A stretch of 64,000 nt of DNA, taken from contig CASDQY010000058.1 of assembly GCA_949282975.1 (NCBI GenBank), positions 5,699 through 69,698 on the forward strand, in the 5' to 3' direction. Each line of letters opens with the position of its first letter. Position 1 is the first letter of the stretch. The notes under the pieces are model-generated. The model was not told the origin of the DNA and did no database searches. It saw nothing but the letters and a program-made list of their open reading frames with translations. Origin of the DNA: an uncultured Oscillospiraceae bacterium (GTDB taxonomy: Bacteria > Bacillota > Clostridia > Oscillospirales > Ruminococcaceae). Shown here in pieces: positions 1 to 64,000 of this stretch. A program made the position numbers and the translations under genes.

Positions 1-464
1 AGCCCATCCCCAAACCGGTGTTGGAGGAGATTGTGCTGGCGGGGCAGTATGCGCCCAGTGCGATGAACCGGCAGAATTGGCACTTCACCGTGCTGCAAAA
101 CCAGCAAAAGATCCAGTCTTTGGCCAAAACCATCGCCCAAACCCTGGGCATGGGGGAGGAATACTGCTTCTATCGTCCCGCTGCATTGATCCTGGTCAGT
201 GCGCCCAAGGACAGCCACAACGGCATTGCCGACTGCGCCTGCGCACTGGAAAATATTTTCCTGGCTGCGTGGAGCCTGGAGGTGGGCTCGGTGTGGATCA
301 ATCAACTCAAGGACATCTGTGACCAGCCGGCTGTTCGGGCCATGCTGGATGAATTGGGTGTTCCCGGGGATCATCTGGTGGGCGGCATGGCTGCTTTGGG
401 GTATTATGAAACTGCGCCCGAAGCCAAACCCAGGGCCGAAGGCACGGTCACCTGGGTGGATTGA
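1..464 (+). CDS. Nitroreductase family protein, 5' end outside window
   Basis: The frame is open to base 1. The translation ...AGQYAPSAMNRQNWHFTVLQNQ...ENIFLAAWSLEVGSVWI fits the flavin nitroreductase pattern. Stop at 462-464. Confidence 0.75.
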   Translation, partial: PIPKPVLEEIVLAGQYAPSAMNRQNWHFTVLQNQQKIQSLAKTIAQTLGMGEEYCFYRPAALILVSAPKDSHNGIADCACALENIFLAAWSLEVGSVWINQLKDICDQPAVRAMLDELGVPGDHLVGGMAALGYYETAPEAKPRAEGTVTWVD

Positions 465-695
465 TTCCGGCCGCTTTCCTTCAAAACAACTGCAAAATTG
501 CGTCCTGCATGGAAAAACATTCCGGCGGGGCGCTTTTTTTTGCCTTTCGAGGAAAAAGCTTCTCTGTTTTGTGCGCTCCCGCCCCCTAGGTTTGGGAAAT
601 TTGTGCTCCTTTCACAAATCTTCCTTTTATTTTCCTCTTTGCTGTGCTATACTGTTACTGTTATGATTTTCAGCGTGAAGGAGGAAGCAGCTGCC

Positions 696-1967
696 ATGGA
701 AAATCAAAAAAGCGTCGATCTCGGCGCTGGAGTTACGTTTCATTGGATTACCGATTCCCGGTTTAAAAGCAACCGGTTGAGTCTGCATTTTGTGCTCCCG
801 ATGGAGGAGCAGAACCGTTCCTGTCGTGCCATTCTCCCTTATTTATGGGTGAAGCGCTGCCGGCAATATCCGGATATGACCAGCCTTGCCTGCCGTTTGG
901 CGGAGTTGTACGGTGCCGGATTGGGCGCGAAAGTGGATAAACTGGGCCAGAACCAGGTGCTCAGCGTGGCGGTTACCGGCATTGACGACCATTTTACGCT
1001 GGATGGGGAAGCCATGCTTTGTGAATGCGCCCAGCTTCTTTGCCGGTTGGTGTTGGAACCTTATTTGGAGGACGGCCTGTTTTCCCGGGAGGATCTGGAA
1101 ACCGAAAAGCAAACCCTTTCCGATCTGATTCAGGCCAAGATCAACGATAAGCGCCGCTATGCCATTCTGCGTGCCACAGAACTGCTGCTCCAGGAGCAGG
1201 GTCTGGACCCCCTGGGCACCCTGGACCAGGTCAGCGCTCTGACTCCTCAGTCGGTCACCGAAGGCTACCGCCAGGTGCTGGAGAGGGGAGAAATTCACCT
1301 GTTCTTTGTGGGCTGCGGCGATCCTTCCTCTGCCCGGGAGGTGTTCCATCAGGCATTGTCCGGCCTGAAGCGCACCCCTCAACAGCCTGCACCCCTGCGC
1401 CGGTACCAATCCGGTGAAAACCGCCGGGTGGTGGAGCATATGGACGTGACCCAGTCCAAGCTGGTGCTCTGCCTTTCTTCCGGCCTGGGGCAGGAAGAGG
1501 AACCCTTCGCCGCCCAGATGGCCGCCGTGGTGCTGGGGGGAACGCCCAGCTCCAAATTATTTTTGAATGTGCGGGAGCGGCTTAGCCTGTGTTACTACTG
1601 CTCCTGCCAGTTGGCTATGCCCAGCGGCATCCTGTTGGTGTCCAGCGGTGTAGAACCCCAAAACGTCGCCGCCGCCCACGATGAGATTTTAAGACAGCTT
1701 TCCCTGCTGCAGCAGGGGGAACTGACCCAGCAGGAGCTGGATCAGGCCAAAAAGGCGGTGCTGAATTCCTATCGCACCGTGGGGGATTCCCTCATGGCGC
1801 TGGAAGGGTATTATATGCAGCGCATCCTCAATCCCGTGATTCGTTCTCCCAAGGCAGAAGCCGAACTGCTCGGTCAGGTCACGGAAGAACAGATCATCCG
1901 GGCGGCCCAGCGGATTGTTCCCCAGCTTTGCTATACTCTCACCGGCCCGAAAAAGGAGGAAGGCTAA
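696..1967 (+). CDS. M16 (pitrilysin/insulinase) family peptidase-like protein, non-catalytic partner
   Basis: ATG at 696 lies ~10 nt after GAAGGAGG. The 423-aa product has M16-like length and architecture but no HxxEH motif. It sits directly upstream of the catalytic paralog. Confidence 0.75.
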   Translation: MENQKSVDLGAGVTFHWITDSRFKSNRLSLHFVLPMEEQNRSCRAILPYLWVKRCRQYPDMTSLACRLAELYGAGLGAKVDKLGQNQVLSVAVTGIDDHFTLDGEAMLCECAQLLCRLVLEPYLEDGLFSREDLETEKQTLSDLIQAKINDKRRYAILRATELLLQEQGLDPLGTLDQVSALTPQSVTEGYRQVLERGEIHLFFVGCGDPSSAREVFHQALSGLKRTPQQPAPLRRYQSGENRRVVEHMDVTQSKLVLCLSSGLGQEEEPFAAQMAAVVLGGTPSSKLFLNVRERLSLCYYCSCQLAMPSGILLVSSGVEPQNVAAAHDEILRQLSLLQQGELTQQELDQAKKAVLNSYRTVGDSLMALEGYYMQRILNPVIRSPKAEAELLGQVTEEQIIRAAQRIVPQLCYTLTGPKKEEG

Positions 1968-1968
1968 C

Positions 1969-3240
1969 ATGGAATGGAATCAGATCCGGGAAGAAAAAAC
2001 CGGCTTTTGTTATTATCGGGGCAAGCACCCCAGCGGTTTGACGGTGCTGCTCTGCCCTATGGAGGGTTATTCCTCCAGTTACGCCCTGTTCGGCACCAAC
2101 CTGGGTTCGGTGGATCAGACCTTTAAGCGGGACACCGAAACGGAATACACCACGGTGCCTCACGGTGTGGCTCACTTTTTAGAGCATAAAATGTTTGAAA
2201 AAGAATACGGCGACGCCTTTACCCTTTTTGCCCGCACCGGCGCTTCCGCCAATGCGTATACCAGCTTCGACCGCACCTGCTATCTCTTTTCCGCCACCGA
2301 CCGGCTGGAAGAAAACCTGGGTTATCTGCTGGATTTTGTCCAGGAGCCCTATTTCACCCCCCAGACAGTGGAAAAAGAGCAGGGGATCATCGGCCAGGAA
2401 ATCAAAATGTACGATGACGATCCCGGCTGGCGGGTGTATTTCAATCTGCTCCAGGCGCTGTACCAAAAACATCCGGTGCGGATTGACATCGCCGGAACGG
2501 TGGAATCCATCTCCCACATCACGTCCGATCTGTTGTATCAATGCTATTACAACTTCTATAACCTGAATAATATGGTGCTTTCGGTGGCGGGGAACCTTAC
2601 CGTCCCCCAGGTGGAACAGGTTTTAAAGCAGCACATTAAACCGGTAGCGCCCGTTACGGTGGACCGCAAAACCGTAGAAGAACCGGAAGAAATTGCCGCT
2701 CCTTTGGTGCGCCAAAAACTCAGCGTAGCGATCCCCCTGTTTCAGATTGGTTTTAAGGGCCGTCCTTTGGAGGGGAAGGAAGAACTGCGGCAGGAGTTAA
2801 AGGATGAAATCCTCCTGGAAGCCGTTTTTGGGGAAACCAGCCCCTTCTACCGCAGACTGTACCAGCAGGGTCTGCTCAATCAGACCTTTGAAACCGAAGT
2901 CTTTTCCGGCCGTGGCTATTACGCCCTGTTGTTTGCCGGGGAGTCCCGCCGGCCGGAAGAAGTGCAGCAGCAGCTTTTGGCGGAATTGGATCAATATCCC
3001 CAGGGCATATCGGAAGAAGCGTTCCGCCGATGCAAACGGCTGCTTTACGGGCGGCAGATTCAGGGAATGAACAGTGTGGAAAACACGGCTTCCGCCATGA
3101 TCAACGCCGCCTTTGCCGGGGTGGGGCTGTTCGACGCCCTGGAACTGCTGGAAGAACTCACGTTGGAAGAGGTCAATGCCCGCCTGCCGGAAATTTTCCG
3201 TCCCGACCGGTGCGCTTTGAGCATCATCGACCCGGCGTAA
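1969..3240 (+). CDS. M16 family zinc peptidase (HxxEH type)
   Basis: ATG at 1969 follows AAAGGAGGAAGG. The 423-aa product carries the inverted zinc motif GVAHFLEHKMFEK. The same-size paired arrangement with the preceding gene is typical of two-subunit M16 peptidases. Confidence 0.85.
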   Translation: MEWNQIREEKTGFCYYRGKHPSGLTVLLCPMEGYSSSYALFGTNLGSVDQTFKRDTETEYTTVPHGVAHFLEHKMFEKEYGDAFTLFARTGASANAYTSFDRTCYLFSATDRLEENLGYLLDFVQEPYFTPQTVEKEQGIIGQEIKMYDDDPGWRVYFNLLQALYQKHPVRIDIAGTVESISHITSDLLYQCYYNFYNLNNMVLSVAGNLTVPQVEQVLKQHIKPVAPVTVDRKTVEEPEEIAAPLVRQKLSVAIPLFQIGFKGRPLEGKEELRQELKDEILLEAVFGETSPFYRRLYQQGLLNQTFETEVFSGRGYYALLFAGESRRPEEVQQQLLAELDQYPQGISEEAFRRCKRLLYGRQIQGMNSVENTASAMINAAFAGVGLFDALELLEELTLEEVNARLPEIFRPDRCALSIIDPA

Positions 3241-3278
3241 TGACCAAAGGAAGCAAACAAGAAGGAGTGTAAAATCGG

Positions 3279-4409
3279 ATGAAAACCGTTAACTTTCCCT
3301 ATCTGGGATTGACTTTTGAAATGAACCCCACCATCCAGGTGTTTGGTTTGGAAATTGCCTGGTACGCCATTATTATTGTAGCAGGCATGATCCTGGCAAT
3401 GTTTTACGTTTACCGCCGGGTGAAGCAGTTTGGCTACGATTTCGACCAGATCATCGAAGTGCTGTTTTTCGGCGTAATCGGCGGCATTGTGGGGGCCAGG
3501 CTATACTATGTGATCTTTAGCTGGGAGGATTATCAGGATAACCTTTTGGATATTTTCAACCTCCGCAGCGGAGGACTGGCTATTTACGGCGGCATTATCG
3601 GCGCCCTGATTGCCGGCATCATTGTCTTTAAGGTAAAGAAGCTTCCCGTGATTCCCTTTTTGGATCTGGCGATGATTGCTTTCCTGCTGGGCCAGGGCAT
3701 CGGCCGCTGGGGCAACTTTATCAATGTGGAAGCTTACGGCGATCCTTCCATTCCCTGCACCAATATTTTCGCCATGGAGGTACCCGGGGTCAGTTCTTTG
3801 GTGCACCCCTGCTTTTTGTACGAATCGGTGTGGTGCCTGCTGGGATTTGTGCTGTTCCATTTCCTGTCCAAAAAGCGCCGGTTTGACGGGGAAGTGGTGA
3901 TTTGGTACTGTATGTGGTACGGTGCGGAACGGGCCTTTGTGGAAGGGCTGCGAGGCGACAGCTTAATGCTGGGCAGCTTCCGGGTAAGCCAGCTGTTGAG
4001 CATCCTGTTGGTGGTGGTCGCCGCAGCGATCTATGTTTATATGCTGATAAAGATCCGCCGCAATCCCGATCCGGAAAGGATCTGGATTTACGCCGATACC
4101 CCGGAAAGCGAAAAGCATCTGGCCGATATGGAAGAAGAACGGCGGGAAGAAAAGGAAAAAGCCCGGAAAAAGCGGGAAGCCCGCCGTGGACGGATGCTTT
4201 CCTCGGAGGAAGTGCACAAAGCCGCCCAGGAAGAATTCGGCGTGGTGCTGCCTGCGGAGGACCAACCGGAAACCGATGGTTCAGCCCAAGAAGCCGGGGA
4301 GGAAGCTGTTTCTCAGGAGGAATCGGATACAGCTTCGCCGGAGGAACCGGAAGCGGATTTAGCACAACAGGAAAATGAAAAGGAGGATACCCATGGCACA
4401 GATCATTGA
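3279..4409 (+). CDS. lgt: Prolipoprotein diacylglyceryl transferase with ~100-aa charged C-terminal extension
   Basis: Multi-TM protein with the Lgt signature [18 protein letters not shown]. The C-terminal tail (from about residue 270) is Glu/Lys/Arg-rich. Confidence 0.9.
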
Positions 4410-5247
4410 TGGAAAACAGATCAGCGCTCAGGTAAAAGCCCAGGTTGCCCAGCAGGCGGCGCAGTTGAAGGAACAGGGGATCTCCATCTGCCTGGCCGTA
4501 GTCATTGTGGGGGACGATCCCGCCAGCCGGGTTTATGTCAACAATAAAAAGAAAGCCTGCGAGCTGGTGGGGTTTGAATCCAGGGAATACGCCCTGCCCG
4601 CCGACACCACCCAGGAAGAGCTGTTGGAATTGGTAAAACAGCTCAATGCCGATGCTGCCGTCAACGGCATTTTGGTGCAGCTTCCCCTTCCCAAACAGAT
4701 CGACGAGCACACCGTCATCCGCACCATCGACCCCCGCAAAGACGTGGACGCCTTCCATGCGGAAAATGTGGGGAAGATTATGATCGGGGATTACCATTTT
4801 CTGCCCTGCACCCCTTCCGGCTGCATGGATTTGATTCACTCTACCGGCGTGGAGATCGCCGGCAAACACGCCGTTGTAGTGGGCCGCAGTAACATTGTGG
4901 GCAAGCCCATGGCCATGCTTCTGCTTCACGAAAGCGCCACCGTCACAATCTGCCACAGCAAGACCAGGGATCTGGCGGAGGAATGCCGCCGGGCAGATAT
5001 CCTGGTGGCGGCAGTGGGTAAGGCCAACCTGATTAAAGGAGATATGGTCAAGCCCGGCGCCGTGGTGATTGATGTGGGCATGAACCGTTTGGAAAACGGC
5101 AAGCTTTGCGGGGATGTGGAATTCGCTTCGGTGGAGCCGGTGGCGGGTTACATCACCCCGGTGCCCGGCGGGGTTGGTCCCATGACCATCGCCACCCTGA
5201 TGCGCAATACCCTGACGGCCGCCAAGGTGCAGAACGGGCTGGCGTAA
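4393..5247 (+). CDS. folD: Bifunctional 5,10-methylenetetrahydrofolate dehydrogenase/cyclohydrolase
   Basis: ATG at 4393 follows [23 protein letters not shown]...[24 protein letters not shown]...[14 protein letters not shown]...[10 protein letters not shown] is a textbook FolD sequence. Confidence 0.95.
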
Positions 5248-5272
5248 CAACATTGTTTTGAATCGAAGTTTA

Positions 5273-5307
5273 AGAGGGATGCGCAAATAAGCGCATCCCT
5301 CTTTTTT
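5273..5307 (+). terminator. Rho-independent terminator after folD
   Basis: AGAGGGATGCGC-aaataa-GCGCATCCCTCT stem-loop followed by TTTTTT. Confidence 0.85.
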
Positions 5308-5425
5308 GCCAAATGGAGCAGAACTTTACACAATCTTATCCAAATTCTCATTGCATTTCACCGGCCGCTTTTGTATAATAGGGCCAGGCCAAAAGGTCAA
5401 GTTTTGCTTTACAAAGGAGAACCTT

Positions 5426-6427
5426 ATGAGTCTGGATGTAATTGATTTAACCAAACGGTACGGTGGCAAGACGGTGGTGGATCATCTGAGCTTTTCCATG
5501 CCGGGGCCCGGCGTGTATGCGTTGCTGGGCACCAACGGCGCCGGAAAAACCACCACAATCCGCATGATGCTGGGCATCCTTTCCAGAGATGGCGGCCAGG
5601 TTCTGTGGGACGGCAAAGAGCTGGATCCCGCTGTCTGCAACCTGGGCTATCTGGCGGAAGAGCGGGGGCTGTATCCCAAGTATCCCCTGATGGATCAGTT
5701 GATGTATTTTGCCGGGCTGCGGGGCGTGAAGAAAGACACCGCCAAGCAGCGGATCCGTTATCTGGCCCATCGGCTTCAGGTGGAGGAATATCTGTATCCC
5801 GATGCCGGAAGCGCTTCTCATTCCCTTTCTTATGGGAGCCATAACGTTTCCCGGATCCAACTCCCCGCCCGGCAGAAAAAACAGAAACCCAAGCTGGCGG
5901 ATCAGCTTTCCAAAGGCAACCAGCAGAAAATCCAGCTGATGACGGCTCTTCTTTCCGATCCGGATCTGATTGTGCTGGACGAACCCCTTTCCGGCTTGGA
6001 TCCGGTGAATACCGATCTTTTCAAAAGCTTGATCCGGGAAGAAATTGAAAAGGGAAAGTATCTCATTCTCTCCAGCCATCAAATGGCTACGGTGGAGGAA
6101 TTTTGCACCGACCTTACCATCCTGGATCGGGCCAAGCCGGTGCTTCAGGGTAATCTGAATCAGATCAAAAAAAGCTACGGCCGGGTGAACCTCAGCCTGA
6201 AGGTGGAGCAGGACATTGCGCCTCTGATCCAGGCGTGCGGCGTAACCTTGCTCAGCGAAAAGGAATACGAATATCAGCTCAAAGTCACCGGCGAGGAACA
6301 GGCCAACCGCCTGCTGGCCGAACTCATTGCCCGGCAGATCCCGGTGATTACCTTTGATCTGCGGGAACCGTCCCTCCATGAAATTTTTGTGGAAACGGTG
6401 GGAGGGGAACGCCATGAACTGGAGTAA
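5426..6427 (+). CDS. ABC transporter ATP-binding protein (ABC-2/DUF4162-type)
   Basis: ATG at 5426 follows AAAGGAGA. Walker A GTNGAGKTT, signature LSKGNQQK, Walker B LIVLDEPLSGLD. Its stop overlaps the start of the next gene. Confidence 0.9.
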   Translation: MSLDVIDLTKRYGGKTVVDHLSFSMPGPGVYALLGTNGAGKTTTIRMMLGILSRDGGQVLWDGKELDPAVCNLGYLAEERGLYPKYPLMDQLMYFAGLRGVKKDTAKQRIRYLAHRLQVEEYLYPDAGSASHSLSYGSHNVSRIQLPARQKKQKPKLADQLSKGNQQKIQLMTALLSDPDLIVLDEPLSGLDPVNTDLFKSLIREEIEKGKYLILSSHQMATVEEFCTDLTILDRAKPVLQGNLNQIKKSYGRVNLSLKVEQDIAPLIQACGVTLLSEKEYEYQLKVTGEEQANRLLAELIARQIPVITFDLREPSLHEIFVETVGGERHELE

Positions 6428-7724
6428 CGCTCATTTGGCCGGTACGAAACAGGTCTTTGCTTTTACTGCGGTTCAGTTTCTGAAAAACCGGGCCAATATT
6501 TTCACGTTCGTACTGCTGTTTTTGCTCTGTTTGGTCAGCGCCCCGCTGATGTCGTTGATGTCTTCCGGGGATTCCCAGACGGCCCTACCGGCCCAAAGCA
6601 GCCTCAGTCAGGTTTATCTGGAGGATGAAACCGGCCTTTCCCTGCCGTGGCAGGAATTGGCGGCCCAGGATCCCTTTTATCAAAACACCTCCTTCCTTTC
6701 TGCTTCGGAACAGAATGTTTCCCCATTGGAAAGCAGCCAGGTGTTGGTGCGGCTGGCCCAAAGCGAATCCGGTTTTGCGGTGGAATTGACCACTGCCGCC
6801 GATGCGCCGGAGCAATCCGAGCTGGATTATTTGAATTCTTTTTTTACCCGCCAGCTGCAGTTGGCCCAGCTTTCCCAGGCAGGGATCACCCAGCAGCAGC
6901 TCGCCCTGCTGCAAGGCGGGGTGACGGTGCAGTCCGCTTCGGCGGAGGAGTATTTTTCTCCGGCGGAAGAAACCGATTGGGAAACCGGCTATTGGGTGCA
7001 GATGATCTATTCGGTGCTGGTGCTGGTGGTCAGTATCTTTTCGGTAAGCTACATCATTCGTGCCGTGGTAGAGGAAAAATCCTCTAAGCTGGTGGAGAAC
7101 CTGCTGGTGTCCATCCGCCCTCTGGCTCTGATGTTAGGAAAGGTGCTGGCGGTAATGGCCTGCGTATTCGGCGCCTTTGCGGTTTTGGCTTTGGGCGTGG
7201 GGATTTCTTTTGCAGTCACGGCCTTACTGCTGCCGCAGTTTTCTTTGGCGGGTGTGGGGGATCTTTTCTCCCATCTCTCCCTGGGCTGGGATACGGCGGC
7301 GGTTCTGCTGGTAAGCCTGGCCCTGGGTTATTTGACCTTTGCCCTGGTGGCGGGATTGTCCGGAGCGGGCTGCTCTTCCACCCAGGAGCTGGACGGCGCC
7401 ATGTCCTTGTCCGTCCTGCTGATTATGGCAGGGTATCTGGTGGGGATTTTCCTTTCCACCCTTTCGGACGGAAGCGGTTTTTGGCCGGTGTTTGCCAGCC
7501 TTTGCCCGGTGATTTCGGTGTTCTGCGCTCCGGTGCAATACCTGATGGGAAATCTACCTTTCTGGCTGCTGGCGGTTTCCTGGCTGATTCAGATTGCTGT
7601 GATCGTGTTGTTGGCGCTGCTCTGCGCCAGGGTGTACCAGGCCCTGCTGCTTTATCGGGGAGAGCGGCTGAGCTTTGGCAAAATCCTGTCTTTTGCAGCA
7701 GGGAAAGGAGGTGCCCGCCCATGA
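6414..7724 (+). CDS. ABC-2 type transporter permease
   Basis: ATG at 6414 overlaps the end of the ATPase gene. One N-terminal TM segment, a large extracytoplasmic loop, then 5-6 C-terminal TM segments, as in ABC-2 permeases. Confidence 0.7.
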   Translation: MNWSNAHLAGTKQVFAFTAVQFLKNRANIFTFVLLFLLCLVSAPLMSLMSSGDSQTALPAQSSLSQVYLEDETGLSLPWQELAAQDPFYQNTSFLSASEQNVSPLESSQVLVRLAQSESGFAVELTTAADAPEQSELDYLNSFFTRQLQLAQLSQAGITQQQLALLQGGVTVQSASAEEYFSPAEETDWETGYWVQMIYSVLVLVVSIFSVSYIIRAVVEEKSSKLVENLLVSIRPLALMLGKVLAVMACVFGAFAVLALGVGISFAVTALLLPQFSLAGVGDLFSHLSLGWDTAAVLLVSLALGYLTFALVAGLSGAGCSSTQELDGAMSLSVLLIMAGYLVGIFLSTLSDGSGFWPVFASLCPVISVFCAPVQYLMGNLPFWLLAVSWLIQIAVIVLLALLCARVYQALLLYRGERLSFGKILSFAAGKGGARP

Positions 7725-9085
7725 AAAACCAGTGGAAGGGCGTGGGAAAAGTCTTTGCCTTTACCTTTCGCCATAAGTGGAATGACCGGCGCTGGCGGAT
7801 GGCCACAATTCTGGTCGCAGTGCTTCTTGCCTTGCTGCCGGCGGGCATTATGGCGCTGGTAGAATTGGCTTCCGGCGCACCGGCGGTGGAAAGTGAAAAC
7901 CCGGTGACCCAGATATTCGTGGCAGATGAAACCGATACGGCGCCGGTGGATTGGAATCAGCTCAATGGGTTGGGGGCAGAAGGGTACACTCAAATCCAAT
8001 ACACCCTCTGCGACAGCCCGGAACAGGCCCGTCAACAGGCAGAATCGTTTCCCCACAGCGCCGTTCTTTTGGTGGAGCAGGGAGATACCGGCCTGTCTCT
8101 GACGTTGCTCAGCCCGGAAAATGCCGCTTATCCGGCCGATGAGCTGGCCGGATTGGAACAATTCTTTGCCCGGAATTCCACCTGGATTTTGCTGGAAAAA
8201 GCCGGTTTGGACGCTTCGCAGCTGACTGCTCTGACGGCATCGGTGGAGTCTACTCAGCAGGTTCAGGGAGAGGGGGGACAAACCCTTACCCCCCAACAGC
8301 AGCAGATCGAGATGGTTCGGATGGTATTTTCGGTTGCCCTGCCTTTTGTGCTGATCATGGCGCTTTACTTTATGGTGCTGTTTTATGGCCAGGGTGTGGC
8401 CAATAATGTGCTGATGGAAAAGAATGCAAAATTGATGGACACCCTGCTGTTGGCTGTGCGCCCCACCGCTTTGGTGCTGGGAAAGGTATTTGCTTTGGTG
8501 TGCACCAGATTGTTCCAGCTCTGCCTTTGGGTGGCGGCGCTGGTGGGGAGCTTTGGCGCCGGATGTGCTCTGGTGAAGATGGTCAATCCCATGACCCAAA
8601 ACCCCTTGGTCCTGTTTTTGGACGGTTTGGGAGAGATGGATGGATTGTTTTCTCCGGGGGGCTGGGCCCTGGCTTTGCTGCTTCTGGCAGCCGGGTTTTT
8701 TCTGTATTGCTCCCTGGCCGCCATTGGGGGTGCAGTGGCCGGAAAGCCGGAGGATCTTTCCTCCACCAATCTGCTCTTTACCATGGCGCTGGTGATCAGC
8801 TTTTTCTGTGTGCTTTACGGCGGCGGAATGGATTTGATGAACGCCGGTTCCGGCGGGATGGATTGGATGAACTGGGTTCCCTTTACCTCCATTCTGATTA
8901 CGCCCAGCCGCTTGCTTTTAGGACAGATTCCATTGTGGATGGGGGCCTGTTCGTTGCTCTTGACAGTGGTTTGCTCACTACTGCTGTTGTGGCTGGCAGG
9001 CAGGGTTTATCAGCTTATGGCCCTGTACAAGGGGAATCCGCCCTCCCTGGGGAAATTGTTTGGAATGCTCAAACAGAACAAGTGA
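7721..9085 (+). CDS. ABC-2 type transporter permease (second subunit)
   Basis: ATGA start/stop overlap at 7721-7724, preceded by GAAAGGAGG. Same topology as the preceding permease. Confidence 0.7.
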   Translation: MKNQWKGVGKVFAFTFRHKWNDRRWRMATILVAVLLALLPAGIMALVELASGAPAVESENPVTQIFVADETDTAPVDWNQLNGLGAEGYTQIQYTLCDSPEQARQQAESFPHSAVLLVEQGDTGLSLTLLSPENAAYPADELAGLEQFFARNSTWILLEKAGLDASQLTALTASVESTQQVQGEGGQTLTPQQQQIEMVRMVFSVALPFVLIMALYFMVLFYGQGVANNVLMEKNAKLMDTLLLAVRPTALVLGKVFALVCTRLFQLCLWVAALVGSFGAGCALVKMVNPMTQNPLVLFLDGLGEMDGLFSPGGWALALLLLAAGFFLYCSLAAIGGAVAGKPEDLSSTNLLFTMALVISFFCVLYGGGMDLMNAGSGGMDWMNWVPFTSILITPSRLLLGQIPLWMGACSLLLTVVCSLLLLWLAGRVYQLMALYKGNPPSLGKLFGMLKQNK

Positions 9086-9218
9086 CCGAACCCTTTGGGG
9101 ATTGTTCGGGCCTGCTTTGCGGCCCCAAATGCATGGTCCTGCTGCGGACGGAATGGTGAACGGCCCGGCGGCATACCCGGCCGGTACAATTTTAAAAAGC
9201 ATATCCTATATAGGAGAA

Positions 9219-9258
9219 CGCCCTGCAAGGAAAAAGCGCTTGCAGGGCGTGTTTGTTG
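9219..9258 (+). terminator. Terminator downstream of the ABC operon
   Basis: CGCCCTGCAAG-gaaaaagcg-CTTGCAGGGCG hairpin followed by TGTTTGTTG. Confidence 0.6.
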
Positions 9259-9263
9259 CATAA

Positions 9264-9292
9264 GAAAAAACGACAAGCTTAACACTTGTCGT
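9264..9292 (-). terminator. Terminator of tRNA-Arg
   Basis: ACGACAAG/CTTGTCGT hairpin (9270-9292). The A-run at 9264-9270 reads as a U-run on the minus strand, immediately 3' of the tRNA. Confidence 0.7.
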
Positions 9293-9296
9293 TTGG

Positions 9297-9373
9297 TGGT
9301 ACGCCCGGCTGGATTCGAACCAGTGGCCTACAGAGTCGGAGTCTGTCGCGCTATCCAACTGCGCTACGGGCGC
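9297..9373 (-). tRNA. tRNA-Arg (anticodon CCG), CCA encoded
   Basis: The reverse complement GCGCCCGTAGCGCAGTTGGATAGCGCGACAGACTCCGACTCTGTAGGCCACTGGTTCGAATCCAGCCGGGCGTACCA folds as a cloverleaf: 7-bp acceptor stem, GCGC D stem, ACAGA/TCTGT anticodon stem with loop CTCCGAC, and T loop TTCGAAT. Confidence 0.9.
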
Positions 9374-9404
9374 ATATTCTGCTGCCTTTCTGACAACGAA
9401 AGTT

Positions 9405-9433
9405 ATTATACCATACCGATTTTGAAATTGCAA
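9405..9433 (-). promoter_or_regulatory. Sigma-A-type promoter for tRNA-Arg
   Basis: Minus strand reads TTGCAA (9433-9428), a 17-nt spacer, then TATAAT (9410-9405), ~30 nt upstream of the tRNA 5' end. Confidence 0.55.
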
Positions 9434-9829
9434 GCCCTAATTTTCATTTTTCCCTTCGGCAAAGTTCGGGTGTGTGATAAAGCAGGCCGGAACAGGGGAT
9501 TTCTATGGAAAAACGGCGCAGCGGAGCGGGGTTTCGGAATGCGCTTATAAAATGATGGCACACTGCTTCAAATTCCCGGCAGGCCTTGCCCACACTATAT
9601 ATTCAATCTTCCAAACCGGAAAAAGGGGACAGATTTCCGAAATAATTTTTTCGGTTCGTAGTTTTGCACAAAAACCAGAGAAAAACTTTGGCTTGACCGG
9701 AAAAATCATTTTTGTTATACTTAAAGAGGAGATTTGGTCAGAAATTCTGTCTTTTCCCGGAAGGAATAAAAAAGCTGGTTGCTCTAAAAAGAAATAGTGA
9801 TAAAACTTAACTTTTTTATCAAAAATATC

Positions 9830-9858
9830 TTGCGGGAATCGTTTTTCTGTAGTATACT
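9830..9858 (+). promoter_or_regulatory. Candidate promoter of the MoxR operon
   Basis: TTGCGG, a 17-nt spacer, then TATACT. A direct repeat of TAGTATAC overlaps the -10 element. Confidence 0.4.
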
Positions 9859-9939
9859 ATTTTTAGTATACATTGCGAAATTTATTTCGGAGGAAAAGCT
9901 GCTGCTTTTGCTTTTTCTCCATGGAGGTGTCAACTGGAA

Positions 9940-10896
9940 ATGAAAACACAGGACGCCCTGCGCCAGGCTGCGCAACAAGTAATGGAACAGGTTGGAACGG
10001 TGATCTTCGGGAAAGAAAGGGTCATTCGCCAGATTATGACCGCCTTTGTGGCAAACGGCCACATTTTGTTGGAGGATATCCCCGGCGTGGGGAAAACCAC
10101 GCTGGCGCTGGCCTTTTCCAAAGCCATGGAGCTGGAATATCACCGGATTCAATTTACCCCCGACGTGCTCCCCGCCGATCTTACCGGGTTCTCCATTTAC
10201 CGCCGGGAGGAAGAACAGTTCGTCTATCAACCGGGCAGCGTGTTCTGCAATCTGCTGCTGGCGGACGAAATCAACCGGACTTCCCCGAAAACCCAGTCGG
10301 CATTGTTGGAGGTAATGGAAGAACGCCGGGTGACGGTGGAAGGGGTTACCCGCCCGGTGCCCTCTCCTTTTCTGGTCATTGCCACCCAAAACCCGCTGGG
10401 CTCTGTTGGCTCTCAGCCGCTGCCGGAGCCGCAGGTGGACCGCTTTATGATCTCCATGTCCATCGGTTATCCGGATTACGATGGGGAATTGCGGATGGCC
10501 AAGAGCATCGGCCAAAAAAGCCGCCTGGATGATGTCTCGGCGGTGCTCAATCAAAAGACCTTGCTGGAGATTCAAAATCAGGCTTGTAATGTACATCTGA
10601 AGGACACCCTCTATCGTTATTTGGTAGAGCTGATTCAGGCCACCCGCACCCATCCCTATGTAGAGCAGGGGGGAAGCCCCCGTGCCACCATTGCGCTGGT
10701 ACGGCTGAGCCGAGCGTCTGCCTGGCTGGACGGCCGGGATTATGTCACGCCTCAGGACGTAGAGGAGCAGCTCCCTTATGTTCTGCGGCACCGGCTGGTG
10801 CTGGGAGCGGACGCCAAATTGGCGGAAGTTACTCCCGAGCAGGTTATTTCCGACGTGCTCCAGTCCGTGCACCGCCCCACCCTGGAGAAGGACTGA
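9940..10896 (+). CDS. MoxR-family AAA+ ATPase
   Basis: GHILLEDIPGVGKTTLALAFSK (Walker A), LLADEINRTSPKTQSALLEVMEE (Walker B/sensor) and 318 aa are typical of MoxR/RavA-like proteins. Confidence 0.9.
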   Translation: MKTQDALRQAAQQVMEQVGTVIFGKERVIRQIMTAFVANGHILLEDIPGVGKTTLALAFSKAMELEYHRIQFTPDVLPADLTGFSIYRREEEQFVYQPGSVFCNLLLADEINRTSPKTQSALLEVMEERRVTVEGVTRPVPSPFLVIATQNPLGSVGSQPLPEPQVDRFMISMSIGYPDYDGELRMAKSIGQKSRLDDVSAVLNQKTLLEIQNQACNVHLKDTLYRYLVELIQATRTHPYVEQGGSPRATIALVRLSRASAWLDGRDYVTPQDVEEQLPYVLRHRLVLGADAKLAEVTPEQVISDVLQSVHRPTLEKD

Positions 10897-10897
10897 A

Positions 10898-11983
10898 ATG
10901 AAAAAGATAATATACCTGCTTGCGCTGTTGGCAACGGTGGGGATCGGCGCAGTTTACCGGGTGGATCTGCTGTTTGCGTTGGGAATTGCTGAAATTCTGG
11001 TCTGGGTCTGTTTGGCGGTGATCACCAGGCTGCACCGCAAGCACTTGAAGCTGGGCTTTGAAAAGCAGCTTGCCACCACCATTCGCCAGAAAAAAGCGCC
11101 CTGCTCCCTGCGGGCGCAGAATACCAGCCGTTTTGCCATTGCGCAGTTCCGGGCCCGTTTGTGGTATGGTTATTATTGGGAGAAAAAGCCGAAAAAGATG
11201 TACCTGTACGGTTCGCTGGAGGGCAGGGAGGTGCAGCACAGCCGGGTGGAGCTTCCCGCCCTTTCCTGCGGCTTCCTTCAGCTCAGGCTGGATCGCATCC
11301 GTGTGTACGATTGGTTCGGCCTGACCTCTGCCCGATGCAAGGACAGCCCCCGCTGTCTGCTGGCGGTATTGCCTCCAACCCAGGCAATGACGGTGGAGCT
11401 TTCTTACCGTTCGGCCGGGGACAGCGCCGCCCTGCTGCTTCGTTCTCTCCCCCAGCAAAACGGGGATTCGGAGGAAATTCGCCAGCTTCGGGAATACCAG
11501 GACGGGGATCAAACCCGCAGCATTCATTGGAAGCAAAGCGCCCGCACGGATAAATTGTGGGTAAAAGAATACGAACAGCAGTCCGACCGATTGGTGGAGC
11601 TGCATTTGGTTTGGACGCAGTTCCGGTTCGCCCGGCCCCAGCAGCGGGAAGGGTTTTATACGATCCTGTCCTCACTGCTTTACGGTTTGCTGCGTGCCCT
11701 TCCCCAGGTACCGGTGTACTGGACGGAAGAAGAAAGAGGCCCCCGGAGTATGCTGCTCAATTCGGAGGAAGGGATCACCGATTTGCTGCTCCAGCTGTAC
11801 CATTTGGAGCAGGGGAGATCCCTTGCCGTGGACCATCCGGCGCCGCCCATTGCGCAGAAGGGCCGGATTATGCGGCTGGAATTTACCTCCGGTTTGCAGC
11901 TGCGGGAGGACCGTAAAGTGCTCTGCGATTTCTCCTCCCAACAGTATTCTCAGCAGCTTTCCCGTTTTACATTGCGGTTATAG
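10898..11983 (+). CDS. DUF58 domain protein (MoxR partner)
   Basis: ATG at 10898 lies 1 nt after the MoxR stop. N-terminal TM segments and the hallmark REYQDGDQTRSIHWKQSARTDKLWVKEYE. Confidence 0.85.
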   Translation: MKKIIYLLALLATVGIGAVYRVDLLFALGIAEILVWVCLAVITRLHRKHLKLGFEKQLATTIRQKKAPCSLRAQNTSRFAIAQFRARLWYGYYWEKKPKKMYLYGSLEGREVQHSRVELPALSCGFLQLRLDRIRVYDWFGLTSARCKDSPRCLLAVLPPTQAMTVELSYRSAGDSAALLLRSLPQQNGDSEEIRQLREYQDGDQTRSIHWKQSARTDKLWVKEYEQQSDRLVELHLVWTQFRFARPQQREGFYTILSSLLYGLLRALPQVPVYWTEEERGPRSMLLNSEEGITDLLLQLYHLEQGRSLAVDHPAPPIAQKGRIMRLEFTSGLQLREDRKVLCDFSSQQYSQQLSRFTLRL

Positions 11984-11986
11984 GGG

Positions 11987-14362
11987 GTGACAGCCTTGGA
12001 ACAAATTGCTGCGGCAAAGAAAAAATTCAGATATTGGTTCTGGCTGACCCCTTTGTTCTTATTCATTGGCCTCTGCGGAATCTGGTTTATGCTTGCCGGC
12101 GGGGAAGAAATCATCATCTTTTGGCCCTGGCCGGTTCTGCTGGCGCTGGCCCTGCTGGTCCCCTTTGGCTGGATGCTGGAAAAGCGCCCAAAGTGGGTGA
12201 AATGGGGGCTGCTGCTTTTGCTGGGACTGCTGGGCTTGGTGTTCTGGCTCTTTCAGACCGATCTGGTCAATCAGTTTTATCCCCTGCTGCAAAGTGTACT
12301 GGGGGGAAGGCCCGACCCCGTGGACGTTACCGGCGCAGTGGCCTTCCTCACAGCGGCGGTGACCTGGCTGCTGCTTGCCTGCCTTTGGGCGAAGCAGACC
12401 TGGCTGGTGTGGGTGCTGGGGACGGCGCTGCTGATTGCCCCGCCGCTGCTGGGGTTTTCCACAACCTGGCCGACACTGTTCTGCCTGGTGATATTTCTGG
12501 TGGGCTTTGCTGCTTTGGTTTATGGAAAACGGTCCAGCCGCCGGCGCAAGGTGGTGCTCCGGGGAACATCCCAGGCGGTTTCCGTTCAAAAAAGCAGCCT
12601 TTCCGCCGTGGCGTTGGCGCTGGTGGTGCTGCTGGCAGGATTGCTGGCGGTGAACTGGTTTGGCGATTCCTTATATTATCTGTCCGGCCGGATCCAGTAT
12701 CGGGTTGCCCAGGTGCAGCAGATCATCCTGCCCTTTGCCTCCAATTCCACCATGTCCAATAACGGCGTCATCAGCCGAAGCAGGCCCTTTTTTTCCGGGG
12801 AAGAACAGATCGCTGCCTATACCGATCTGCCCCCTGACGAAACCATCTATCTCAAAGGCTTTACCGGCGGAGAGTATCAGGGCGGTTCCTGGGGCGAAAT
12901 AGAGGAAAGCCAGCTCTTTCAAACCATTGAGGAGGATATGACCGAAGGCTGGAACAACCGCAGCGCCGCCGTGTTCCGCTATCTCTACTATAATCTGAAT
13001 CAGTGGACCCTTCGGGAAAATGCTCCCCAGCCCCGCAATCTGACTTTGATGGGGATTTATGGCCGGGATAACAGCTGGTATCCCCCGTATTACTATTATT
13101 GGAATACCTCCTACAGCATTCCGGACGGCTATCGCTTTTCCTACTATCAGCTTTCAGAGATTGATGTGGATTGGAACGCCATAGATCCTTCCCAGGAATA
13201 CCTGGCGGAGAATTACCGCCTGATTCAGGACGGTTATCAGGAACAGGCTCTTTCGGTCTATACTCAGGTCCCGGAAGAGCTCGTGCCCCAGCTTACGGAG
13301 CTTTGCCGGGACAATCCCCAGGAAGAGCTGGAGGATATCATTGCCTTTATCCGCACCACCCTGCACACGCATCTGCGCTATACCACCTCCCCCGATACCA
13401 TCCCCTACAACGTGGATCCGGTGGAATATTCCCTCTTTGAGGGACATGAAGGCTATTGCCAGCACTTTGCTTCGGCAGCGGTACTCATGTTCCGGCTTTA
13501 CGGCATTCCCGCCCGTTATGTTTCCGGCTATGCCGTGGACCCCGAGGATTTTGAAATTCAGGAGAACGGGGAGTACCGGGCCTCCATCTCGGACTTAAAT
13601 GCCCATGCCTGGCCGGAGATCTTTTTGGAGGATTATGGCTGGATACCCATTGAAGTAACCTTTGATGATTTTTACAATACTCTGCCAACGGATGAGGAAA
13701 CCCAGTCCCAAACCTCTTCTACCCTTTCTGCTGTCTCTTCCGTTTCCGCACAGCAGAACGAATCGGAGCTTTCCACCTCCTCGCTTTTGGAAGGAGATGC
13801 CTCCAACTCCCAGGAGAACCTGGGGGATTCCGGCCTGCCGCTGTGGTTCTGGTGGGTGTTCGGCGGGGTCTTAACGGTCATGGTGCTGATTTTGGTGCTG
13901 CTGCTCTGGCGGGCCATGCGGCTCAGCCGGTTGAAGGCTGGGGCCAAGGCAAACACCAAAAAGAGAAAATTGAAACTTCCGAAAGCATTGAATAAGCTTT
14001 TGGATCGATTAAAAGGACTCAGCGCTCATCTTCCATATTGGATGCAGCGCAGTTCCGGCGGTGTTCGTGGCGAATGGAGCCGGATGATCCGGGTGTTGGA
14101 ATTTGGCGGCTTCTGGGAAGAAACGCAGCAGCCCGCCGAAGAATATTTCCGCAGCCATCCCCAGGCCAACCCCTTCCTGACGCCGGAGGAAATGCTCCGG
14201 GTGTTGGAGATTGTGGGTCAGGCAGCGTATGGGAAAAACCCGGTGGATTCAGCCCAGGCTCAGTTTGTACAGGATGCCTACCTTCGCACCGCCAAAGGCG
14301 TGTACCAAACGCTGCCCTGGGTTCGCAAAATCTGGTTCAAGTGGTTCTGGGTGGCGCTGTAA
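11987..14362 (+). CDS. Transglutaminase-like membrane protein
   Basis: GTG start. Multiple N-terminal TM segments. Transglutaminase core GYCQHFASAAVLMFRLYGIPARYVSGY...NAHAWPEIFLEDYGWIPIE (Cys-His-Asp/Glu). Third gene of a typical MoxR-DUF58-TGase operon. Confidence 0.85.
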   Translation: MTALEQIAAAKKKFRYWFWLTPLFLFIGLCGIWFMLAGGEEIIIFWPWPVLLALALLVPFGWMLEKRPKWVKWGLLLLLGLLGLVFWLFQTDLVNQFYPLLQSVLGGRPDPVDVTGAVAFLTAAVTWLLLACLWAKQTWLVWVLGTALLIAPPLLGFSTTWPTLFCLVIFLVGFAALVYGKRSSRRRKVVLRGTSQAVSVQKSSLSAVALALVVLLAGLLAVNWFGDSLYYLSGRIQYRVAQVQQIILPFASNSTMSNNGVISRSRPFFSGEEQIAAYTDLPPDETIYLKGFTGGEYQGGSWGEIEESQLFQTIEEDMTEGWNNRSAAVFRYLYYNLNQWTLRENAPQPRNLTLMGIYGRDNSWYPPYYYYWNTSYSIPDGYRFSYYQLSEIDVDWNAIDPSQEYLAENYRLIQDGYQEQALSVYTQVPEELVPQLTELCRDNPQEELEDIIAFIRTTLHTHLRYTTSPDTIPYNVDPVEYSLFEGHEGYCQHFASAAVLMFRLYGIPARYVSGYAVDPEDFEIQENGEYRASISDLNAHAWPEIFLEDYGWIPIEVTFDDFYNTLPTDEETQSQTSSTLSAVSSVSAQQNESELSTSSLLEGDASNSQENLGDSGLPLWFWWVFGGVLTVMVLILVLLLWRAMRLSRLKAGAKANTKKRKLKLPKALNKLLDRLKGLSAHLPYWMQRSSGGVRGEWSRMIRVLEFGGFWEETQQPAEEYFRSHPQANPFLTPEEMLRVLEIVGQAAYGKNPVDSAQAQFVQDAYLRTAKGVYQTLPWVRKIWFKWFWVAL

Positions 14363-14421
14363 TCCCCAAAGGCGTTTGGCGTTGTGCCAAACGCTTCGCC
14401 CAAACAAAACCATAATCCCCC

Positions 14422-14466
14422 CTCGACGGCTTTGGAAAGAAGTTTCTTCCCGGGCCGTCGAGTTTT
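14422..14466 (+). terminator. Terminator after the transglutaminase gene
   Basis: CTCGACGGC...GCCGTCGAG 9-bp stem (long loop) followed by TTTT. Confidence 0.55.
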
Positions 14467-14536
14467 GGCTTTCTCAGAAAAGAAATGGAAATTTCGGGAA
14501 AACCCGCAGTTTTTCATCCGCTTTCCGGCTTTTCTT

Positions 14537-14565
14537 TTGACAATGGCGGTGAAGTCTAGTATAAT
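14537..14565 (+). promoter_or_regulatory. Consensus sigma-A promoter
   Basis: TTGACA (14537-14542), a 17-nt spacer, then TATAAT (14560-14565), upstream of the exonuclease gene. Confidence 0.65.
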
Positions 14566-14607
14566 ATTCATTTGAAAGCGAAAGCAGAAACAGAAGGGGG
14601 CAGGCCT

Positions 14608-15561
14608 GTGAATTATCTGGTGTTGGATCTGGAATGGAATCAGCCCATGGATCCCGGTGCGCCGCAGCTTCAGGGCCTGCGGACCACCTTAAACGGCGAG
14701 ATCATTCAAATCGGGGCAGTGGCGCTGAATGAAAACAGCCAGATCACCGGCACCTATACCTGGCTGGTGCGCCCCACCTTTTTGTGGCAGATGCATTATC
14801 ATGTCCGCTCCCTCACCGGCCTTACCATTCAAAAGGTGAAGAAAGGCATCCTCTTTCCGGAAGCAAACCGGCAGCTTTCCGCTCTCTGCGGGCCGGATAC
14901 CCTGATTTTAACCTGGGGGCCGGACGATATCCACATCCTTCGCCAGAATCTTCTCCTCCATGATTTGGAAGATTGGGTGGGGGAATGGTGCGATCTTCAG
15001 CTGGTATATGCCCGGCAGATGGGGGAAAAGGGACAAACCTCCCTGCAATCCGCTATGGAAGCCCTTCATATTCAGGCGGATCGCCCGGCTCATGACGCTT
15101 TGAACGACGCTTGGTTCACCGCTCTGGTGGCCCAGAAATTGGATTTGAAGCTGGGGCAAAAGCAGTATCGGGAATACGCTCAGCGGCAAAAAGAAAAGAA
15201 GCAGGCTCAGGCCAAACGGCGGCAGAAATATCCCCTTTCCGGCGAAACCGGGGCAGGGTACGCCCATCGGGGAGACGCCTTTCAGGATCCCCGTTTAGGC
15301 CGGATGCGCTGCCCGGATTGCAAGCATCCTTTAAAACAGACCTCCTGGTTCAAGCTGGACAAACGGCGGTTTGTTGCTTTGGGCGTTTGCCCCAAGCACG
15401 GCCGGTTTATCGGCCAGATCCGTTTGATCCGCTCCCAACAGGAAAACAAATGGCGTGGAAAACGCTCCATTTATGCGGCCAGTCCGGAAAAGCTGGCCCA
15501 GTTTGAAGCGGTGCGCCAAAAAAGAACAACCCGGCAGCCCCGGGTCAAAAAAGGAGGTTAA
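14608..15561 (+). CDS. DEDD-type 3'-5' exonuclease domain protein with C-terminal zinc-ribbon-like segment
   Basis: GTG at 14608 follows GAAGGGGG. NYLVLDLEWNQ (Exo I), later HDALNDAW (Exo III). The C-terminus carries CPDCKH...CPKHG. Confidence 0.7.
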   Translation: MNYLVLDLEWNQPMDPGAPQLQGLRTTLNGEIIQIGAVALNENSQITGTYTWLVRPTFLWQMHYHVRSLTGLTIQKVKKGILFPEANRQLSALCGPDTLILTWGPDDIHILRQNLLLHDLEDWVGEWCDLQLVYARQMGEKGQTSLQSAMEALHIQADRPAHDALNDAWFTALVAQKLDLKLGQKQYREYAQRQKEKKQAQAKRRQKYPLSGETGAGYAHRGDAFQDPRLGRMRCPDCKHPLKQTSWFKLDKRRFVALGVCPKHGRFIGQIRLIRSQQENKWRGKRSIYAASPEKLAQFEAVRQKRTTRQPRVKKGG

Positions 15562-15564
15562 GTT

Positions 15565-16635
15565 TTGCCGGAGTTGATGATGGCCATGAGCGGGGGGGTG
15601 GATTCCTCCGCCGCTTTGCTGCTGCTAAAGGAACAATATCAGATTACCGGTGCCACCATGCTGCTTTATTCTCCGTCGGATCAGCAGGGATGCGGTTCTT
15701 TCCGGGAAGCAGAGGACGCAAAAGCCGTGGCGGATAAATTGGGGCTGCCCCACCTCATTCTGGATTTCCGGACGGAGTTCCGCCGCCGGGTGATGGAGCC
15801 GTTTTCCCGGGATTATTTTCGGGGGGAAACCCCCAATCCCTGTATCGAATGCAACCGTTACCTGAAATTCGGGGCGTTGTTGGAGGAAGCTTTGAAGCGG
15901 AACATTCCCTATCTGGCCACCGGCCATTATGTCCGCAAGGGCTATGATCCGGCTTCCGGCCGGTATTACCTTTATAAAGCGGCGGACGAAAGCAAAGACC
16001 AGAGTTATGTGCTTTACCATCTCAGCCAGCGCCAGCTTGCCCATGCCGTGTTCCCGTTGGGAGAATATACCAAACCGCAAATCCGTGCCCTGGCGGAACA
16101 GGCCGGATTGGTCACGGCCAAAAAAAAGGACAGCCAGGATATCTGCTTTGTGCCGGATGGAGATTATGTAGGATTTCTCCGCCGGTTTGATTCCCGAACC
16201 TGCCCCCCGGGAAAATTTATTGACCGGCAGGGAAGGGAATTGGGGGAACACCCCGGCATTATTTACTACACCGTCGGCCAGCGCAAGGGCCTGGGGGTCA
16301 CTTTTGGCAAGCCTATGTATGTACTGGCCAAAGATGCCGCCCGTCATACCGTGACCCTGGGGGAGAACCAGGAGCTGTTTTCCCGCCGGGTGTTGGTGAA
16401 CCGGCTCTGCTGGATGTATCTTCCGGGCATTACCGAACCGGTGCGGGTCCAGGCGAAACTGCGGTATAATATGAAGGAACAGCCCTGTACCCTGATCCCC
16501 CACGGCAGCGATCAGGTGGTGCTGGAATTCGATGCGCCCCAGCGGGCCGCCGCACCGGGGCAGTCGGCGGTGTTTTATCTGGAAGATAAAGTGGCCGGAG
16601 GCGGCGTAATCGTTTCCTCCCTGCCTGAGGAATAA
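15565..16635 (+). CDS. mnmA: tRNA 2-thiouridine(34) synthase
   Basis: PP-loop AMSGGVDSSAA, NPCIECNRYLKF and conserved MnmA length. The exact start (TTG at 15565 or an ATG a few codons later) is uncertain. Confidence 0.9.
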   Translation: MPELMMAMSGGVDSSAALLLLKEQYQITGATMLLYSPSDQQGCGSFREAEDAKAVADKLGLPHLILDFRTEFRRRVMEPFSRDYFRGETPNPCIECNRYLKFGALLEEALKRNIPYLATGHYVRKGYDPASGRYYLYKAADESKDQSYVLYHLSQRQLAHAVFPLGEYTKPQIRALAEQAGLVTAKKKDSQDICFVPDGDYVGFLRRFDSRTCPPGKFIDRQGRELGEHPGIIYYTVGQRKGLGVTFGKPMYVLAKDAARHTVTLGENQELFSRRVLVNRLCWMYLPGITEPVRVQAKLRYNMKEQPCTLIPHGSDQVVLEFDAPQRAAAPGQSAVFYLEDKVAGGGVIVSSLPEE

Positions 16636-16641
16636 AAAGAG

Positions 16642-16674
16642 AACAGCCGCCTGTGGCAGCAGACGGCTGTTTGG
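16642..16674 (+). terminator. Candidate terminator after mnmA
   Basis: AACAGCCG...CGGCTGTT hairpin followed by a short T tract. Confidence 0.5.
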
Positions 16675-16890
16675 AGAAAGGAGTACCAGGAAACGGCAAT
16701 TCAAAACGGCTCGGCGGCGGGCGGGTTGTCCATCACCCCGGGGCGGCCATCCTGACCGGCCGGCCCAAACGGGGAACCTCCAGCGGCCAAGCCACCGTGA
16801 ATTGATCCGCATCCTTAGGATACACCAAACATCCCGTCCGGTTTGTCGAAGCCGGTCGGCAAGCAAAAATTTGATTTTAGGAGCGCTGTT

Positions 16891-18087
16891 ATGCTGTTGG
16901 TCAACGCCCGGCTGGAACCGGTGGAAACTCCCGCTGTAGCCAGGGGCTTTTTGCAGATTCAAGATGGAAAGATCATCGCTTTGGGCAAGATGGATTCTCC
17001 GCTGCCCAAAGAGGAAGAGGTTTATGATCTGTCCGGCTATACCATTTATCCGGGGTTTATTGATGCCCATTGCCATTTGGGAATGTGGGAGGACGGATTG
17101 AACTTTGAAGGGGATGACGGCAACGAGCAAACCGACCCGGTGACCCCGCAGCTTCGTGCCATAGATGCCGTCAATCCCATGGAACACTGTTTTGCAGAGG
17201 CTTTGGAAGGGGGGGTTACCACCGTCCTGACCGGCCCCGGCAGCGCCAACGCCATCGGCGGAAGCTGGTGCGCCATGAAAACCATGGGCCGAAGGGTGGA
17301 CGATATGGTGCTCAACCCCAACGTGGGCATGAAGTTTGCCCTGGGGGAAAACCCAAAAACCGTTTATCATGACCGGGATGAAACCCCGGTGACCAGAATG
17401 GCGGTGGCCGCCCTGATACGGGAACAGCTTCAGAAAGCCAAGGAATATCAAAAGGCCAAGCGCAAGGCCAAGCGGGAGGAGGGCGATCCCCCGGAATACG
17501 ACGCCAAGTGTGAAGCGCTGCTGCCGGTATTAAAGGGAAAGTGCAAGGCTTTCTTCCATTGCCATCGGGCGGACGACATCTTCACCGCCATTCGCATCGC
17601 CAGGGAATTTTCCCTGGATCTGGTGCTGGTTCATGCCACCGAAGGCTATCTGGTGGCAGATATCTTACAGCAGGAACAGGCCAAGATCATTGCCGGCCCC
17701 GTGCTCTGCGATCGCTCCAAACCGGAAATGGGGAAGGCCTCCATTGAAAATGCCGCCAAGCTTTGGCAGGCAGGCCTGCCCTGCGCCATCTGCACCGACC
17801 ATCCGGTGATCCCCATTCAGTACCTTCCCCTGTCGGCGGGAATTGCCATTCGGGGCGGGCTGGACCGGGATCAGGCTCTGGCCGCCATCACCCTCCTTCC
17901 TGCCCGGCTTACCGGATTGGCCCATCGGGTGGGCAGTTTGGCGGTAGGGAAGGACGCCGATTTGGTTGTGGCCAAGGAGGATATTTTTTCTTCGTATTTT
18001 ATCCCTTCGGCGGTGTTTTGCAATGGAAATCTGGCCGCCCAAGGAACGGATTCACCCTTTAGAAAGCAGGTTGAAAACAATGCGTGA
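16891..18087 (+). CDS. Amidohydrolase family metallo-hydrolase
   Basis: ATG at 16891 follows TAGGAG. The metal-binding motif GFIDAHCHLGMWEDG and the C-terminal DHPV...GKDADLV pattern fit the amidohydrolase superfamily. Confidence 0.85.
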   Translation: MLLVNARLEPVETPAVARGFLQIQDGKIIALGKMDSPLPKEEEVYDLSGYTIYPGFIDAHCHLGMWEDGLNFEGDDGNEQTDPVTPQLRAIDAVNPMEHCFAEALEGGVTTVLTGPGSANAIGGSWCAMKTMGRRVDDMVLNPNVGMKFALGENPKTVYHDRDETPVTRMAVAALIREQLQKAKEYQKAKRKAKREEGDPPEYDAKCEALLPVLKGKCKAFFHCHRADDIFTAIRIAREFSLDLVLVHATEGYLVADILQQEQAKIIAGPVLCDRSKPEMGKASIENAAKLWQAGLPCAICTDHPVIPIQYLPLSAGIAIRGGLDRDQALAAITLLPARLTGLAHRVGSLAVGKDADLVVAKEDIFSSYFIPSAVFCNGNLAAQGTDSPFRKQVENNA

Positions 18088-18922
18088 ACTCTCTGTCCAT
18101 GAGATTACCGCTGCGGTGCGGGATCTCTGCATCCAGGCCAATATGGTGCTGCCGGAAGATTTGAAGGAAACCATCGGCTGCCGCCGTCGGCAGGAGCCGT
18201 TTGGGCTGGCAAAGCAGATTTTGGGGGATTTAGAGGAAAACCTCGCCGCCGCCGGTGAGCTTCAGGTTCCGATCTGTCAGGATACCGGTATGGCAGTGGT
18301 GTTTTTAAGCCTTGGCCAGGAGGTCCATCTGGTGGACGGCGATCTCAATGAAGCGGTAAACGAAGGGGTGCGCCAGGGCTATGAACAGGGCAAACTGCGC
18401 AAATCCATCGTCAGGGACCCCCTGCGCCGGGTGAACACCAATGACAACACCCCCGCCGTGCTGCATCTTTCCATGGCGCCGGGGGAACAGGTGGAAATTA
18501 CGGTGGCCCCCAAAGGATTCGGCAGCGAAAATATGAGCGGGATCAAAATGTTTACCCCTTCCGCTACCCGGGAAGACATTATAAATTATCTGACCTCCCA
18601 CATTGCAAAGGCGGGAAGCAACCCCTGCCCGCCCATGGTGATCGGGGTGGGCATCGGCGGTGATTTTGAACTTTGCGCCTATCTGGCCAAAAAGGCTCTG
18701 TGCCGCCCGGTGAGCCGGCGCAATCCGGATGAATACTACGCTTCTATGGAAGAAGAACTACTGGAGCGGGTAAACGCTCTGGGCATCGGCCCACAGGGGT
18801 TTGGCGGAGAGACCACCGCCTTGGCAGTCAACATTGAAACCTTTCCCACCCATATTGCCGGCTTGCCGGTAGCGGTGAACGTGGGCTGCCATGTCACCCG
18901 GCACGCCCACCGGGTGCTGTAA
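18080..18922 (+). CDS. Fe-S type (class I) fumarate/tartrate hydro-lyase, alpha subunit
   Basis: ATG at 18080 overlaps the amidohydrolase stop. 280 aa with ICQDTGMAVVF and the alpha-type catalytic-domain pattern. Confidence 0.85.
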   Translation: MRELSVHEITAAVRDLCIQANMVLPEDLKETIGCRRRQEPFGLAKQILGDLEENLAAAGELQVPICQDTGMAVVFLSLGQEVHLVDGDLNEAVNEGVRQGYEQGKLRKSIVRDPLRRVNTNDNTPAVLHLSMAPGEQVEITVAPKGFGSENMSGIKMFTPSATREDIINYLTSHIAKAGSNPCPPMVIGVGIGGDFELCAYLAKKALCRPVSRRNPDEYYASMEEELLERVNALGIGPQGFGGETTALAVNIETFPTHIAGLPVAVNVGCHVTRHAHRVL

Positions 18923-18935
18923 CGAAAGGAGAGCT

Positions 18936-20084
18936 ATGGAAACAATCCTGCGCTACGCAGCGCCCTGCCAGTTTGGGCTGGAGGGCATTCTGGCCGGAGA
19001 ATTGCGGCGGTTGGACGCCAAAGACGTTCTGGCGGAAAATGGCCGGGTGCTGTTTTCCGGCGGGCTGGAGATCCTGGCCCGGGCAAATCTTTGCTTGCGC
19101 ACCGCCGAACGGGTGCAGATCCTTTTGGGCGAGTTTACCGCCAAAAGCTTTGAAGAGCTCTATCAGGGCATGAAGGCGCTGCCCCTGGAAGAATTTATCG
19201 GAAAAGCCGACCGCTTTCCGGTCAAAGGTTACAGCCTGAATTCCACCCTGCACAGTGTGCCGGACTGCCAATCCATCCTGAAAAAAGCGGCGGTGGATCG
19301 GCTGAAACAGCACTATCGCATCGACTGGTTCCCGGAAAAAAACGCCCTCTGCCAGCTTCAGTTTTCCATTTTAAAGGACAAAGTCAGCATCCTGCTGGAC
19401 ACCAGCGGCCCCGGCCTTCATAAACGTGGTTGGCGTGCCCACTCCAACGCCGCCCCCATCAAAGAAACTTTGGCGGCGGGCATTGTGGACTGCGCCCGGG
19501 TAAAGGGATACAGCACCGTCTGCGATCCTTTCTGCGGCTCCGGCACCCTGATCATCGAAGCGGCGGCCAAAGCGCTGAACATTCCCCCCTGCCTGCGGCG
19601 AAAATTTGCCGCTCAGGAATTCGGTTTCATGCCGGAAAGCATCTGGCAGCAGGAGCGGGCCCGTGGCCTGGATCTGATCCGCCGGGATGCAGAATTTCAT
19701 GGATACGCCTGGGATTTGGACCCGGCCTGTGTAGAACTTACCCGGGAAAATGCCAAAAAGGCCGGACTGGGCAAACGGATTACCGTGGCCCAGCGGGACA
19801 TCAGGGATTTCACCCCGCTTCCCAAAGGAATCACTCTCTGCAATCCGCCCTATGGGGAACGGATGCTGGATCAGCAGCAGGCCCGGCAGATTTACCGCAC
19901 CATGGGAAAGGTTTTTACCCGCACACAGGGCGAAAGCTATTACATCATTACCCCGGATTCGGAGTTTCCTCATTGTTTTGGACAATCGCCGGATAAACAG
20001 CGCAAGCTGTATAACGGTATGTTAAAATGTTATCTGTATCAGTATTTCAAACCCCTTCCCGAAAGGAGCCACGGCCATGAATGA
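18936..20084 (+). CDS. THUMP-domain class I SAM-dependent RNA methyltransferase (RlmL/YpsC-like)
   Basis: ATG at 18936 follows GAAAGGAGAG. SAM motif DPFCGSGTLIIEAA and catalytic NPPYGERM. Confidence 0.85.
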   Translation: METILRYAAPCQFGLEGILAGELRRLDAKDVLAENGRVLFSGGLEILARANLCLRTAERVQILLGEFTAKSFEELYQGMKALPLEEFIGKADRFPVKGYSLNSTLHSVPDCQSILKKAAVDRLKQHYRIDWFPEKNALCQLQFSILKDKVSILLDTSGPGLHKRGWRAHSNAAPIKETLAAGIVDCARVKGYSTVCDPFCGSGTLIIEAAAKALNIPPCLRRKFAAQEFGFMPESIWQQERARGLDLIRRDAEFHGYAWDLDPACVELTRENAKKAGLGKRITVAQRDIRDFTPLPKGITLCNPPYGERMLDQQQARQIYRTMGKVFTRTQGESYYIITPDSEFPHCFGQSPDKQRKLYNGMLKCYLYQYFKPLPERSHGHE

Positions 20085-20742
20085 AAATCATCAACCCGCT
20101 CAACCTGCGCCGGTCACCTCACAGCCCGGTCCCAAGAAAAAGAAGGTCCCCTCCACCAATCAATTCTTCGCCAAAAACACCTGGAACATCTTTGTATATC
20201 TGCTCATCGGCGAATTCATGGCTTTGGTCATTGACATTGCTTTTCTGTTGGTGAATATTTTGGCGGTTCAAATCATCGTCACCATCGTCAACATTTTTGC
20301 CTACTGCGCCATGATTTCCTCTGCTGCTTGGCATTACGGCAATAAGGATCTCAACCGTTATCAATTCGGTCATACCGAAAAGAATCTCAAGCGGGGCTTC
20401 TGGGCCGGCTTGATTGTGAGCATCTATCCCCTGTTCTTCTGCGTGGGATTGATTTTGGCAAACCAGGGGTACATGCCTTACTTTGATGCGGTATATAAAA
20501 TAGGCAACGGCGTTTTCTATCACTATTATAACTGGATCGCCAACGGCCTGGTGCCGGTACAGCTGAGCTGGTGGCAGCTTCTGGTGATCATCCTGCCCAA
20601 TCTGATTACACCCCTCTGCACTACATTGGGATATTACTGCGGCTTCAAGGACATCGACGTTGTGAATCGGTTCCTTTACCGCCGCAACAAACAACCGCAG
20701 CCGGAAAACCCCGAAAAGAAGGACCGTGCCGGATTTTTATAA
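20077..20742 (+). CDS. Hypothetical integral membrane protein
   Basis: ATG overlaps the preceding stop. Pro/Lys-rich N-terminus followed by ~5 predicted TM segments. No recognisable family. Confidence 0.55.
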   Translation: MNENHQPAQPAPVTSQPGPKKKKVPSTNQFFAKNTWNIFVYLLIGEFMALVIDIAFLLVNILAVQIIVTIVNIFAYCAMISSAAWHYGNKDLNRYQFGHTEKNLKRGFWAGLIVSIYPLFFCVGLILANQGYMPYFDAVYKIGNGVFYHYYNWIANGLVPVQLSWWQLLVIILPNLITPLCTTLGYYCGFKDIDVVNRFLYRRNKQPQPENPEKKDRAGFL

Positions 20743-20816
20743 TACCGGCCATTGGTTCCCATTTCTGAAAATACCCAAAGGAAGCGCCGCCGGGATATCC
20801 CGGCGGCGCTGTGATT

Positions 20817-21374
20817 TTATGTAGTTTGATTTTCCGGGGCGCTCCAAATAGGAGCAAAACAGGGCGCAATCTCGCCAATGGCTTTTACCACCTGCTCAAA
20901 ACCAAATTCCTTGTGGTTTTCCAGGTAAGCGTAATACCCGCCCTGAATGCTGTAGGAAAGGTAAACGTGAAATTTTACGTCGTCTTTGGCCTGAGGAAAC
21001 CGCTGATGGAGAAAAGATTTTAACTGTTGCTCGATCTTAATAGGCAGCACGGCGGTTTGGCTGCCGGAAAACAGTAAATCTATTTCCTTTTGGTGCCGGT
21101 GAAACGAGGAAAACAGTGTGGCGGTAAGTTGGGAGGGGTGCAGCAAAATTTCGTCGGTATGGGGAATTTCCTGCAGGATCTCTTGGAGGACTTTGGTTTG
21201 CAGCTGGTCGGCCAGCTGATAAATATCCCGATAGTGCAGGTAGAATGTCCCCTTGTTGATTTCCGCCTGCCGTGCCAGCTCTGTTACCGTGATCTGCTCC
21301 AACGGTTTTTGCTCCAAAAGGCGGAGAAAGGCGCTGCGTATACTGCGCTTGGTTTTCACGATTCGCAAATCCAT
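20817..21374 (-). CDS. TetR/AcrR family transcriptional regulator
   Basis: N-terminal HTH KTKRSIRSAFLRLLEQKPLEQITVTELARQAEINKGTFYLHYRDIY. Confidence 0.9.
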   Translation of the reverse strand: MDLRIVKTKRSIRSAFLRLLEQKPLEQITVTELARQAEINKGTFYLHYRDIYQLADQLQTKVLQEILQEIPHTDEILLHPSQLTATLFSSFHRHQKEIDLLFSGSQTAVLPIKIEQQLKSFLHQRFPQAKDDVKFHVYLSYSIQGGYYAYLENHKEFGFEQVVKAIGEIAPCFAPIWSAPENQTT

Positions 21375-21476
21375 CCGGGCCGCCTCCTTTTTCCTGAGTT
21401 TTTCTCCATTATAGTAGAATAAACGACTATAGTCAAGTAATAAAAAGCAGCGGAAAAAATTCCCGCTGCTTCTCTG

Positions 21477-21875
21477 TTAGTCAAAATTAGGATTAAAGGC
21501 GTAGATGTTTTTCTGGTTGAGCTGGCTCTGAACCCGGTTGAGGCACTCTCCAAACCGTTGATAGTGAACGATTTCCCGCTCCCGCAAAAACTTGATCACA
21601 TCCCGCACATCCGGGTCGTCGGTCAGGCGGAGAATATTGTCATAGGTGAGCCGGGCTTTCTGTTCCGCCGCCAAATCTTCCGTCAGATCGGCGATGGCAT
21701 CGCCGGAAACTGAAAGGGTTTCGGCGGAAAAAGGCGTGCCGGAAGCCGCCTGCGGATAGATGCCGGTGGTGTGATCGACAAAGTAGGCGTCGAATCCGCT
21801 GTCACGAATCTGTTTGGGGGTCAGGTTCCGGGTGAGTTGGTAAAGAACGGCGCTGACCATCTCCATATGGCTGAG
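21477..21875 (-). pseudogene. cotJC: cotJC 3' portion (C-terminal 132 codons) separated from its 5' portion by the prophage
   Basis: LSHMEMVSAVLYQLT...ADLTEDLAAEQKARLTYDNILRLTDDPDVRDVIKFLREREIVHYQRF is colinear with the C-terminal two-thirds of CotJC/Mn-catalase-like proteins. The 13 codons upstream of LSHM derive from the phage arm. Confidence 0.85.
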
Positions 21876-21903
21876 TTCGTGCACACCGAAAAAGTATCCA
21901 TCA
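21860..21903. other. attL (host cotJC half-site + phage arm)
   Basis: The shared core is TC at 21877-21878. The phage arm CCGAAAAAGTATCCATCA (21886-21903) is the perfect inverted copy of 61401-61418. Confidence 0.7.
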
Positions 21904-21946
21904 AAAACCGCCAATCAAAGCGCCGACTGCATTTGCCAGCCGGCTT

Positions 21947-23551
21947 TTATTTTCGAGGGATTTTCGGATACAGGGTGATCTCAAAGCTATCGGGCTTGCC
22001 GCCGTTTTTCAGCCCCTTTTCTTTGACGTACACTACCTTTTCCAGTACGTCCTTTAGCAGATCGTTTTTTTCTTGTGGGGAGGAAAGGCCATCATATACT
22101 TCAAGCAACCGCTCCACTTTAGGGATGATGGTGTGAAAACTTTTTTCTCGTTCCTGTTCGCTTTCCAGTTCCGCTTCACGCTGCCGCAAGGCTTCCTCCG
22201 CATTTGCGATGCGCTCAGATAGGATTTTGGAGCGCTCGAAAAAGGTATCTTTGTCATAGACACCCTGCTCCAAAAAATCATAGGCATTGCTTGCCTGCTT
22301 TTTTAAGGTGTCTATATCCTTTTGTGCTTTTTCGATGGAATTTTCCAAAAAAGGAATCTGGGAGGGGAGGGAATGGCTATCTTTCCCCCAGTGCAGCTTG
22401 TACCCTTCCAGCCAATCGCTCAAAGCTGATATAACCCGCCGCTCCACCAAAGGAAGGCTGGAGCTGACGTTGTGGCAATCAGGGTTGGGGCAGCAAAGAT
22501 ACTCAAATCCGTTCTTCTGTGGCTTTCTGGCTATTTTTTTACCGCACATTCCGCAGATCAAAATGCCGGACAAAGGATTGTTGATAGCATACGGATCACC
22601 GGGCCTTGGGTGTGTGTTTTGCTTGTAAAGCTCCTGTACACGGTCCCAGGTTTCTTCTGACACCAAAGCCGGATGCAGCCCGTCGCATATCTCATACTCA
22701 CCCGGCTTTGAGCGTGGCTGATGGACCACGACTTCCCCGTTCTTCATATGCTTCACACATTTTCGCCACGCCCATCGGATTTTACCCACATAGATCGGAT
22801 TTGCAAGTATATCTCGGATTGACGGGTAAGTCCACTTCCCGCCAGTCTTTGTCTTTACACCCAAGCCGTTCAAGCGCCTTACGATTTCGCAGATCCCGAT
22901 ACGGTGGAATGCCCCAGCGCCGTCCGCCTCTCCATTTGCGTACCAGTCAAAAATCTGGCGGATCACAGCGGCCTCTTCTTCCACGGGCTCCAGAGTGTAT
23001 CCCTTATCACCCTTGATTCGAACCCGGCGGTACCCGTATGGGTCACGGCTTCCAACATACTTGCCCTCATGCACCGATGCAAGCCGTCCACGCTGCAAGC
23101 GGCGGTTGATCGTCTTATACTCACGACGGGACATAAAAAGTCCAAACTCAAAGTATTCCTCGTCGTACTCATTGTTGGGGTCATAAGTTTTCACGGGGGT
23201 GATGATTCTGGTGTCGGAAAACTTAAAAGTCTGAGCCACAATGCCCTGGTCTATCGTATCGCCCCGGGCAAGACGCTCCACTTCCATCACAAGCACACCA
23301 GCCCAAACGCCCTGCTCCACTGCCTGGAGCAGCTTTTGCATTTCCGGCCTTGCGGCGATGGATTCACCGGATACGATCTCTCGATAGATGTGAGTGACGT
23401 TCAAGCTCATCCGCTTGGCCAGCTCCATAAGCGCCTTTTCGTGGCGGGCAAGGGTTTCTCCTTCGCCCCTGGCTTCTGCCTCTGCATCGGCACGGGATTT
23501 TCGCAGGTATAGGCAGTACTGGGCGGATGGATGATAAGATTTGTTTTGCAC
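21947..23551 (-). CDS. Large serine recombinase (phage integrase)
   Basis: N-terminal resolvase domain YCLYLRKSRADAEAE...VLVMEVERLARGD (catalytic Ser in RKSR), recombinase domain, Cys-rich zinc ribbon (CGMCGKK...CCPNPDCHN) and coiled coil. 534 aa. The 3' end lies 69 nt from attL. Confidence 0.9.
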   Translation of the reverse strand: MQNKSYHPSAQYCLYLRKSRADAEAEARGEGETLARHEKALMELAKRMSLNVTHIYREIVSGESIAARPEMQKLLQAVEQGVWAGVLVMEVERLARGDTIDQGIVAQTFKFSDTRIITPVKTYDPNNEYDEEYFEFGLFMSRREYKTINRRLQRGRLASVHEGKYVGSRDPYGYRRVRIKGDKGYTLEPVEEEAAVIRQIFDWYANGEADGAGAFHRIGICEIVRRLNGLGVKTKTGGKWTYPSIRDILANPIYVGKIRWAWRKCVKHMKNGEVVVHQPRSKPGEYEICDGLHPALVSEETWDRVQELYKQNTHPRPGDPYAINNPLSGILICGMCGKKIARKPQKNGFEYLCCPNPDCHNVSSSLPLVERRVISALSDWLEGYKLHWGKDSHSLPSQIPFLENSIEKAQKDIDTLKKQASNAYDFLEQGVYDKDTFFERSKILSERIANAEEALRQREAELESEQEREKSFHTIIPKVERLLEVYDGLSSPQEKNDLLKDVLEKVVYVKEKGLKNGGKPDSFEITLYPKIPRK

Positions 23552-23601
23552 AGTATAGAGCTCCTTTCAAAATACCCCGGCGCTAGGCCGGGGTGGATCG
23601 T

Positions 23602-24984
23602 TTATTGCGGCGTGAGATTAAAGGTGGCTTCGTGCCGAGTAGAGTAGCTATCATACTCTTCCACGGTCAGCGTAAACGGGCCGGGATTGTCCACGGCGAT
23701 ACACGCCTGAGCATTGCAAGTGGCGCCAACGGGTGTTTCATCGGGATATCTGTCCGTAGGAAGCGGATACGAGTACCCGACCACTCCGGCGGAATCCACG
23801 ATGGTTTCCATATCAAGGTTTATATACAAATCCATGATACTTCCCTCGTAACCGAGATTTGTATAAGTGTAGTCGATGATATAAACTGCGCCGGGGGTCT
23901 TATCGGAAAACTGGTTGCGGTCTGAAGTTTCACTCACGCCCGTAATGGTCAGGCTCCATTGGCCATCTACCGTCCAAGTGTCGCCGATACCATACGTAGT
24001 GGGTTCGGGCGTTTCGTAGGGATTTTCGCTGGTGGCCAAAGCAGTACAAGCGCCATTATCAAATAGGGCGATTACGTAGTTCCTGTCCTGGTCTACCCAC
24101 CCAACCGAAACGAGGCCATAGATATACCCTTCGCTCGTAGGAGAGTAGTCCATACCAAAATCGCCGTCCAGAGCATCCACAAACTCGGTGTAGGACATGC
24201 CCTCCTGAAGCGCCGAAATCTCAATCCGACTGAATGTACCACTGTGCGTAGGCTCCATGTTGTCGATGGCGGTTTGATCAAAAGGATCAGCGTTTTGCAG
24301 AATGTAGTCGGTGATATCCATATCACCATCCCCGTCCATGTCGGTGGTGGCTATACCGTCCGCAGTGATAGTATACGGCTCAAACCCCAGCGCATACACC
24401 GTCACGCCGATAGCTGCCGACAGAAAAACGCAGACGAAAACAAGCTGCACAATCCCCCTACTTTTCCCGATGGGTTTTGCCAGCGCACAGAAAATGCCAG
24501 AAAGAACGCCCATGATAAAAACGACGACGCCGCCGATCAGGGCGATCATATCCAGAACAAATAGCAAGGTCATCAGCCAATCCGGGCGGGAATCCAAAGG
24601 AGAAAAAAGGATCACAATCCCAAAAAGGAAGTACCAAACCGCTGCTGCAGCGATGCCAAAAAAAGAAAGGGAGGAAGCAATGCGGCTTTTGCCGATAGCA
24701 GAAAGGCCGAAGAAAGAGGCGACCATTGGTAAAAGAGTGGCGATGATGAGAGTAACTACGTGGTTGTTTGCGGTTAAAGCGTATAAAGTGGCGGTGGCTA
24801 CCGCTCCGATCAGATTCAGCAGGGCGGTGATTGCCCCAAGCACCCGGGCGGTTTTGATGCGACGCCGCCGGCGATCCATATCGATGGCATTCTGCATCTC
24901 CTGCTGGGGAGAAATCGGCTGAACGGGCTGCACCGGTGGCGGAGCCATTGCGATAGGTGGGGTTTGAGGTTGATTTTGTTCCAT
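23602..24984 (-). CDS. Prophage membrane protein with Pro-rich N-terminus, ~6 TM segments and a DUF4352-like extracellular beta domain
   Basis: TM-rich central region. The C-terminal segment GDTWTVDGQWSLTITGVSETSDRNQF...YIIDYTYTN resembles DUF4352 (Ig-like) domains. Confidence 0.55.
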   Translation of the reverse strand: MEQNQPQTPPIAMAPPPVQPVQPISPQQEMQNAIDMDRRRRRIKTARVLGAITALLNLIGAVATATLYALTANNHVVTLIIATLLPMVASFFGLSAIGKSRIASSLSFFGIAAAAVWYFLFGIVILFSPLDSRPDWLMTLLFVLDMIALIGGVVVFIMGVLSGIFCALAKPIGKSRGIVQLVFVCVFLSAAIGVTVYALGFEPYTITADGIATTDMDGDGDMDITDYILQNADPFDQTAIDNMEPTHSGTFSRIEISALQEGMSYTEFVDALDGDFGMDYSPTSEGYIYGLVSVGWVDQDRNYVIALFDNGACTALATSENPYETPEPTTYGIGDTWTVDGQWSLTITGVSETSDRNQFSDKTPGAVYIIDYTYTNLGYEGSIMDLYINLDMETIVDSAGVVGYSYPLPTDRYPDETPVGATCNAQACIAVDNPGPFTLTVEEYDSYSTRHEATFNLTPQ

Positions 24985-25041
24985 GGTTTATTCTCCTTCT
25001 AGCTTGTTGGACATTTCATAATTTTTTGCTGATATAAAAAT

Positions 25042-25185
25042 TTATGAATTCATAAGCGTTTCATTTATATCATTCCAAGTGTCTATCAAAGAATCGTAAG
25101 CGCTGGTATCTTGTTTGGAAGCACATCCGGCGAAAGAAAGCAGCACACAAGCTGACAAAACGAAAATCAAAATTCTTTTTTTCAC
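25042..25185 (-). CDS. Small lipoprotein (47 aa)
   Basis: GTG start. VKKRILIFVLSACVLLSFAGCASKQ... has a signal peptide plus lipobox LSFAGC. Too short for the supplied ORF track. Confidence 0.5.
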   Translation of the reverse strand: MKKRILIFVLSACVLLSFAGCASKQDTSAYDSLIDTWNDINETLMNS

Positions 25186-25223
25186 TTGTATTCCCCTTTA
25201 CATTTTATATGAAAGTGCATGTT

Positions 25224-26198
25224 TTAATATCCGTTAGCCTGAGCGCCATACACGGCCTGTTCGTGGGTGAATCCTTCGTATTCCAATTGGCTGATGAGTT
25301 CGTCTCGAGAAAAAGCCATCAATTCAAGATAGCTTGCGGCGGATTTAGCGGCTTGCTCATTCCAGTTTGCACCGCAGTGATCCGCTCCGTATGTAGCTTG
25401 TGCGGTGGTAAATCCTTCATACTCTAACTGATCAACCAATCCGGTATAAGAAAAAGCCATGATACTGAGATAGTTTTGTGCCGATCTCAATGCCTGCGCA
25501 TTCCAGTCCGCCCCGCAGTGATCGGCGGCGTAAGTTGCCTCAGCGTTAGAGTATCCTTCATACTCTAACTGATCAACCAATCCGGTATAAGAAAAAGCCA
25601 TAATCGAAAGATAGCTTTGAGCAGATTCCAAGGCGTTTCGCTGTCCTGTAGAAATACCGGGCGTTGGTTCCGGTGTGGCAGGCGTTTGGGGGGCTGATGC
25701 CGGTGCAGAGGGGGTAGTGGTTTGGGGTGCTGGAGAAGGTGTTGAAGCCGTAGTTTGCTGTGTCGATGTAGTAGACCCGGAATTGAGTGATTGAGAATTA
25801 GACGAAGAATTCGATATAGCAGATTCCGTTTCATCTTGGGCCGTCCCAGAACTGCTGGTTCTGGAAATAACACGAGAATAGGAGCGACCGCTGTCACGTG
25901 TAGTAGCATTACACGCCACAATAACAACGATCAAAATTACAATCAAACATGCCGCAAGAAGTATCCAGGGCCATTTTTTGCGGGGTGGTTTTGGTTTGTT
26001 GGTATTATATTTCTCTGTGGGAGTTTGGCACACAGGGCAATTTTTCAGATTGGTTCTTTTCCCGCATTTTGGACAAATATTGTCATCGGAAACCGTTTTT
26101 TGAATACTTGCTTTATAAAGAAGCTGCCGGTTTATTTCAGTGTGACACACTGGACAGGTATTCGATAGGCACTCATGACCGCAATTTGGGCATTTCAT
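25224..26198 (-). CDS. Ltp-family (superinfection-exclusion type) protein: two zinc ribbons, TM anchor, Ser/Thr-rich linker, three Ltp repeats
   Basis: MKCPNCGHE..CPVCH and CPKCGK..CPVCQ, then a TM segment, then three ~47-aa repeats (A..SAQ.YLS.MAFS..GLVDQLEYEGF...A.Y.ADHCGA.WN.QA). Repeats 1 and 2 are also near-identical at the DNA level. Confidence 0.75.
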   Translation of the reverse strand: MKCPNCGHECLSNTCPVCHTEINRQLLYKASIQKTVSDDNICPKCGKRTNLKNCPVCQTPTEKYNTNKPKPPRKKWPWILLAACLIVILIVVIVACNATTRDSGRSYSRVISRTSSSGTAQDETESAISNSSSNSQSLNSGSTTSTQQTTASTPSPAPQTTTPSAPASAPQTPATPEPTPGISTGQRNALESAQSYLSIMAFSYTGLVDQLEYEGYSNAEATYAADHCGADWNAQALRSAQNYLSIMAFSYTGLVDQLEYEGFTTAQATYGADHCGANWNEQAAKSAASYLELMAFSRDELISQLEYEGFTHEQAVYGAQANGY

Positions 26199-26410
26199 TA
26201 TATCAGAACCTTTCAAAAAAGAGTTGTGACACAAGAATACCACATTTATCGTCATTTACCTATCGACATTTTCAACAAAAATTTCACAAAATTTTCTACA
26301 TTTAAAACAGTCCTATTTTTAGACCAGTTTTTATTTTCTGAAAATTTCTCCTTGACAAAAAAGAACATCTGTTCTACCATAGAGATCAAGAAGTCGGAAA
26401 GGGTGGTAAG

Positions 26411-26524
26411 ATGACGATAAAAGAGCAACTGATCGAAGAAATCGAAATCCTTTTGCAGCGCTTGACCGAAGAGGAACTGGAAATGGTGTATCAGATGGTG
26501 AAGCAATGGAGCGATAGGAAATGA
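26411..26524 (+). CDS. Small hypothetical protein (37 aa)
   Basis: ATG follows GGAAAGGGTGG. MTIKEQLIEEIEILLQRLTEEELEMVYQMVKQWSDRK. A TTGACA-like promoter lies ~55 nt upstream, and a hairpin shared with the convergent repressor gene lies downstream. Confidence 0.4.
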   Translation: MTIKEQLIEEIEILLQRLTEEELEMVYQMVKQWSDRK

Positions 26525-26537
26525 AAAGGGCTGGCCT

Positions 26538-26951
26538 TTAAGGGTCAGCCTTTTCTTTTTGTTCCTTCTTTTCTTTTAGCTGCGCCCATTTTGTGAGCAC
26601 CGTTTCGCTGAGGTCTGCAAGCTGATGAAGCTGTTCTTTGTCCAGGCTGGCCAGTGCCAGGCAAAAACTGCGGATAAAGTCGTCATCATCCATCTTTAAA
26701 ATGTCGGAAAAGAAGGAAACAAGCTGTTCGCTTCGGCTTTTAGGTAAGTACATTTCTCCTTCGCCAGTGCGGAGCCATACTTCGCTGACGCCAAACTCAC
26801 GGCAAATCGAAAAAATAATGGCATCAGACGGAGAACGAAGCCCGAGTTCGTAGTTCCCGACGGTATTGCCCTTAACGCCGATCTTTGCTCCAAAATCCGA
26901 CTGATTGAGCTTGACGGATTTTCGTACTTCCTTAATGCGATCTTTGAGCAC
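26538..26951 (-). CDS. XRE-family (cI-like) phage repressor
   Basis: GTG start follows GGAGGTG. HTH LNQSDFGAKIGVKGNTVGNYELGLRSPSDAIIFSICREFGVS. Divergent from the early operon. Confidence 0.85.
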   Translation of the reverse strand: MLKDRIKEVRKSVKLNQSDFGAKIGVKGNTVGNYELGLRSPSDAIIFSICREFGVSEVWLRTGEGEMYLPKSRSEQLVSFFSDILKMDDDDFIRSFCLALASLDKEQLHQLADLSETVLTKWAQLKEKKEQKEKADP

Positions 26952-26989
26952 CTGGTTTCACCTCCGTTCTGAGTACTATTATATAGCAA

Positions 26990-27055
26990 AAATCCCACGT
27001 TGTCAATATTTTTTCAAAAAAACGCTTGACAAATCCCACGTTGTAGTGGTATACT
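26990..27055. promoter_or_regulatory. Divergent lysogeny-switch promoters with two direct-repeat operators
   Basis: AAATCCCACGTTGT occurs at 26990-27003 and 27031-27044. Rightward promoter: TTGACA (27026-27031), 18 nt, TATACT (27050-27055). Leftward promoter: TTGACA (27006-27001), 17 nt, TATAAT. Confidence 0.65.
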
Positions 27056-27085
27056 AATCACATAGTCAAGAAAGGAGGTGCCACC

Positions 27086-27265
27086 ATGACCGATATCAAG
27101 TTGATAGCAGAGAAACTTTCCGGCTTTACCCCGGAAGAGCAGGAGGACATCATCAAGATTGGGACTGCGATTCAGCAGCTTCCGCCGGCGCAGCGTGAGT
27201 TTATCCGTGGCGGTGCCGTGGCCCTGTCCATGGTATCCAACCGGGAAGAAAAGAAAGGAGCCTGA
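27086..27265 (+). CDS. First early-operon protein (59 aa), hypothetical
   Basis: ATG follows AAAGGAGGTG. MTDIKLIAEKLSGFTPEEQEDIIKIGTAIQQLPPAQREFIRGG... It occupies the Cro position, but no clear HTH was recognised. Confidence 0.5.
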   Translation: MTDIKLIAEKLSGFTPEEQEDIIKIGTAIQQLPPAQREFIRGGAVALSMVSNREEKKGA

Positions 27266-27270
27266 TCGCC

Positions 27271-27408
27271 ATGAAAAAGGAAAAGGAGCCGAAAGAACCA
27301 AAGCGGGACATCACCGACGGCCCGCAGCTTTGGGCGTGGTTTATCCCGTGGGGGCTGTTACTGGGGGCAATTGTGATTTCTTTAGTCAAAATTTTTATTT
27401 TACGATAG
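27271..27408 (+). CDS. Small membrane protein (45 aa)
   Basis: ATG follows AAAGGAG. Charged N-terminus, then one TM segment (LWAWFIPWGLLLGAIVISLVKIFIL). Confidence 0.4.
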   Translation: MKKEKEPKEPKRDITDGPQLWAWFIPWGLLLGAIVISLVKIFILR

Positions 27409-27691
27409 AAATCAACAAGGCAAGGATGGCGATTCCGGTTGTGATCCAATAAGGGATCCATTTTTCGATGAAGCGGCCTTTTCGGTAAATCAAAAAGTCG
27501 CTTCCGGATTCAGTGATCACTGCTTTGCCAGTGCGTTTACCTAACCCGCCTTTCACCGGGATGAAGTACTCTTTCACAAAGCCAAAGCGAAGCAGACGTG
27601 GGACGGCTTCCATGGGGATTGGTTCTTGCCTGGATTTTTTAAGAAGACGTGTTTCGGAAGGGGTCAGTTTGATCTGATTGAAGTCAACCAT
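27395..27691 (-). CDS. Hypothetical protein with C-terminal TM anchor, opposite strand to the early operon (moron-like)
   Basis: Has its own AAAGGAGG RBS and an upstream TTGACA-17 nt-TAGGAT promoter (minus strand, 27700-27745). Confidence 0.55.
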   Translation of the reverse strand: MVDFNQIKLTPSETRLLKKSRQEPIPMEAVPRLLRFGFVKEYFIPVKGGLGKRTGKAVITESGSDFLIYRKGRFIEKWIPYWITTGIAILALLISIVK

Positions 27692-27759
27692 AAACGAATC
27701 CTCCTTTTGGATACTATCCTATCGTGGATTTGCTTTGATGTCAAGAAAGGAGCCCGATC

Positions 27760-28008
27760 ATGGTCAAACTCACAAAGAAAACCGCCGAAACCCTGATCCG
27801 CCGCTACTTCCGGGGGGCGGTGGTCGTAGGGGAACACGGAAACGGCGGTGCCCGGACTTACCGGGCGAAAATGGGTGATCTGTCGGCAGTCTGCGCAAAC
27901 GACTGGATCACCGGCAACGGAAAAATTATCTTGATCATTTCTGACAGCCGGGGAAACGGCACGATCAAGATGTATTTTGACCCAAAAACCTTAAAGCGTG
28001 TGCTTTAG
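27760..28008 (+). CDS. Hypothetical protein, paralog A
   Basis: MVKLTKKTAETLIRRYF...NDW...DPKTL. RBS AAAGGAG. Confidence 0.55.
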   Translation: MVKLTKKTAETLIRRYFRGAVVVGEHGNGGARTYRAKMGDLSAVCANDWITGNGKIILIISDSRGNGTIKMYFDPKTLKRVL

Positions 28009-28029
28009 GGGGAAAAGGAGGTGTGGAAG

Positions 28030-28275
28030 ATGGTAAAGCTCACAAAAACAATGGCGACGATCATCGCCGCAAGATACTTCCCCCGCTGCAAGCTGGAACG
28101 CCTAAAAGGATATACAGGCCAGATTGTTTTCGGGGCCTCAACTGGATATTTGACTCTGGAAATTGAAAATGACTGGCGCATGGAGGACGGATATATCCGG
28201 GTTTGGCTCAGAAACGCAAGGGGCGAAGGGAACATCATGATCAAAATAGACCCGAAAACCATGGAACCGGTGTAG
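28030..28275 (+). CDS. Hypothetical protein, paralog B (tandem duplicate of 27760-28008)
   Basis: MVKLTKTMATIIAARYF...NDW...DPKTM shares start, spacing and end motifs with the preceding ORF. ATG lies 8 nt after AAGGAGGTG. Confidence 0.55.
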   Translation: MVKLTKTMATIIAARYFPRCKLERLKGYTGQIVFGASTGYLTLEIENDWRMEDGYIRVWLRNARGEGNIMIKIDPKTMEPV

Positions 28276-28323
28276 GGGACAACCCACCCCGCATAAAATC
28301 GGGAAAGGAAGGAGGAAAGAAAA

Positions 28324-28512
28324 ATGCCGCAAGAGGAACAACCCCAAATCGCCGAGGAATTTATGATCGGCAATACAAAAGTGAAAATCGCCACAAATCA
28401 CTGCGTGGCGCCGGATGAGGTGCAGCCAATCTTGGACCGGATTGCGCAAAGGGCTCTGGCGGCTTTTTCTGCGCAAAGTTATCGGGAGCAAAACGAAAAG
28501 GCCGGGGCGTAA
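28324..28512 (+). CDS. Hypothetical protein (62 aa)
   Basis: ATG follows GGAAGGAGGA. No family recognised. Confidence 0.5.
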   Translation: MPQEEQPQIAEEFMIGNTKVKIATNHCVAPDEVQPILDRIAQRALAAFSAQSYREQNEKAGA

Positions 28513-28551
28513 GGCCCCGGCGGAATTGTCATCTGCTAAGGAGGTAAAAAG

Positions 28552-28686
28552 ATGGTATCTGCGTGGATTTGTGGATTTTTGTGCCTTTGCGCCGCCGTGT
28601 TCGGCCTGGCGCTGGGTATGACGGTCACCTGTCTGATGGTGACCACAAAAGAAGATCGAAAGGAAGAAAAATCAGATGGAGAATGA
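28552..28686 (+). CDS. Small membrane protein (44 aa)
   Basis: ATG follows TAAGGAGGT. MVSAWICGFLCLCAAVFGLALGMTVTCLMV followed by a charged tail. Confidence 0.45.
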   Translation: MVSAWICGFLCLCAAVFGLALGMTVTCLMVTTKEDRKEEKSDGE

Positions 28687-28846
28687 AAAGGTAAAAAAAG
28701 AGCTTTTCCACAGCGTAAAGTACTGCACCGATGCGATGGACGCTATCGTGCGGGCGGTGGAAGCCATGGGCTGGACCGATGATCTCATGGCCTACGCCAA
28801 AGAGCTGGACAAAGAAAAGGAGGAAGAAGGCCATGACGGAGGTTGA
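28676..28846 (+). CDS. Hypothetical protein (56 aa)
   Basis: Overlaps the previous stop. MENEKVKKELFHSVKYCTDAMDAIVRAVEAMGW... Confidence 0.4.
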   Translation: MENEKVKKELFHSVKYCTDAMDAIVRAVEAMGWTDDLMAYAKELDKEKEEEGHDGG

Positions 28847-29027
28847 AGTCGTAAAGAAAAGTGTCTGCCTGCTGGCCAAAGCCGCTTTGGAACTGCTGAA
28901 AAAATACGGCGACCAGGAAGCTGCCGATCGGTTTTTTGCCATGATGGAAGTGGCGGACAGGCTGAAATGGAAAGAGGACGTGGTGAGCTATCTCAAGGAG
29001 GCGGGATTGGATGTACGCTTTTCTTGA
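28833..29027 (+). CDS. Hypothetical protein (64 aa)
   Basis: ATG follows AAGGAGGAAGAAGG. MTEVEVVKKSVCLLAKAALELLKKYGDQEAADRFF... Confidence 0.45.
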   Translation: MTEVEVVKKSVCLLAKAALELLKKYGDQEAADRFFAMMEVADRLKWKEDVVSYLKEAGLDVRFS

Positions 29028-29244
29028 ATGGCTGGTCCAGCGGGCGGCCCTGGACCCGGATGCTTTTTCCTGCGCCATCATCGTGGCCATGCTGATGGTG
29101 ACGATGATCGCCGCTGTGGTGATTTGGTTTTGCGGTGTGGCGGTGTACAACCTTCTCCGGCATCGGAGCCGGAAGAAAGGAGAACGCCATGGGGGAAAAG
29201 AAAAAGAAGCAGATACCGCCGGAAGAGGTAGAAAAGCTGCTTAA
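29011..29244 (+). CDS. Small membrane protein (77 aa)
   Basis: ATG follows AAGGAGG. Central TM segment IIVAMLMVTMIAAVVIWFCGVAVY and a basic tail. Confidence 0.45.
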   Translation: MYAFLEWLVQRAALDPDAFSCAIIVAMLMVTMIAAVVIWFCGVAVYNLLRHRSRKKGERHGGKEKEADTAGRGRKAA

Positions 29245-29371
29245 GCGGCTCTATCTCAGCGGCTGGAAAACGGCGCAGATCGCCAAACGGGTCAGCTTGC
29301 CGGTGGCGGAAGTGGAACGCCGCCTGCCAGGAATCAGGAAGTCATTGGAGCATATCTACAAGATGATGTAG
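29189..29371 (+). CDS. Small HTH-like protein (60 aa)
   Basis: ATG follows GAAAGGAGAA. LYLSGWKTAQIAKRVSLPVAEVERRL resembles a sigma-region-4/LuxR-type HTH. Confidence 0.45.
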   Translation: MGEKKKKQIPPEEVEKLLKRLYLSGWKTAQIAKRVSLPVAEVERRLPGIRKSLEHIYKMM

Positions 29372-29382
29372 GAGGATTAAAA

Positions 29383-29634
29383 ATGAAATACGAAATTTTG
29401 GTCGCATACGACGATAAAGAGAAAAACAGCAAAATCAATATCACTCCAACCCCGCCAAACACAGCAGACTCTCTTTTTCATATTATATCTGCGTTGATGG
29501 GGGGTACTATCACGATCATAACAACGTGTGTAATCGACAAAGAGGCTAGAGCGGATACTATGAATAACGCCATCAAGGCTTTTGAAAAATTTGCCAACCT
29601 TGCGCTTGAGGAGGAGTCAAATGACAAAGTCTGA
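29383..29634 (+). CDS. Hypothetical protein (83 aa), locally AT-rich
   Basis: ATG follows TAGGAGGA. No family recognised. Confidence 0.5.
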   Translation: MKYEILVAYDDKEKNSKINITPTPPNTADSLFHIISALMGGTITIITTCVIDKEARADTMNNAIKAFEKFANLALEEESNDKV

Positions 29635-29839
29635 GCTTCGCCAGGCTTTTGCAGACCAAAAGCCGGTGATCTTCTCCGGCCCCATCGGGGCGCAGAAGCA
29701 TACCGGAACCTATGCCAAGATCACCGCTATAATCCAGCGGTGGGACGGCAGCCAGGTGATTACCCAGGCGGAAATTCTGGACAAGCAGGGCAACTCCGTC
29801 CTCATCGTCCGGCCGGAGGATTTGAGCCGGGCGCCGTAA
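29621..29839 (+). CDS. Hypothetical protein (72 aa)
   Basis: ATG follows GAGGAGG. MTKSELRQAFADQKPVIFSGPIG... Confidence 0.5.
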   Translation: MTKSELRQAFADQKPVIFSGPIGAQKHTGTYAKITAIIQRWDGSQVITQAEILDKQGNSVLIVRPEDLSRAP

Positions 29840-29899
29840 AAAGAAAACCGCCCGGGAAAAAACCGGACGGCAGGGGCCGACGACAAGCGCCGAAATCCT

Positions 29900-30008
29900 C
29901 TATACTGTGCATCTATAGTATAGCAGATATTCCGGCGGATGTCAAACAAAGCGGGCCAAAGACGGCCCGCTTACGGCCTTGTAATGGATAGTATCTTATC
30001 GACTATCC
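29900..30008 (+). promoter_or_regulatory. Three hairpins upstream of the Rep gene (candidate replication origin / nick-site region)
   Basis: CTATACT...AGTATAG (29900-29923), AGCGGGCC...GGCCCGCT (29950-29971) and GGATAGT...ACTATCC (29986-30008). Confidence 0.35.
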
Positions 30009-30038
30009 AGGAAAAAGAAGGAAAGGACAAAGCCGGAG

Positions 30039-30941
30039 ATGATCAGAGAGAAAAAAACCAAGTCAGGCCCCCTGCTGGAAGCGGATTTTTATCCGGTGTG
30101 GAGAAACGGGGTGAGGATACCAACCCGGGCGCCGAAAACCAAGCCCTCCACCCAGGAGCAGATCAAGTATAACCAACGGCAGGCGGAAAAGAAGCTGATT
30201 CGGCTGGTGAACGCCAACTTTGACAGCTCCGACTTGATCCTGCATCCCACATACATCCCGGAGAATGCTCCCCGGGATGAAAAGCAGGCAAGGAGGGATA
30301 TGGTCAACTACATCCGCCGGGTAAAGACCCGCCGGAAATCAGCATTGAAGGAAGTGACCCAGGCTCTGGAAGCCATGCCGGAACTGGAAGCTCTGAAAGG
30401 CCAGCGGGGGAAGTTGGAAGAACAGAAACGGAAACTGGAACAGCCCCTGAAGTACATCTATGTGATGGAAAAGGTGGAGTACAAGTCCGGGAAGTATAAA
30501 GGCCGGGCAAACTGGCACTTTCACGCATTTTTCACCGGGGGCCTGTCCAGGCGGGAGATGGAACAGCTCTGGCCGAAAGGGATGCGCACCAATGCAGACC
30601 GATTCCAGCCGGATCGCTTCGGGCCGGTGGCGGCCGCCCGCTATCTATCCAAGGACCCGCAAGGGTCCAAGCGGTACACCTGCTCCCGGAATCTGGACAA
30701 GCCGGTAGTGTCAAGGCCAAAGGACGGGAAGATCACCGCAAAAGGGGTCCAGCGCATGGCTACACAGCGGGTGGATGACCGGGCGTACTGGGAGAAGAGG
30801 TACAAGGGATACCGGTTTATCCGGTGTTACTCTCGGTATAACGAATACAACGGGCATTGGTATGTGTCGGTGGTGATGTACAAGGTCAAGGCCGGACAGG
30901 AGCCGCCGGATTGGAATGTGGAGGAGTGGATAGATGATTAA
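30039..30941 (+). CDS. HUH-superfamily rolling-circle Rep-like replication initiator
   Basis: HUH motif in GRANWHFHAFFTGG and a downstream Y-x-x-K motif in AAARYLSKD. 300 aa. Located at the start of the replication module. Confidence 0.6.
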   Translation: MIREKKTKSGPLLEADFYPVWRNGVRIPTRAPKTKPSTQEQIKYNQRQAEKKLIRLVNANFDSSDLILHPTYIPENAPRDEKQARRDMVNYIRRVKTRRKSALKEVTQALEAMPELEALKGQRGKLEEQKRKLEQPLKYIYVMEKVEYKSGKYKGRANWHFHAFFTGGLSRREMEQLWPKGMRTNADRFQPDRFGPVAAARYLSKDPQGSKRYTCSRNLDKPVVSRPKDGKITAKGVQRMATQRVDDRAYWEKRYKGYRFIRCYSRYNEYNGHWYVSVVMYKVKAGQEPPDWNVEEWIDD

Positions 30942-31116
30942 GCTAGCATTGATGCCGTATTGCGATGATTGCCCGTATTTTGAGGCGGATGTTGAAAAGC
31001 CAGAAAAAATCCAAAGATTTATGGTTGAAATAGACGAGATTGTCGAAAGAAATTACGGGAATACATACGTACGATGCAAAAAAGAGAAATTTGCGAAAAA
31101 ATCAGGCGGTATTTAG
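30934..31116 (+). CDS. Small Cys-containing hypothetical protein (60 aa)
   Basis: ATGA overlap with the Rep stop. MIKLALMPYCDDCPYFEADVEKPEK... Confidence 0.45.
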   Translation: MIKLALMPYCDDCPYFEADVEKPEKIQRFMVEIDEIVERNYGNTYVRCKKEKFAKKSGGI

Positions 31117-31270
31117 CTTGCGAGATACCATGAAAAGAAAGGATACCGACCATGAACAGCAGTAAAAATCGCCACGACGGCGGAGCCTACCGCCGTTACC
31201 AGGTGATGGTGGCGGCTCATGGGAAGGAAGGCAAAGACCGAAGCCGGTCACAGAAACGGAGGAAACGGAA

Positions 31271-32191
31271 ATGAGGGTGGGACTGCACGACGCAGAAAAG
31301 GAGCACTTCCGCCGGCCAAAAACCTTCCCAAATCTGGCCCTGATGAAAATATCAGCCTGGCATAAGGCACAGGGGGATACGGTAGAATGGTGGAATCCAC
31401 TCTTACAGTATGATCGTGTATACTCAAGTAAAGTCTTTGACTTTACACCGGAAAATCCATATTTGCCGCTGGGCACCATCAAGGGAGGGACAGGGTACGA
31501 TATCAAAAGCACTTTGCCGGATGAAGTGGATGAGATGTATCCGGACTACTCCATCTATCCAGAGTGCGACTATGCTATAGGTTTTCTCACTCGTGGCTGC
31601 ATCCGAACCTGCCCTTGGTGCGTGGTGCCGGAAAAAGAGGGCTATATCCGGCCTTATCGGGATTGGCGGCAAGTCGTGAGGAAAGACACCAAAAAGCTGG
31701 TACTGATGGACAACAACATTTTGGCCAGTCAGTGGGGAATAGACCAGCTGGAAGAATTGTCCACGACAGACTATAAGATGGACCTGAATCAGGGCATGGA
31801 TGCAAGGTTGGTGACGCCGGAACTGGTGGCGCTCTTTGGAGCGTTGCACTGGATAAAGTACATCCGGTTTTCCTGCGATACCGAATCTCAGGTGCCGTAC
31901 ATCGAAAAAATCTATCAGCTTTTCAAAGAAAAGGGCGTTGCGGTCACAAGGCTTTTTATCTATTTCCTGGTTCGCAGGGATTTGAAAGAAGCAAGCCGGA
32001 GGCTGGAAAAATTGAAGCCGCTGAAGGGTATCAGCATCTACGCACAAGCCGAAATGAACCCGAGAAAAGGAATCCTGCCAACCAAGGGCCAGAAAGAGTT
32101 TGCCAACAGGTATGTGTACGGAAGGTGCTACAAAACAGAAAGCTGGACGGAATACTGCAAAAGAAAAGGAATGGAGGAGTTTCTCGGATGA
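31271..32191 (+). CDS. Radical SAM domain protein
   Basis: CxxxCxxC cluster in GFLTRGCIRTCPWCVVPEKEG. 306 aa. RBS GGAGGAA. Confidence 0.75.
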   Translation: MRVGLHDAEKEHFRRPKTFPNLALMKISAWHKAQGDTVEWWNPLLQYDRVYSSKVFDFTPENPYLPLGTIKGGTGYDIKSTLPDEVDEMYPDYSIYPECDYAIGFLTRGCIRTCPWCVVPEKEGYIRPYRDWRQVVRKDTKKLVLMDNNILASQWGIDQLEELSTTDYKMDLNQGMDARLVTPELVALFGALHWIKYIRFSCDTESQVPYIEKIYQLFKEKGVAVTRLFIYFLVRRDLKEASRRLEKLKPLKGISIYAQAEMNPRKGILPTKGQKEFANRYVYGRCYKTESWTEYCKRKGMEEFLG

Positions 32192-33594
32192 CCCACTACG
32201 GTGACATAAAAACCCTTTCCGGCTCCACCCTTCCCCCGGTGGATGTAATCATCGGAGGAAGCCCGTGCCAGGACTTATCCGTGGCGGGGAAACGTGCCGG
32301 GCTGGCCGGAGAACGCTCCAACCTCTTTTTGGAGCAGATCAGGATTGTAAAGGAGATGCAGGATGCAACAGATGGAGTTTATCCAAGATACATGGTGTGG
32401 GAAAACGTCCCCGGAGCCTTGTCCAGCAACCGAGGCGAAGATTTCCGGCGGGTGCTCCAAGAAATCATCACAATCAAAGAAAACCGCCCTATTCCTCGAC
32501 CTGAGAAGTGGCGGACCAGCGGCTGCATCTTGGGGGACGGATACAGCGTGGCATGGCGAATACTGGACGCCCAGTTTTGGGGAGTGCCCCAGCGCCGCCG
32601 TAGAATCGCACTTGTGGCAGATTTTGCAGGACAATCCGCCCCGGAAATACTTTTTATCCGCCGAGGCTTGCAAGGGAATCCTACGACGGCTGAAAAAGCG
32701 TGGCAAGCCGGTACCGGAGCCGCTGATCCGGGCACTGGAACGGCAGTCTGGGGAATGCGGCAAAACAACAGCGACGATGCTAGAGGCGACGGAATCAAGA
32801 GAGATACCGCCCCGACCTTAAAGGCAGATCATCCGGGGTTGGTGGTGCTGGACAACCATCCGCAAGCTGCTAGGATTGGCATTAGTAAGAGCGGGAACGC
32901 CCAGCCGCTGGATGCGAAGAACGGAACCAGAGGAAACAACGGGCCGCTTGTACTATGCCTTGCCGGAAATGTGGCGGATCGAGCCAGCCACCAAAACGGA
33001 TGCGGCGTGACAGAGGGCACATCCTTTTCTCTGACGGCGACCGATCATCATATACTGTGCATCGGAAACGGCCAGAAAAACCAAAGTATCGGCAGCGTGG
33101 CGGAAACGCTATCCACCATGCACGATCAACTGGCGATTTTTGTTGACTGCCGAAACGGGACCGAGGGCGACACAGCCCAAACCATAACCGGCGGAAACGG
33201 CGGGCGGGGATACTCCCTCAACACACAGCCGGTGATCCACCGACAATCCGGCCTATGGCGGATTACACCCCTTGAGTGTGAGCGGTTGCAGGGATACCCG
33301 GACGGTTGGACGGATATCGGTGATTGGGTGGATGATAGGGGTAGAACCCGGAAATCCAGCGATGCAGCCCGGTACAAAGCACTGGGAAACAGCATTGCAC
33401 TTCCGCCCTGGAAATGGGTTCTCAAGCGCATTTCCGCCCAGTTCGAGCGGGATGCCACCATGGGGAGCCTGTTTGACGGGATCGGCGGATTTCCTCTGCT
33501 GTGGGAGCAGCTCAACGGGAAAGGTAGCTGCCTTTGGGCAAGCGAGATAGAGCCGTTTTGCGTGGCGGTGACGAAAAAACGATTTAAGGGGTGA
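32188..33594 (+). CDS. DNA (cytosine-5) methyltransferase with circularly permuted motif order
   Basis: ATGA overlap with the previous stop. Motif order is III/IV (HYGDIK..GGSPCQDLS), VI (WENVPG), VIII (QFWGVPQRRRR), long TRD, IX (ITPLECERLQGYPDGWT), X (LGNSIALP), then I (LFDGIGGF) and II (WASEIEPF) at the extreme C-terminus. Confidence 0.8.
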   Translation: MTHYGDIKTLSGSTLPPVDVIIGGSPCQDLSVAGKRAGLAGERSNLFLEQIRIVKEMQDATDGVYPRYMVWENVPGALSSNRGEDFRRVLQEIITIKENRPIPRPEKWRTSGCILGDGYSVAWRILDAQFWGVPQRRRRIALVADFAGQSAPEILFIRRGLQGNPTTAEKAWQAGTGAADPGTGTAVWGMRQNNSDDARGDGIKRDTAPTLKADHPGLVVLDNHPQAARIGISKSGNAQPLDAKNGTRGNNGPLVLCLAGNVADRASHQNGCGVTEGTSFSLTATDHHILCIGNGQKNQSIGSVAETLSTMHDQLAIFVDCRNGTEGDTAQTITGGNGGRGYSLNTQPVIHRQSGLWRITPLECERLQGYPDGWTDIGDWVDDRGRTRKSSDAARYKALGNSIALPPWKWVLKRISAQFERDATMGSLFDGIGGFPLLWEQLNGKGSCLWASEIEPFCVAVTKKRFKG

Positions 33595-33598
33595 TACC

Positions 33599-34333
33599 AT
33601 CAGAAAGAAACTGATTGCCTCATGCTCTTTCGGCAAAGACAGCCCGGCCGCCATCATTGTGGCGGAGCAGTACGGACTACATATCGACAAGGCGGTGTAC
33701 TGTCGGATTATGTTTGACGACACCACCTCTGCTGAGCTGCCGGAGCACGAAGAATTCATTCACACAAAAGCCATTCCGCTGCTCAAAAGCCGGTACGGGA
33801 TTGAGACAACCATTGTACAGGCGGATGTGACGTACTGTGATGTTTTCTTTCGGAAGTTTCAAAGAGGGAAACGAGAGGGGATAATTTATGGGTTTCCCAT
33901 GCGGAGCAGGGCTTGGTGCAATTCCAGGCTCAAAGTGGAGCCGATTAAAAAGTGGGGAAAACAGGTGGGGGACTATCAAAGCGTGATTGGAATTGCCGCC
34001 GATGAAACAAAGCGGATTGGCCGAAAAATCGAAAATGGAAATCTACTGCCGTTGGTGCAGTATGGTATCACAGAAGCGGAGGCTTTCACCATCTGCCAGC
34101 GTGAGGGGTTGCTGTCACCGGCCTATAACGCTGGACGCAAGCGGCTGGGCTGTTGGTTTTGCCACAATCAGAGGGTTGCAGAACTGAGACGGCTGCGCCA
34201 GGAGCATCCAGAGCTTTGGGAAAAACTGCTTGCGTTGGATGCAGTCAGCCCGGTGCGATTTAAACAGGAGCACAGCGTGGCGGACTTCGACCGGCGATTT
34301 GCGGCAGAGGATAAGCAGATAGTGATGTTTTAG
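33599..34333 (+). CDS. PAPS-reductase-like PP-loop protein, probable non-canonical (ATC) start
   Basis: The PP-loop SCSFGKDS is encoded upstream of the first canonical start (GTG 33659). The frame is open from 33572. ATC at 33599 lies 5 nt after AAGGGGTG. The C-terminal CWFC motif is typical of phage PAPS-reductase-like proteins. Confidence 0.6.
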   Translation: MRKKLIASCSFGKDSPAAIIVAEQYGLHIDKAVYCRIMFDDTTSAELPEHEEFIHTKAIPLLKSRYGIETTIVQADVTYCDVFFRKFQRGKREGIIYGFPMRSRAWCNSRLKVEPIKKWGKQVGDYQSVIGIAADETKRIGRKIENGNLLPLVQYGITEAEAFTICQREGLLSPAYNAGRKRLGCWFCHNQRVAELRRLRQEHPELWEKLLALDAVSPVRFKQEHSVADFDRRFAAEDKQIVMF

Positions 34334-34344
34334 GAGGTATAAAA

Positions 34345-34680
34345 ATGTTTAACGAACAAGAAAAATCCATTCTTCAAAAAGCCATTGAAACCTACGGCGT
34401 GAATGCGCAGATTGACATCGCCGTGGAAGAAATGGCAGAACTGACCAAGGCTTTGATGAAGCACAGAAGGAATGAAAAATTCAAAAAGGACGATTTTAAC
34501 GCTGCGATAAGATGTATGGCTTCGATCTGCGGTGAGATCGCCGATGTGCTGATCATGCTGGAACAGCTTCAGATGATTTTCGACAACAGGGGGCTGGTGG
34601 AAAAAATCAAAGAAGAAAAAATCCAGCGGCTGGAAAACCGCTTGCGGGAGGCACAAAATGAGCAGTCTGTCCAGCAGTAA
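34345..34680 (+). CDS. MazG-like nucleotide pyrophosphohydrolase
   Basis: All-alpha protein of 111 aa with IDIAVEEMAELTKAL and EIADVLIMLEQL metal-binding helices. Confidence 0.7.
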   Translation: MFNEQEKSILQKAIETYGVNAQIDIAVEEMAELTKALMKHRRNEKFKKDDFNAAIRCMASICGEIADVLIMLEQLQMIFDNRGLVEKIKEEKIQRLENRLREAQNEQSVQQ

Positions 34681-35185
34681 AGCCCGCTCCAACGGCGCCG
34701 CTTTTGAGCAGCTCATCAGCGCCGGATGCCGGTACTACATCAAAAAAGGAATTGCCATCATCCACAAAACCCCGGAACCAATGCACCCCATCCAGCAGAT
34801 GGGCAACGGCCGATTTCTGGCTGCCTACGATAAAAAAGCCCAGCCGGATTATCAGGGCACACTCCGTGGCGGGCGGAGTATCGTCTTTGAAGCAAAGCAT
34901 TCCGAAAACGAGATGTCGCAGGGGCGGATCACCACAGCCCAGTGGGCGGACCTGGACGGACATCAGGCCATGGGTGCGCTGTGCTATGTGCTGGTGTCCT
35001 TTGGCTTTCGGATTTTCGCCATGATCCCCTGGGAGGTGTGGAAAGACATGAAAAGCCAGGTGGGCCGGGTACATCTCAAGCCCACGGATGAGCTGGTAAG
35101 GGCATACCAGGTCAAGGCGGCCGGCGGCGGAATCCTGTTTTTGGACTACTGCTGGCTAAAAAAGGAAAATGGAGGGAAGCCATGA
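34658..35185 (+). CDS. RecU-type Holliday junction resolvase
   Basis: NGAAFEQLI...IHKTPEP...PDYQGTL..GRSIVFEAK is the RecU catalytic pattern. Confidence 0.8.
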   Translation: MSSLSSSKARSNGAAFEQLISAGCRYYIKKGIAIIHKTPEPMHPIQQMGNGRFLAAYDKKAQPDYQGTLRGGRSIVFEAKHSENEMSQGRITTAQWADLDGHQAMGALCYVLVSFGFRIFAMIPWEVWKDMKSQVGRVHLKPTDELVRAYQVKAAGGGILFLDYCWLKKENGGKP

Positions 35186-35559
35186 CCAGAAAAGAAGTGA
35201 TCAAGATGCTGAAAAAGTACAGGGAAAGCGGAGCCAAAATCGAAACGAGAGAAAAAGAACTGGAAGAGTGGGAAAGCCGGTATCGGAAAGACCTGTCCTT
35301 CAAGGTGTTAATGCCCATGAGCCTGATCATGTGTAGGATCAAAGCGGAAGTGGAACAGGCCGCCAGGGACAGGGATACCGTTTTGGAGGCGGTAAGCCTC
35401 ATAGAGGATAGCAGTATCAGACAGGTGATGGAGCAGCGATATCTGGCCGGTCAGTCTTTCGGCCGCATTGCGGAAAAAACGGGATACTGCGTGAGCTACG
35501 TATTTGAGCTGCACAGAAAAGGGCTGATCGAAATCCAGAAAAAATTCCATAGTTTTTAG
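35182..35559 (+). CDS. ArpU/RinA-like late transcription regulator (sigma region-4-like)
   Basis: ATGA overlap with recU. The C-terminal IRQVMEQRYLAGQSFGRIAEKTGYCVSYVFELHRKGL resembles a sigma-70 region 4 HTH. It occupies the last position before the packaging module. Confidence 0.65.
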   Translation: MTRKEVIKMLKKYRESGAKIETREKELEEWESRYRKDLSFKVLMPMSLIMCRIKAEVEQAARDRDTVLEAVSLIEDSSIRQVMEQRYLAGQSFGRIAEKTGYCVSYVFELHRKGLIEIQKKFHSF

Positions 35560-35562
35560 CAG

Positions 35563-35591
35563 TTTTCAAGGTAAAAATTCTGTGCTACAAT
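35563..35591 (+). promoter_or_regulatory. Candidate promoter of the noncoding island
   Basis: TTTTCA, a 17-nt spacer, then extended -10 TGcTACAAT (35583-35591), directly after the ArpU-like stop codon. Confidence 0.4.
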
Positions 35592-35596
35592 GGGGA

Positions 35597-36016
35597 CGAA
35601 GCAGCAGGGGAAGCAGCTTCGCCGCCTGCGCCGGGCGGCATGAGTGCGGCGCACTTGTGTTCTTTTTTCCTTTTTTCCTTTCCTTTGCGTGGGGGCATTC
35701 GCTCCCACAAAATGGCGGCACTGAGTAGACACACGGCTGCAAGAGTGGCTGTGCCGTGGCGGTGCGATTCCGTCTGCCGCATCCAATCAAAACCAAACAT
35801 GCAATCCCAGTGGGCGGGGCAGACACCTGCCCACATCATGATAGCAGTGGTCACCGCTTTTGTGTCGCTTGCGGTGCCGGTTCGATTCCGGCGGCTATCG
35901 CCAGTAAGGTGCCCGCTTCGGCGGCGCACCTGGTTTGAGCCACCAGACAAGCTTCGGGAGGCATACCGTCATCCATCCAGAAAAGCACCCTTCCGAACCG
36001 TGGGTGCTTTTTGTTT
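35597..36016 (+). ncRNA. Unclassified highly structured noncoding region with two tRNA-like (T-arm/acceptor/CCA) modules and a strong terminator
   Basis: No plausible ORF. Successive GC-rich hairpins. Module 1 is 35714-35785 and module 2 is 35840-35903. A UUCG-capped hairpin lies at 35907-35931. The terminator is AGCACCC...GGGTGCT followed by TTTTTGTTT (35984-36016). Confidence 0.45.
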
Positions 36017-36028
36017 AAGGGGGCAAAA

Positions 36029-36208
36029 ATGATAAAAGAAATCAACGAAAAGCCATGGTTCTGCTGCCCCAGATGCGGCAGGAAAATCCACCCGGTTTCC
36101 CCCGGCGCCTGCGGGGTGTATGTGGTCTGTAAGCAAAAACGGGCGGACGGAAGCCGGTGCAACTGGAAAGGAGAAATAAGGTGGGATAAAAATGACAATC
36201 AACTTTGA
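36029..36208 (+). CDS. Small zinc-ribbon protein (59 aa)
   Basis: ATG follows AAGGGGG. CCPRCGRK...CKQKRADGSRC gives four or more Cys in ribbon spacing. Confidence 0.5.
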   Translation: MIKEINEKPWFCCPRCGRKIHPVSPGACGVYVVCKQKRADGSRCNWKGEIRWDKNDNQL

Positions 36209-36401
36209 ATCGGAGCGTCCGAATGAACGGGAAAAACCGATTACAGCCAGGATGGATTTTCATATCTGTTTCCATTTGAAGGATGGAAAGATGCCAAGCG
36301 AAATGCTGGTAAAGCTAGAATTGGAAAAAGCATTGCTGAAAATGTTGCGAAATTTATGGACGGCGGAAATTTTGCTTGATGGAGCGCCAATACATAAATA
36401 A
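36192..36401 (+). CDS. Hypothetical protein (69 aa)
   Basis: Overlaps the preceding gene end. No family recognised. Confidence 0.4.
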   Translation: MTINFESERPNEREKPITARMDFHICFHLKDGKMPSEMLVKLELEKALLKMLRNLWTAEILLDGAPIHK

Positions 36402-36491
36402 CAAGTAAATATCGTGAGCCGATGAGCCTTTACCTTGTGGAGAAATCCGCAGGGCAAAGGCTCTTTTTGTTTTGTCAGAAAGGGGAAGAGC

Positions 36492-37295
36492 ATGGCAAAA
36501 GGAGAAACCTACGAAGAGTTTGTGGAGAAATTCAAACCCAAAAAGACCACCGATGACTGCTACACGCCGCCGGAGATATACGAGGCGGTAAAAGGATGGG
36601 CGTGTAAAGAATACGGGATTGACCCGGACAGCATCGTCCGCCCGTTTTGGCCGGGCGGAGATTACGAGCACTTTGACTACCCAGAGGGATGTGTGGTGCT
36701 GGACAACCCGCCGTTTTCCATTTTGACAAAAATCTGTGAATTTTACATTGAGCGAGGAATCAAGTTCTTTTTATTTGCTCCGAGCTTAACGTGCTTTTCC
36801 GGGAGAAAAACGATCATGCGGATGAATCACGTGATTTGTAATTGCCAAATCACATATGAGAATGGAGCGGTGGTAAGGACGTCGTTTGTAACAAGTTTTC
36901 GGGGGGGGGGTAGCACTGTTACACAGACGGCTCCGGAGCTTACAAAGCTTATCGATGAGGCGGGGAAAAAGAACCGAAAGAAAGAATTGCCGAAGTATGA
37001 CTACCCGCCAGAAATCGTCACAGCAGCTATGCTGCAAAGATTCGCAAAACACGGATTTGATTTTGAGCTGTCGGATAAGGATTGTACGCCGATTTACACC
37101 ATGGATGCGCAGAGAAAGCAGAAAAAGGCGATATATGGCGGCGGGTTGCTATTAAGCCGGGAAAAAGCAAAAGAAAGCAAAAAGATAAGAGAAAAGATCG
37201 ATGGAGAAAACCACAGTGAGAAAAAAACCTGGGAACTCTCTGACCGGGAATGGGAAATCGTCAAGAGCCTGGGAGAAAAGGAGGATGGGTCATGA
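36492..37295 (+). CDS. Putative phage N6-adenine DNA methyltransferase (NPPF motif) containing a G10 tract
   Basis: ATG follows AAAGGGGAAG. DDCYTPPEIYEAV and catalytic VVLDNPPFSIL. A poly-G run sits at codons SFRGGGS. Confidence 0.6.
   Translation: MAKGETYEEFVEKFKPKKTTDDCYTPPEIYEAVKGWACKEYGIDPDSIVRPFWPGGDYEHFDYPEGCVVLDNPPFSILTKICEFYIERGIKFFLFAPSLTCFSGRKTIMRMNHVICNCQITYENGAVVRTSFVTSFRGGGSTVTQTAPELTKLIDEAGKKNRKKELPKYDYPPEIVTAAMLQRFAKHGFDFELSDKDCTPIYTMDAQRKQKKAIYGGGLLLSREKAKESKKIREKIDGENHSEKKTWELSDREWEIVKSLGEKEDGS
36901..36910 (+). repeat. Homopolymeric G10 tract inside the methyltransferase ORF
   Basis: ttttc-GGGGGGGGGG-tagc is currently in frame (CGG GGG GGG GGT). Confidence 0.95.
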
Positions 37296-37747
37296 TCTAC
37301 AAGAGATGTTCCAGATGCGGCAAGAGAATCCCAAGCGGGACCATCTGCCCTTGTGTGCTGGAAGTCATGGCCAAGAGTAAGCGGGAGCGGGACAGAGCCT
37401 ACGGCCGCACCCGCACCGACACCAGGGAACTGGCCTTTTACGGCTCAGACCAGTGGAGGAGAAAGTCTAAAGCTGTGCGCATCCGCTTCCGCCAGATGGA
37501 TGTTTACCTCTGGCATACCACCGGGCGGGTGGTGGACTGCGACACCGTACACCACATCGAGCCGATCAAAGAGCGATGGGATAAGCGGCTGATGGATAGC
37601 AACCTGATCCCCCTGTCGGAATCCACCCACAAGGCACTGCACAAAAGGATGGAGCGCAGTGTCGCAGAAAAAAAGAAAGTGCAAGCCGAACTACATGAAG
37701 CCGTCCGGCACTGGAAGGCGGTATTCGGTTCGGGGCAGGGGGTATAG
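37292..37747 (+). CDS. HNH endonuclease (packaging-associated)
   Basis: ATGA overlap. N-terminal CSRCGKR..CPC and the HNH core VHHIEPIKERWDKRLMDSNLIPLSESTHKALH. Located just upstream of the terminase genes. Confidence 0.85.
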   Translation: MIYKRCSRCGKRIPSGTICPCVLEVMAKSKRERDRAYGRTRTDTRELAFYGSDQWRRKSKAVRIRFRQMDVYLWHTTGRVVDCDTVHHIEPIKERWDKRLMDSNLIPLSESTHKALHKRMERSVAEKKKVQAELHEAVRHWKAVFGSGQGV

Positions 37748-37844
37748 TTAAAACTTTTATCACCACCGGCCCCAACGCCGCCCACAGCATTACGTTCGCA
37801 AAACTCCCAAAACAAAGTATTTCAGACTACGGAGGTGAAGCCGC

Positions 37845-38345
37845 ATGGCAAGGCCGAGAAAGCCAGTAGATACGCAAGTCAGGCACAACACACAAGAGGA
37901 AATCCAGCGGCAAAAATTTGCGGAAAGTTTGGTGCAAACCGGGCGGGAGGATTTGGCCGAAACATCCATCGGGTTGATGGATGCAACCGCACGCAAGGAG
38001 TATGCCAGGGTGCTCCGAAGTCTGGTTGACCTGCCGGTCATCGGCAACCTAGACCGCACCAACCTGGTGGGATACTGCAACTACTACTCGATTCATCGGA
38101 AATTGGAGGGAGAAATAAAAAAACTCGAAGCAAGGATACGGAAAGGGAAAAAAGAGAGAAGTCCAAACCTGATGGAAATGAATGCATACTATTTCGAACT
38201 GCTTCGCCAGGACCGGCTGACCTGCGAATCCATGATCCGCTTTGAAAAGCTCTGCGGACTGACGGTGGACAGCCGGTTGAAGGTGGCGGATGCGGCGGCC
38301 AAACAGGTGGAAGATCAGCTGCAAGAGGAGTTTGGTGATATCTGA
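37845..38345 (+). CDS. Terminase small subunit (P27-like)
   Basis: ATG follows GGAGGTGAAG. 166 aa with MARPRKP...ARKEYARV...NLVGYCNYYS, as in P27-family TerS proteins. Precedes TerL. Confidence 0.75.
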   Translation: MARPRKPVDTQVRHNTQEEIQRQKFAESLVQTGREDLAETSIGLMDATARKEYARVLRSLVDLPVIGNLDRTNLVGYCNYYSIHRKLEGEIKKLEARIRKGKKERSPNLMEMNAYYFELLRQDRLTCESMIRFEKLCGLTVDSRLKVADAAAKQVEDQLQEEFGDI

Positions 38346-40048
38346 TGGAACTGCTGGACAGGATCGCCGGATATGCCAGGCGCTGCCTGTCCAGGGAGAT
38401 TCCGGCCAGAACAAAACACAAGTGGGCCTGCCAGCGGCTGCTGGACGACATCCAGCACGCCGAAGAAAAGGGCTTTTACTGGGACGAACAGGAAGCCCAA
38501 AAAATCGTGAATTGGTTCGCCTTGCTCCGGCACAGCAAGGGGGACCTTGCAGGACAACCCATCATCCTTACCGACTGGCAGTGTTTTTTCCTCTGCCAAA
38601 TCTATGGGTGGCGGTGGAAGGACAGTGGAAAGCGCCGGTTTACAAAGTCCTTTTTGGAGGTGGCCCGGAAAAACGCCAAGACCCAGATGGAAGCCGGGGT
38701 GGCGCTGTATGAGATCAGCGTTACGGCGGCCAAAAACCGGGAGACGGTGGAAACCTACAGCGCCGGCACCAAACGGGACCAGTCCAAGCTCACCCTGGTG
38801 GAAGCGAAAAACCTGCTGAAAGGCTCCCCGCTGCAGCCAAAGTTTAAGATCACCAATGCGGAAATCAGACACATCAAAACCGGAAGCTTTCTCCGGGCGT
38901 TGTCCCGGGAGGACGGCCAAAGAGGGGACGGAACCAATCCGGCCCTGCTGATTTTGGACGAATACCACCAGCACCAGACAACGGAGTTTTACGACCTGCA
39001 CATGGGCGCCAACTCCAAAGAGCCGCTGCTGATGATCATCACCACGGCGGGGGTAGACCTGAACTGTCCCTGCTACACCGAAGAGTACCAGTACTGCTCC
39101 AATCTGCTCAACCCGTCGGTAGACATCGAAAATGAATCCTACTGGGCGGACATCATGGAGGCGGAGACCGGGGACGATCCGGGGGCGCTGGACACCTGGA
39201 AGGCCGCCAATCCCATCCGGGCTTTTTATCCCGGCGGGGCAGATAAAATCCGGCAAGCCTACCAGGTAGCCAAAACCATCCCGGAAAAGATGACATCCTA
39301 TCTCACCAAGATGCTGAACATCTGGGTGCAGCAGGCGGAAAACGCTTACATGGACATGGCAAAGTTTAAGGCGGCCACTGTGGCGGAACTACCCATCGAC
39401 ATTACCGGAAGGCCGGTGTATGTGGGCTTTGATATGTCCGCCAAGATCGACATGACCAGCGTGGCCTTCGTCTTTCCTTACCAGATAGACGGAGTGACCA
39501 AGTACCTGGTACTGTCCCACAGCTTTTTGCCAAACCAGGAAAAGGTGGCGGAGCGGAAAGCGGTGGACAAAGCGCCCTATGACTACTGGGTTCGGGCGGG
39601 ATACATCACCGTTACCAACTCCCAGATCGTGGATCAGCAGGTAGTGATGGATTATGTCATGGACTTTGTGCAGAAACACCGCTTGCAGGTGCAGTGCCTG
39701 TGCTTCGACCCGGCCAACGCCGGCAAGCTGATGACCGACCTGGACCGGGAAACCGACTACATCATCGAAGAGGTTTTCCAGTCCCACAAGTCCCTGAACG
39801 AATCCACATGTACTTTCCGGGAACAGGTGTATGAAGGAAACGTGGTGATCATGGTCAATCCTGTGCTGAATTTTGCCATGGCAAACGCTAAAATCCGCAT
39901 CAGCCAGGGGCTGATCAAGATTGATAAGGACATTGCCCGCCAGAGAATCGACCCGGTGGACGCCACGCTTTGCGCCTTTAAGCTGGCGCTGTACCACGAA
40001 TTTGACGACGACAACACCGCCCAGGTGGATGACTGGCTGGGGCTGTAA
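38345..40048 (+). CDS. Terminase large subunit
   Basis: 567 aa. The stop/start overlap with TerS and the ILDEYHQH Walker B-like motif fit a Terminase_1-type protein. Confidence 0.85.
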   Translation: MELLDRIAGYARRCLSREIPARTKHKWACQRLLDDIQHAEEKGFYWDEQEAQKIVNWFALLRHSKGDLAGQPIILTDWQCFFLCQIYGWRWKDSGKRRFTKSFLEVARKNAKTQMEAGVALYEISVTAAKNRETVETYSAGTKRDQSKLTLVEAKNLLKGSPLQPKFKITNAEIRHIKTGSFLRALSREDGQRGDGTNPALLILDEYHQHQTTEFYDLHMGANSKEPLLMIITTAGVDLNCPCYTEEYQYCSNLLNPSVDIENESYWADIMEAETGDDPGALDTWKAANPIRAFYPGGADKIRQAYQVAKTIPEKMTSYLTKMLNIWVQQAENAYMDMAKFKAATVAELPIDITGRPVYVGFDMSAKIDMTSVAFVFPYQIDGVTKYLVLSHSFLPNQEKVAERKAVDKAPYDYWVRAGYITVTNSQIVDQQVVMDYVMDFVQKHRLQVQCLCFDPANAGKLMTDLDRETDYIIEEVFQSHKSLNESTCTFREQVYEGNVVIMVNPVLNFAMANAKIRISQGLIKIDKDIARQRIDPVDATLCAFKLALYHEFDDDNTAQVDDWLGL

Positions 40049-40053
40049 AGGGG

Positions 40054-41373
40054 GTGAGAACTATATTCGGACGAAAACAGAAAGCCCTGAAAATGCAGGA
40101 AGTAAAAATGCAGGAACAGGCAAAGGAAATCGAAACCCTGAAAAACCAGGTCACTTCCCTGTCGGAACTGAACGAGTTTTTTGACCAGATCAAAGCCACA
40201 GGGGAAAACTCAGCTACCTACTATGCCTGCATGGACATCCGCTGCAAGGCGGCGGCCAAAATTCCCATCAAGGTGCTGCAGCAGGGGGAGCATGGAACCA
40301 TCCTGCGGGCAGATCATGCGGTGTACCGAATGCTCCATGACCGGCCAAACCAGCTTTACACCGCTTACGACTTTAAGTTTGCTACAGAGTTTCAGCGGCT
40401 GGAATACGGAAATGCCTACTGGCTGCCCGTCTACAACCTGGCCGGTCGGTTGGCCCAGATACAGCTGCTGGACAGCCAAAAAGTGACTATCCAGGTCAAC
40501 AGCGCTTTGGAGCCATGGCAGCCGGGGTATCTGCTCTACTACTACAGCGGCCCCTCCGGGATGCAGATCCTAACGCCGGATGAAATCCTGCACTTTCGGA
40601 ATTACTCTAAGGACGGCATTCATGGGCGCAGCGTTCGCCGGCAGATCATGGATGTGATCCAGGCAGAGGAAAGCGGACAGAACCTGCTGAAAAGCAAGTA
40701 TGAAAGCGGCCTGATCGACCCGCTGATCGTGGAGGCGGATGTAGACCTTTCCGACAAGAAGCGGAAGCAGGCGGTGATCAAAAAGTTTTCCGGCTTCCGG
40801 GGAGCAGAGCACGCCGGTGAAATCATCCCAATCCCGCCGGACTTTAAGGTACAGCAGCTCTCCACCAAGCTGGTGGACAGCCAGTTTTTTGAGATGCAGG
40901 GGCTGACCACTAAGCGGATCTCCAACGGCTTCGGAGTGCCGGGCTTTATGCTCAACGATCTGGACGGGGCTACATACTCCAACATCCAGCAGCAGAATGC
41001 CCGCTTTTACAGCGATACCATGCAATCCACCTTCACCCAGTACGAAGGGGAAATGAATGTCAAGCTTTTTACTACATCCGAGCGCCGGGCGGGGATTTTT
41101 GCCCAGTACAACGTAGATGCCATGCTGAGAAGCGACACCAAGAGCCGGTACGATGCCTACTCCATAGGAATCTCCGCAGGATTTATCAAGATCAGCGAGG
41201 TGCGGGAGAAAGAAAACCTGCCCTTTGTGGAGGGCACCGACCAACTGCTGATCGGAAACGGCGCATCCGTCCCCCTGGACCAGCTGGGGGAACAGTACAC
41301 CAATGGGACACCGAAGGGAGGTGAAGAAAATGGCAACCAAAACCAGCAAGATCAGGATGGAGTGGCAGGGTGA
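40054..41373 (+). CDS. Portal protein (HK97 family)
   Basis: 439 aa directly after TerL, with an HK97-type portal pattern (..YWLPVYN.., ..FGVPGFMLND..). Confidence 0.8.
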   Translation: MRTIFGRKQKALKMQEVKMQEQAKEIETLKNQVTSLSELNEFFDQIKATGENSATYYACMDIRCKAAAKIPIKVLQQGEHGTILRADHAVYRMLHDRPNQLYTAYDFKFATEFQRLEYGNAYWLPVYNLAGRLAQIQLLDSQKVTIQVNSALEPWQPGYLLYYYSGPSGMQILTPDEILHFRNYSKDGIHGRSVRRQIMDVIQAEESGQNLLKSKYESGLIDPLIVEADVDLSDKKRKQAVIKKFSGFRGAEHAGEIIPIPPDFKVQQLSTKLVDSQFFEMQGLTTKRISNGFGVPGFMLNDLDGATYSNIQQQNARFYSDTMQSTFTQYEGEMNVKLFTTSERRAGIFAQYNVDAMLRSDTKSRYDAYSIGISAGFIKISEVREKENLPFVEGTDQLLIGNGASVPLDQLGEQYTNGTPKGGEENGNQNQQDQDGVAG

Positions 41374-42169
41374 ACGTGCCGCCGTCTATATCTACGATAA
41401 AATCCTGGGAAACAACTCTGGCCAATGGGAGGAAGAGGGGGTGACCCCGGAAGATGTTCGGGATCTTTTGCAGACCATCCAAAATGACCGGGAAATCGAA
41501 CTGCACATCAACTCCCCCGGCGGAAATGTGTGGGGCGGCGTGGCCATCTACAACCTGCTCAAACAGCACACCGGAAAAATCACCGGCTATGTAGATGGGG
41601 TGGCGGCTTCGGCGGCTTCTGTGGTCCTCATGGCGGCGGATGAAATCATCATACCCACAGGGGCCTTTGTGATGATCCACGCACCTTCCGTGCTCATGTA
41701 CGGCAACGCTGCCGAACTTCGGGCAAAGGCGGAGGAACTGGACAAGATCGGGGCGGGAATTGCCGAAATCTATCAGCGTCGGCTGATCGACCAGGAGGAA
41801 TCCGCCTTGGAAATGATGCACCAGGAAACATGGTTCACCGGGGCAGAGTTTCAGGCCAAGTTTTCCGGGGTGACGGTAGAGGAGCAGGCTCCCGTCTATG
41901 CCTGTCTGGGGCTGGAAAAGCAAAAATACCAGCACATCCCGGAATCCGTGATCATGGAAAGAGAAGGAAAACTCAATACCATCGAGGCAAAAATCGGAAA
42001 GGGCGTTATGGGAATCAACGAAAACGAGGTAGATATCCAAATCGGCGGATATTCACTTAAAGAAATGCTCCAGAGCATTGAAAATGCCAAAAACATTTTG
42101 TGCAGAACGGCGCAAGTAGAAGAAATCAATCGAGAAATCAAAAAATTACAGGAGGAAATCAACGCATGA
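41330..42169 (+). CDS. ClpP-like (S14) head maturation protease
   Basis: INSPGGNVWGGVAIYNLL...GVAASAASVVLMAADEIIIPTGAFVMIHAP carries the Ser-His catalytic signature. Confidence 0.85.
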   Translation: MATKTSKIRMEWQGERAAVYIYDKILGNNSGQWEEEGVTPEDVRDLLQTIQNDREIELHINSPGGNVWGGVAIYNLLKQHTGKITGYVDGVAASAASVVLMAADEIIIPTGAFVMIHAPSVLMYGNAAELRAKAEELDKIGAGIAEIYQRRLIDQEESALEMMHQETWFTGAEFQAKFSGVTVEEQAPVYACLGLEKQKYQHIPESVIMEREGKLNTIEAKIGKGVMGINENEVDIQIGGYSLKEMLQSIENAKNILCRTAQVEEINREIKKLQEEINA

Positions 42170-43374
42170 AAAAGTCCATTGAAATGAAACAGACCCTCAC
42201 CGACAAGCTGGAGGATCGGCGGAACGCCCTGATGAAAGGCGACACCGAAACGGCCAACGCCTTGAAAACCGAAATCGACAACCTCAAGCTGGCCATCCAG
42301 GTACAGGAGGAACTGGAAGCCGGAGAAAAGATCGGAGCTCCCGCCGTCCCCACCCTGTCCGCCGAGGACAAGAAAAGCGCCAAGGTCGCCGGGCAGACCA
42401 TCCGGGCCTATATGAAAATGCGAAGCAGGAAGGCTCTCACCGAAGCGGAAAACGCCCTGCTGGTACCCAGCGAAACCCCGGGCACCAACGGCGAAAGCTA
42501 CATCATGCCCCAGTATATCGTCACCCGAATCCAGGAACTGAAACGGTCCTACCGTTCCGCCCGGGAACTGGTCACCGTGCAAAACACCAACGGATGCTTT
42601 ACCGGCTCCATCACCTACGAGGCAGCGGAGAACACCGCCGGCCTGATCAACTTCGACGACGGAGACGAACTCACCGATCTGGGCGACCCCAGCTTTACCA
42701 CCGTCAAATTCTCCCTGTCCTTGTGGGGCGGTATCCTGACCCTGTCCAATGTGCTGCTGCGCTTTACCGACAACGATTTGGCAGAATATGTAGCCCGGTA
42801 CATGGCGAAAAAGTCGGTGATCACCGAAAACAAGCTGATCTTTGCAGCTTTGGAAAAGAGCAAAACGGCGGTGGCCATCACCGGCCCGGATGATCTGAAA
42901 AAGTCTCTGATCGTCACCATCGACCCGGCCAACTCGTCCGGCCCGGATGCCTGCATCGTCACCAACCAGGACGGCTTTGCAGAAATGGCTACCTGGAAGG
43001 ATGAGCAGGGCCGCTACCTGATGCAGCCGGATATCACCCAGCCGGAAGTCTACCGACTGTTTGGCCTGGAGGTAAAGATGTACCCCAACGCTTCCATGCC
43101 CAGCAAAGTGCAGAGCCAGGAAAACACCCCGTCTACCGGCCAGACTACCACCACCACTACCATCCCGGTGCTGTACGGCAACACCAGGAAAGGAACCACC
43201 CTCTTTGAATCCGGCAGCTATGAAATGGCCGCCAGCACCCATGCGGGCTTTACTAAAAACCAGACCCTGATGCGGATCATCCAGGCTCTTGACGTGCAGC
43301 AGACCGATGCCAGCGATAAGGTGTACTGCTACGGGACTATCACCAAATCCGAAGTCACCGGAGAAGCGAGCTAA
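42166..43374 (+). CDS. Major capsid protein (HK97 fold)
   Basis: ATGA overlap with the protease gene. 402 aa with an N-terminal coiled delta-like region. Position and size are typical. Confidence 0.8.
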   Translation: MKKSIEMKQTLTDKLEDRRNALMKGDTETANALKTEIDNLKLAIQVQEELEAGEKIGAPAVPTLSAEDKKSAKVAGQTIRAYMKMRSRKALTEAENALLVPSETPGTNGESYIMPQYIVTRIQELKRSYRSARELVTVQNTNGCFTGSITYEAAENTAGLINFDDGDELTDLGDPSFTTVKFSLSLWGGILTLSNVLLRFTDNDLAEYVARYMAKKSVITENKLIFAALEKSKTAVAITGPDDLKKSLIVTIDPANSSGPDACIVTNQDGFAEMATWKDEQGRYLMQPDITQPEVYRLFGLEVKMYPNASMPSKVQSQENTPSTGQTTTTTTIPVLYGNTRKGTTLFESGSYEMAASTHAGFTKNQTLMRIIQALDVQQTDASDKVYCYGTITKSEVTGEAS

Positions 43375-43676
43375 TGACCTTAGAGCAGGTGAAATCTTAT
43401 CTGGGGATCGACTTTCCGGATGACAATGTTTTTTTGGAAGAGGTGATAATCCCGGCCGCTACTGCCTGGGTGCAGGAAGCGGTGGGATGGGAGGACGAAA
43501 ATGAGCCGGAATGGAAAGCCCTGCTCCTGCTGATGATCCAGGATATGTACGACAACCGGTGTTTGGCGGAAACGTCGGCGGCCAACCAACGGAAAACGGT
43601 GCGGAGCATGATCGCTCACCTGCAAGCGAAGGAGGATGAGAAAAATGCCGAAACCTCAGCCGGGGGAACTGAATAA
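43374..43676 (+). CDS. Head-tail connector (gp6-like)
   Basis: MTLEQVKSYLGIDFPDDNVFLEEVIIPAATAWVQEAVG fits the gp6-like DNA-packaging/connector pattern. Confidence 0.7.
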   Translation: MTLEQVKSYLGIDFPDDNVFLEEVIIPAATAWVQEAVGWEDENEPEWKALLLLMIQDMYDNRCLAETSAANQRKTVRSMIAHLQAKEDEKNAETSAGGTE

Positions 43677-43956
43677 AACCATCACCTTCCAGGTCATCCA
43701 GGATGGGGAGTGGGTGGATCACTATACCTGCCGGGCCAAGGTGAACACCATCGGGGGAAACCTGGCCTTGTCCCAGGCGGAATACCGGGATAAAGACATA
43801 AAGGACTTTACCGTCCGGTGCTGCGCCGCATTGGTGGATCTGCAAAAGACGCAGTTTCGCATCCTCTACCGTGGCCGGGTGTACTACCCCGCCAACGTCG
43901 ACGACTACATGGAACAACACCGCTGGCTCACTATCCGGGGGAACGACAATGGCTAA
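43636..43956 (+). CDS. Head closure / head-tail adaptor protein
   Basis: The PGELNKTITFQ start pattern and ~105 aa fit SPP1 gp16-like proteins. Confidence 0.65.
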   Translation: MRKMPKPQPGELNKTITFQVIQDGEWVDHYTCRAKVNTIGGNLALSQAEYRDKDIKDFTVRCCAALVDLQKTQFRILYRGRVYYPANVDDYMEQHRWLTIRGNDNG

Positions 43957-44353
43957 AATGCAAAAAGTCACGCCAGAGGAAGTGGGCGGGGCGTTCCATG
44001 CCATCCTGGAGGATTACACCTACGAAGTGATGGAGCAGATCGAGGCGGAACTGCCGAAGCTGGGCCGGAAGGTAAACCAAGAAGTAAAAAAACACATCAC
44101 TTTTAATGCCGGTGCGCAAAGCAAGTATCTCCGCTCTTTGGGAATCGAAGTCATCAAAGGGAGCCGCCTGTATAAGTCGGTGGTGTGGCGGGCGAAATCG
44201 CCACAAAGCAGCTTAACCCACCTGCTGGAAAACGGGCATCAGCTCCCGCAGGGCGGGAGAAGCAAAGCCTATCCTCATATCATCTACGGCCAGAAGCTGG
44301 TGGAACAGGAACTGCCGGAGCTGGTGGAAAAGGCGGTGAAGGACAATGCTTGA
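43949..44353 (+). CDS. HK97 gp10-like tail-attachment protein
   Basis: Assigned by position and size (134 aa), plus the ..SLTHLLENGH.. motif. Confidence 0.6.
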   Translation: MAKMQKVTPEEVGGAFHAILEDYTYEVMEQIEAELPKLGRKVNQEVKKHITFNAGAQSKYLRSLGIEVIKGSRLYKSVVWRAKSPQSSLTHLLENGHQLPQGGRSKAYPHIIYGQKLVEQELPELVEKAVKDNA

Positions 44354-44672
44354 CTTTAAGGCTCTGCTAAAAGAGCGGGGAATTCCGGCGGCAGTGGCGG
44401 CCTTTTCCATGGCACCGCCGAAGCCGCCCTATGTCTGCATCCTGGAAAGCCGGGAAACTGACGGAGCGGACTACAAAAACCAGATTGCCGTCCGGGACGT
44501 GACCTTTGAGCTATACCACGCCAAAGAAACCGACCCGGCCCAGGACACCATCTGCAAGCTGCTGGACGAAATCGGCGCTCACTACGCCGAGGAAACCATC
44601 TACAACTCAGAGACGAGAATCTATGAGACCGTCTTTGAGTTTGAAATCCTTGAAAAAATGGAAGGAGACTGA
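44346..44672 (+). CDS. Tail completion/terminator-like protein
   Basis: A 108-aa ORF between the gp10-like gene and the major tail gene. Assignment is by synteny only. Confidence 0.45.
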   Translation: MLDFKALLKERGIPAAVAAFSMAPPKPPYVCILESRETDGADYKNQIAVRDVTFELYHAKETDPAQDTICKLLDEIGAHYAEETIYNSETRIYETVFEFEILEKMEGD

Positions 44673-44675
44673 AAA

Positions 44676-45221
44676 ATGCCTGAAACGAAAGACCTTCAAA
44701 TCATCGCCGGTTCCGGCGAAATCTACATGATGGAGTATACCGGGGAAATCCCGGAAGATGACGAAATCGAAGTGGCGGCCAATCAATACGGATATACAAA
44801 AGGCGGAGCCACACTGACCTACTCCATGACCTCCGAAACCATCCAGGACGACCTGGGCCACGTCACAAAGATCATCTATACCGAAGATACCGCAACTTTT
44901 TCCTTTGGCCTGTTCAGCTGGTGCGGAAAGACCCTGAAAATGCTCTGCCCCACCTGCCGGGTGACCGAAGCTACCAACAAGCGCACGGTAAAGATCGGCG
45001 GCATTCAAAACGACGACGGGAAAAACTATCTGGTCCGCTTTGTACATAAGGACAAAGTGAAAGGGAATGTGCGAATTACCATCGTAGGTAAAAACACCGC
45101 CGACCTTTCCATGGTGTTTGCCCCGGATGACGGCACCAAGCTGGAGCCGGAATTCACCGCTACTCCAATGGATAACGAGGGGACCAAGATCATCTATGAA
45201 GAAGAAATGAACGCTGCCTAA
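44676..45221 (+). CDS. Major tail protein
   Basis: 181 aa, immediately upstream of the frameshifted chaperone pair. Confidence 0.7.
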   Translation: MPETKDLQIIAGSGEIYMMEYTGEIPEDDEIEVAANQYGYTKGGATLTYSMTSETIQDDLGHVTKIIYTEDTATFSFGLFSWCGKTLKMLCPTCRVTEATNKRTVKIGGIQNDDGKNYLVRFVHKDKVKGNVRITIVGKNTADLSMVFAPDDGTKLEPEFTATPMDNEGTKIIYEEEMNAA

Positions 45222-45236
45222 AAGGAGGAAATCAAA

Positions 45237-45548
45237 ATGACTTTAGATATGAGAAAAGCCGTCTATAAGCCAATGGAGCTGAAGCTGGATTCCGAGGGCG
45301 GGGAAATGGTTCTCCACATCCCGGCGCCCACCAAAGCGGAGTGGGACGACTATGTGGACCAGGAAACGGCGGCCATCAAGGCCAACAAACTCCGGGAGTG
45401 GACCGCCGAAGCCGCCCTGCTGATCCTCAACAAAAACAAAGAGGGCGAAAAATTTGCCGCCGAAGATATGGAGGATATGCCCTATCAGTCTTTGCGGGAG
45501 CTGCTGAAAGCTTATGTGGGCTGGGTGCAGGGCACCTTAAAAAACTAA
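45237..45548 (+). CDS. Tail assembly chaperone (G-like)
   Basis: 103 aa, ending at TAA directly after the slippery heptamer. Confidence 0.75.
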   Translation: MTLDMRKAVYKPMELKLDSEGGEMVLHIPAPTKAEWDDYVDQETAAIKANKLREWTAEAALLILNKNKEGEKFAAEDMEDMPYQSLRELLKAYVGWVQGTLKN

Positions 45549-45841
45549 AACTCCCCGTATACCCATACGGGGAGAAAAACCGGGATCCGTATGAGACTTA
45601 TACGGCAGAAGAAAACATTATCCACCGGTACACCGGCCTGGATTTCGCTGAAATCCAAAAACTGAATGTCTTTGAACATCAGCTTTATTTGAGGGATGGG
45701 TATATCCAAAGCCTGTCCAAAAGCGAGGAAGGGCGGAAATACCTGAAAAACGCCGCCCGAATGGAGGTCACGGAGCCGGACCGGGAAACCTGGCGGAAGT
45801 TTGCGAAGGGAGGCATTGACGCCATTGGCCAGCAGCAGTAA
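45237..45841 (+). CDS. Tail assembly chaperone G-T fusion produced by -1 frameshift
   Basis: The downstream ORF (..KKLKLPVYPYGEKN..) is in the -1 frame and has no start or RBS of its own. Confidence 0.7.
45539..45545 (+). promoter_or_regulatory. -1 programmed ribosomal frameshift slippery site A AAA AAC
   Basis: Canonical X XXY YYZ heptamer in the zero frame (TTA AAA AAC TAA). Confidence 0.75.
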
Positions 45842-45866
45842 AAAAATCCGGGGCATCACCATCGAA

Positions 45867-48800
45867 ATGAGCGCCGACGCCACCGAAGTCATATCTGAAA
45901 TCCGAAAAGTTGACAGCGCAACCGCAAACACGCAAAAACAACTGCGGGACGTAGAAAAACTCCTGCAATTTGACCCCGGGAATACCGAGCTTTTAGCCCA
46001 GAAGCAGCGCCTTTTGGCGGAAGCCGCCGAGCAGGCCCAGCAAAAAGAAAAGCTGCTTTATCAGGCCATGGAGGATCTGGATGGGCAGCTTGCGGATGGA
46101 AAAATATACCAGCAGCGCTACAACGAAGAGCATGACGCCCTGCAGCGGGAACTGATCGAGACGGACCGAAAGCTGGATGGGTATAAAAGCTCTTTGGAAG
46201 GGATATCCGATACCGCCAAAGAGGCCGCTCAGCAAACCGAAAACCTGGGAGATACCGCCGTTTCCGTGGCCGACGAGCTGGAAACGGTATTTTCCGGGGT
46301 GGAAAAAATCGGGACCGGCCTGACGGTGGGCCTTACCGCTCCGCTTACCGCACTGGGCGCCGCCGGAGTGAAAACCTACCTTGATCTGGATGACGCAGCT
46401 ACAAAGGTGGTTGGTCAAACAGGCGCCGCAGTAGAAGAAACCGAAAAATACCGGGAAATTCTGGAAGAAATCTACAATGAGGGCTACGGGGAAAGCTACG
46501 AGGATATCGCCGATTCCGTGGCTACAGTGCGGCAAAACCTGGGCGAGATGGACGATGAGACGCTGCAAACCATCACCCAAGATGCGCTGAAAATCCGGGA
46601 TGTTTTTGAGTATGACGTACAGGAATCCACCCGGGCAGCAAAGGCCATGATGGATAACTTCGGATTAAGCGCCGAAGAGGCTTTTGATTACATCGTAACC
46701 GGTTCGCAAAACGGGTTGAACTACTCTGGGGAACTGCTGGACAGCATCAGCGAATACAGCGTTCAATTTGCCAAAGTGGGGTTGGATGCCGATGATATGT
46801 TTAACATCTTCGCCGAAGGCTACGAAACCGGCGCCTGGAACCTGGACAAAATGGGGGACGCCATCAAAGAGTTTTCCATCCGTGTGATCGACGGAAGCGA
46901 AACCACCCAGCAGGGTTTTGAGGCCATCGGGCTGAATGCGGACACTATGGCGGAGAAATTTGCCGCCGGCGGCGAAACCGCCCAGGAGGCTTTCCACCAG
47001 ACCATCACCGCACTGGCGGAAATGGAGGATCCTCTGGCGCAGAACGCAGCCGGAGTAAACCTTTTCGGCACCATGTGGGAGGATTTGGGGCCGGAAGTAG
47101 TCACCCAGCTTGCAGAGATCACAGATGGAACCTATGGTGCAGAGGGCGCCATGGATTCCCTGACCGAAAGCATGAGCGATGCCAAAAAAGCGGAGCAAAA
47201 CATGCGGGAGGCCCAGTCGGCCCTGTCGGACATCGGGGAAAGCCTGGTGGAAATCGGACTGCCTGCGCTGGAAAGCCTGTCCGGGGTTTTAAGCGATGTG
47301 GCGGACTGGTTTTCCGGTCTGGATGACGGCGGTCAAAATTTGATTCTCACCATCGGCGGCATTGCTTTGGCCGCCGGGCCGGTGATCAAAACCGTGGGAA
47401 GCTTGAGCAACGGCGTACTGTCCCTGAAACAAAAGATCGATTCTTTCCGCACCTCTGCCAGCAACGCCAACCAATCGGTGGGCAACCTAAACACCACCGC
47501 ATCCAACACCGCCGGCAGCGGCATTTCCAAGCTGGGGAGCGCCATGGGGACCGTTTTTTCCGGGGTGGGTATCGTGGCTACAGGTATCACCCTGGTCACC
47601 GGCCTGGTGAGCTGGATCAACGACCTCAACGATGCGGCAACAAATGCCAATTTCAGCCATTTTTCCGACCAGTGGAACAACATCAACGAAGGATTGTCCA
47701 ACGCCAGAAGCAGCCTGGAGGATTATAACGACCTGGTTTTTGAATCTAACGGCAGAATGTCAGAAATCGAAACCGAGCTGAGTGAAGTCCAGACAAATAT
47801 CATGACCATCTGCACTACGGCGAGCCAGGAGCGGAGAAACCTTACCCAAGGGGAAATCGACAAGCTGGATGAACTGATGGAAACACAGATTGAACTTACG
47901 GAAGAACAGCTCGGAAATTTACAGCGTGTCGTAGATATCGCCAGTTCCAGTGCTTTGCTTGAGCTGGAAAGCCTGGACCCTTCTGCCACGGTAGATGACT
48001 TCATCAGGATTTGGGATGATAACTATGTCAACATGATGGACAGTTATCAGCAAGTGTCGGAAGCCGCTGAGGAATTCTACGCAGATCAGGAAGCGCAGAT
48101 TTATGCCTTTCACGAGACGCAAGGCACCTTGAATTCCGATGCGCACCGGAACGATTTGGCGGAAGCGAGAAGGCGAGCCGATTCCATGACCCAGGTGGAA
48201 CAGGAAAAAGTGGCGGGGATGCTCAGCGCCTATACCACCTACTTAGAGGAAAAGTACAACTTGGACGGCCTGATTTATCAAGAAACATCACTAAATGGAC
48301 AGTCGATGGCTGATTTGTGGAGAAAACACCAAGCTGAATACAACGAAATAGGAGAAAAATATGTATACGGAACACAAGCTTATCAAGATGCCATAAATGC
48401 TGAAAATGACATATTTGCATCCGAAATGTCGATTGCCCTTCAGGATTTAACCTATAACTTGGATGAAGAAACTGAAAAAGCCCTTTACACTTGGATGAAT
48501 TTAGCATACAACACGGGCGTATGGGGCGGAGAAACTTCACAAGAGGCCGAAAGGATGGTAGAAAGCATTTCCATCGCTATGCGAAAACTGCCGGATGAAA
48601 CCAAAGAGAATTTTAAGAGCGTGTTCGATGGGGCAGACCAAATCATAGAAGAACATGCGCCGGGTTTCACAGAGAAAATCACAAGGTCACTTACCAGTTG
48701 GGTGGACCGGGTAAAAGAGAATTTGGAAATCAATTCTCCATCCCGGGTCATGAAAAGGCTTTTCGGCTACGTCATGCAGGGCGCAGAAATCGGCTTTGAA

Positions 48801-49097
48801 GATGGAGCGGACAAGCTTTTGGCTGATGCAGATACCTTTGCCAACGACTTCACCGCCGCCATGACCCCGCAACTTCCGGAGCTTGACAACGGAATGGCCC
48901 TGCGCCAGATGCAGTCCGTCAACGGACAGGCTGCAACGGCGGCGGCCGCACGGCAAAACCAGTTTTCCATCTCCCTGCGGATCGACCGCTTTGAAAACCG
49001 AACGGATCAGGATATCAACGCCCTGGCCCAGCGCATCATGGCAGAAACCGAAACCATCTACCGGAGGAGGGCGGCTGCCTATGGCGCAAAATATTAA
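45867..49097 (+). CDS. Tape measure protein
   Basis: ~1076 aa, coiled-coil and Gly/Ala-rich TM-like central segment, after the G/T pair. The start (ATG 45867) is uncertain. Confidence 0.85.
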   Translation: MSADATEVISEIRKVDSATANTQKQLRDVEKLLQFDPGNTELLAQKQRLLAEAAEQAQQKEKLLYQAMEDLDGQLADGKIYQQRYNEEHDALQRELIETDRKLDGYKSSLEGISDTAKEAAQQTENLGDTAVSVADELETVFSGVEKIGTGLTVGLTAPLTALGAAGVKTYLDLDDAATKVVGQTGAAVEETEKYREILEEIYNEGYGESYEDIADSVATVRQNLGEMDDETLQTITQDALKIRDVFEYDVQESTRAAKAMMDNFGLSAEEAFDYIVTGSQNGLNYSGELLDSISEYSVQFAKVGLDADDMFNIFAEGYETGAWNLDKMGDAIKEFSIRVIDGSETTQQGFEAIGLNADTMAEKFAAGGETAQEAFHQTITALAEMEDPLAQNAAGVNLFGTMWEDLGPEVVTQLAEITDGTYGAEGAMDSLTESMSDAKKAEQNMREAQSALSDIGESLVEIGLPALESLSGVLSDVADWFSGLDDGGQNLILTIGGIALAAGPVIKTVGSLSNGVLSLKQKIDSFRTSASNANQSVGNLNTTASNTAGSGISKLGSAMGTVFSGVGIVATGITLVTGLVSWINDLNDAATNANFSHFSDQWNNINEGLSNARSSLEDYNDLVFESNGRMSEIETELSEVQTNIMTICTTASQERRNLTQGEIDKLDELMETQIELTEEQLGNLQRVVDIASSSALLELESLDPSATVDDFIRIWDDNYVNMMDSYQQVSEAAEEFYADQEAQIYAFHETQGTLNSDAHRNDLAEARRRADSMTQVEQEKVAGMLSAYTTYLEEKYNLDGLIYQETSLNGQSMADLWRKHQAEYNEIGEKYVYGTQAYQDAINAENDIFASEMSIALQDLTYNLDEETEKALYTWMNLAYNTGVWGGETSQEAERMVESISIAMRKLPDETKENFKSVFDGADQIIEEHAPGFTEKITRSLTSWVDRVKENLEINSPSRVMKRLFGYVMQGAEIGFEDGADKLLADADTFANDFTAAMTPQLPELDNGMALRQMQSVNGQAATAAAARQNQFSISLRIDRFENRTDQDINALAQRIMAETETIYRRRAAAYGAKY

Positions 49098-49842
49098 CTA
49101 CTTTTCCTTTAACGGCCGGGACAGCCGGGATTTTGGCCTCTGGATTACATCGGGAGGACTGGGAACCTTTAACGGCGCCGCACCGGATACCACCGCCAAC
49201 GCCATAGCGGGGCGGGATGGGGATGTGCTGGTAAGCAATGCCAGGAGGGGGAACCTGTCGGTATCTTATCCGGTATTTCTCGACCTTCCAAACGGTCTGA
49301 CTTTGTGACGGGCCACCGATGATATCCGCAACAGGTTGATGGAGGATGATCAGTACCACAGACTGGAGGACAGCTACCACCTGGGTTTTTACCGGGAGGC
49401 GGCTTACCTGGAAGCCTTTAACTTCACACACACCGCCTTGCGGGGCGGCACGGCTACCATCACCTTTTCCTGCAAGCCGGACCTGTACTTTGATGCCATG
49501 CCCGTCACAGGGACGGGATCGGTAAAGCTGATCAACCCAACCAGGCTGCGGGCAAAGCCGGTGATCCGGCTGGATGCAGTAACCGGGGTGGTGAGCCTGA
49601 TTTTCCAGTCCAGCACAGACGGGAGCATGACCTACACTTTTGGGGAGGCGGACCAGTCTTATCAAGATGTGGTGATCGACTGTGAAAACATGAGGATTTA
49701 TGAGGATAAAACCATACCAAATAACCTTTTTTCGATGTGCAATTTTCCGCTGGAATTCCCATCCCTGCCGACGGGGGTCTGTACCCTGACGGTATCAGGC
49801 AGCCCTAAAATCACAGTGGAACCGAGGTGGAGAAGCCGATGA
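49081..49842 (+). CDS. Distal tail protein (Dit) interrupted by a single in-frame TGA at 49306-49308
   Basis: The N-part MAQNINYFSFNGRDSRDFGL.. and the C-part ..RLEDSYHLGFYRE..PRWR are in the same frame. Together they have the size (253 codons) of a siphovirus Dit. Confidence 0.7.
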
Positions 49843-52433
49843 TTCCGGTTCTGTACGAAAAAACCAGCACAAAAACAAATCTGGTGCCAATCGGCGCCAT
49901 GGTGGATGTGCTGTCCTGCCCGGTGAGCAGGGAGCGAAACGGTATCTATGAGGCCACCATGCTCTATCCGAAAGATGGGCAGCTGGCGGAAGAGCTGAAA
50001 ACGGAACGGCTTTTGTACATCAAGCCGGGAGACGATGAAGATCCTCAGCCCATGGAGATCATGACCGTCACCGCTATCAACGACAACACCATCCAAGTGT
50101 ACGCCCAGCATATCAGCTACCGGCTCAGTGGCATGGTAGCTTCTCCGTTTTCGGCGGCCACGGCCACGGAAGCCGCTGCAAAACTGCAGCAGTACATGGG
50201 AGAATTTACACTTACCACCGATATCACATCCGACACGGCTTACAGTCTCACAGTACCAACCGCCTGCCGCTCTGTGCTGGGAGGCATGGAAGGAAGCTTG
50301 CTGGATGTATACGGCGGCGAGTTTGTCTTTGACGGATGGGACGTGCACTGGCGGAAATCCGCCGGAAGCGACCGGGGAGTGCTGATCGCTTACGGGAAAA
50401 ACCTCACCGAAATCAACGCCGTGGCGGATACCACCGGGGTTGTCACCGGCGTTCTGCCCTACTATCAGCAGCAAAACGAGGATGGGAGTACCAGCCTGAT
50501 CATGCCGGATGGTCCGGTGATGATAGCGGACAGCATCATGAGCTATGACCGGATCACCACCCTGGACTGTACAGGCGAGTTTGAGGCAACCCCAAGCGTG
50601 GAGCAACTCCAGCAGTACGGCGCAAACTGGCTGCAAAATCAAACCACAAAAACCACCGACAGCATCACACTGAGCTATCTTGACCTGTACGACCAGGGAG
50701 AAAGCGACGCCATCAAGAGCATGGAGTATGTGCGGCTTTGCGACACGGTGACGGTATGGGACAAGCGGTACAACATACAGCTCACCGCAAAAGTGGTGCA
50801 GATCGTCTATGATCCCATAGCGGAGCGGAATGATACCGTGCAGGTGGGGGAAGCGGTGAGCAACTTTGCGGACACCATCTTGAGCACCAACCAAACGGTG
50901 GACAAAATCCAACAGACCTACCCCTCACGCTGGCAGCAGTCCATGTACGACCTGGCGAGCAAGATCACCGGCCAGACCGACAGCCACGTGATTTTCGTGC
51001 CCATGGAGTATCCATCGGCCATCTTAGTGGCGGAGGATACCGACCTGACTTCCGCCGGAAACAGGGGGCTTTACATCAGCGCCGCCGGTATCGCCGGAAC
51101 AGAGGATTTGGCGGCTGCTTTGCAGGACCCGTCCCTTTTCAGCCTGGCCATCACCATCGACGGCCATATCATCGGGGACCGGATCACCGGCCTGACAATC
51201 GAGGGGAAGCAGATCATCGGGGGGATCATCCGCAACACCGCCGGAACGGTGTATATCAATCTCGACACCGGCGAAGCCTACGTCCCCCGTCTGATCGCCT
51301 CCGCCGGCGGCGGCGTGTACTACGGAATCGAGCAGGGCTCTTTTAACTTATCCGGCGCTGAGTACAGCGGGATGCGCTTTTTTAGGATGATCAACGTGGC
51401 CCCACCCTTTGATAGTCCGGAGGGGGACTACTTCCAGGTACTGCGCACTGCCTCCGGGGCCAGGCTGCGAGCCATCGACCCGGACGGGAACGATCTATAT
51501 CTGGACCTTCTGGGCGACAGCGGCACGGTGTCCGGAACCGGCCCGATCCTCCAGGTGCGGGCGGGAAGCACCAAAAGCACAGTGTTCCAGCTCAACGAGG
51601 ATGGGGATGTGGAGATTCCGGGATATCTGAGAGTGGGAATGAATTCCGGCGTTGGCTCCAACCTGGGGCTGTATGGCGGCCGCATTGAGCGAGGGGGAAA
51701 TTTTGTCTCCCTTACCAACGGCGGCGGCTTTTACGCCCAGCGGCTCAACGGAACTTCCGGCGAAAACGTGGCGTACATGCTCTCCGACGGAACGGTCCAC
51801 GGGATCAACATCACGGGGACGGATATCAGTGCTACCAATCAAGTTTCCGGCGAGCTGGGGGAGTTCACGCAAGTCAGAGCGAGAAGCTTCCGTTTTTCGC
51901 AGGACAGCACCAGCGGACTGGTGCAGTTTGACAACAATGACTTTGGGGTTCTGTACAACGGCACTGTCCATTTTGCTTTTGGCCGCAGTTACAACGGCGT
52001 AAATGAGAGCATCATCCGGCTACCAAACGGGGCCAGCGAGGTGGTAGACACCTATAAAAGCTGGGATTTCCACGGATGGAGCATCACAAACGCCCAGATT
52101 GCCACTTCTTCCGACCGGCGGCTGAAAAAGTACATCGCTGCCAGTAAGGAAAAGGCCCTGCCTATCATCGACGCCATACCCATGCGACAGTATACCTACA
52201 AAAAGGGAGCGCCGGAGTACCTGTCAGAAAAAAAGGTACGCTTTGGAGAAGTGGCCCAGGAGCTGGAAGAAGTCTACCCGGAAGCCGTGATCTACAGCGA
52301 AAAAACCGACGACTGGTATATCGACAAAATCGCACTCGTTGACCTACTGCTGAAAGGCGTGCAGGAGCTGAGTGCGAAAGTCACAAGTCTCGAAGCCGAA
52401 CTAAAAAGAAAGGAGAATGCAAATGCCGGTTGA
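49839..52433 (+). CDS. Tail-associated lysin/Tal-like protein with C-terminal S74 intramolecular chaperone domain
   Basis: The N-terminal prophage-tail endopeptidase-like region begins MIPVLYEK... The C-terminus SSDRRLKKYI...WYIDKIALVDLLLKGVQEL fits the autoproteolytic chaperone domain. Confidence 0.8.
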   Translation: MIPVLYEKTSTKTNLVPIGAMVDVLSCPVSRERNGIYEATMLYPKDGQLAEELKTERLLYIKPGDDEDPQPMEIMTVTAINDNTIQVYAQHISYRLSGMVASPFSAATATEAAAKLQQYMGEFTLTTDITSDTAYSLTVPTACRSVLGGMEGSLLDVYGGEFVFDGWDVHWRKSAGSDRGVLIAYGKNLTEINAVADTTGVVTGVLPYYQQQNEDGSTSLIMPDGPVMIADSIMSYDRITTLDCTGEFEATPSVEQLQQYGANWLQNQTTKTTDSITLSYLDLYDQGESDAIKSMEYVRLCDTVTVWDKRYNIQLTAKVVQIVYDPIAERNDTVQVGEAVSNFADTILSTNQTVDKIQQTYPSRWQQSMYDLASKITGQTDSHVIFVPMEYPSAILVAEDTDLTSAGNRGLYISAAGIAGTEDLAAALQDPSLFSLAITIDGHIIGDRITGLTIEGKQIIGGIIRNTAGTVYINLDTGEAYVPRLIASAGGGVYYGIEQGSFNLSGAEYSGMRFFRMINVAPPFDSPEGDYFQVLRTASGARLRAIDPDGNDLYLDLLGDSGTVSGTGPILQVRAGSTKSTVFQLNEDGDVEIPGYLRVGMNSGVGSNLGLYGGRIERGGNFVSLTNGGGFYAQRLNGTSGENVAYMLSDGTVHGINITGTDISATNQVSGELGEFTQVRARSFRFSQDSTSGLVQFDNNDFGVLYNGTVHFAFGRSYNGVNESIIRLPNGASEVVDTYKSWDFHGWSITNAQIATSSDRRLKKYIAASKEKALPIIDAIPMRQYTYKKGAPEYLSEKKVRFGEVAQELEEVYPEAVIYSEKTDDWYIDKIALVDLLLKGVQELSAKVTSLEAELKRKENANAG

Positions 52434-55400
52434 TGAAACCAACGTCATCGCCAACGTAAAAGCGGATTTGGCACGGGGGACAGTGGAACCGTATCAAGTA
52501 AGCTGCACCCAGTACGATGCAGAGATGCGCCGGATCGCCGTCCACCTGCAACAAAACGGGAAAATCTGGAACATCCCGGCCGGGTACTCCGTCAATGTGC
52601 GGATGAAAAAGGCGGACGGCACCGTAGTATATAACCCCGGCGAAGCTGATGGGAATCTGGCATATATCACCTTGTCCGGCCAGATGTGTATTTTGCCGGG
52701 AACCCAGGATTTTGTGGTGGAGATCGTCAAGGGGGATGATGTGGTGCAGACGGCGCCCATCCGCCTTGAGGTCAAAGCCAACCCCATGCAGGAGGGGGAC
52801 GAAGCCAGCGAAGACGAAAAGGAGACCATCCAGCAGGCGGTGGAGGACGCCCGGGAAGCCGCCGAAGAAAGCCAGACCAATGCCGACCAGGCCTATACCT
52901 GGGCGCAAAACACCCTGACCCTCTATCACCAGACCGAGGACCTGGCGCAGCAGGTAGAGCAAACCGCCCGAAGAATCCTGGGGGCGGATGCCAAAGTGGC
53001 GGCGGTGACGCAGTCCCAGTATGAGGCGCTGAACCCACCCGACCCGAAAACCGTCTATATCGTCACCGGGGACAACCCCAACCCTTACCTCAAAGCCTAC
53101 TATCCCATGACCGCCGACGTGGCGGACATGCTCAGCGAAAAGACCGGCTCCATCGTGGGCGGCGGAAGCTTTTCCGGCGGGGGTTTGCGCACCGCTCCAT
53201 CCGGTACAGTATCCCAGCACCAAAACTACATCCAACTGCCGGATAACCTTTTTGGGGGACTGGAAATCCAGACCAACTCTGGCCTGACCGTCACCATCGA
53301 CGTGATGCCGGATACTACCTGTTCCGCCGGGAACGGGGACTGGGTGCGGCTGCTTAACTTCTACAAGCCGGCCAACGAGCCAGAAGGGACAGCAGAGGGA
53401 GAACTGTATCTCACTCAGGGGTGTGTCGGCACCGCCTACTATGGTGGGACGACCACTCAGGCGCTGGACGCTTCCAAAGCAGGAGCCATCACCGCCGGAA
53501 GTTGGCACACCGTGGCGCTGGTGGTCAGCCCATACGCCGCCGGCGTGGCGGTGTATGTGGACGGGGCGCTCCAAGCGAGCATATCCGGGGGCACGACCAG
53601 CTTACTGGCGCAGATCGCCGATTTTACCCAAAACGCCATCGGCAACTCCCGCTTTGCGGATAACGATTTTGTAGGCCTGGTGCGCAATCTGCGGGTGTAC
53701 AACAAAGCGTTGAGCACAACAGAAATCAGCGACATCGGAACCGCCCCCGCCTGGTCCATCTACTACGGCGGGGCGAAGATGGATGATCTGATCCAGCTGC
53801 AGGAGACGGTCGAAGGGATCATCGGGGGCACGGTAAACATCCAGACCATCCGGGGCGCTTATGGCCAGACTATGGACATCGGACCAGCCAGCATCGGAGA
53901 GACAAATGTTGGCTCCACGTCGAGCGCAAGTGCAGTGAATTTGCGGGCCAGTGTGCTGAATCTGCTGGGCATGGGGCGTGGACCAAGCGCAAGGGACACC
54001 GTGCGGATCACCGGCATGGCCACTCCCACCGCCGACACCGACGGCGCAAACAGGGACTACGTGGATAGCAAGGTGACAGAAGCCACCTCCGGCCTTGCCT
54101 CTACGCAGTACGTAGATGACGCCATCGACGACGCCATTTCTGCCACCTCCAACGCTCCCCGCTATGGCGTCCGCTTTTCCGGCTCCGGCAACTCCGGCAG
54201 CACCGTTACCCGGCTGTATGATGCCGTCGGCCTGACTGCCGCCGTGGGCACCGATACCGCCGGGGCAGAAAACGACTTTGACGACATCGCCCCCTGGTCC
54301 AACCGCCGGCGGTGCTGCGGGTACTGGGACGAGTCAGGCCGGTTTGTGGTCAACGCTTACGAGGGGGAACCGGGCTATGCCACCGATGGAAGCAACGGCG
54401 AGGTATGGGTGGAAAGCTCCCTGTGGTACTACCAGCATACCGTATCCGATGACGGTGTGGAAGAAATCACTATCTCCACCTATCAGTACCCCGGATTCTC
54501 CCCCGCTCCCATCTTTTTGAGCCAGGGAGGACAGGCCCAGCCTTACCTTAAGGCTTACACTGCCGCCTATCCCATGGCCACGGTGGACGGAAAGCCCACC
54601 TCTAGAAGCGGGGTGTTTCCGGGCACATACTCCCTCAACAGCGCCATGACGGCGGCACGGACGGCAGGGGAAAGCTATTGCACCACCACCGTCGGGGAGT
54701 GGTACAGCGACTGGCTCTTGATGGTGGTGGAATTTGCCACCCGAAACTTGCAGTCTATCATGGTGGGAGCCACCCAACTGCCATGGTATACCACCCACAC
54801 CGCTTTGGAAGCGGAAACCAGCGCAAACCGCATTATTATTTCTGCCGCCAATGCCTCCGGCTATGTGGTAGGGCAGACCATCGGCATCGGCACCACCCAA
54901 GGCGGGAACCAGGTCTGCTCCAACCGGCGGATTACCTCCATCGAGACGGTGGAGGACGGAACCGCCCTATACTTCGACGGCGACCCCGTGGACATCGCCG
55001 TGGGAAACATGGTGTACAGCCTGGCCTGGATCACCGGCACCTGTGATGGGGTGCAGTCCTCTTCGGGCTCCTACATCTCCAACACCGGCGGAAAGCATCA
55101 GTGCATCTACCGGGGCAAAGAAAAGCCCTACGGGGACTGCTATGAGTGGTGCTGCGACGTACTTTTCCAGCGCCACGGGGCCGGAACCACTGATGACCCA
55201 TACACCTATACCGCACACTATCTTCCCGACCCCACTAAGTACAGCGGTGGATCCATCACCGAGGACTATGTGCAGCTGGGCTATGGAGTGCCGGAGGCGG
55301 ATGGATACTCCACCGAACTGGGGTTGGATGAGCGGTTCCCCTGGGTCCGGATTCCGTCGGCGGTGGGCGGCTCCACTACCACCTACTACTCCGACTACTA

Positions 55401-55551
55401 CAACTATCCACGCTCCGCCGTCGCAGCGGGGCGTCTGGGCGGCAACTGGGCCTCCAGGAGCTACGCCGGTGCGGCGTACTGGGACTGCTACAATGCCCCC
55501 TCCATCTCAGGGGTGAACAACCGTGCCCGCCTTTCTTTCCACCGCACCTAG
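52417..55551 (+). CDS. Tail fibre / receptor-binding protein: BppU-like N-domain, LamG-like domain, C-terminal lectin-fold variable region (DGR target)
   Basis: The N-terminus resembles baseplate upper protein. The LamG-like segment is SWHTVALVV...FVGLVRNLRVYNKAL. The last ~40 codons form the VR, matched by the downstream TR. Confidence 0.85.
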   Translation: MQMPVDETNVIANVKADLARGTVEPYQVSCTQYDAEMRRIAVHLQQNGKIWNIPAGYSVNVRMKKADGTVVYNPGEADGNLAYITLSGQMCILPGTQDFVVEIVKGDDVVQTAPIRLEVKANPMQEGDEASEDEKETIQQAVEDAREAAEESQTNADQAYTWAQNTLTLYHQTEDLAQQVEQTARRILGADAKVAAVTQSQYEALNPPDPKTVYIVTGDNPNPYLKAYYPMTADVADMLSEKTGSIVGGGSFSGGGLRTAPSGTVSQHQNYIQLPDNLFGGLEIQTNSGLTVTIDVMPDTTCSAGNGDWVRLLNFYKPANEPEGTAEGELYLTQGCVGTAYYGGTTTQALDASKAGAITAGSWHTVALVVSPYAAGVAVYVDGALQASISGGTTSLLAQIADFTQNAIGNSRFADNDFVGLVRNLRVYNKALSTTEISDIGTAPAWSIYYGGAKMDDLIQLQETVEGIIGGTVNIQTIRGAYGQTMDIGPASIGETNVGSTSSASAVNLRASVLNLLGMGRGPSARDTVRITGMATPTADTDGANRDYVDSKVTEATSGLASTQYVDDAIDDAISATSNAPRYGVRFSGSGNSGSTVTRLYDAVGLTAAVGTDTAGAENDFDDIAPWSNRRRCCGYWDESGRFVVNAYEGEPGYATDGSNGEVWVESSLWYYQHTVSDDGVEEITISTYQYPGFSPAPIFLSQGGQAQPYLKAYTAAYPMATVDGKPTSRSGVFPGTYSLNSAMTAARTAGESYCTTTVGEWYSDWLLMVVEFATRNLQSIMVGATQLPWYTTHTALEAETSANRIIISAANASGYVVGQTIGIGTTQGGNQVCSNRRITSIETVEDGTALYFDGDPVDIAVGNMVYSLAWITGTCDGVQSSSGSYISNTGGKHQCIYRGKEKPYGDCYEWCCDVLFQRHGAGTTDDPYTYTAHYLPDPTKYSGGSITEDYVQLGYGVPEADGYSTELGLDERFPWVRIPSAVGGSTTTYYSDYYNYPRSAVAAGRLGGNWASRSYAGAAYWDCYNAPSISGVNNRARLSFHRT
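55427..55541 (+). repeat. DGR variable region (VR)
   Basis: 115 nt, collinear with 55618-55732. Nine of the ten mismatches lie opposite TR adenines. Confidence 0.85.
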
Positions 55552-55559
55552 CGGGGGAT

Positions 55560-55578
55560 CGGGGGCGGCCAGCCCCCG
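55560..55578 (+). promoter_or_regulatory. GC-rich hairpin just 3' of the VR
   Basis: CGGGGGC-ggcca-GCCCCCG, 9 nt after the stop codon. Confidence 0.5.
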
Positions 55579-55617
55579 GAAAACAAAAAATTGGCGACCG
55601 GGATTTGATGTGCGGCA

Positions 55618-55732
55618 CGGGGCGTCTGGGCGGCAACTGGAACTCCAGGGGCAACGCCGGTGCGGCGTACTGGAACTGCAACAATGCCCCCTCCAACTCA
55701 GGGGTGAACAACCGTGCCCGCCATTCTTAACA
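55618..55732 (+). repeat. DGR template region (TR)
   Basis: Noncoding copy of the VR containing 25 adenines, several as AAC triplets in the VR reading frame. Lies 110 nt upstream of the RT gene. Confidence 0.85.
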
Positions 55733-55842
55733 TTTTTGATATTGCACATCATATTCCGTACCACTTGGTAAAAATGCGTCGTAGCGGCCGGGGCTGGTAG
55801 GGCAACCGAACGTCCTGGAGACTTTAAGAAAGACCGTAAAAA

Positions 55843-56997
55843 ATGAAACGTGCAGGAAATCTTTTTGAAAAAATTTGCAGCCTAAGCAACCTGGAAACGG
55901 CGGTGCTCAACGCATCCGCCAACAAACAGAAAAGGAGGCGTGTGCGCTATGTGGTAGAGCACAAAGAGCAGGCCGCCGCCGAAATCCGGCGAATGCTGCT
56001 GGAAGGGACATTTCGACCGGGTCAGTGTCTGAGCAGGGAAATCTACGATCAATCCAGTCATAAGGTAAGGACCATAAACTGCCCGCTTTTTTGGCCGGAT
56101 CAGATCGTACATTGGGCCATCATCCAGGTGATCCGCCCGGTGCTGATGCGGGGGATGTCCCCTTTTTCCTGCGGGTCCATCCCGGGGAGGGGAATCCACT
56201 ACGGGCAAAAGTATATAAAGCGGTGGTTGGCCAGAGATCACAAAAACACAAAGTACTGCTTAAAGCTGGATGTCCGGAAATTTTATCAGAGCATCGACCA
56301 TGACCGGCTCAAAGCCATGCTCCGGCGGAAAATCAAGGATAAGCAGGTACTGGCCCTGCTGGACGCCATCATAGACAGCTATCCAACGGGGCTGCCCATC
56401 GGGTACTACACCTCCCAGTGGCTGGCTAACTTTTACTTGGAAGGGCTGGATCACTACGTCAAGGAGCAGCTTGGTATCAAGTATGCCCTGCGCTATGTGG
56501 ATGATATGGTGCTTTTCGGCACATCCAAACGCAAGCTGCACAAAGCCAGGGAGCGGATCGCCGCATACCTAAAGCCCCTTGACTTGGAACTCAAGGGGGA
56601 CTGGCAGGTTTTCCGGGTGGACAAGCGCCCGGTGGATATGCTGGGCTACCGCTTTTACCGGGATCATGTCACCCTGCGCCGCCGGAACGCCTTGAAAATC
56701 CGCAGGCGGGTGAAGCGGACGCACAAGCGGGGATACATCACCCTACATGATGCAAGGGCCATCCTAAGCAACGTGGGAATGATTACTCACAGTAATTCAA
56801 ATGAGTTTTACAAGCGGTATATTGTACCGTATGTAAATATCAAAAAACTAAAGGAGATGATCAGCCGTGCAGACAGAGAGCAACATCAAGCCGGCAGAAA
56901 TCGAGGTGGAGAAAATCCCGGGCATGGGGGTAGTGATCTGCCGGGAAAACATCACGAAAAAGGTGGGGCCGGAAGGGGATACTGTCTACTCCTATGA
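55843..56997 (+). CDS. DGR-type reverse transcriptase
   Basis: RT motifs include LPIGYYTSQWLANFYL (the DGR-typical I/LGxxxSQ) and the catalytic LRYVDDMVLFG. Confidence 0.9.
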   Translation: MKRAGNLFEKICSLSNLETAVLNASANKQKRRRVRYVVEHKEQAAAEIRRMLLEGTFRPGQCLSREIYDQSSHKVRTINCPLFWPDQIVHWAIIQVIRPVLMRGMSPFSCGSIPGRGIHYGQKYIKRWLARDHKNTKYCLKLDVRKFYQSIDHDRLKAMLRRKIKDKQVLALLDAIIDSYPTGLPIGYYTSQWLANFYLEGLDHYVKEQLGIKYALRYVDDMVLFGTSKRKLHKARERIAAYLKPLDLELKGDWQVFRVDKRPVDMLGYRFYRDHVTLRRRNALKIRRRVKRTHKRGYITLHDARAILSNVGMITHSNSNEFYKRYIVPYVNIKKLKEMISRADREQHQAGRNRGGENPGHGGSDLPGKHHEKGGAGRGYCLLL

Positions 56998-57358
56998 TGA
57001 GTACCGCACCATCACCACCTGGCGGGACAACCTGGCGGAAAGCGCCCGGGCCAACGCAAAAGAGTGGCTGGAAGTCGGCAAAAAGATGGAGTATGACCGG
57101 GCAGCCGCCGAAATCCGGGCAAAGCGGGACGAGCTGCTTCGGCAGTCGGACAAGCAGCTTTGCATCGACCGGCTGGGACTGGACACTTCCGGGGGAAGCA
57201 CCATCACCAGCTTTTTGCCCTTTGTCAAGGGGCTGGCGGCAGTGCTTACCGGGGAGTGGGCCGAGTACCGGCAAGCCCTCCGGGACGTGCCCCAGCAGGA
57301 GGGCTTCCCATTTGACATCACCTGGCCGGTTCCGCCGGAAGAGGGGGCGGACGTTTGA
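56867..57358 (+). CDS. XkdW/tail-fibre-assembly-like protein
   Basis: GTG follows AAGGAG. The C-terminal W..YRQALRDVPQQEGFPFDITWPVPP pattern resembles phage tail fibre assembly/XkdW proteins. Overlaps the RT 3' end by 131 nt. Confidence 0.5.
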   Translation: MQTESNIKPAEIEVEKIPGMGVVICRENITKKVGPEGDTVYSYDEYRTITTWRDNLAESARANAKEWLEVGKKMEYDRAAAEIRAKRDELLRQSDKQLCIDRLGLDTSGGSTITSFLPFVKGLAAVLTGEWAEYRQALRDVPQQEGFPFDITWPVPPEEGADV

Positions 57359-57684
57359 GCATCGGAGAATTTTTAGCCACCATCCTGGCCGCAGCTAGTA
57401 TCCCTTCCGCCATCACCGGCCTGTGTATCTGGATGATACAGCGGAAAATCACAAAAAGCGGCGAAGAGCAGCGGAAGCGGGAAGAGTGGCAGAAAGAGTA
57501 TCAAATCCTGGCTATGGAATCTATGCGAGCCTCTACCGTGCTGGCCGAAGCTACCGCCCATGCCCTGCAACGGGGGCATACCAACGGCGACATGGAAACC
57601 GCCCTGGAACTCACCGCTAAGGCCCAGCAAAAACAAAAGCAGTTTTTGATCCAGCATGGGATTGAAAGTATCTTTGATGATTGA
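57355..57684 (+). CDS. Holin-like protein (single N-terminal TM + coiled coil)
   Basis: TTG start overlaps the previous stop. TM segment FLATILAAASIPSAITGLCIWMI. Assigned by its position before the endolysin. Confidence 0.45.
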   Translation: MSIGEFLATILAAASIPSAITGLCIWMIQRKITKSGEEQRKREEWQKEYQILAMESMRASTVLAEATAHALQRGHTNGDMETALELTAKAQQKQKQFLIQHGIESIFDD

Positions 57685-57698
57685 AAGGATGTGAAATC

Positions 57699-58895
57699 AT
57701 GAGAAAAACCATCAGGCGAGGAATCGCCCTCTGGCTGGCGGTGCTGCTCGCCGGCCTTGCCATCCTGTACATCAGCGGGGACAGCCGACGGGTATCCGCC
57801 CAGGAGCGGTGCAACATGATCGATGTGTCCTCCTGGCAGGGGGACATCGACTGGGAGCACGTTGCCGCCAGCGGCATCGACTATGCCATCATCCGTATCT
57901 GCTCCGGCGCACGGGAGGATACCAGGTGGGTGGAAAACTACAACGGCGCAACCGCCGCCGGAATTCAGGTGGGGGTATACCTTTTTAACTACGCCACCAC
58001 ACCGGAGGGAGCCGCCCGGGAGGCGGAAGCCTTGCTGGATGCTCTGGACGGTCGGGAACTGGACCTGCCGGTATACTATGACCTGGAGTACAGCGCCGTA
58101 GCGGCGACCGGCCGGGACAACATCCGGAATATGGCCAACACTTTCCTGGCGACTGTGTCCGCCGAAGGATATGACGTGGGTATCTACTGTAACGTCAACT
58201 GGTACAGAAACTACATCGACCACAAAAACATCAACACGGACCTGTACTGGATCGCCAGCTACGGCACCAATGACGGGTATATGCATACCAGGCCATCCAT
58301 CGACGAAACCATGACCGCCTGGCAGTATACCTCTGTGCTCCATGTGTACGGTATATCCGGCAGGGTGGACGGGAATGTCTGGTACGGCTATCCGGACAGC
58401 GCTCAGGGAGTAGCCCAAGAAAACCCGCAGCCGTCCGCCCCGTCCGTATCCCGGGACTACAACGTGATCTATCGGGTGCGCACAGCGGAAACCGGTTGGC
58501 TGCCGGAGGTGGTCAACGATAGCGACTACGCCGGATGGGGCGGCTATGCCATCACCGACGTGGCCATCCGCACCACCACCGGATACTGCCGGTATCGGAT
58601 CCATGTCTACGGCGGGGGCTGGCTGCCTTATGTGGACAGCCGGAACTACAGCACCACCGACTACATCAACGGCTACGCCGGAAACGGCAGGGCCATCGAC
58701 GCCGTAGAAATCTACTACTATACCCCTGACGGGGCATTGGTGTACCGGTATGCCAGCTATCGGGTCATGGCGCAGGGCCGCAGCTACTACTACAGCCCGC
58801 AGATCGACAACCTTACCACCGGCGGCATGGACGGATACGCCGGAGTTATCGGCAGAAAAATCACCAGACTGCAGATCAGCCTGGTGACAAGATGA
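57699..58895 (+). CDS. GH25 muramidase endolysin with N-terminal signal/anchor segment and C-terminal repeat domain
   Basis: IDVSSWQGDIDWEHVAASGIDYAIIRI is the GH25 signature. The N-terminal hydrophobic segment is GIALWLAVLLAGLAILYI. Confidence 0.85.
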   Translation: MRKTIRRGIALWLAVLLAGLAILYISGDSRRVSAQERCNMIDVSSWQGDIDWEHVAASGIDYAIIRICSGAREDTRWVENYNGATAAGIQVGVYLFNYATTPEGAAREAEALLDALDGRELDLPVYYDLEYSAVAATGRDNIRNMANTFLATVSAEGYDVGIYCNVNWYRNYIDHKNINTDLYWIASYGTNDGYMHTRPSIDETMTAWQYTSVLHVYGISGRVDGNVWYGYPDSAQGVAQENPQPSAPSVSRDYNVIYRVRTAETGWLPEVVNDSDYAGWGGYAITDVAIRTTTGYCRYRIHVYGGGWLPYVDSRNYSTTDYINGYAGNGRAIDAVEIYYYTPDGALVYRYASYRVMAQGRSYYYSPQIDNLTTGGMDGYAGVIGRKITRLQISLVTR

Positions 58896-58909
58896 AAGGA
58901 TGGTATCAT

Positions 58910-59173
58910 ATGGATTGGAAACGGAAACTTACAAGCCGGAAGTTTTGGATCAGCGTGGCCGCTATGCTGGGCAGTATCGCAACCAGTATCGCAGGCCTGG
59001 CCATCAGCAACGAAACTGTAACCGCAATCGGCATGGTGTGCGGGGTGGTCAGCGCCGCCATCTATGCAGCGGCGGAGGCTTATGTAGATGGTAAAAGCGT
59101 GAGCGCAGCGGAAATCATCGTGGAAACCGCAGAAAAAGAAGAAACCGCCGAAAAAGCGGTTGACAGTCAGTGA
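58910..59173 (+). CDS. Holin
   Basis: MDWKRKLTSRKFWISVAAMLGSIATSIAGL... has two TM segments and an acidic tail, a typical Firmicute phage holin. Confidence 0.7.
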   Translation: MDWKRKLTSRKFWISVAAMLGSIATSIAGLAISNETVTAIGMVCGVVSAAIYAAAEAYVDGKSVSAAEIIVETAEKEETAEKAVDSQ

Positions 59174-59269
59174 ATTCTGCGCTATACTAAAGAGGCAGAA
59201 ACAAAGTAGTCCCCGCATTGCGGGGGTGGCCCAAAGCCTATTATTGTTTCTGCACATGTTTCTGCAAAA

Positions 59270-59299
59270 ATGAGCACCCGAAAGGGTGCTCATTTCCTT
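59270..59299. terminator. Bidirectional terminator between the lysis cassette and the right-end accessory genes
   Basis: ATGAGCACCC-gaaa-GGGTGCTCAT, flanked by an A-run (5') and a T-rich tract (3'). Confidence 0.8.
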
Positions 59300-60145
59300 T
59301 TAGTCTTTTTTATTCTCCCAGCCATACTTATCAAGCATAGGCTTAAAATATTTTTCTTCGGCCTCTTTTCTAGCGGATATTGCATCCTCCTTTTTGACAA
59401 AGCGACCAAGAGTAATGTCTTTGCCTTGAAATCCTATTTTTGCAATCCATCTTTCTGCCCTTTTGTTCCAGTAAACGCCGGTAACGCCGGATTTGTTGTT
59501 TTTTCTCGGTTTGCCGTTGATTTTTAGTAGAGAAAGAGCGGTGCTTTCGACATGGCCAAAAATGTTATCATCAACTGTTTTAGCCCTTGCGGCTTCAGAA
59601 AGAAGACAACCGCAACTTTGCGTTTCGCCAAGCTTTAAATGTTTTGCGCTTGCTACCGCCTCATTCCCGCAGTCGCATTTGCACAGCCAGCCAGAAACAA
59701 CGCCATTGCTTTCTTTTTTGTCAAGAAAAACTTTTTTTACAGCGACAAGGCGTCCAAACCTTTGGCCGGTAAGGTCTTCGCCGTAATCCCTTCTGGAGCA
59801 TCCGCAACTTGTTGTTGGGTCTTTTTTAGATGTCAATGCATTTTGCAGTACGACAATTTCATTCCCGCAATCGCACCGGCAGCGCCAACGCCTTGTTTTG
59901 ACCCCTTTTGGCGATATGTATGGTTCTGGATCTTCGCACAAAACAAAAAGACGACCAAATTTTTTCCCGGTCAGATCGAGTTTCTTTTTTGGTCTTCTTT
60001 TGTCTACCTCTTCAACAAACTCCATTTCTGCTTTCTTTGCTTCCTCCATCGTTTGAAAGGAACCGGGTAATATCTCTCCACGATAGAGGACTTTGTAGCG
60101 ATTTTTCTTTTTGATTATTGACACGTTTTGATCCCTCGCAGTCAT
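59300..60145 (-). CDS. AP2-domain protein with two Cys-rich repeats
   Basis: The C-terminal GVTGVYWNKRAERWIAKIGFQGKDITLGRFVKKEDAISARKEAEEKYF is an AP2 domain. Two copies of LTGxxFGRLxV...W.C.CDCGNE...SCGC precede it. Confidence 0.7.
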   Translation of the reverse strand: MTARDQNVSIIKKKNRYKVLYRGEILPGSFQTMEEAKKAEMEFVEEVDKRRPKKKLDLTGKKFGRLFVLCEDPEPYISPKGVKTRRWRCRCDCGNEIVVLQNALTSKKDPTTSCGCSRRDYGEDLTGQRFGRLVAVKKVFLDKKESNGVVSGWLCKCDCGNEAVASAKHLKLGETQSCGCLLSEAARAKTVDDNIFGHVESTALSLLKINGKPRKNNKSGVTGVYWNKRAERWIAKIGFQGKDITLGRFVKKEDAISARKEAEEKYFKPMLDKYGWENKKD

Positions 60146-60339
60146 CCGACGATGAGATCGCAGGGAGCAATCTCAAGATACCGGGCTAAAAATTCTTCTT
60201 CGGTATCGTGGCCCTCGGAGGCCACTTCTTCTCTGGTATCGTCATCCATCGTGTTGACAATGGAATCCCAAGCCATGCCTTCGATTGCTTCTTTTGGTTC
60301 AACAAAAGTGGACCCGTTGTTAATGCTGATCTGTTTCAT
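60142..60339 (-). CDS. Small acidic protein (65 aa)
   Basis: Driven by promoter copy A. MKQISINNGSTFVEPKEAIEGMAWDSIVNTMDDDTREEVASEGHDTEEEF... Confidence 0.6.
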   Translation of the reverse strand: MKQISINNGSTFVEPKEAIEGMAWDSIVNTMDDDTREEVASEGHDTEEEFLARYLEIAPCDLIVG

Positions 60340-60469
60340 GTTTCTGCATCCTTTCTTTTTTGGGGGTCTGTTTTTCTTTTCTTCCCCCTTGCTATGGCTA
60401 TATTATATCATGAGTTGCACTGTAAGTCAATAGATTTTAGAGTTAAAATAGAAAAAATAATGCACAAAG
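60334..60469 (-). repeat. Promoter/5'-UTR cassette, copy A
   Basis: ~90% identical to 61221-61352. Minus strand reads TTGACT (60430-60425), 17 nt, TATAAT (60407-60402), then a purine-rich leader and ATG. A terminator hairpin lies just upstream at 60461-60490. Confidence 0.8.
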
Positions 60470-60500
60470 ATTGAGAACAATCCTTGTGCAAATTGTATGA

Positions 60501-60938
60501 TTATGCATCCAAGATCAATTTTTCGATCCAACCAGAAACGCTCATTCCGGCTTCGGACGATTTCTTCCGAGCCATATTAACGACAGATTTCGAAAGATAA
60601 AAAGATGCGTTTGTTTTTTCTGCATCGTTTTCATCTCCTTCGAGGCCGAAGTATCTAAGATAATCATCGGCTTCTAAGTGTTCTTCCGCCCATTCCCGTG
60701 CCTTGCTGTACGACAAGGGAACGATTTCTTCGCCGCCGCACCAGCCGCCTCCTTCGGTTTGGTGGGCGTACTGCGTTCTTGCCCCACCGTCCCCGTGAAG
60801 GAAGAACTCTCCGGTGCGTTTACGGTACAGGGTTTCCTGGATTCCGTCCAACTGGTCGGTGACGTTGCTGCACCGGTATCCGATTTCCTTTGCTGTGGAT
60901 GTATCATACAGGCGGCCGTTTATTACTTTTTTCATCAT
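60501..60938 (-). CDS. Hypothetical protein with C-terminal ribbon-helix-helix-like tail
   Basis: 145 aa. The C-terminus FYLSKSVVNMARKKSSEAGMSVSGWIEKLI resembles CopG/RHH. Appears co-transcribed with 61008-61226. Confidence 0.55.
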   Translation of the reverse strand: MMKKVINGRLYDTSTAKEIGYRCSNVTDQLDGIQETLYRKRTGEFFLHGDGGARTQYAHQTEGGGWCGGEEIVPLSYSKAREWAEEHLEADDYLRYFGLEGDENDAEKTNASFYLSKSVVNMARKKSSEAGMSVSGWIEKLILDA

Positions 60939-61007
60939 TGCTCCTCCTTCCCCGTCTTATGGCCGATAGGACAGCCTATGCGGTTTTGCCCATGATGGTG
61001 GTGCAGA

Positions 61008-61226
61008 TCAGTCCCACCAGAATTTTAGGCTTTCGGCCTGGATGCCGTTTGCTTTAGCCTGGTCCAGGATTTCAGCTTTCAGGGATTCGTAGTTTTCTTC
61101 TTCGGTTTCACCGGCCGGAGCTTCGGCGTAAAGCTCAACGCCGTCGATGTCGGCCATCATGTAATCAACAGCCTCACCGCTGTATCTGCTTTCTCCACCG
61201 TTAAATTCAACTTCGTACTTTTTCAT
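61008..61226 (-). CDS. Small acidic protein (72 aa)
   Basis: Driven by promoter copy B. MKKYEVEFNGGESRYSGEAVDYMMADIDGVELYAEAPAGETEEENYESLK... Confidence 0.6.
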   Translation of the reverse strand: MKKYEVEFNGGESRYSGEAVDYMMADIDGVELYAEAPAGETEEENYESLKAEILDQAKANGIQAESLKFWWD

Positions 61227-61352
61227 GTTTCTGCATCCTTTCTTTTTTGAGGGTTATTTTTTCTTTCCCTCTTGCTGTGATTATATTATATCATGAGTTG
61301 CACTGTAAGTCAATAGTTTTTAGAGTTAGAATAGGAAAAATAATGCACAAAG
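61221..61352 (-). repeat. Promoter/5'-UTR cassette, copy B
   Basis: Minus strand reads TTGACT (61313-61308), 17 nt, TATAAT (61290-61285). A terminator hairpin at 61344-61373 encloses the stop codon of the truncated cotJC reading frame. Confidence 0.8.
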
Positions 61353-61400
61353 TTAAAGCAGAATATTTGTGCACGATGAACAAATTATTGTTTTACGTAA

Positions 61401-61445
61401 TGATGGATACTTTTTCGGAGTATATTCTTCCACTCCAATATCGGT
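61401..61445. other. attR (phage arm + host cotJC half-site)
   Basis: The phage arm is TGATGGATACTTTTTCGG (61401-61418). The shared core is TC at 61426-61427. Confidence 0.7.
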
Positions 61446-61619
61446 AAGCGCCCCTTTCACCACGCCGTCCCGCATACTGTAACGCTGATTCAGATACCGG
61501 GTAGATGCCCCCATTTCCCCGTGGGGTCCTCCTAATTGGCTGACGATGATCTTGGCCAGGGCGGGGTTGGGCGTCTTGATCTTGACCGGATACTGTAATT
61601 TCTTTTCGTATTGGAACAT
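61425..61619 (-). pseudogene. cotJC: cotJC 5' portion (N-terminal 65 codons)
   Basis: MFQYEKKLQYPVKIKTPNPALAKIIVSQLGGPHGEMGASTRYLNQRYSM...LTDIGVEE is the conserved CotJC/Mn-catalase N-terminus. The frame then continues 23 codons into phage DNA to a stop at 61353. Confidence 0.85.
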
Positions 61620-61622
61620 GGT

Positions 61623-61874
61623 TTATTCTCCTCTTTCCCAGGGCCAGGGATTGTCAACCCAGTCCCAGCGGTCGGTGCTGTGGGGCTGAGTGCGGACTAA
61701 GGTGCCGTATTGCTTAGAATATTCCTCCATGGCCTGTTGGCGCATCGCCAGGTGCTTTTGGTAAAACTCCAGAGCCTGGGAATCCTCCGGATGGGTGTCC
61801 AGATAAAGGGCCGTTTCGGTGAGCACGAAGTCGCAGACCTGGATTCGGTGAAGCAAAACCTGCTTTTGATTCAT
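61623..61874 (-). CDS. cotJB: Spore coat protein CotJB
   Basis: LLHRIQVCDFVLTETALYLDTHPEDSQALEFYQKHL...DNPWPWE is the CotJB signature. Confidence 0.9.
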   Translation of the reverse strand: MNQKQVLLHRIQVCDFVLTETALYLDTHPEDSQALEFYQKHLAMRQQAMEEYSKQYGTLVRTQPHSTDRWDWVDNPWPWERGE

Positions 61875-62047
61875 CTGTCATCACGCTCCCCGATAAAGGG
61901 TTTGTCCAACTGGGCAAATAGAGTTCCTCGGCTGAGCGCTACCTCCGGGGTATAAATCTCCTCCCAGGATTGGGGAGGAATAAAAGCCGCCGCTAAAGTG
62001 GGGAAGGGGCATCCCTCCCAGGATGTGGCAGCATTTTGCTGTTTCAT
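61871..62047 (-). CDS. cotJA: Spore coat-associated protein CotJA
   Basis: ATG at 62047 follows AAAGGAG. ...AAAFIPPQSWEEIYTPEVALSRGTLFAQLDKPF fits the CotJA pattern. Overlaps the cotJB start. Confidence 0.8.
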   Translation of the reverse strand: MKQQNAATSWEGCPFPTLAAAFIPPQSWEEIYTPEVALSRGTLFAQLDKPFIGERDDR

Positions 62048-62197
62048 AAGGATATCTCCTTTGCATTTTCTGTCGCCCCAAAGAGCTTGGGACAATACCA
62101 GTGTATGCGAAGAAAGAAAAACAAGTGAGAAAAACACTTCCTAAAGATAGAATCTGCCTTCCTTTTATGCTATAATGAAAAAAACCGTTCGGAGGCG

Positions 62198-63190
62198 ATG
62201 GAAGTGGTAAAAGAATACCGTTGGGCTACCCTGGGCTGCGGCGTCATTGCCCATGAGTTGGCTCGGGCTATGGAAAAGCAGGGGAGAAAGCTGTACGCTG
62301 TAGCAAACCGCACCCGGGAAAAGGCGGAAGCTTTTGCGAAGGAATATGGCATTGAAAAGGTGTATTCCCGGTTGGAGGATGTGTTTGAAGATCCGGCGGT
62401 GGACGTGATCTATATCTCGACGCCCCACAATACCCATCTGCCCTTTTTGCTCCAGGCCCTCTCCCACAAAAAGCATGTTCTCTGCGAAAAAGCCATTACC
62501 TTAAACAGCGATGAATTGGAGCTTGCCATGCGCTCCGCCCGGGAGAACGGTGTGGTGCTGGCGGAGGCTATGACGGTGTATCATATGCCCCTGTATCGGG
62601 AGCTGGAACAGCGGATCCGGGGCGGGGAGCTGGGCCCCCTGCGGATGATTCAGATGAACTTCGGCAGCTATAAGGAATATGACATGACCAACCGGTTTTT
62701 CAATCGGAATTTGGCCGGAGGAGCTTTGCTGGACATCGGCGTTTATGCCCTCTCCTTTGCCCGGTGGTTTTTGTCCTCCCAGCCGGATCAGGTGGTTTCC
62801 CAGGTGCGGCTGGCGCCCACCGGGGTGGACGAACAAGCCGGAATCCTGCTGATGAATCCTCAGCAGGAAATGGTAACCATCGCCCTTTCCCTTCACGCCA
62901 AGCAGCCAAAACGGGGTATGGCAGCCTTTGACCGGGGCTATCTGGAGGTGTACAACTATCCTCGTGCAGAGGAAGCGGTGATTACCTATACCCAGGACGG
63001 CCATCAGGAAATCATTCGCTCCGGCAGCACGGCCGATGCCCTGTCTTATGAAGTTCTGGATATGGAGCATACGATTTCCACCGGAGAAGATCGGATGCGG
63101 CTGAACTATACAAAAGATGTAATGGATTTGATGACGCAGATCCGCCGGGACTGGAAACTGACCTATCCGGAAGAAGAATTCAGCCGCTGA
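62198..63190 (+). CDS. Gfo/Idh/MocA family oxidoreductase
   Basis: N-terminal Rossmann motif WATLGCGVIAHELA and EKA(I) in VLCEKAITL. 330 aa. Confidence 0.85.
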   Translation: MEVVKEYRWATLGCGVIAHELARAMEKQGRKLYAVANRTREKAEAFAKEYGIEKVYSRLEDVFEDPAVDVIYISTPHNTHLPFLLQALSHKKHVLCEKAITLNSDELELAMRSARENGVVLAEAMTVYHMPLYRELEQRIRGGELGPLRMIQMNFGSYKEYDMTNRFFNRNLAGGALLDIGVYALSFARWFLSSQPDQVVSQVRLAPTGVDEQAGILLMNPQQEMVTIALSLHAKQPKRGMAAFDRGYLEVYNYPRAEEAVITYTQDGHQEIIRSGSTADALSYEVLDMEHTISTGEDRMRLNYTKDVMDLMTQIRRDWKLTYPEEEFSR

Positions 63191-63197
63191 CGCAAAA

Positions 63198-63224
63198 CAC
63201 CCGCCTTCCCAATGGAAGGCGGGT
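63198..63224. repeat. 27-nt hairpin repeat, copy 1
   Basis: CACCCGCCTTCCcaatGGAAGGCGGGT, identical to 63469-63495. Terminator-like, after the oxidoreductase gene. Confidence 0.8.
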
Positions 63225-63468
63225 CAGACTGTCGAGAAACCTTTCATTGCCGTAAATTTTACCCTCTCAGTCCGGTCTCTTCGAGCCCGGCCAGCTCCCC
63301 CATTGGGGGAGCCACTGGTTAAATTGTTTCATATAACCATACTTTTTTACAGGGAAAACATTTTCTGTCAATGCCTCTCCCTATGGGCAACATGGCGAAG
63401 CCATGCTTAGGTGCCGAACGTAGTGAGGCGGAGAGGGTTTCTGCTCCATCGGACTTTTTCCACAAACT

Positions 63469-63495
63469 CACCCGCCTTCCCAATGGAAGGCGGGT
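63469..63495. repeat. 27-nt hairpin repeat, copy 2
   Basis: Identical sequence, lying just 3' (minus-strand sense) of the convergent gene that ends at 63512. Confidence 0.8.
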
Positions 63496-63511
63496 GCATA
63501 TTTTACCGGTT

Positions 63512-64000
63512 TTATTCGCTTTTCAGTACGCCGATGCCGTAAGAAATCTGCAGCATCCGGGTATCCATTTGGGTGGGAGCAAGCTGGATCAGCTTGGTGC
63601 CGTTTTCGATGGTGCACATTCCCATGCTCCATCCGGCCTGGCCGATGCTGGAATCGTAGTTCACCAGCATGGGAACCCGTTCCCACGGCCCTTCGCCCAG
63701 ATGATAGTTCACCAAAAAATCTCCGGGGTCACGCAGCCGCAGGGCGTCTCCGTCCCGTTTGGCGCTGACAATGATAGTGCCGTTTTCTCCCCCCTGCGGG
63801 ACCCATACGCAATAGGGCATGCTCATCAGATAGAACCCGTCGGCGGTTTCAATCCGGGTGCCCTTAAAGGCAGGATCGCCGAAATCCATGCCGTCGTCGG
63901 ACATACGGCAGTGAACGTCAAAATAAGGATCGCCTTCTTTGGGGAAGCAGACAATTTCATAGCACATGAAATATTTTCCGTTGGGCAGCCGGGTCACAAT
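63512..64000 (-). CDS. C-terminal part of a beta-propeller/glycoside-hydrolase-like protein (5' end outside window)
   Basis: The ORF is open to the window edge. The sequence looks beta-strand-rich (..YEIVCFP..MPYCVWVP..TIIVSAKRDGD..). The family was not confidently recognised. Confidence 0.4.
   Translation of the reverse strand: MVTRLPNGKYFMCYEIVCFPKEGDPYFDVHCRMSDDGMDFGDPAFKGTRIETADGFYLMSMPYCVWVPQGGENGTIIVSAKRDGDALRLRDPGDFLVNYHLGEGPWERVPMLVNYDSSIGQAGWSMGMCTIENGTKLIQLAPTQMDTRMLQISYGIGVLKSE

Follow-up and report, generated by a model that had tools for sequence, protein, structure and literature searches.

What is the function of tRNA-like structures that lack a decoding half and are encoded in tandem just ahead of the packaging genes of a gut phage? 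The usual explanations for tRNA genes in phages are codon supply or evasion of anticodon nucleases, and the two modules considered here are incapable of decoding. They belong to a non-coding RNA region (35563–36016, + strand) of a chicken-gut prophage, immediately 5′ of the packaging genes, in a 64-kb stretch of DNA (64,000 nucleotides) that we refer to as the window. We see about an even chance that 35592–36016 (+ strand) encodes a conserved, structured non-coding RNA leader of the late operon with modules that are cut by tRNA-processing enzymes; the length of this RNA is most likely ~425 nt in the window and ~540 nt in most relatives. The features of the locus are as follows.

35182–35559, + strand: regulator gene, 125 aa (phrog_36 transcriptional regulator; weak sigma-70 region-4/ECF similarity)
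35563–35591, + strand: promoter-like site (−35 TTTTCA at 35563–35568, 17 nt, extended −10 TGcTACAAT at 35583–35591)
35598–35639, + strand: 5′ domain of two hairpins (GAAGCAGC/GCAGCUUC with an AGGGGAA loop; GCCGCC/GGCGGC)
35660–35688, + strand: CU-rich (pyrimidine) linker of variable length
35689–35708, + strand: hairpin A, 8 bp with a tetraloop, 5 nt 5′ of module 1; compensatory and G·U changes
35714–35785, + strand: tRNA-like module 1, 72 nt (acceptor, connector, arm, T arm, U73, CCA; U at −1)
35786–35809, + strand: single-stranded spacer (AUCAaAaCC...) after the CCA of module 1
35810–35834, + strand: hairpin B, 9 bp, 5 nt 5′ of module 2
35840–35903, + strand: tRNA-like module 2, 64 nt (acceptor, connector GUGGU, arm, T arm, G73, CCA; U at −1)
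35900–35904, + strand: junction; site of a third unit of ~125 nt (spacer, hairpin C and module 3) in nine relatives
35907–35953, + strand: 3′ domain (10-bp UUCG-capped stem with a bulged C, 35907–35931; 6-bp stem, 35932–35953)
35981–36016, + strand: intrinsic terminator (11-bp stem 35981–36011, 11-nt loop, U tract to 36016)
36017–36031, + strand: ribosome-binding site (RBS; AAGGGGG) and ATG of the first downstream gene, for a 59-aa zinc-ribbon protein

The preliminary description, made from the letters of the window, had presented the interval as a promoter-to-terminator non-coding island on the + strand, and this outline stands: a promoter-like site is followed by a GC-rich stretch (59% GC, against 47–48% in the flanking genes) without a credible open reading frame, and then by a strong terminator. 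The terminator folds as predicted, its 11-nt loop being the sole reason why a simple terminator scan passed over it; TGCTACAAT of the promoter-like site is unchanged across 11 aligned sequences. Folding of the + strand was better than that of shuffled sequences (z = −3.1), and folding of the − strand was not (z = −0.46). In the alignment of relatives, G·U cells outnumber A·C cells by 97 to 13, and 97.6% of cells pair on the + strand compared with 90.7% on the − strand. This G·U asymmetry, together with the fold z-scores, places the RNA on the + strand.

Long open frames do occur on both strands of the interval, among them a + strand ORF of 130 aa (35640–36032), and public pipelines annotate minus-strand products of 128–218 aa over the RNA in relatives, so that a protein-coding explanation has to be weighed. 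The ORFs of the interval have no Pfam or PHROG match, and the majority of indels among relatives are not multiples of three. The open frame also differs from one relative to another (L085 has none longer than 111 codons), and the ‘homologous proteins’ align over only 30–53% of the query where frames shift. We therefore reject the protein-coding explanation, for which we see next to no chance; the opposite-strand calls are spurious, which is of consequence for annotation.

Both modules were found where the preliminary description had placed them, as tandem combinations of acceptor, T arm and CCA. Each folds alone as a three-way junction of acceptor stem, one hairpin and T arm, and this is the minimum-free-energy structure. 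A strict scan of both strands of the window required a T arm of 5 bp with T[TG]CRA in its loop, immediately next to it a 7-nt acceptor strand followed by NCCA, and a 5′ acceptor partner 50–100 nt upstream. Exactly two sites (35714–35785 and 35840–35903) were returned, against a chance expectation of 0.02 per 64 kb (300 simulated sequences), and 20,000 simulations with the composition of the region itself gave no match.

The acceptor stems comprise six standard pairs and one mismatch in either module (G1·A72 in module 1, A·G in module 2) and are followed by a discriminator and a 3′ CCA, which the host tRNA-Arg likewise encodes; position 3–70 is C–G in module 1 and U–A in module 2. The discriminator of module 2 is A rather than G in relative L094. 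The T arm has the 5-bp stem and U54-U55-C56-R57-A58 loop expected of a tRNA; that of module 2 is canonical (GCCGG-UUCGAUU-CCGGC), and that of module 1 (GGCGG-UGCGAUU-CCGUC) has G at position 55 in the window and U in L094. A single-stranded connector of 5–11 nt (11 nt in module 1) occupies the place of the D arm. The hairpin that follows had been described as a 6-bp stem with a loop of 10–13 nt in both modules. In module 1 it is more probably a 9-bp stem closed by an AAGA/AAAA tetraloop than one of 6 bp with a 10-nt loop; in module 2 the stem measures 5 bp and the loop 13 nt. That loop is invariant among relatives, one A–U pair of the stem is A·C in 4 of the 11 sequences, and an alternative fold exists. 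In neither case does the arm correspond to an anticodon arm of 5 bp with a 7-nt loop and U33.

Tools for tRNA detection agree that the modules are not canonical tRNAs, as had been proposed, with ARAGORN and Rfam both rejecting them and the D and anticodon arms missing. ARAGORN found no tRNA in the region at default, -ps or mitochondrial (-mt, D-armless) settings and no credible gene in the intron and tmRNA (-m -ps) modes; the relaxed search that the preliminary description had called for, run at -ps80, yielded only forced cloverleaves with mismatched acceptors. The family had likewise been left unassigned there, pending an Rfam scan, and it stays unassigned: at the gathering cutoff and at E ≤ 10, Rfam 15 gave only sub-threshold tRNA-Sec and T-arm fragments, the best being tRNA-Sec at 19.9 bits (E = 0.28; cutoff 47 bits), with the D arm deleted in the alignment. 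The RNA matches no described RNA family. ‘D-arm-less tRNA mimics’, one of the terms first put forward, is a fair structural description. With canonical tRNAs (RF00005) and phage tRNA clusters, the modules share the 7-nt acceptor strands, the 5-bp T stem with G53–C61, the T-loop pattern U54..C56-R57-A58, the discriminator, the encoded CCA and the U at −1, and true tRNA genes (tRNA-Trp, -Met, -Thr and -Lys) occupy the equivalent genomic position in related IMG/VR phages. They differ in having no D arm and no 5-bp/7-nt anticodon arm with U33, and in the G55 of modules 1 and 3.

A tRNA-like domain without a D stem is also found in tmRNA, and the architecture is analogous: acceptor and T arm, a single-stranded counterpart of the D loop, one helix leaving the junction, and NCCA. 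The helix of the modules is a short capped hairpin, however, and as a tmRNA the locus was rejected, having neither G3·U70 nor a tag reading frame nor pseudoknots; the tmRNA model in Rfam matches only the 17-nt T arm (11.8 bits). The large structured prophage RNAs GOLLD and ROOL often lie beside tRNAs (PMC5737381). The RNA described here does not reach their size, and simple units repeated along it take the place of their multistem junctions and pseudoknots. Covariance models of ROOL, GOLLD, YrlA and C4 gave no match at E ≤ 10 in the region of the window and, at E ≤ 1, none in the four relatives or analogous loci that were scanned. The earlier idea that the modules form part of a larger ornate RNA of the ROOL or GOLLD kind is thus without support from Rfam, in the window as in the relatives.

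Each module is preceded by a hairpin at the same distance. The repeat unit is a hairpin, 5 nt and a module, and there are two units in the window. Hairpin B, absent from the first list, stands as far from module 2 as hairpin A does from module 1, and in L094 it carries two compensatory double changes (U–A to C–G and G–C to A–U). The hairpins that were on that list (about 35596–35622, 35621–35639 and 35689–35708, and the UUCG stem at 35907–35931) all fold as given there; the two of the 5′ domain span 35598–35621 and 35621–35639, and L091 has a different sequence in place of this domain. AUCACAUC, with which the spacer begins, recurs after module 2 in three-unit relatives. The indel that corresponds to the third unit has CCA at either boundary. 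Module 3 has the same architecture, with G–C to G·U changes in its acceptor and G55 in its T loop, and its middle hairpin exists as four unrelated sequences that are always paired.

The same RNA occurs in 10 further distinct gut-metagenome contigs, which were found by querying a protein database with the spurious minus-strand ‘protein’ annotated over it. Identity to the window is 97–98% for module 2, 95–98% for the terminator and 90–94% for the 3′ domain, compared with 69–80% for the regulator gene, and nothing else in the neighbourhood is as well conserved as module 2. All 11 sequences have U at −1 and CCA in each of their modules; in one metagenome variant, the CCA after module 2 reads CCG. 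Changes in the 3′ domain are exclusively from G–C to G·U. On an alignment of 11 close relatives (mean column identity 80%), the modular fold pairs 97.6% of 1,226 cells, against 40–52% when the partners are slid. Nine pairs show double (compensatory) changes, compared with 3.8 in shuffles that ignore phylogeny (0/500). The RNA is conserved in 10 relatives, with compensatory changes. Because in modules 1 and 2 the acceptor and T stems are free of variation, the covariation backs the fold of the flanking hairpins and of module 3, and not that of modules 1 and 2 themselves; RNAalifold favours some alternative or long-range pairings.

Such conservation bears directly on whether the modules could be decaying tRNA pseudogenes, drifting leftovers of a phage tRNA cluster whose D and anticodon arms have been lost. 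The genuine tRNA genes in the equivalent region of related IMG/VR phages would fit this origin, as would the rejection of the modules by every tRNA detector. Drift is nonetheless hard to reconcile with a module 2 that is 97–98% identical where the adjacent protein gene is only 69–80% identical, with compensatory and G·U-only changes that preserve helices, with U−1 and CCA kept in all copies, or with a regularly repeated unit of hairpin and module. On this sequence comparison, the pseudogene reading appears largely refuted, and we reject it as very unlikely. The related suggestion of relics of tRNA 3′ halves fares no better, given that module 2 is the most conserved element locally and that the 5′ acceptor strands are kept.

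A function at the DNA level, as a cos/pac recognition region or as an att site derived from tRNA genes, might be suspected from the location upstream of the HNH–TerS–TerL packaging genes. The cores of att sites, moreover, commonly are tRNA 3′ halves. Here, however, both acceptor strands are present and not 3′ halves alone; the integrase, a large serine recombinase, is encoded 12 kb from the element; three genes separate the element from HNH/TerS in the window; and an RNA of the + strand is indicated both by the z-scores of folding and by the strand bias of G·U pairs. We consider an att or cos/pac site extremely improbable and reject it.

BLASTN of the region gave no match among INPHARED phages and one 42-nt match in PLSDB (86% identity, E = 8 × 10^−3). 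Exact and degenerate pattern scans of IMG/VR and JGI metagenomes returned nothing, and the sole match in GTDB genomes was a chance one, inside a coding region of a Spirochaete metagenome-assembled genome. No relatives of the regulator were found in IMG/VR; a profile search with five regulators added one distant match, on a 572-nt contig. An nhmmer search of the RNA against noncoding regions of 80 IMG/VR relatives recovered T arms only. Four chicken-gut metatranscriptomes contain the region on unstranded contigs that span the whole phage, at a depth similar to that of neighbouring phage genes and hence uninformative on expression.

The position of the RNA suggests how it may be expressed. The regulator gene is linked to it in every relative, and the genes downstream of it differ between relatives. 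That gene had been called an ArpU-like late regulator, an identity that is not demonstrable; the 125-aa product matches phrog_36 (E = 3.6 × 10^−10) and, weakly, models of sigma-70/ECF region 4. In the window, the RBS of the first late gene begins 1 nt past the U tract of the terminator, and across the window and every relative whose sequence extends to this point the gap is 1–3 nt. This leaves no space for a separate late promoter, so that the island would be an obligatory leader of the late operon and late-gene expression would require read-through of the terminator. In our favoured model, transcription would start from the promoter right after the sigma-region-4-like regulator gene and end at the terminator that touches the RBS of the first late gene. 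The locus may thus offer a tractable case of late-gene control through terminator read-through in Firmicute-type gut phages.

It is possible, although we think it rather unlikely, that the RNA is a cis-acting late-operon leader and nothing else, an unprocessed fold, the tRNA-like junctions being part of it, that acts on the transcribing polymerase or on the terminator and so sets read-through into the late genes. Parallels would be the PR′–6S RNA–tR′ unit of lambda under Q and the put RNA of HK022. The lambda unit likewise has a late-regulator gene, a promoter, an untranslated RNA of a few hundred nucleotides and a terminator that needs read-through, and the same lambdoid order of late control (regulator, promoter, 420–540-nt untranslated RNA, strong terminator, late genes) is seen here. 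The read-through imposed by an RBS 1–3 nt past the U tract, the 90–98% conservation of the 3′ domain and terminator, and the invariable linkage of regulator and RNA also argue for a cis function. Lambda 6S RNA differs in having no tRNA-like modules and a regulator, Q, of which all known forms are unlike the sigma-region-4-like protein found here, where antitermination is predicted at most. Two or three units and a hypervariable module 3 hairpin suit cassettes better than a single cis fold; the T-loop consensus, NCCA and U−1 play no part in known antitermination RNAs; and the late operon is not enriched in the + strand terminators that processive antitermination would be needed to overcome.

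These tRNA-like details are what the favoured model of a processed leader would accommodate. The body of the transcript would consist of a hairpin, 5 nt ending in U and a tRNA-derived ‘top-half’ module (a 6–7-bp acceptor stacked on a 5-bp T arm, a hairpin replacing the D and anticodon arms, and NCCA), with two such units here and three in most relatives. From the retention of the 12-bp acceptor/T stack, the U at −1 and the 3′ NCCA, which are the features recognized by tRNA-maturation enzymes, we predict cleavage by RNase P and handling of the CCA end. RNase P would cut at the 5′ end of each module, the 3′ ends would be trimmed or retained at CCA, and the leader would release stable tRNA-like RNAs of 64–72 nt together with hairpin-protected spacer fragments. 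Regarding the spacing of the hairpins, one only 5 nt upstream of a module might impede RNase P instead of aiding cleavage.

Murine gammaherpesvirus 68 tRNA-like/pre-miRNA transcripts and mascRNA are non-aminoacylated and serve as handles for tRNA-processing enzymes. The viral transcripts resemble the phage RNA in having hairpins interspersed with the tRNA-like parts of a single transcript, parts that carry CCA or have it added; the herpesvirus and mascRNA cases are eukaryotic and transcribed by pol III, they keep the cloverleaf, and their hairpins enter the miRNA pathway, which bacteria lack. To our knowledge, tRNA mimicry for processing or host manipulation is documented in plant mitochondria and herpesviruses, and hardly at all in phages; bacteriophages would have to be added if our predictions on processing or binding of the modules hold. 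Plant mitochondrial t-elements, too, are embedded in longer transcripts and adopt tRNA-like folds that are not canonical but have a conserved T arm (PMC1920247). Found beside mRNAs with a GGTTCRANYCC T arm, they serve as processing signals, proposed or shown to direct cleavage by RNase P and RNase Z with release of stable RNAs (PMC1920247). They come from another domain of life and have no common ancestry with the modules, which are in tandem, preceded by a hairpin each, equipped with an encoded CCA and placed in a phage late leader. RNase P cleaves non-tRNA and phage regulatory RNAs (PMC4919922). The C4 antisense RNA of P1/P7 is a phage regulatory RNA matured by RNase P from a longer operon transcript (PMC4919922, citing Hartmann et al. 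1995). The present RNA differs in having no Rfam C4 match. With up to 2 mismatches allowed, the window contains 3 matches to the complement of the module 2 loop, against 1.7 expected by chance, and hence no convincing target.

What released modules would do is a further step. To one reading we give an outside chance: they may represent a new class of phage-made, non-decoding ‘top-half’ tRNA mimics that are excised from the leader by host tRNA-processing enzymes and act in trans, for example as sponges. As sponges they would bind abortive-infection toxins or enzymes that recognize the acceptor/CCA end or elbow of tRNA at the time when capsid proteins appear, and the number of units and the fast-changing module 3 would follow the host repertoire. 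What strong purifying selection seems to maintain in the phage is just that half of a tRNA which processing and end-modifying enzymes see, the decoding half having been discarded.

An account centred on defence, in which minihelices of acceptor, T arm and CCA, released or exposed late in infection, soak up toxins and enzymes of host or prophage that target the acceptor end or elbow of tRNA, strikes us as doubtful. Candidate targets would be, for example, CCA-modifying nucleotidyltransferase or pyrophosphokinase toxins, and toxins that act on the tRNA acceptor end do exist (PMC7450476). Such decoys would need only the top half and CCA end that the modules retain without decoding parts, would be co-transcribed with late genes, judging by position, and would be expected to show an arms-race pattern like that of module 3, fast-changing with its architecture kept, and of the varying number of units. 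Module 2, the best conserved, is nevertheless near-invariant rather than diversifying, no defence or toxin partner was identified, and a literature search found no paper on such a phage decoy RNA. Analogous tRNA-like domains occur in more than 20 IMG/VR gut phages, and with these the sponge reading, if true, would point to a widespread and undescribed phage RNA strategy.

The window comes from a Firmicute-type chromosome segment in a chicken-gut metagenome and carries a temperate siphophage-like prophage. Its lysogeny region and the end of its early rightward operon contain the following features:

21947–23551, large serine recombinase (lysogeny region)
25224–26255, Ltp-type surface lipoprotein, superinfection exclusion (lysogeny region)
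26978–27055, back-to-back divergent consensus promoters, TTGACA-17-TATAAT (−) and TTGACA-18-TATACT (+) (lysogeny region)
34658–35185, RecU gene, near the end of the early rightward operon
35182–35559, gene for a 125-amino-acid regulator, last of the early rightward operon

The regulator gene is followed by genes for a 59-amino-acid zinc-ribbon protein, a 69-amino-acid protein, a 286-amino-acid phrog_21498 protein, HNH, TerS and TerL. The RNA considered here (35592–36016, +; about 425 nt) lies between the regulator and zinc-ribbon genes, in an interval with a G+C content of 59% compared with 47–48% for the flanking genes. The promoter site, hairpins, terminator and two tRNA-like modules of the preliminary description are all present in the sequence as described; hairpin B was absent from its list.

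35563–35591, promoter-like site, TTTTCA-17-TGcTACAAT
35598–35621, hairpin
35621–35639, hairpin
35689–35708, hairpin A, 5 nt before module 1
35714–35785, module 1; folded alone, it forms an acceptor stem, one hairpin and a T arm with a free NCCA
35810–35834, hairpin B, 5 nt before module 2
35840–35903, module 2; folded alone, it forms the same elements, with a free NCCA
35907–35931, hairpin
35981–36016, terminator, with an 11-bp stem (35981–36011) and a U tract to 36016

Because hairpins A and B both precede their modules by 5 nt, we take the repeat unit to be a hairpin, 5 nt ending in U, and a module. All modules, including a third found only in relatives, share U at −1, a 7+5 acceptor/T stack and NCCA. 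The canonical UUCGAUU loop together with GG in the connector (the partners of the tRNA elbow) occurs in module 2 alone; modules 1 and 3 have G55, with U55 in module 1 of one relative (L094).

A strict scan of both strands of the 64 kb (5-bp T stem, T[TG]CRA loop, adjoining 7-nt acceptor strand with its partner 50–100 nt upstream, NCCA) returned exactly two sites, modules 1 and 2, where 0.02 were expected; 20,000 simulations with the region's own composition yielded none. The plus strand of 35592–36016 folds better than its shuffles (z = −3.1), whereas the minus strand folds no better (z = −0.46).

The preliminary description held that the modules are not canonical tRNAs and could place the region in no RNA family by eye, and both points stand. 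With default settings, ARAGORN called only the host tRNA-Arg (9297–9373) in the window; its relaxed, mitochondrial (D-armless), tmRNA and intron modes gave either no match or cloverleaves that were forced and had mismatches in the acceptor stem. Rfam 15 gave no match to the region at gathering thresholds, and ROOL, GOLLD, YrlA, C4 and tmRNA were matched neither there nor in relatives. The best match at E ≤ 10 aligned module 2 with tRNA-Sec (19.9 bits, cutoff 47, E = 0.28), with the D and anticodon arms both deleted.

Public gene callers place minus-strand 'proteins' of 128–218 amino acids across the RNA in relatives (P0007–P0013 among others), for example:

L081 3385–3909 (−), spurious gene call
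L083 2068–2565 (−), spurious gene call
L087 3001–3531, spurious minus-strand gene call on the RNA

These are almost certainly spurious, being domain-free, shifting in frame between relatives and matching one another over only part of their length. A protein gene in either direction is scarcely conceivable: neither the 130-amino-acid plus-strand open reading frame (ORF) nor any of the minus-strand ORFs matches Pfam or PHROG, the open frame varies from relative to relative, and indels are mostly not multiples of three.

Searches of INPHARED, IMG/VR, JGI metagenomes and GTDB genomes found nothing similar to the RNA. Relatives were drawn from ENA and Logan gut assemblies through regulator homologues and the spurious minus-strand ORF products, giving an alignment of 11 distinct sequences (A4). 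RecU and the regulator precede the RNA in all of them; the genes 3′ of the terminator vary (zinc-ribbon gene, 50-amino-acid gene plus methylase, or HNH directly), and in every case the ribosome-binding site (RBS) begins 1–3 nt past the U tract. In contigs of two runs (one metatranscriptome, one DNA), 30 unrelated letters replace window 36177–36412, which includes the 69-amino-acid gene, and we read this as a mosaic junction among relatives. Identity to the window is 97–98% for module 2, 95–98% for the terminator, 90–94% for the 3′ domain and about 85% for hairpin A with module 1, compared with 69–80% for the regulator gene. By this comparison nothing in the neighbourhood is as conserved as the RNA, module 2 in particular; this argues against drifting tRNA pseudogenes, an option of the preliminary description that we now consider very unlikely. 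Its interpretation holds in part. The interval contains a real, structured RNA element under selection, with tRNA-like modules that do not decode.

The modular structure comprises 118 pairs in 18 helices on A4; 97.6% of cells are paired, compared with 40–52% when partners are slid by 1–3 columns. Nine pairs changed on both sides, compared with 3.8 in shuffles (0 of 500 reached nine), which ignore phylogeny among sequences that are close relatives. These changes fall in hairpin A, hairpin B (U-A to C-G and G-C to A-U in L094), and the middle hairpin and T stem of module 3. All one-sided changes convert G-C or A-U to G·U, and G·U cells outnumber A·C cells by 97 to 13. Read as the minus strand, 90.7% of cells are paired; for variable pairs only, the figure is 80.9%, against 93.9% on the plus strand. 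That the interval serves instead as a DNA site is highly improbable. Covariation gives no support to the acceptor and T stems of modules 1 and 2, which do not vary; these stems are backed by their conservation, by thermodynamics and by analogy with module 3. RNAalifold also proposes some long-range alternative pairings, and the middle arm of module 2 has A·C in 4 of the 11 sequences and a competing fold. Three metagenome variants fit the predicted fold (35738 U to C, U·G becoming C-G; 35853 A to G, A-U becoming G·U; 35877 C to U, C-G becoming U·G), and CCG replaces CCA after module 2 in one contig.

Nine relatives carry a third unit, consisting of a spacer, hairpin C, 5 nt ending in U, and module 3. 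The insertion point lies precisely between the discriminator of module 2 and its CCA (window 35900–35904 versus L081 3716–3840), which leaves a CCA at either edge of the indel. The spacer of this unit begins AUCACAUC, as does that after module 1, which suggests duplication or deletion of units by recombination at module ends. Module 3 retains the T arm (UGCAAYU loop), U73 and CCA; its acceptor shows G-C to G·U changes, and its middle hairpin has four quite different sequences, all paired (CCUGG/CCAGG, GCAGGG/CCCUGC, CCAGGGG/CCCCUGG and CCGGGG/CCCUGG).

Polymerases reading rightward from the early operon, and any that start at the promoter-like site, would run into the terminator (35981–36016). 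The gap from there to the first late gene is too short for a promoter, and we infer that expression of the late genes depends on read-through. A regulator gene, promoter, short RNA and terminator make up the lambdoid late control unit (PR′-6S-tR′ in lambda), and the window has this layout, although its regulator resembles, weakly, sigma-70 region 4. A purely cis-acting read-through element is nonetheless a minority possibility; internal terminators show no excess across the late operon. The region occurs in metatranscriptomes from four chicken-gut runs, in unstranded contigs of similar depth over the whole phage.

The modules have lost everything that decoding requires. They retain a coaxial 12-bp acceptor/T helix, T loop, U(−1) and NCCA, features that RNase P reads, as do the CCA-adding enzyme and other 'top-half' binders. 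RNase P processes non-tRNA RNAs, phage regulatory RNAs among them (PMC4919922), and in plant mitochondria non-canonical tRNA-like t-elements beside mRNAs direct RNase P/Z cleavage and are released as stable RNAs (PMC1920247). Because the retained features are those read by processing enzymes, and given these precedents, we favour, at about an even chance, a late-leader RNA that the tRNA-maturation machinery would cut into tRNA-like small RNAs and hairpin-ended fragments. The products might serve as decoys or sponges in trans; alternatively, cutting might do no more than shape the leader. A role specifically as anti-defence decoys seems rather improbable. We class the RNA among the known 'tRNA-like processing or mimic elements'. 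Genuine tRNA-Trp/Met/Thr/Lys genes occupy the corresponding region of related IMG/VR phages, which suggests that the modules derive from tRNA cassettes.

A different RNA of about 450 nt, also without an Rfam match, occurs in at least 22 of 80 IMG/VR gut phages that share the window's 286-amino-acid protein (alignment A5; for example L017 3090–3515, with loci among L013–L058 and others). It has its own TGnTAAAAT promoter and terminator, and an internal tRNA-like domain that ends in ACCG, not CCA, with strong covariation in its acceptor and T stems (13 covarying pairs). Sequence homology with the window's RNA is confined to the T arms and a similar terminator loop (CGAACCGUGGG); the two are analogous and possibly related. 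Many uncharacterized 'tRNA or tRNA-like' candidate RNAs were found in IMG/VR phages by a large survey (PMC10690425), and our literature search found no description of the hairpin plus tRNA-like module architecture.

On the 3′ side of the A5 RNA lie another tRNA-like module, tRNA-Trp and a tRNA carrying a 65–85-nt insertion. This second module, directly after the terminator and ahead of tRNA-Trp (L017 3527–3590, with counterparts at this position in other A5 loci), combines a hairpin like a D arm with an odd middle hairpin and a T stem that is weak; GUAGACAC..GGCUG is common to it and module 1 of the window. The insertion-bearing tRNA genes (L017 3798–3947, L013 3428–3579, L024 304–439, L009 313–448, L002 327–463) score 44–46 bits against the Rfam tRNA model. 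ARAGORN calls them only with introns allowed, as tRNA-Gly(gcc) with a 70-nt insert at 32/33; they can alternatively be read as having a CAUUUAA anticodon loop and a giant variable region. Three direct AGCUUGA repeats (L017 3957–3990), which may be a regulator binding site, lie immediately 5′ of the terminator-like hairpin and RBS of the 286-amino-acid gene. Elsewhere in the window, an RT-18 RNA motif (Rfam 54.9 bits) closely follows a 1,044-amino-acid tail-fibre gene and sits directly 5′ of a reverse-transcriptase gene (RVT_1, 55843–56997; together 55759–56997), an arrangement suggestive of a diversity-generating retroelement within the tail module.

Follow-up and report, generated by a model that had tools for sequence, protein, structure and literature searches.

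Evidence for a complete Avd-less diversity-generating retroelement at the tail-fibre gene of a prophage

The diversity-generating retroelement (DGR) of Bordetella phage BPP-1, arranged as mtd-avd-TR-brt, places a VR of about 40 amino acids at the C-terminus of a tail-fibre receptor-binding protein. Avd is essential in BPP-1, where priming, processivity and termination need contacts between bRT, Avd and RNA, and recent work on this Avd-dependent system showed that RNA elements drive its cis-priming and termination. The reverse transcriptases (RTs) of DGRs carry the signature [I/V/L]GxxxSQ in place of QGxxxSP (PMC7826257). Avd is present in ~74% of DGRs and so is not universal; according to Wu et al. 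2018 (PMC5758913), 26-29% lack it. The Avd-less elements of their ‘Architecture A1’ (target-TR-RT) and ‘Lineage 3’ have a single adjacent target, are phage-associated, come mostly from Firmicutes and have at most one non-A substitution. The RTs of Lactobacillus phage LBR48 and Butyrivibrio phages Arawn and Idris are 42-49% identical to the RT studied here, but their target proteins and hosts are other ones; the order in Arawn is a tail protein, a gap of ~375 nt, the RT, small ORFs and an endolysin, and no avd is annotated.

The cassette described here, located in a prophage within the window (the whole stretch of DNA that was analysed, 64,000 nt), resembles the Avd-less elements of Wu et al. 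in each of these respects. It is very probably a complete DGR of the target-TR-RT architecture, and its current activity is predicted from the sequence. The absence of Avd and this layout are observed both in the prophage and in its relatives. The DGR belongs to a large group of Avd-less gut-Firmicutes phage DGRs that is already catalogued, and thus represents a good example and no new kind of system. As an annotation, it is a DGR of textbook quality, with every part placed to the base. Its main components are the following:

52417-55551, + strand: DGR target gene, a 1044-aa tail fibre / receptor-binding protein (ORF, Pfam)
54217-55548, + strand: conserved 444-aa C-terminal domain of the target
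55427-55541, + strand: VR, the last ~40 aa (40 codons) of the tail fibre, GRLGGNWASRSYAGAAYWDCYNAPSISGVNNRARLSFH.. (repeat alignment)
55618-55732, + strand: TR, non-coding and intergenic, with 25 adenines and nine AAY codons in the VR frame
55843-56997, + strand: DGR reverse transcriptase, 384 aa (Pfam RVT_1; R76, I186-GYYTS-Q192, YVDD at residues 218-221)

The likeness to BPP-1 extends from the C-terminal VR of the tail fibre and adenine-specific TR-to-VR transfer to the RT signature with equivalents of R74 and I181, the GC-rich element and hairpin downstream of VR, and a structured RNA in the TR-RT spacer (RT-10 in BPP-1, RT-18 in the window). The BPP-1 ‘cPRT Stop’ element also has its counterpart in a duplex of the TR flanks followed by a stem-loop and adenosines (here an A-run). 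Unlike BPP-1, the window has no avd, its RT is ~30% identical to that of the phage over the aligned region, and its target combines BppU_N and LamG, whereas Mtd has a beta-prism and a beta-sandwich. The end of TR lies 9 nt from the 3' arm of the duplex, which leaves no room for an Avd-binding stem-loop of the BPP-1 type.

VR and TR form a 115-nt repeat without gaps, at an offset of 191 nt and with ten mismatches; the gap between them is 76 nt, and TR lies 110 nt upstream of the RT. The original prediction had given these boundaries and assigned nine of the mismatches to TR adenines, and realignment reproduced it to the base (55641, 55642, 55653, 55674, 55680, 55696, 55723, 55729 and 55730). 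The sole non-adenine mismatch is at TR guanine 55650, which faces A at VR position 55459. Given 25 adenines among the 115 TR bases, the hypergeometric probability that nine or more of ten mismatches fall on A is P = 2.5e-6. Five of the nine AAY-templated codons are substituted in VR and four are unchanged; the predicted changes of AAC to GCC, TAC, GAC, TAC and ATC proved right on codon comparison. The nine AAY codons and 25 adenines of TR allow about 4.6e11 protein variants, and the receptor-binding protein of the prophage is predicted to be re-targetable across roughly 10^11-10^12 variants. No further TR-like copies were found in the 64,000-nt window. The three 3'-most mismatches (55723, 55729 and 55730) are the same in all related VRs, where the reading is ..RARLS[F/Y]H.., and therefore they are fixed VR/TR differences of the IMH vs IMH* type or strongly selected states, not fresh variation.

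Adenine-restricted variability and TR-to-VR directionality were measured in relatives of the window's element. Exact scans of viral and genome collections with the TR pattern, all adenines being set to N, gave 0 matches, and the proteins of the window's element are absent from a 15-billion-protein collection. Among 61 related genome loci, 692 of the 791 VR/TR mismatches (87%) are at TR-A, 37 loci having all of their mismatches there; loci L003, L004 and L005 have 15 of 15 each. Within the window's own lineage (the window, L007, L001 and L002), 20 of 22 TR-A columns are variable vs 12 of 83 non-A columns (Fisher 2.5e-11), and half of the variable non-A columns (6/12) follow each element's cognate TR. 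L002, in which VR is fused to TR-spacer-RT, contributed no more than the 5' part of its repeat to the comparison and was rejected as a VR variant, the fusion being an assembly collapse or a recombination (5x coverage). In 90%-identity protein clusters, entropy reaches 0.77-0.83 in the last 36 aa vs 0.04-0.09 elsewhere.

An RT directly downstream with LPIGYYTSQ and YVDD had been predicted, and both motifs were found in the 55843-56997 ORF. As was found by a comparison with the PDB, its best match is 8ub7 (E 5e-29), identified from its residue numbers (I181, Q187, R74) as the Bordetella phage bRT, and this entry ranks ahead of group II and retron RTs. R76, I186 and Q192 of the query align with bRT R74, I181 and Q187, the adenine-mutagenesis and signature residues. 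The top NCBIfam scores, all below threshold, go to the group II model TIGR04416 (98.9 vs a cut-off of 300) and a retron model (66.5 vs 235), because NCBIfam has no DGR model.

The repeats and the RT are accompanied by DNA and RNA structures:

55521-55531, + strand: GC-rich 11-mer CCGTGCCCGCC, closing the mutagenised part of VR on its 3' side; TR copy at 55712-55722
55560-55578, + strand: GC-rich hairpin with a 7-bp stem and a GGCCA loop, 9 nt past the target stop codon
55599-55615, + strand: 5' arm of the TR-enclosing RNA duplex, pairing with 55742-55758
55742-55758, + strand: 3' arm of the TR-enclosing RNA duplex, adjoining the P1 hairpin of RT-18
55759-55831, + strand: RT-18 RNA (Rfam RF03021), ending at the ribosome-binding region of the RT, 11 nt before the RT start

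The VR/TR homology decays past the GC-rich 11-mer and diverges after 55541; by analogy with BPP-1 (PMC5758913), the 11-mer is presumed to mark the IMH/IMH* boundary. The hairpin downstream of VR (DNA fold -15.4 kcal/mol, z -2.5) has no T-run and hence is not an intrinsic terminator; it is kept in L003, L004, L007 and L011, while its 3' arm is gone in RT-less L008. The 16-bp duplex that encloses TR (-21.7 kcal/mol, z -3.5) is conserved and shows compensatory changes across the clade. The RT-18 RNA scores 54.9 bits vs a gathering score of 41.3 and is the only match in the Rfam search, which revealed no group II intron RNA domains and no retron msr/msd. It consists of the P1 hairpin with a CUUG loop, AAAAA, and a long stem in which UAGUA and GAAA elements are conserved; this RNA occupies the same position in all 31 loci examined, with compensatory changes in 14 of 15 pairs. 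The global RNA fold of 55600-55850 is no stabler than shuffles (z -0.1), and only the specific conserved helices are meaningful. A scan for promoters and terminators around TR gave nothing above chance.

The mismatch spectrum, the signature RT, the VR hairpin and the adenine-restricted variability in relatives support the predicted targeting of the tail-fibre C-terminus by a DGR. In the proposed mechanism, TR would be transcribed along with its flanks, and the RNA would fold so that the 16-bp duplex encloses TR and the hairpin, A-run and long stem of RT-18 adjoin it. The RT would make cDNA from TR, misincorporating opposite template adenines, and the cDNA would replace VR, its homing being directed by the GC-rich element and the hairpin. 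Up to nine Asn (AAY) codons and a few others would be recoded on the ligand-binding tip, which would alter the host range. By analogy with BPP-1, we infer that the spacer RNA primes in cis, that the TR-enclosing duplex acts in termination and the VR-downstream hairpin in homing, and that the prophage benefits by switching tropism; the biochemical steps are extrapolated from a phage whose protein complement differs, as it includes Avd.

One alternative is that the DGR is real by descent and now inactive, the VR/TR differences being historical. The one non-A mismatch and the four unchanged AAY codons would fit this, as would the last ~30 aa of the RT, an atypical read-through extension that overlaps the next gene and has no counterpart in the 351-355-aa relatives. 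In L007, the closest relative, four of 13 mismatches are non-A, and L001 has lost TR and RT, so that decay does occur in the window's lineage; L008 lacks the RT as well, and the RT of L011 is frameshifted. However, the RT ORF of the window is unbroken and keeps every catalytic and signature residue, TR, the RT-18 RNA, the flanking duplex and the VR hairpin are likewise intact, and a 9:1 ratio of A to non-A mismatches is what active DGRs typically show. It seems unlikely, then, that the element is a fossil, and the reading as a complete DGR with predicted activity is preferred.

The absence of Avd raises the question of a substitute. No match to Avd (PF05635-type) was found in any prophage ORF at E <= 0.05, with small ORFs packed as pseudo-proteins for the Pfam search, and none is present in the precomputed Pfam annotation of relatives, whose VR and TR lie 60-150 nt apart, too close for avd to fit between them. 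The gene next to the RT is the following:

56867-57358, + strand: ORFx, an acidic protein of 163 aa (pI 4.74) with a Phage_tail_APC domain at its C-terminus (Pfam), overlapping the RT 3' end

In Wu et al. 2018 (PMC5758913), ‘CH1’ genes are described as encoding proteins of 160-169 aa with pI ~4.7, confined to avd-less DGRs and linked with Lineage 3a (Architecture E1). ORFx could be a dedicated DGR accessory of this kind replacing Avd. Its length and pI fit the published 160-169 aa and pI of 4.7 +/- 0.2, in a comparison by description only; ORFx, with its overlap with the RT stop conserved, is present in each of the five close loci that carry an RT and in roughly half of the 61 clade loci, and RT-less L001 has no ORFx. 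But homologues of ORFx (52% identity) directly follow the same fibre family in L008-L010, where neither RT nor TR is present, and many clade members, for example the Christensenellaceae loci, have TR-RT and no ORFx; these two facts weaken the idea of an Avd substitute. The C-terminal half of ORFx is moreover a Pfam phage tail assembly chaperone domain, and Wu et al. assign CH1 to Bacteroides, the only group from which they report Lineage 3a. The accessory role is accordingly judged quite improbable: ORFx is probably a tail-fibre assembly chaperone, and as a DGR component it is only a candidate.

A plain tandem-like duplication of the 3' end, diverging at random beside a retron or group II intron RT that has nothing to do with it, would explain that a repeat and an RT are present and would fit the best, sub-threshold NCBIfam scores, but it is refuted by the mismatch statistics (P as given above) and by the comparative data, with the same spectrum in dozens of independent relatives and VRs that track their own TR at non-A sites, while IGxxxSQ replaces QGxxxSP in the RT and no intron RNA domains or msr/msd accompany it, which leaves this explanation a negligible probability.

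The DGR of the window has a conserved RNA module in common with other Avd-less Firmicutes phage DGRs: RT-18 (hairpin, A-run, long stem) preceded by a duplex that encloses TR. Since this module parallels the Bordetella elements, the clade, which comprises at least 547 species-level genomes, is a candidate minimal mutagenesis system. We tentatively propose, with somewhat less than even confidence, that it is a two-component system of RT and its own RNA without accessory protein; priming, processivity and termination would then come from the RT-18 RNA and the duplex around TR. If this is true, a function is found for RT-18, so far an orphan motif of Rfam, and the RNA architecture of the BPP-1 ‘cPRT Stop’ pre-dates Avd or is independent of it. 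Such a system could serve engineering, and window positions 55590-56997 make up a testable construct.

A BppU-like N-domain and a LamG-like domain had been claimed for the target, and Pfam indeed gives BppU_N (residues 27-145) and Laminin_G_3 (269-438), besides Phage_tail_C (193-217). Laminin_G_3 is also a feature of the CLec3-class targets of Wu et al. (PMC5758913), a likeness by description only; the f1 targets of that study differ in being ~2000 aa long with CotH, whereas the window target has 1044 aa and BppU_N. Homologues of the C-terminal domain at ~60% identity number in the hundreds and occur in BppU_N proteins of 660-767 aa. A C-type-lectin fold, expected for the VR tip, is only moderately supported by modelling. 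The model of the 444-aa domain (mean pLDDT 62.5) has TaqVP, a DGR variable protein of Thermus aquaticus (PDB 5vf4), as its sole significant PDB match (E 3e-6, probability 1.0), with TM-scores of 0.34-0.42 for this moderate-confidence model, and viral structure matches of the domain include tail-collar fibres and FGE-like and TvpA-like proteins. That part of the expectation did not carry over to a truncated AlphaFold model of the last 310 aa (120 sequences; pLDDT 62.9), which was no better and lost the TaqVP match, with none significant. Pfam gave no C-type-lectin domain match in the target, and a profile search of the domain against PDB sequences gave no match, with no sequence similarity to TaqVP detected. 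Like the target, TaqVP has a C-terminal VR of ~40 aa in which the Trp residues do not vary, and in both proteins IMH encodes a last beta-strand that is invariant.

The cassette sits in the late/tail region of the prophage, listed here with its recombinase:

21886-61418, no strand: host prophage, ~39.5 kb, siphovirus-type, inserted in cotJC
21947-23551, - strand: large serine recombinase

A perfect inverted repeat of 18 bp bounds the prophage (21886-21903 and 61401-61418). The interruption of a sporulation gene by the prophage, also part of the original prediction, was borne out by the split spore-coat gene cotJC; such insertion is a known phenomenon with no evident link to the DGR. Intervening prophages of sporulation genes include skin in sigK and SPbeta in spsM, and cotJC is among the recurrent sites. 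In a like manner the prophage of the window, with its large serine recombinase, splits the mother-cell spore-coat gene cotJC, which its excision could by analogy restore.

The DGR (diversity-generating retroelement) reading of the 3′ end of the tail-fibre gene is supported. The features of the locus are as follows.

55427-55541, + strand: variable repeat (VR), an ungapped repeat of TR, offset 191 nt
55560-55578, + strand: GC-rich hairpin after the VR, 7-bp stem, no T-run
55599-55615 with 55742-55758, + strand: duplex enclosing the TR, 16 bp, -21.7 kcal/mol, z -3.5
55618-55732, + strand: template repeat (TR), 115 nt, 25 A
55759-55831, + strand: Rfam RF03021 RT-18 RNA in the TR-RT spacer, 54.9 bits (gathering score 41.3)
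55843-56997, + strand: reverse transcriptase (RT) ORF, 384 aa, Pfam RVT_1 match
56867-57358, + strand: ORFx, 163 aa, acidic (pI 4.74), overlapping the RT stop codon

The repeat positions and mismatches of the original prediction are exact: VR and TR differ at ten positions without gaps, nine of them at TR adenines, the sole exception being TR guanine 55650, opposite A at VR 55459. With 25 A among 115 TR bases, at least nine of ten mismatches would fall on A by chance with P = 2.5e-6. The core codon changes that had been read (AAC to GCC, TAC, GAC, TAC and ATC) are right in the VR frame. The mutagenised part of the TR comprises nine AAY codons together with AGG and TAC, which gives a capacity of ~4.6e11 protein variants; of the AAY codons, five now carry a substitution in the VR. 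No extra TR-like copy was found within the 64-kb window. The 3′-most adenine mismatches (55723, 55729 and 55730) recur unchanged throughout the related VRs, whose encoded peptide is without exception ..RARLS[F/Y]H... Being common to all these VRs, the three mismatches mark a fixed boundary of the IMH/IMH* type or else a state under strong selection; they do not reflect recent diversification.

The RT is of the DGR type, as had been proposed. Its best relative of solved structure is 8ub7 chain A (E 5e-29), with group II intron and retron RTs ranking lower. The residue numbering I181, Q187 and R74 in the alignment identifies 8ub7 as the Bordetella phage bRT, where these residues represent the DGR signature [I/V/L]GxxxSQ and promoters of adenine mutagenesis (PMC7826257). 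The equivalents in the window are R76, I186 and Q192, and YVDD is present at 218. Against NCBIfam models the protein stays below the curated thresholds, scoring 98.9 (cut-off 300) for group II intron RTs and 66.5 (cut-off 235) for retron RTs. Its last ~30 residues (..GRNRGGENPGHGGSDLPGKHHEKGGAGRGYCLLL) are a low-complexity read-through overlapping ORFx by 131 nt (56867-56997). The RTs of relatives L003, L004 and L006 are 351-355 aa long and lack this tail, which among the relatives compared is common to the window and L007 only.

The proteins of the window are absent from a large protein collection and its TR pattern from viral and genome collections, so evidence of variation was drawn from relatives. 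The adenine-restricted variation expected for a DGR is seen in them, not in this exact genome. The close lineage includes L007, whose RT is 90% identical, and L001 and L002, whose targets are 87-89% identical. When these three VRs are compared with that of the window, variation is seen at 20 of 22 TR-adenine columns, against 12 of 83 others (Fisher 2.5e-11). Six of these 12 non-A columns follow the differences between the TRs of the window and L007; each VR thus follows its own TR, and this is evidence that sequence passes from TR to VR. In L003, L004 and L005 (RTs 56-60% identical), all 15 of 15 mismatches in each locus lie at TR adenines. Related fibres grouped at 90% identity were compared in two clusters, with 15 members read from each: entropy reaches 0.77-0.83 bits in the last 36 residues vs 0.04-0.09 elsewhere, and all but two positions with at least four alleles fall within this stretch, about ten to a cluster. 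When one genome per species was scanned, RT relatives turned up in at least 547 genomes, mostly MAGs of Clostridia and Bacilli from animal guts. Where the repeat could be scored (61 loci), TR adenines account for 692 of 791 mismatches, and in 37 loci for every one.

Signs of decay are present as well. The VR/TR pair of L007 has four non-A mismatches, the fibre occurs without TR or RT in L001, L008, L009 and L010, and on the L011 contig an RT of the same family is frameshifted (4825-6011). In L001 (10001-12569) a fibre C-terminus of the hypervariable type is followed by a holin-like ORF and a lysin, and in L008 (3692-6486) by ORFx directly; these two loci reflect either loss of the DGR or a DGR acting in trans from elsewhere. 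In the metagenome contig L002 (11869-13214, 5x coverage) the VR is joined directly to the sequence 3′ of the TR, with the spacer and RT after it, so that the fibre ends ..RARHS*, as the TR-encoded peptide does. Either the assembly has collapsed VR onto TR, or the two have genuinely recombined with loss of 191 nt.

The 1044-aa target contains the Pfam domains BppU_N, Phage_tail_C and Laminin_G_3, which bears out the BppU-like and LamG-like domains recognised earlier. These domains and the position of the gene after those of a tape-measure protein (PhageMin_Tail) and a Prophage_tail/Peptidase_S74 protein place the target at the distal tail or among receptor-binding proteins. The C-terminal 444 aa recur as a unit in hundreds of BppU_N proteins of 660-767 aa at ~60% identity, with the C-terminal consensus VGGxWxxGxxxGPxxWxCxxAPSxxxVxxRARLSYHR, where the x positions are hypervariable. 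An AlphaFold model of this domain is of moderate confidence (mean pLDDT 62.5, 46-52 at the VR tip). Its sole significant PDB matches are three chains of TaqVP, the variable protein of a Thermus aquaticus DGR with a C-type lectin (CLec) fold (E 3e-6 to 2e-5, probability 1.0, TM 0.34-0.42). TaqVP is laid out like the target: it has a C-terminal 40-aa VR containing Trp residues that do not vary, and the last beta-strand, likewise invariant, is specified by the IMH. Among predicted viral structures the model matched 'tail collar fiber' proteins of gut phages, including crAss-like ones, and FGE-sulfatase-like and TvpA-like entries. Truncating the model to the last 310 aa, with 120 sequences, brought no gain in confidence and lost the TaqVP match, and a sequence profile of the domain had no match in the PDB. 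The predicted CLec fold of the C-terminus is thus rated as likely rather than established.

The VR-TR gap is 76 nt in the window and 60-150 nt across most of the clade, where the TR-RT spacer is ~110-140 nt. No Avd-family match, Avd being the accessory protein of the Bordetella phage BPP-1 DGR, was found in any prophage ORF or in the precomputed Pfam annotations of relatives. The layout is the accessory-free 'Architecture A', which makes up 29% of DGRs in Wu et al. 2018 (PMC5758913); the same survey describes a phage-associated Lineage 3 without avd and infers an Avd-independent mechanism. ORFx, similar in size and charge to the 'CH1' gene of Wu et al. 2018 and conserved beside the RT in many relatives, could be taken for a CH1-like accessory gene. 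However, this is quite improbable: a domain of phage tail assembly chaperones occupies its C-terminal half, homologues of 52% identity directly follow the same fibre where the RT is absent, and many clade members lack it. On these grounds ORFx is probably a fibre chaperone, with the TR-RT module sitting between it and the fibre gene.

The surroundings of the TR are structured. A small hairpin downstream of the VR spans the target stop codon. The GC-rich hairpin at 55560-55578, kept in DGR-bearing relatives and deprived of its 3′ arm in the RT-less L008, is the counterpart of the GC-rich inverted repeat that lies 3′ of the BPP-1 IMH. The RT-18 RNA lies directly upstream of the RT in 31 of 31 loci examined (the window, L002, L003, L004, L007 and 26 of 26 sampled genome loci). 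From 29 RT-18 matches RNAalifold arrives at the same structure, and 14 of its 15 pairs show compensatory changes. In BPP-1, Weinberg et al. 2017 located RT-10 in the interval from TR to brt; that other RT motifs serve DGRs they raised as speculation only. No paper linking RT-18 to DGRs was found in the literature searched; the conserved placement, behind a covarying duplex around the TR, seems to amount to a functional assignment of RT-18 as a DGR-associated RNA, with no earlier one in that literature.

The TR-enclosing duplex directly adjoins the P1 hairpin of RT-18 with its AAAAA run. Its layout is shared by most of 29 clade loci: one arm, GGG.., lies immediately 5′ of the TR and the other, ..UCC, is in contact with RT-18 (median -21.4 kcal/mol; z < -2 in 15 of 29). 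A mini-construct alignment of 17 loci showed compensatory changes in six interior pairs, counts that are indicative only because the loci were hand-picked and the constructs artificial. According to a 2024 preprint, which surveyed Avd-containing DGRs only, in the 'cPRT Stop' of BPP-1 the sequences on either side of the TR pair over 13 bp on average, and next to this duplex lie a stem-loop and then adenosines; the duplex, hairpin and A-run of the window have this layout. In contrast to the systems of that preprint, the 9 nt between the TR end and the 3′ arm leave no room for an Avd-binding stem-loop, consistent with the absence of Avd. A promoter and terminator scan around the TR gave no signal above chance, so co-transcription with the late operon is plausible.

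The element is an Avd-less, phage-borne DGR of gut Firmicutes, a known and very populous kind with cultured-phage relatives in Lactobacillus phage LBR48 and Butyrivibrio phage Arawn. What is mildly new is confined to the family level: RT-18 and the TR-enclosing duplex make up the conserved RNA module of the Avd-less clade.

The prophage indeed interrupts a sporulation gene, the spore-coat gene cotJC, which is split into two Mn_catalase fragments.

21477-21914, - strand: cotJC C-terminal fragment, Mn_catalase profile positions 64-198
~21886-61418: prophage, ~39.5 kb, with a perfect 18-bp inverted repeat at both ends
21886-21903 and 61401-61418: the 18-bp inverted repeat, CCGAAAAAGTATCCATCA and its complement
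21947-23551, - strand: large serine recombinase, left end of the prophage
61353-61619, - strand: cotJC N-terminal fragment, Mn_catalase profile positions 1-67
61623-62137, - strand: cotJB and cotJA, intact, just upstream of the N-terminal fragment

cotJC is already among the sporulation genes often used for phage integration, and no link between the insertion and the DGR was seen. The prophage may be an excisable 'intervening element' restoring cotJC during sporulation. The recombinase adjoins a 460-aa ORF (23602-24984, - strand) whose N-terminus is rich in Pro and Gln and which is predicted to have several membrane helices; neither Pfam nor NCBIfam has a family matching it. Other prophage genes (32125-33594, 34658-35185 and 37250-37747) encode a C-5 cytosine DNA methylase, a RecU-like resolvase and an HNH endonuclease, the last adjoining the small terminase. 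Further RNAs were noted in related contigs: a type II hammerhead ribozyme (45 bits) in the prophage contig L011 (11738-11803, - strand), and a ROOL RNA (312 bits) with five tRNA genes in the phage-like contig L002 (4046-4592 and 1105-5798).
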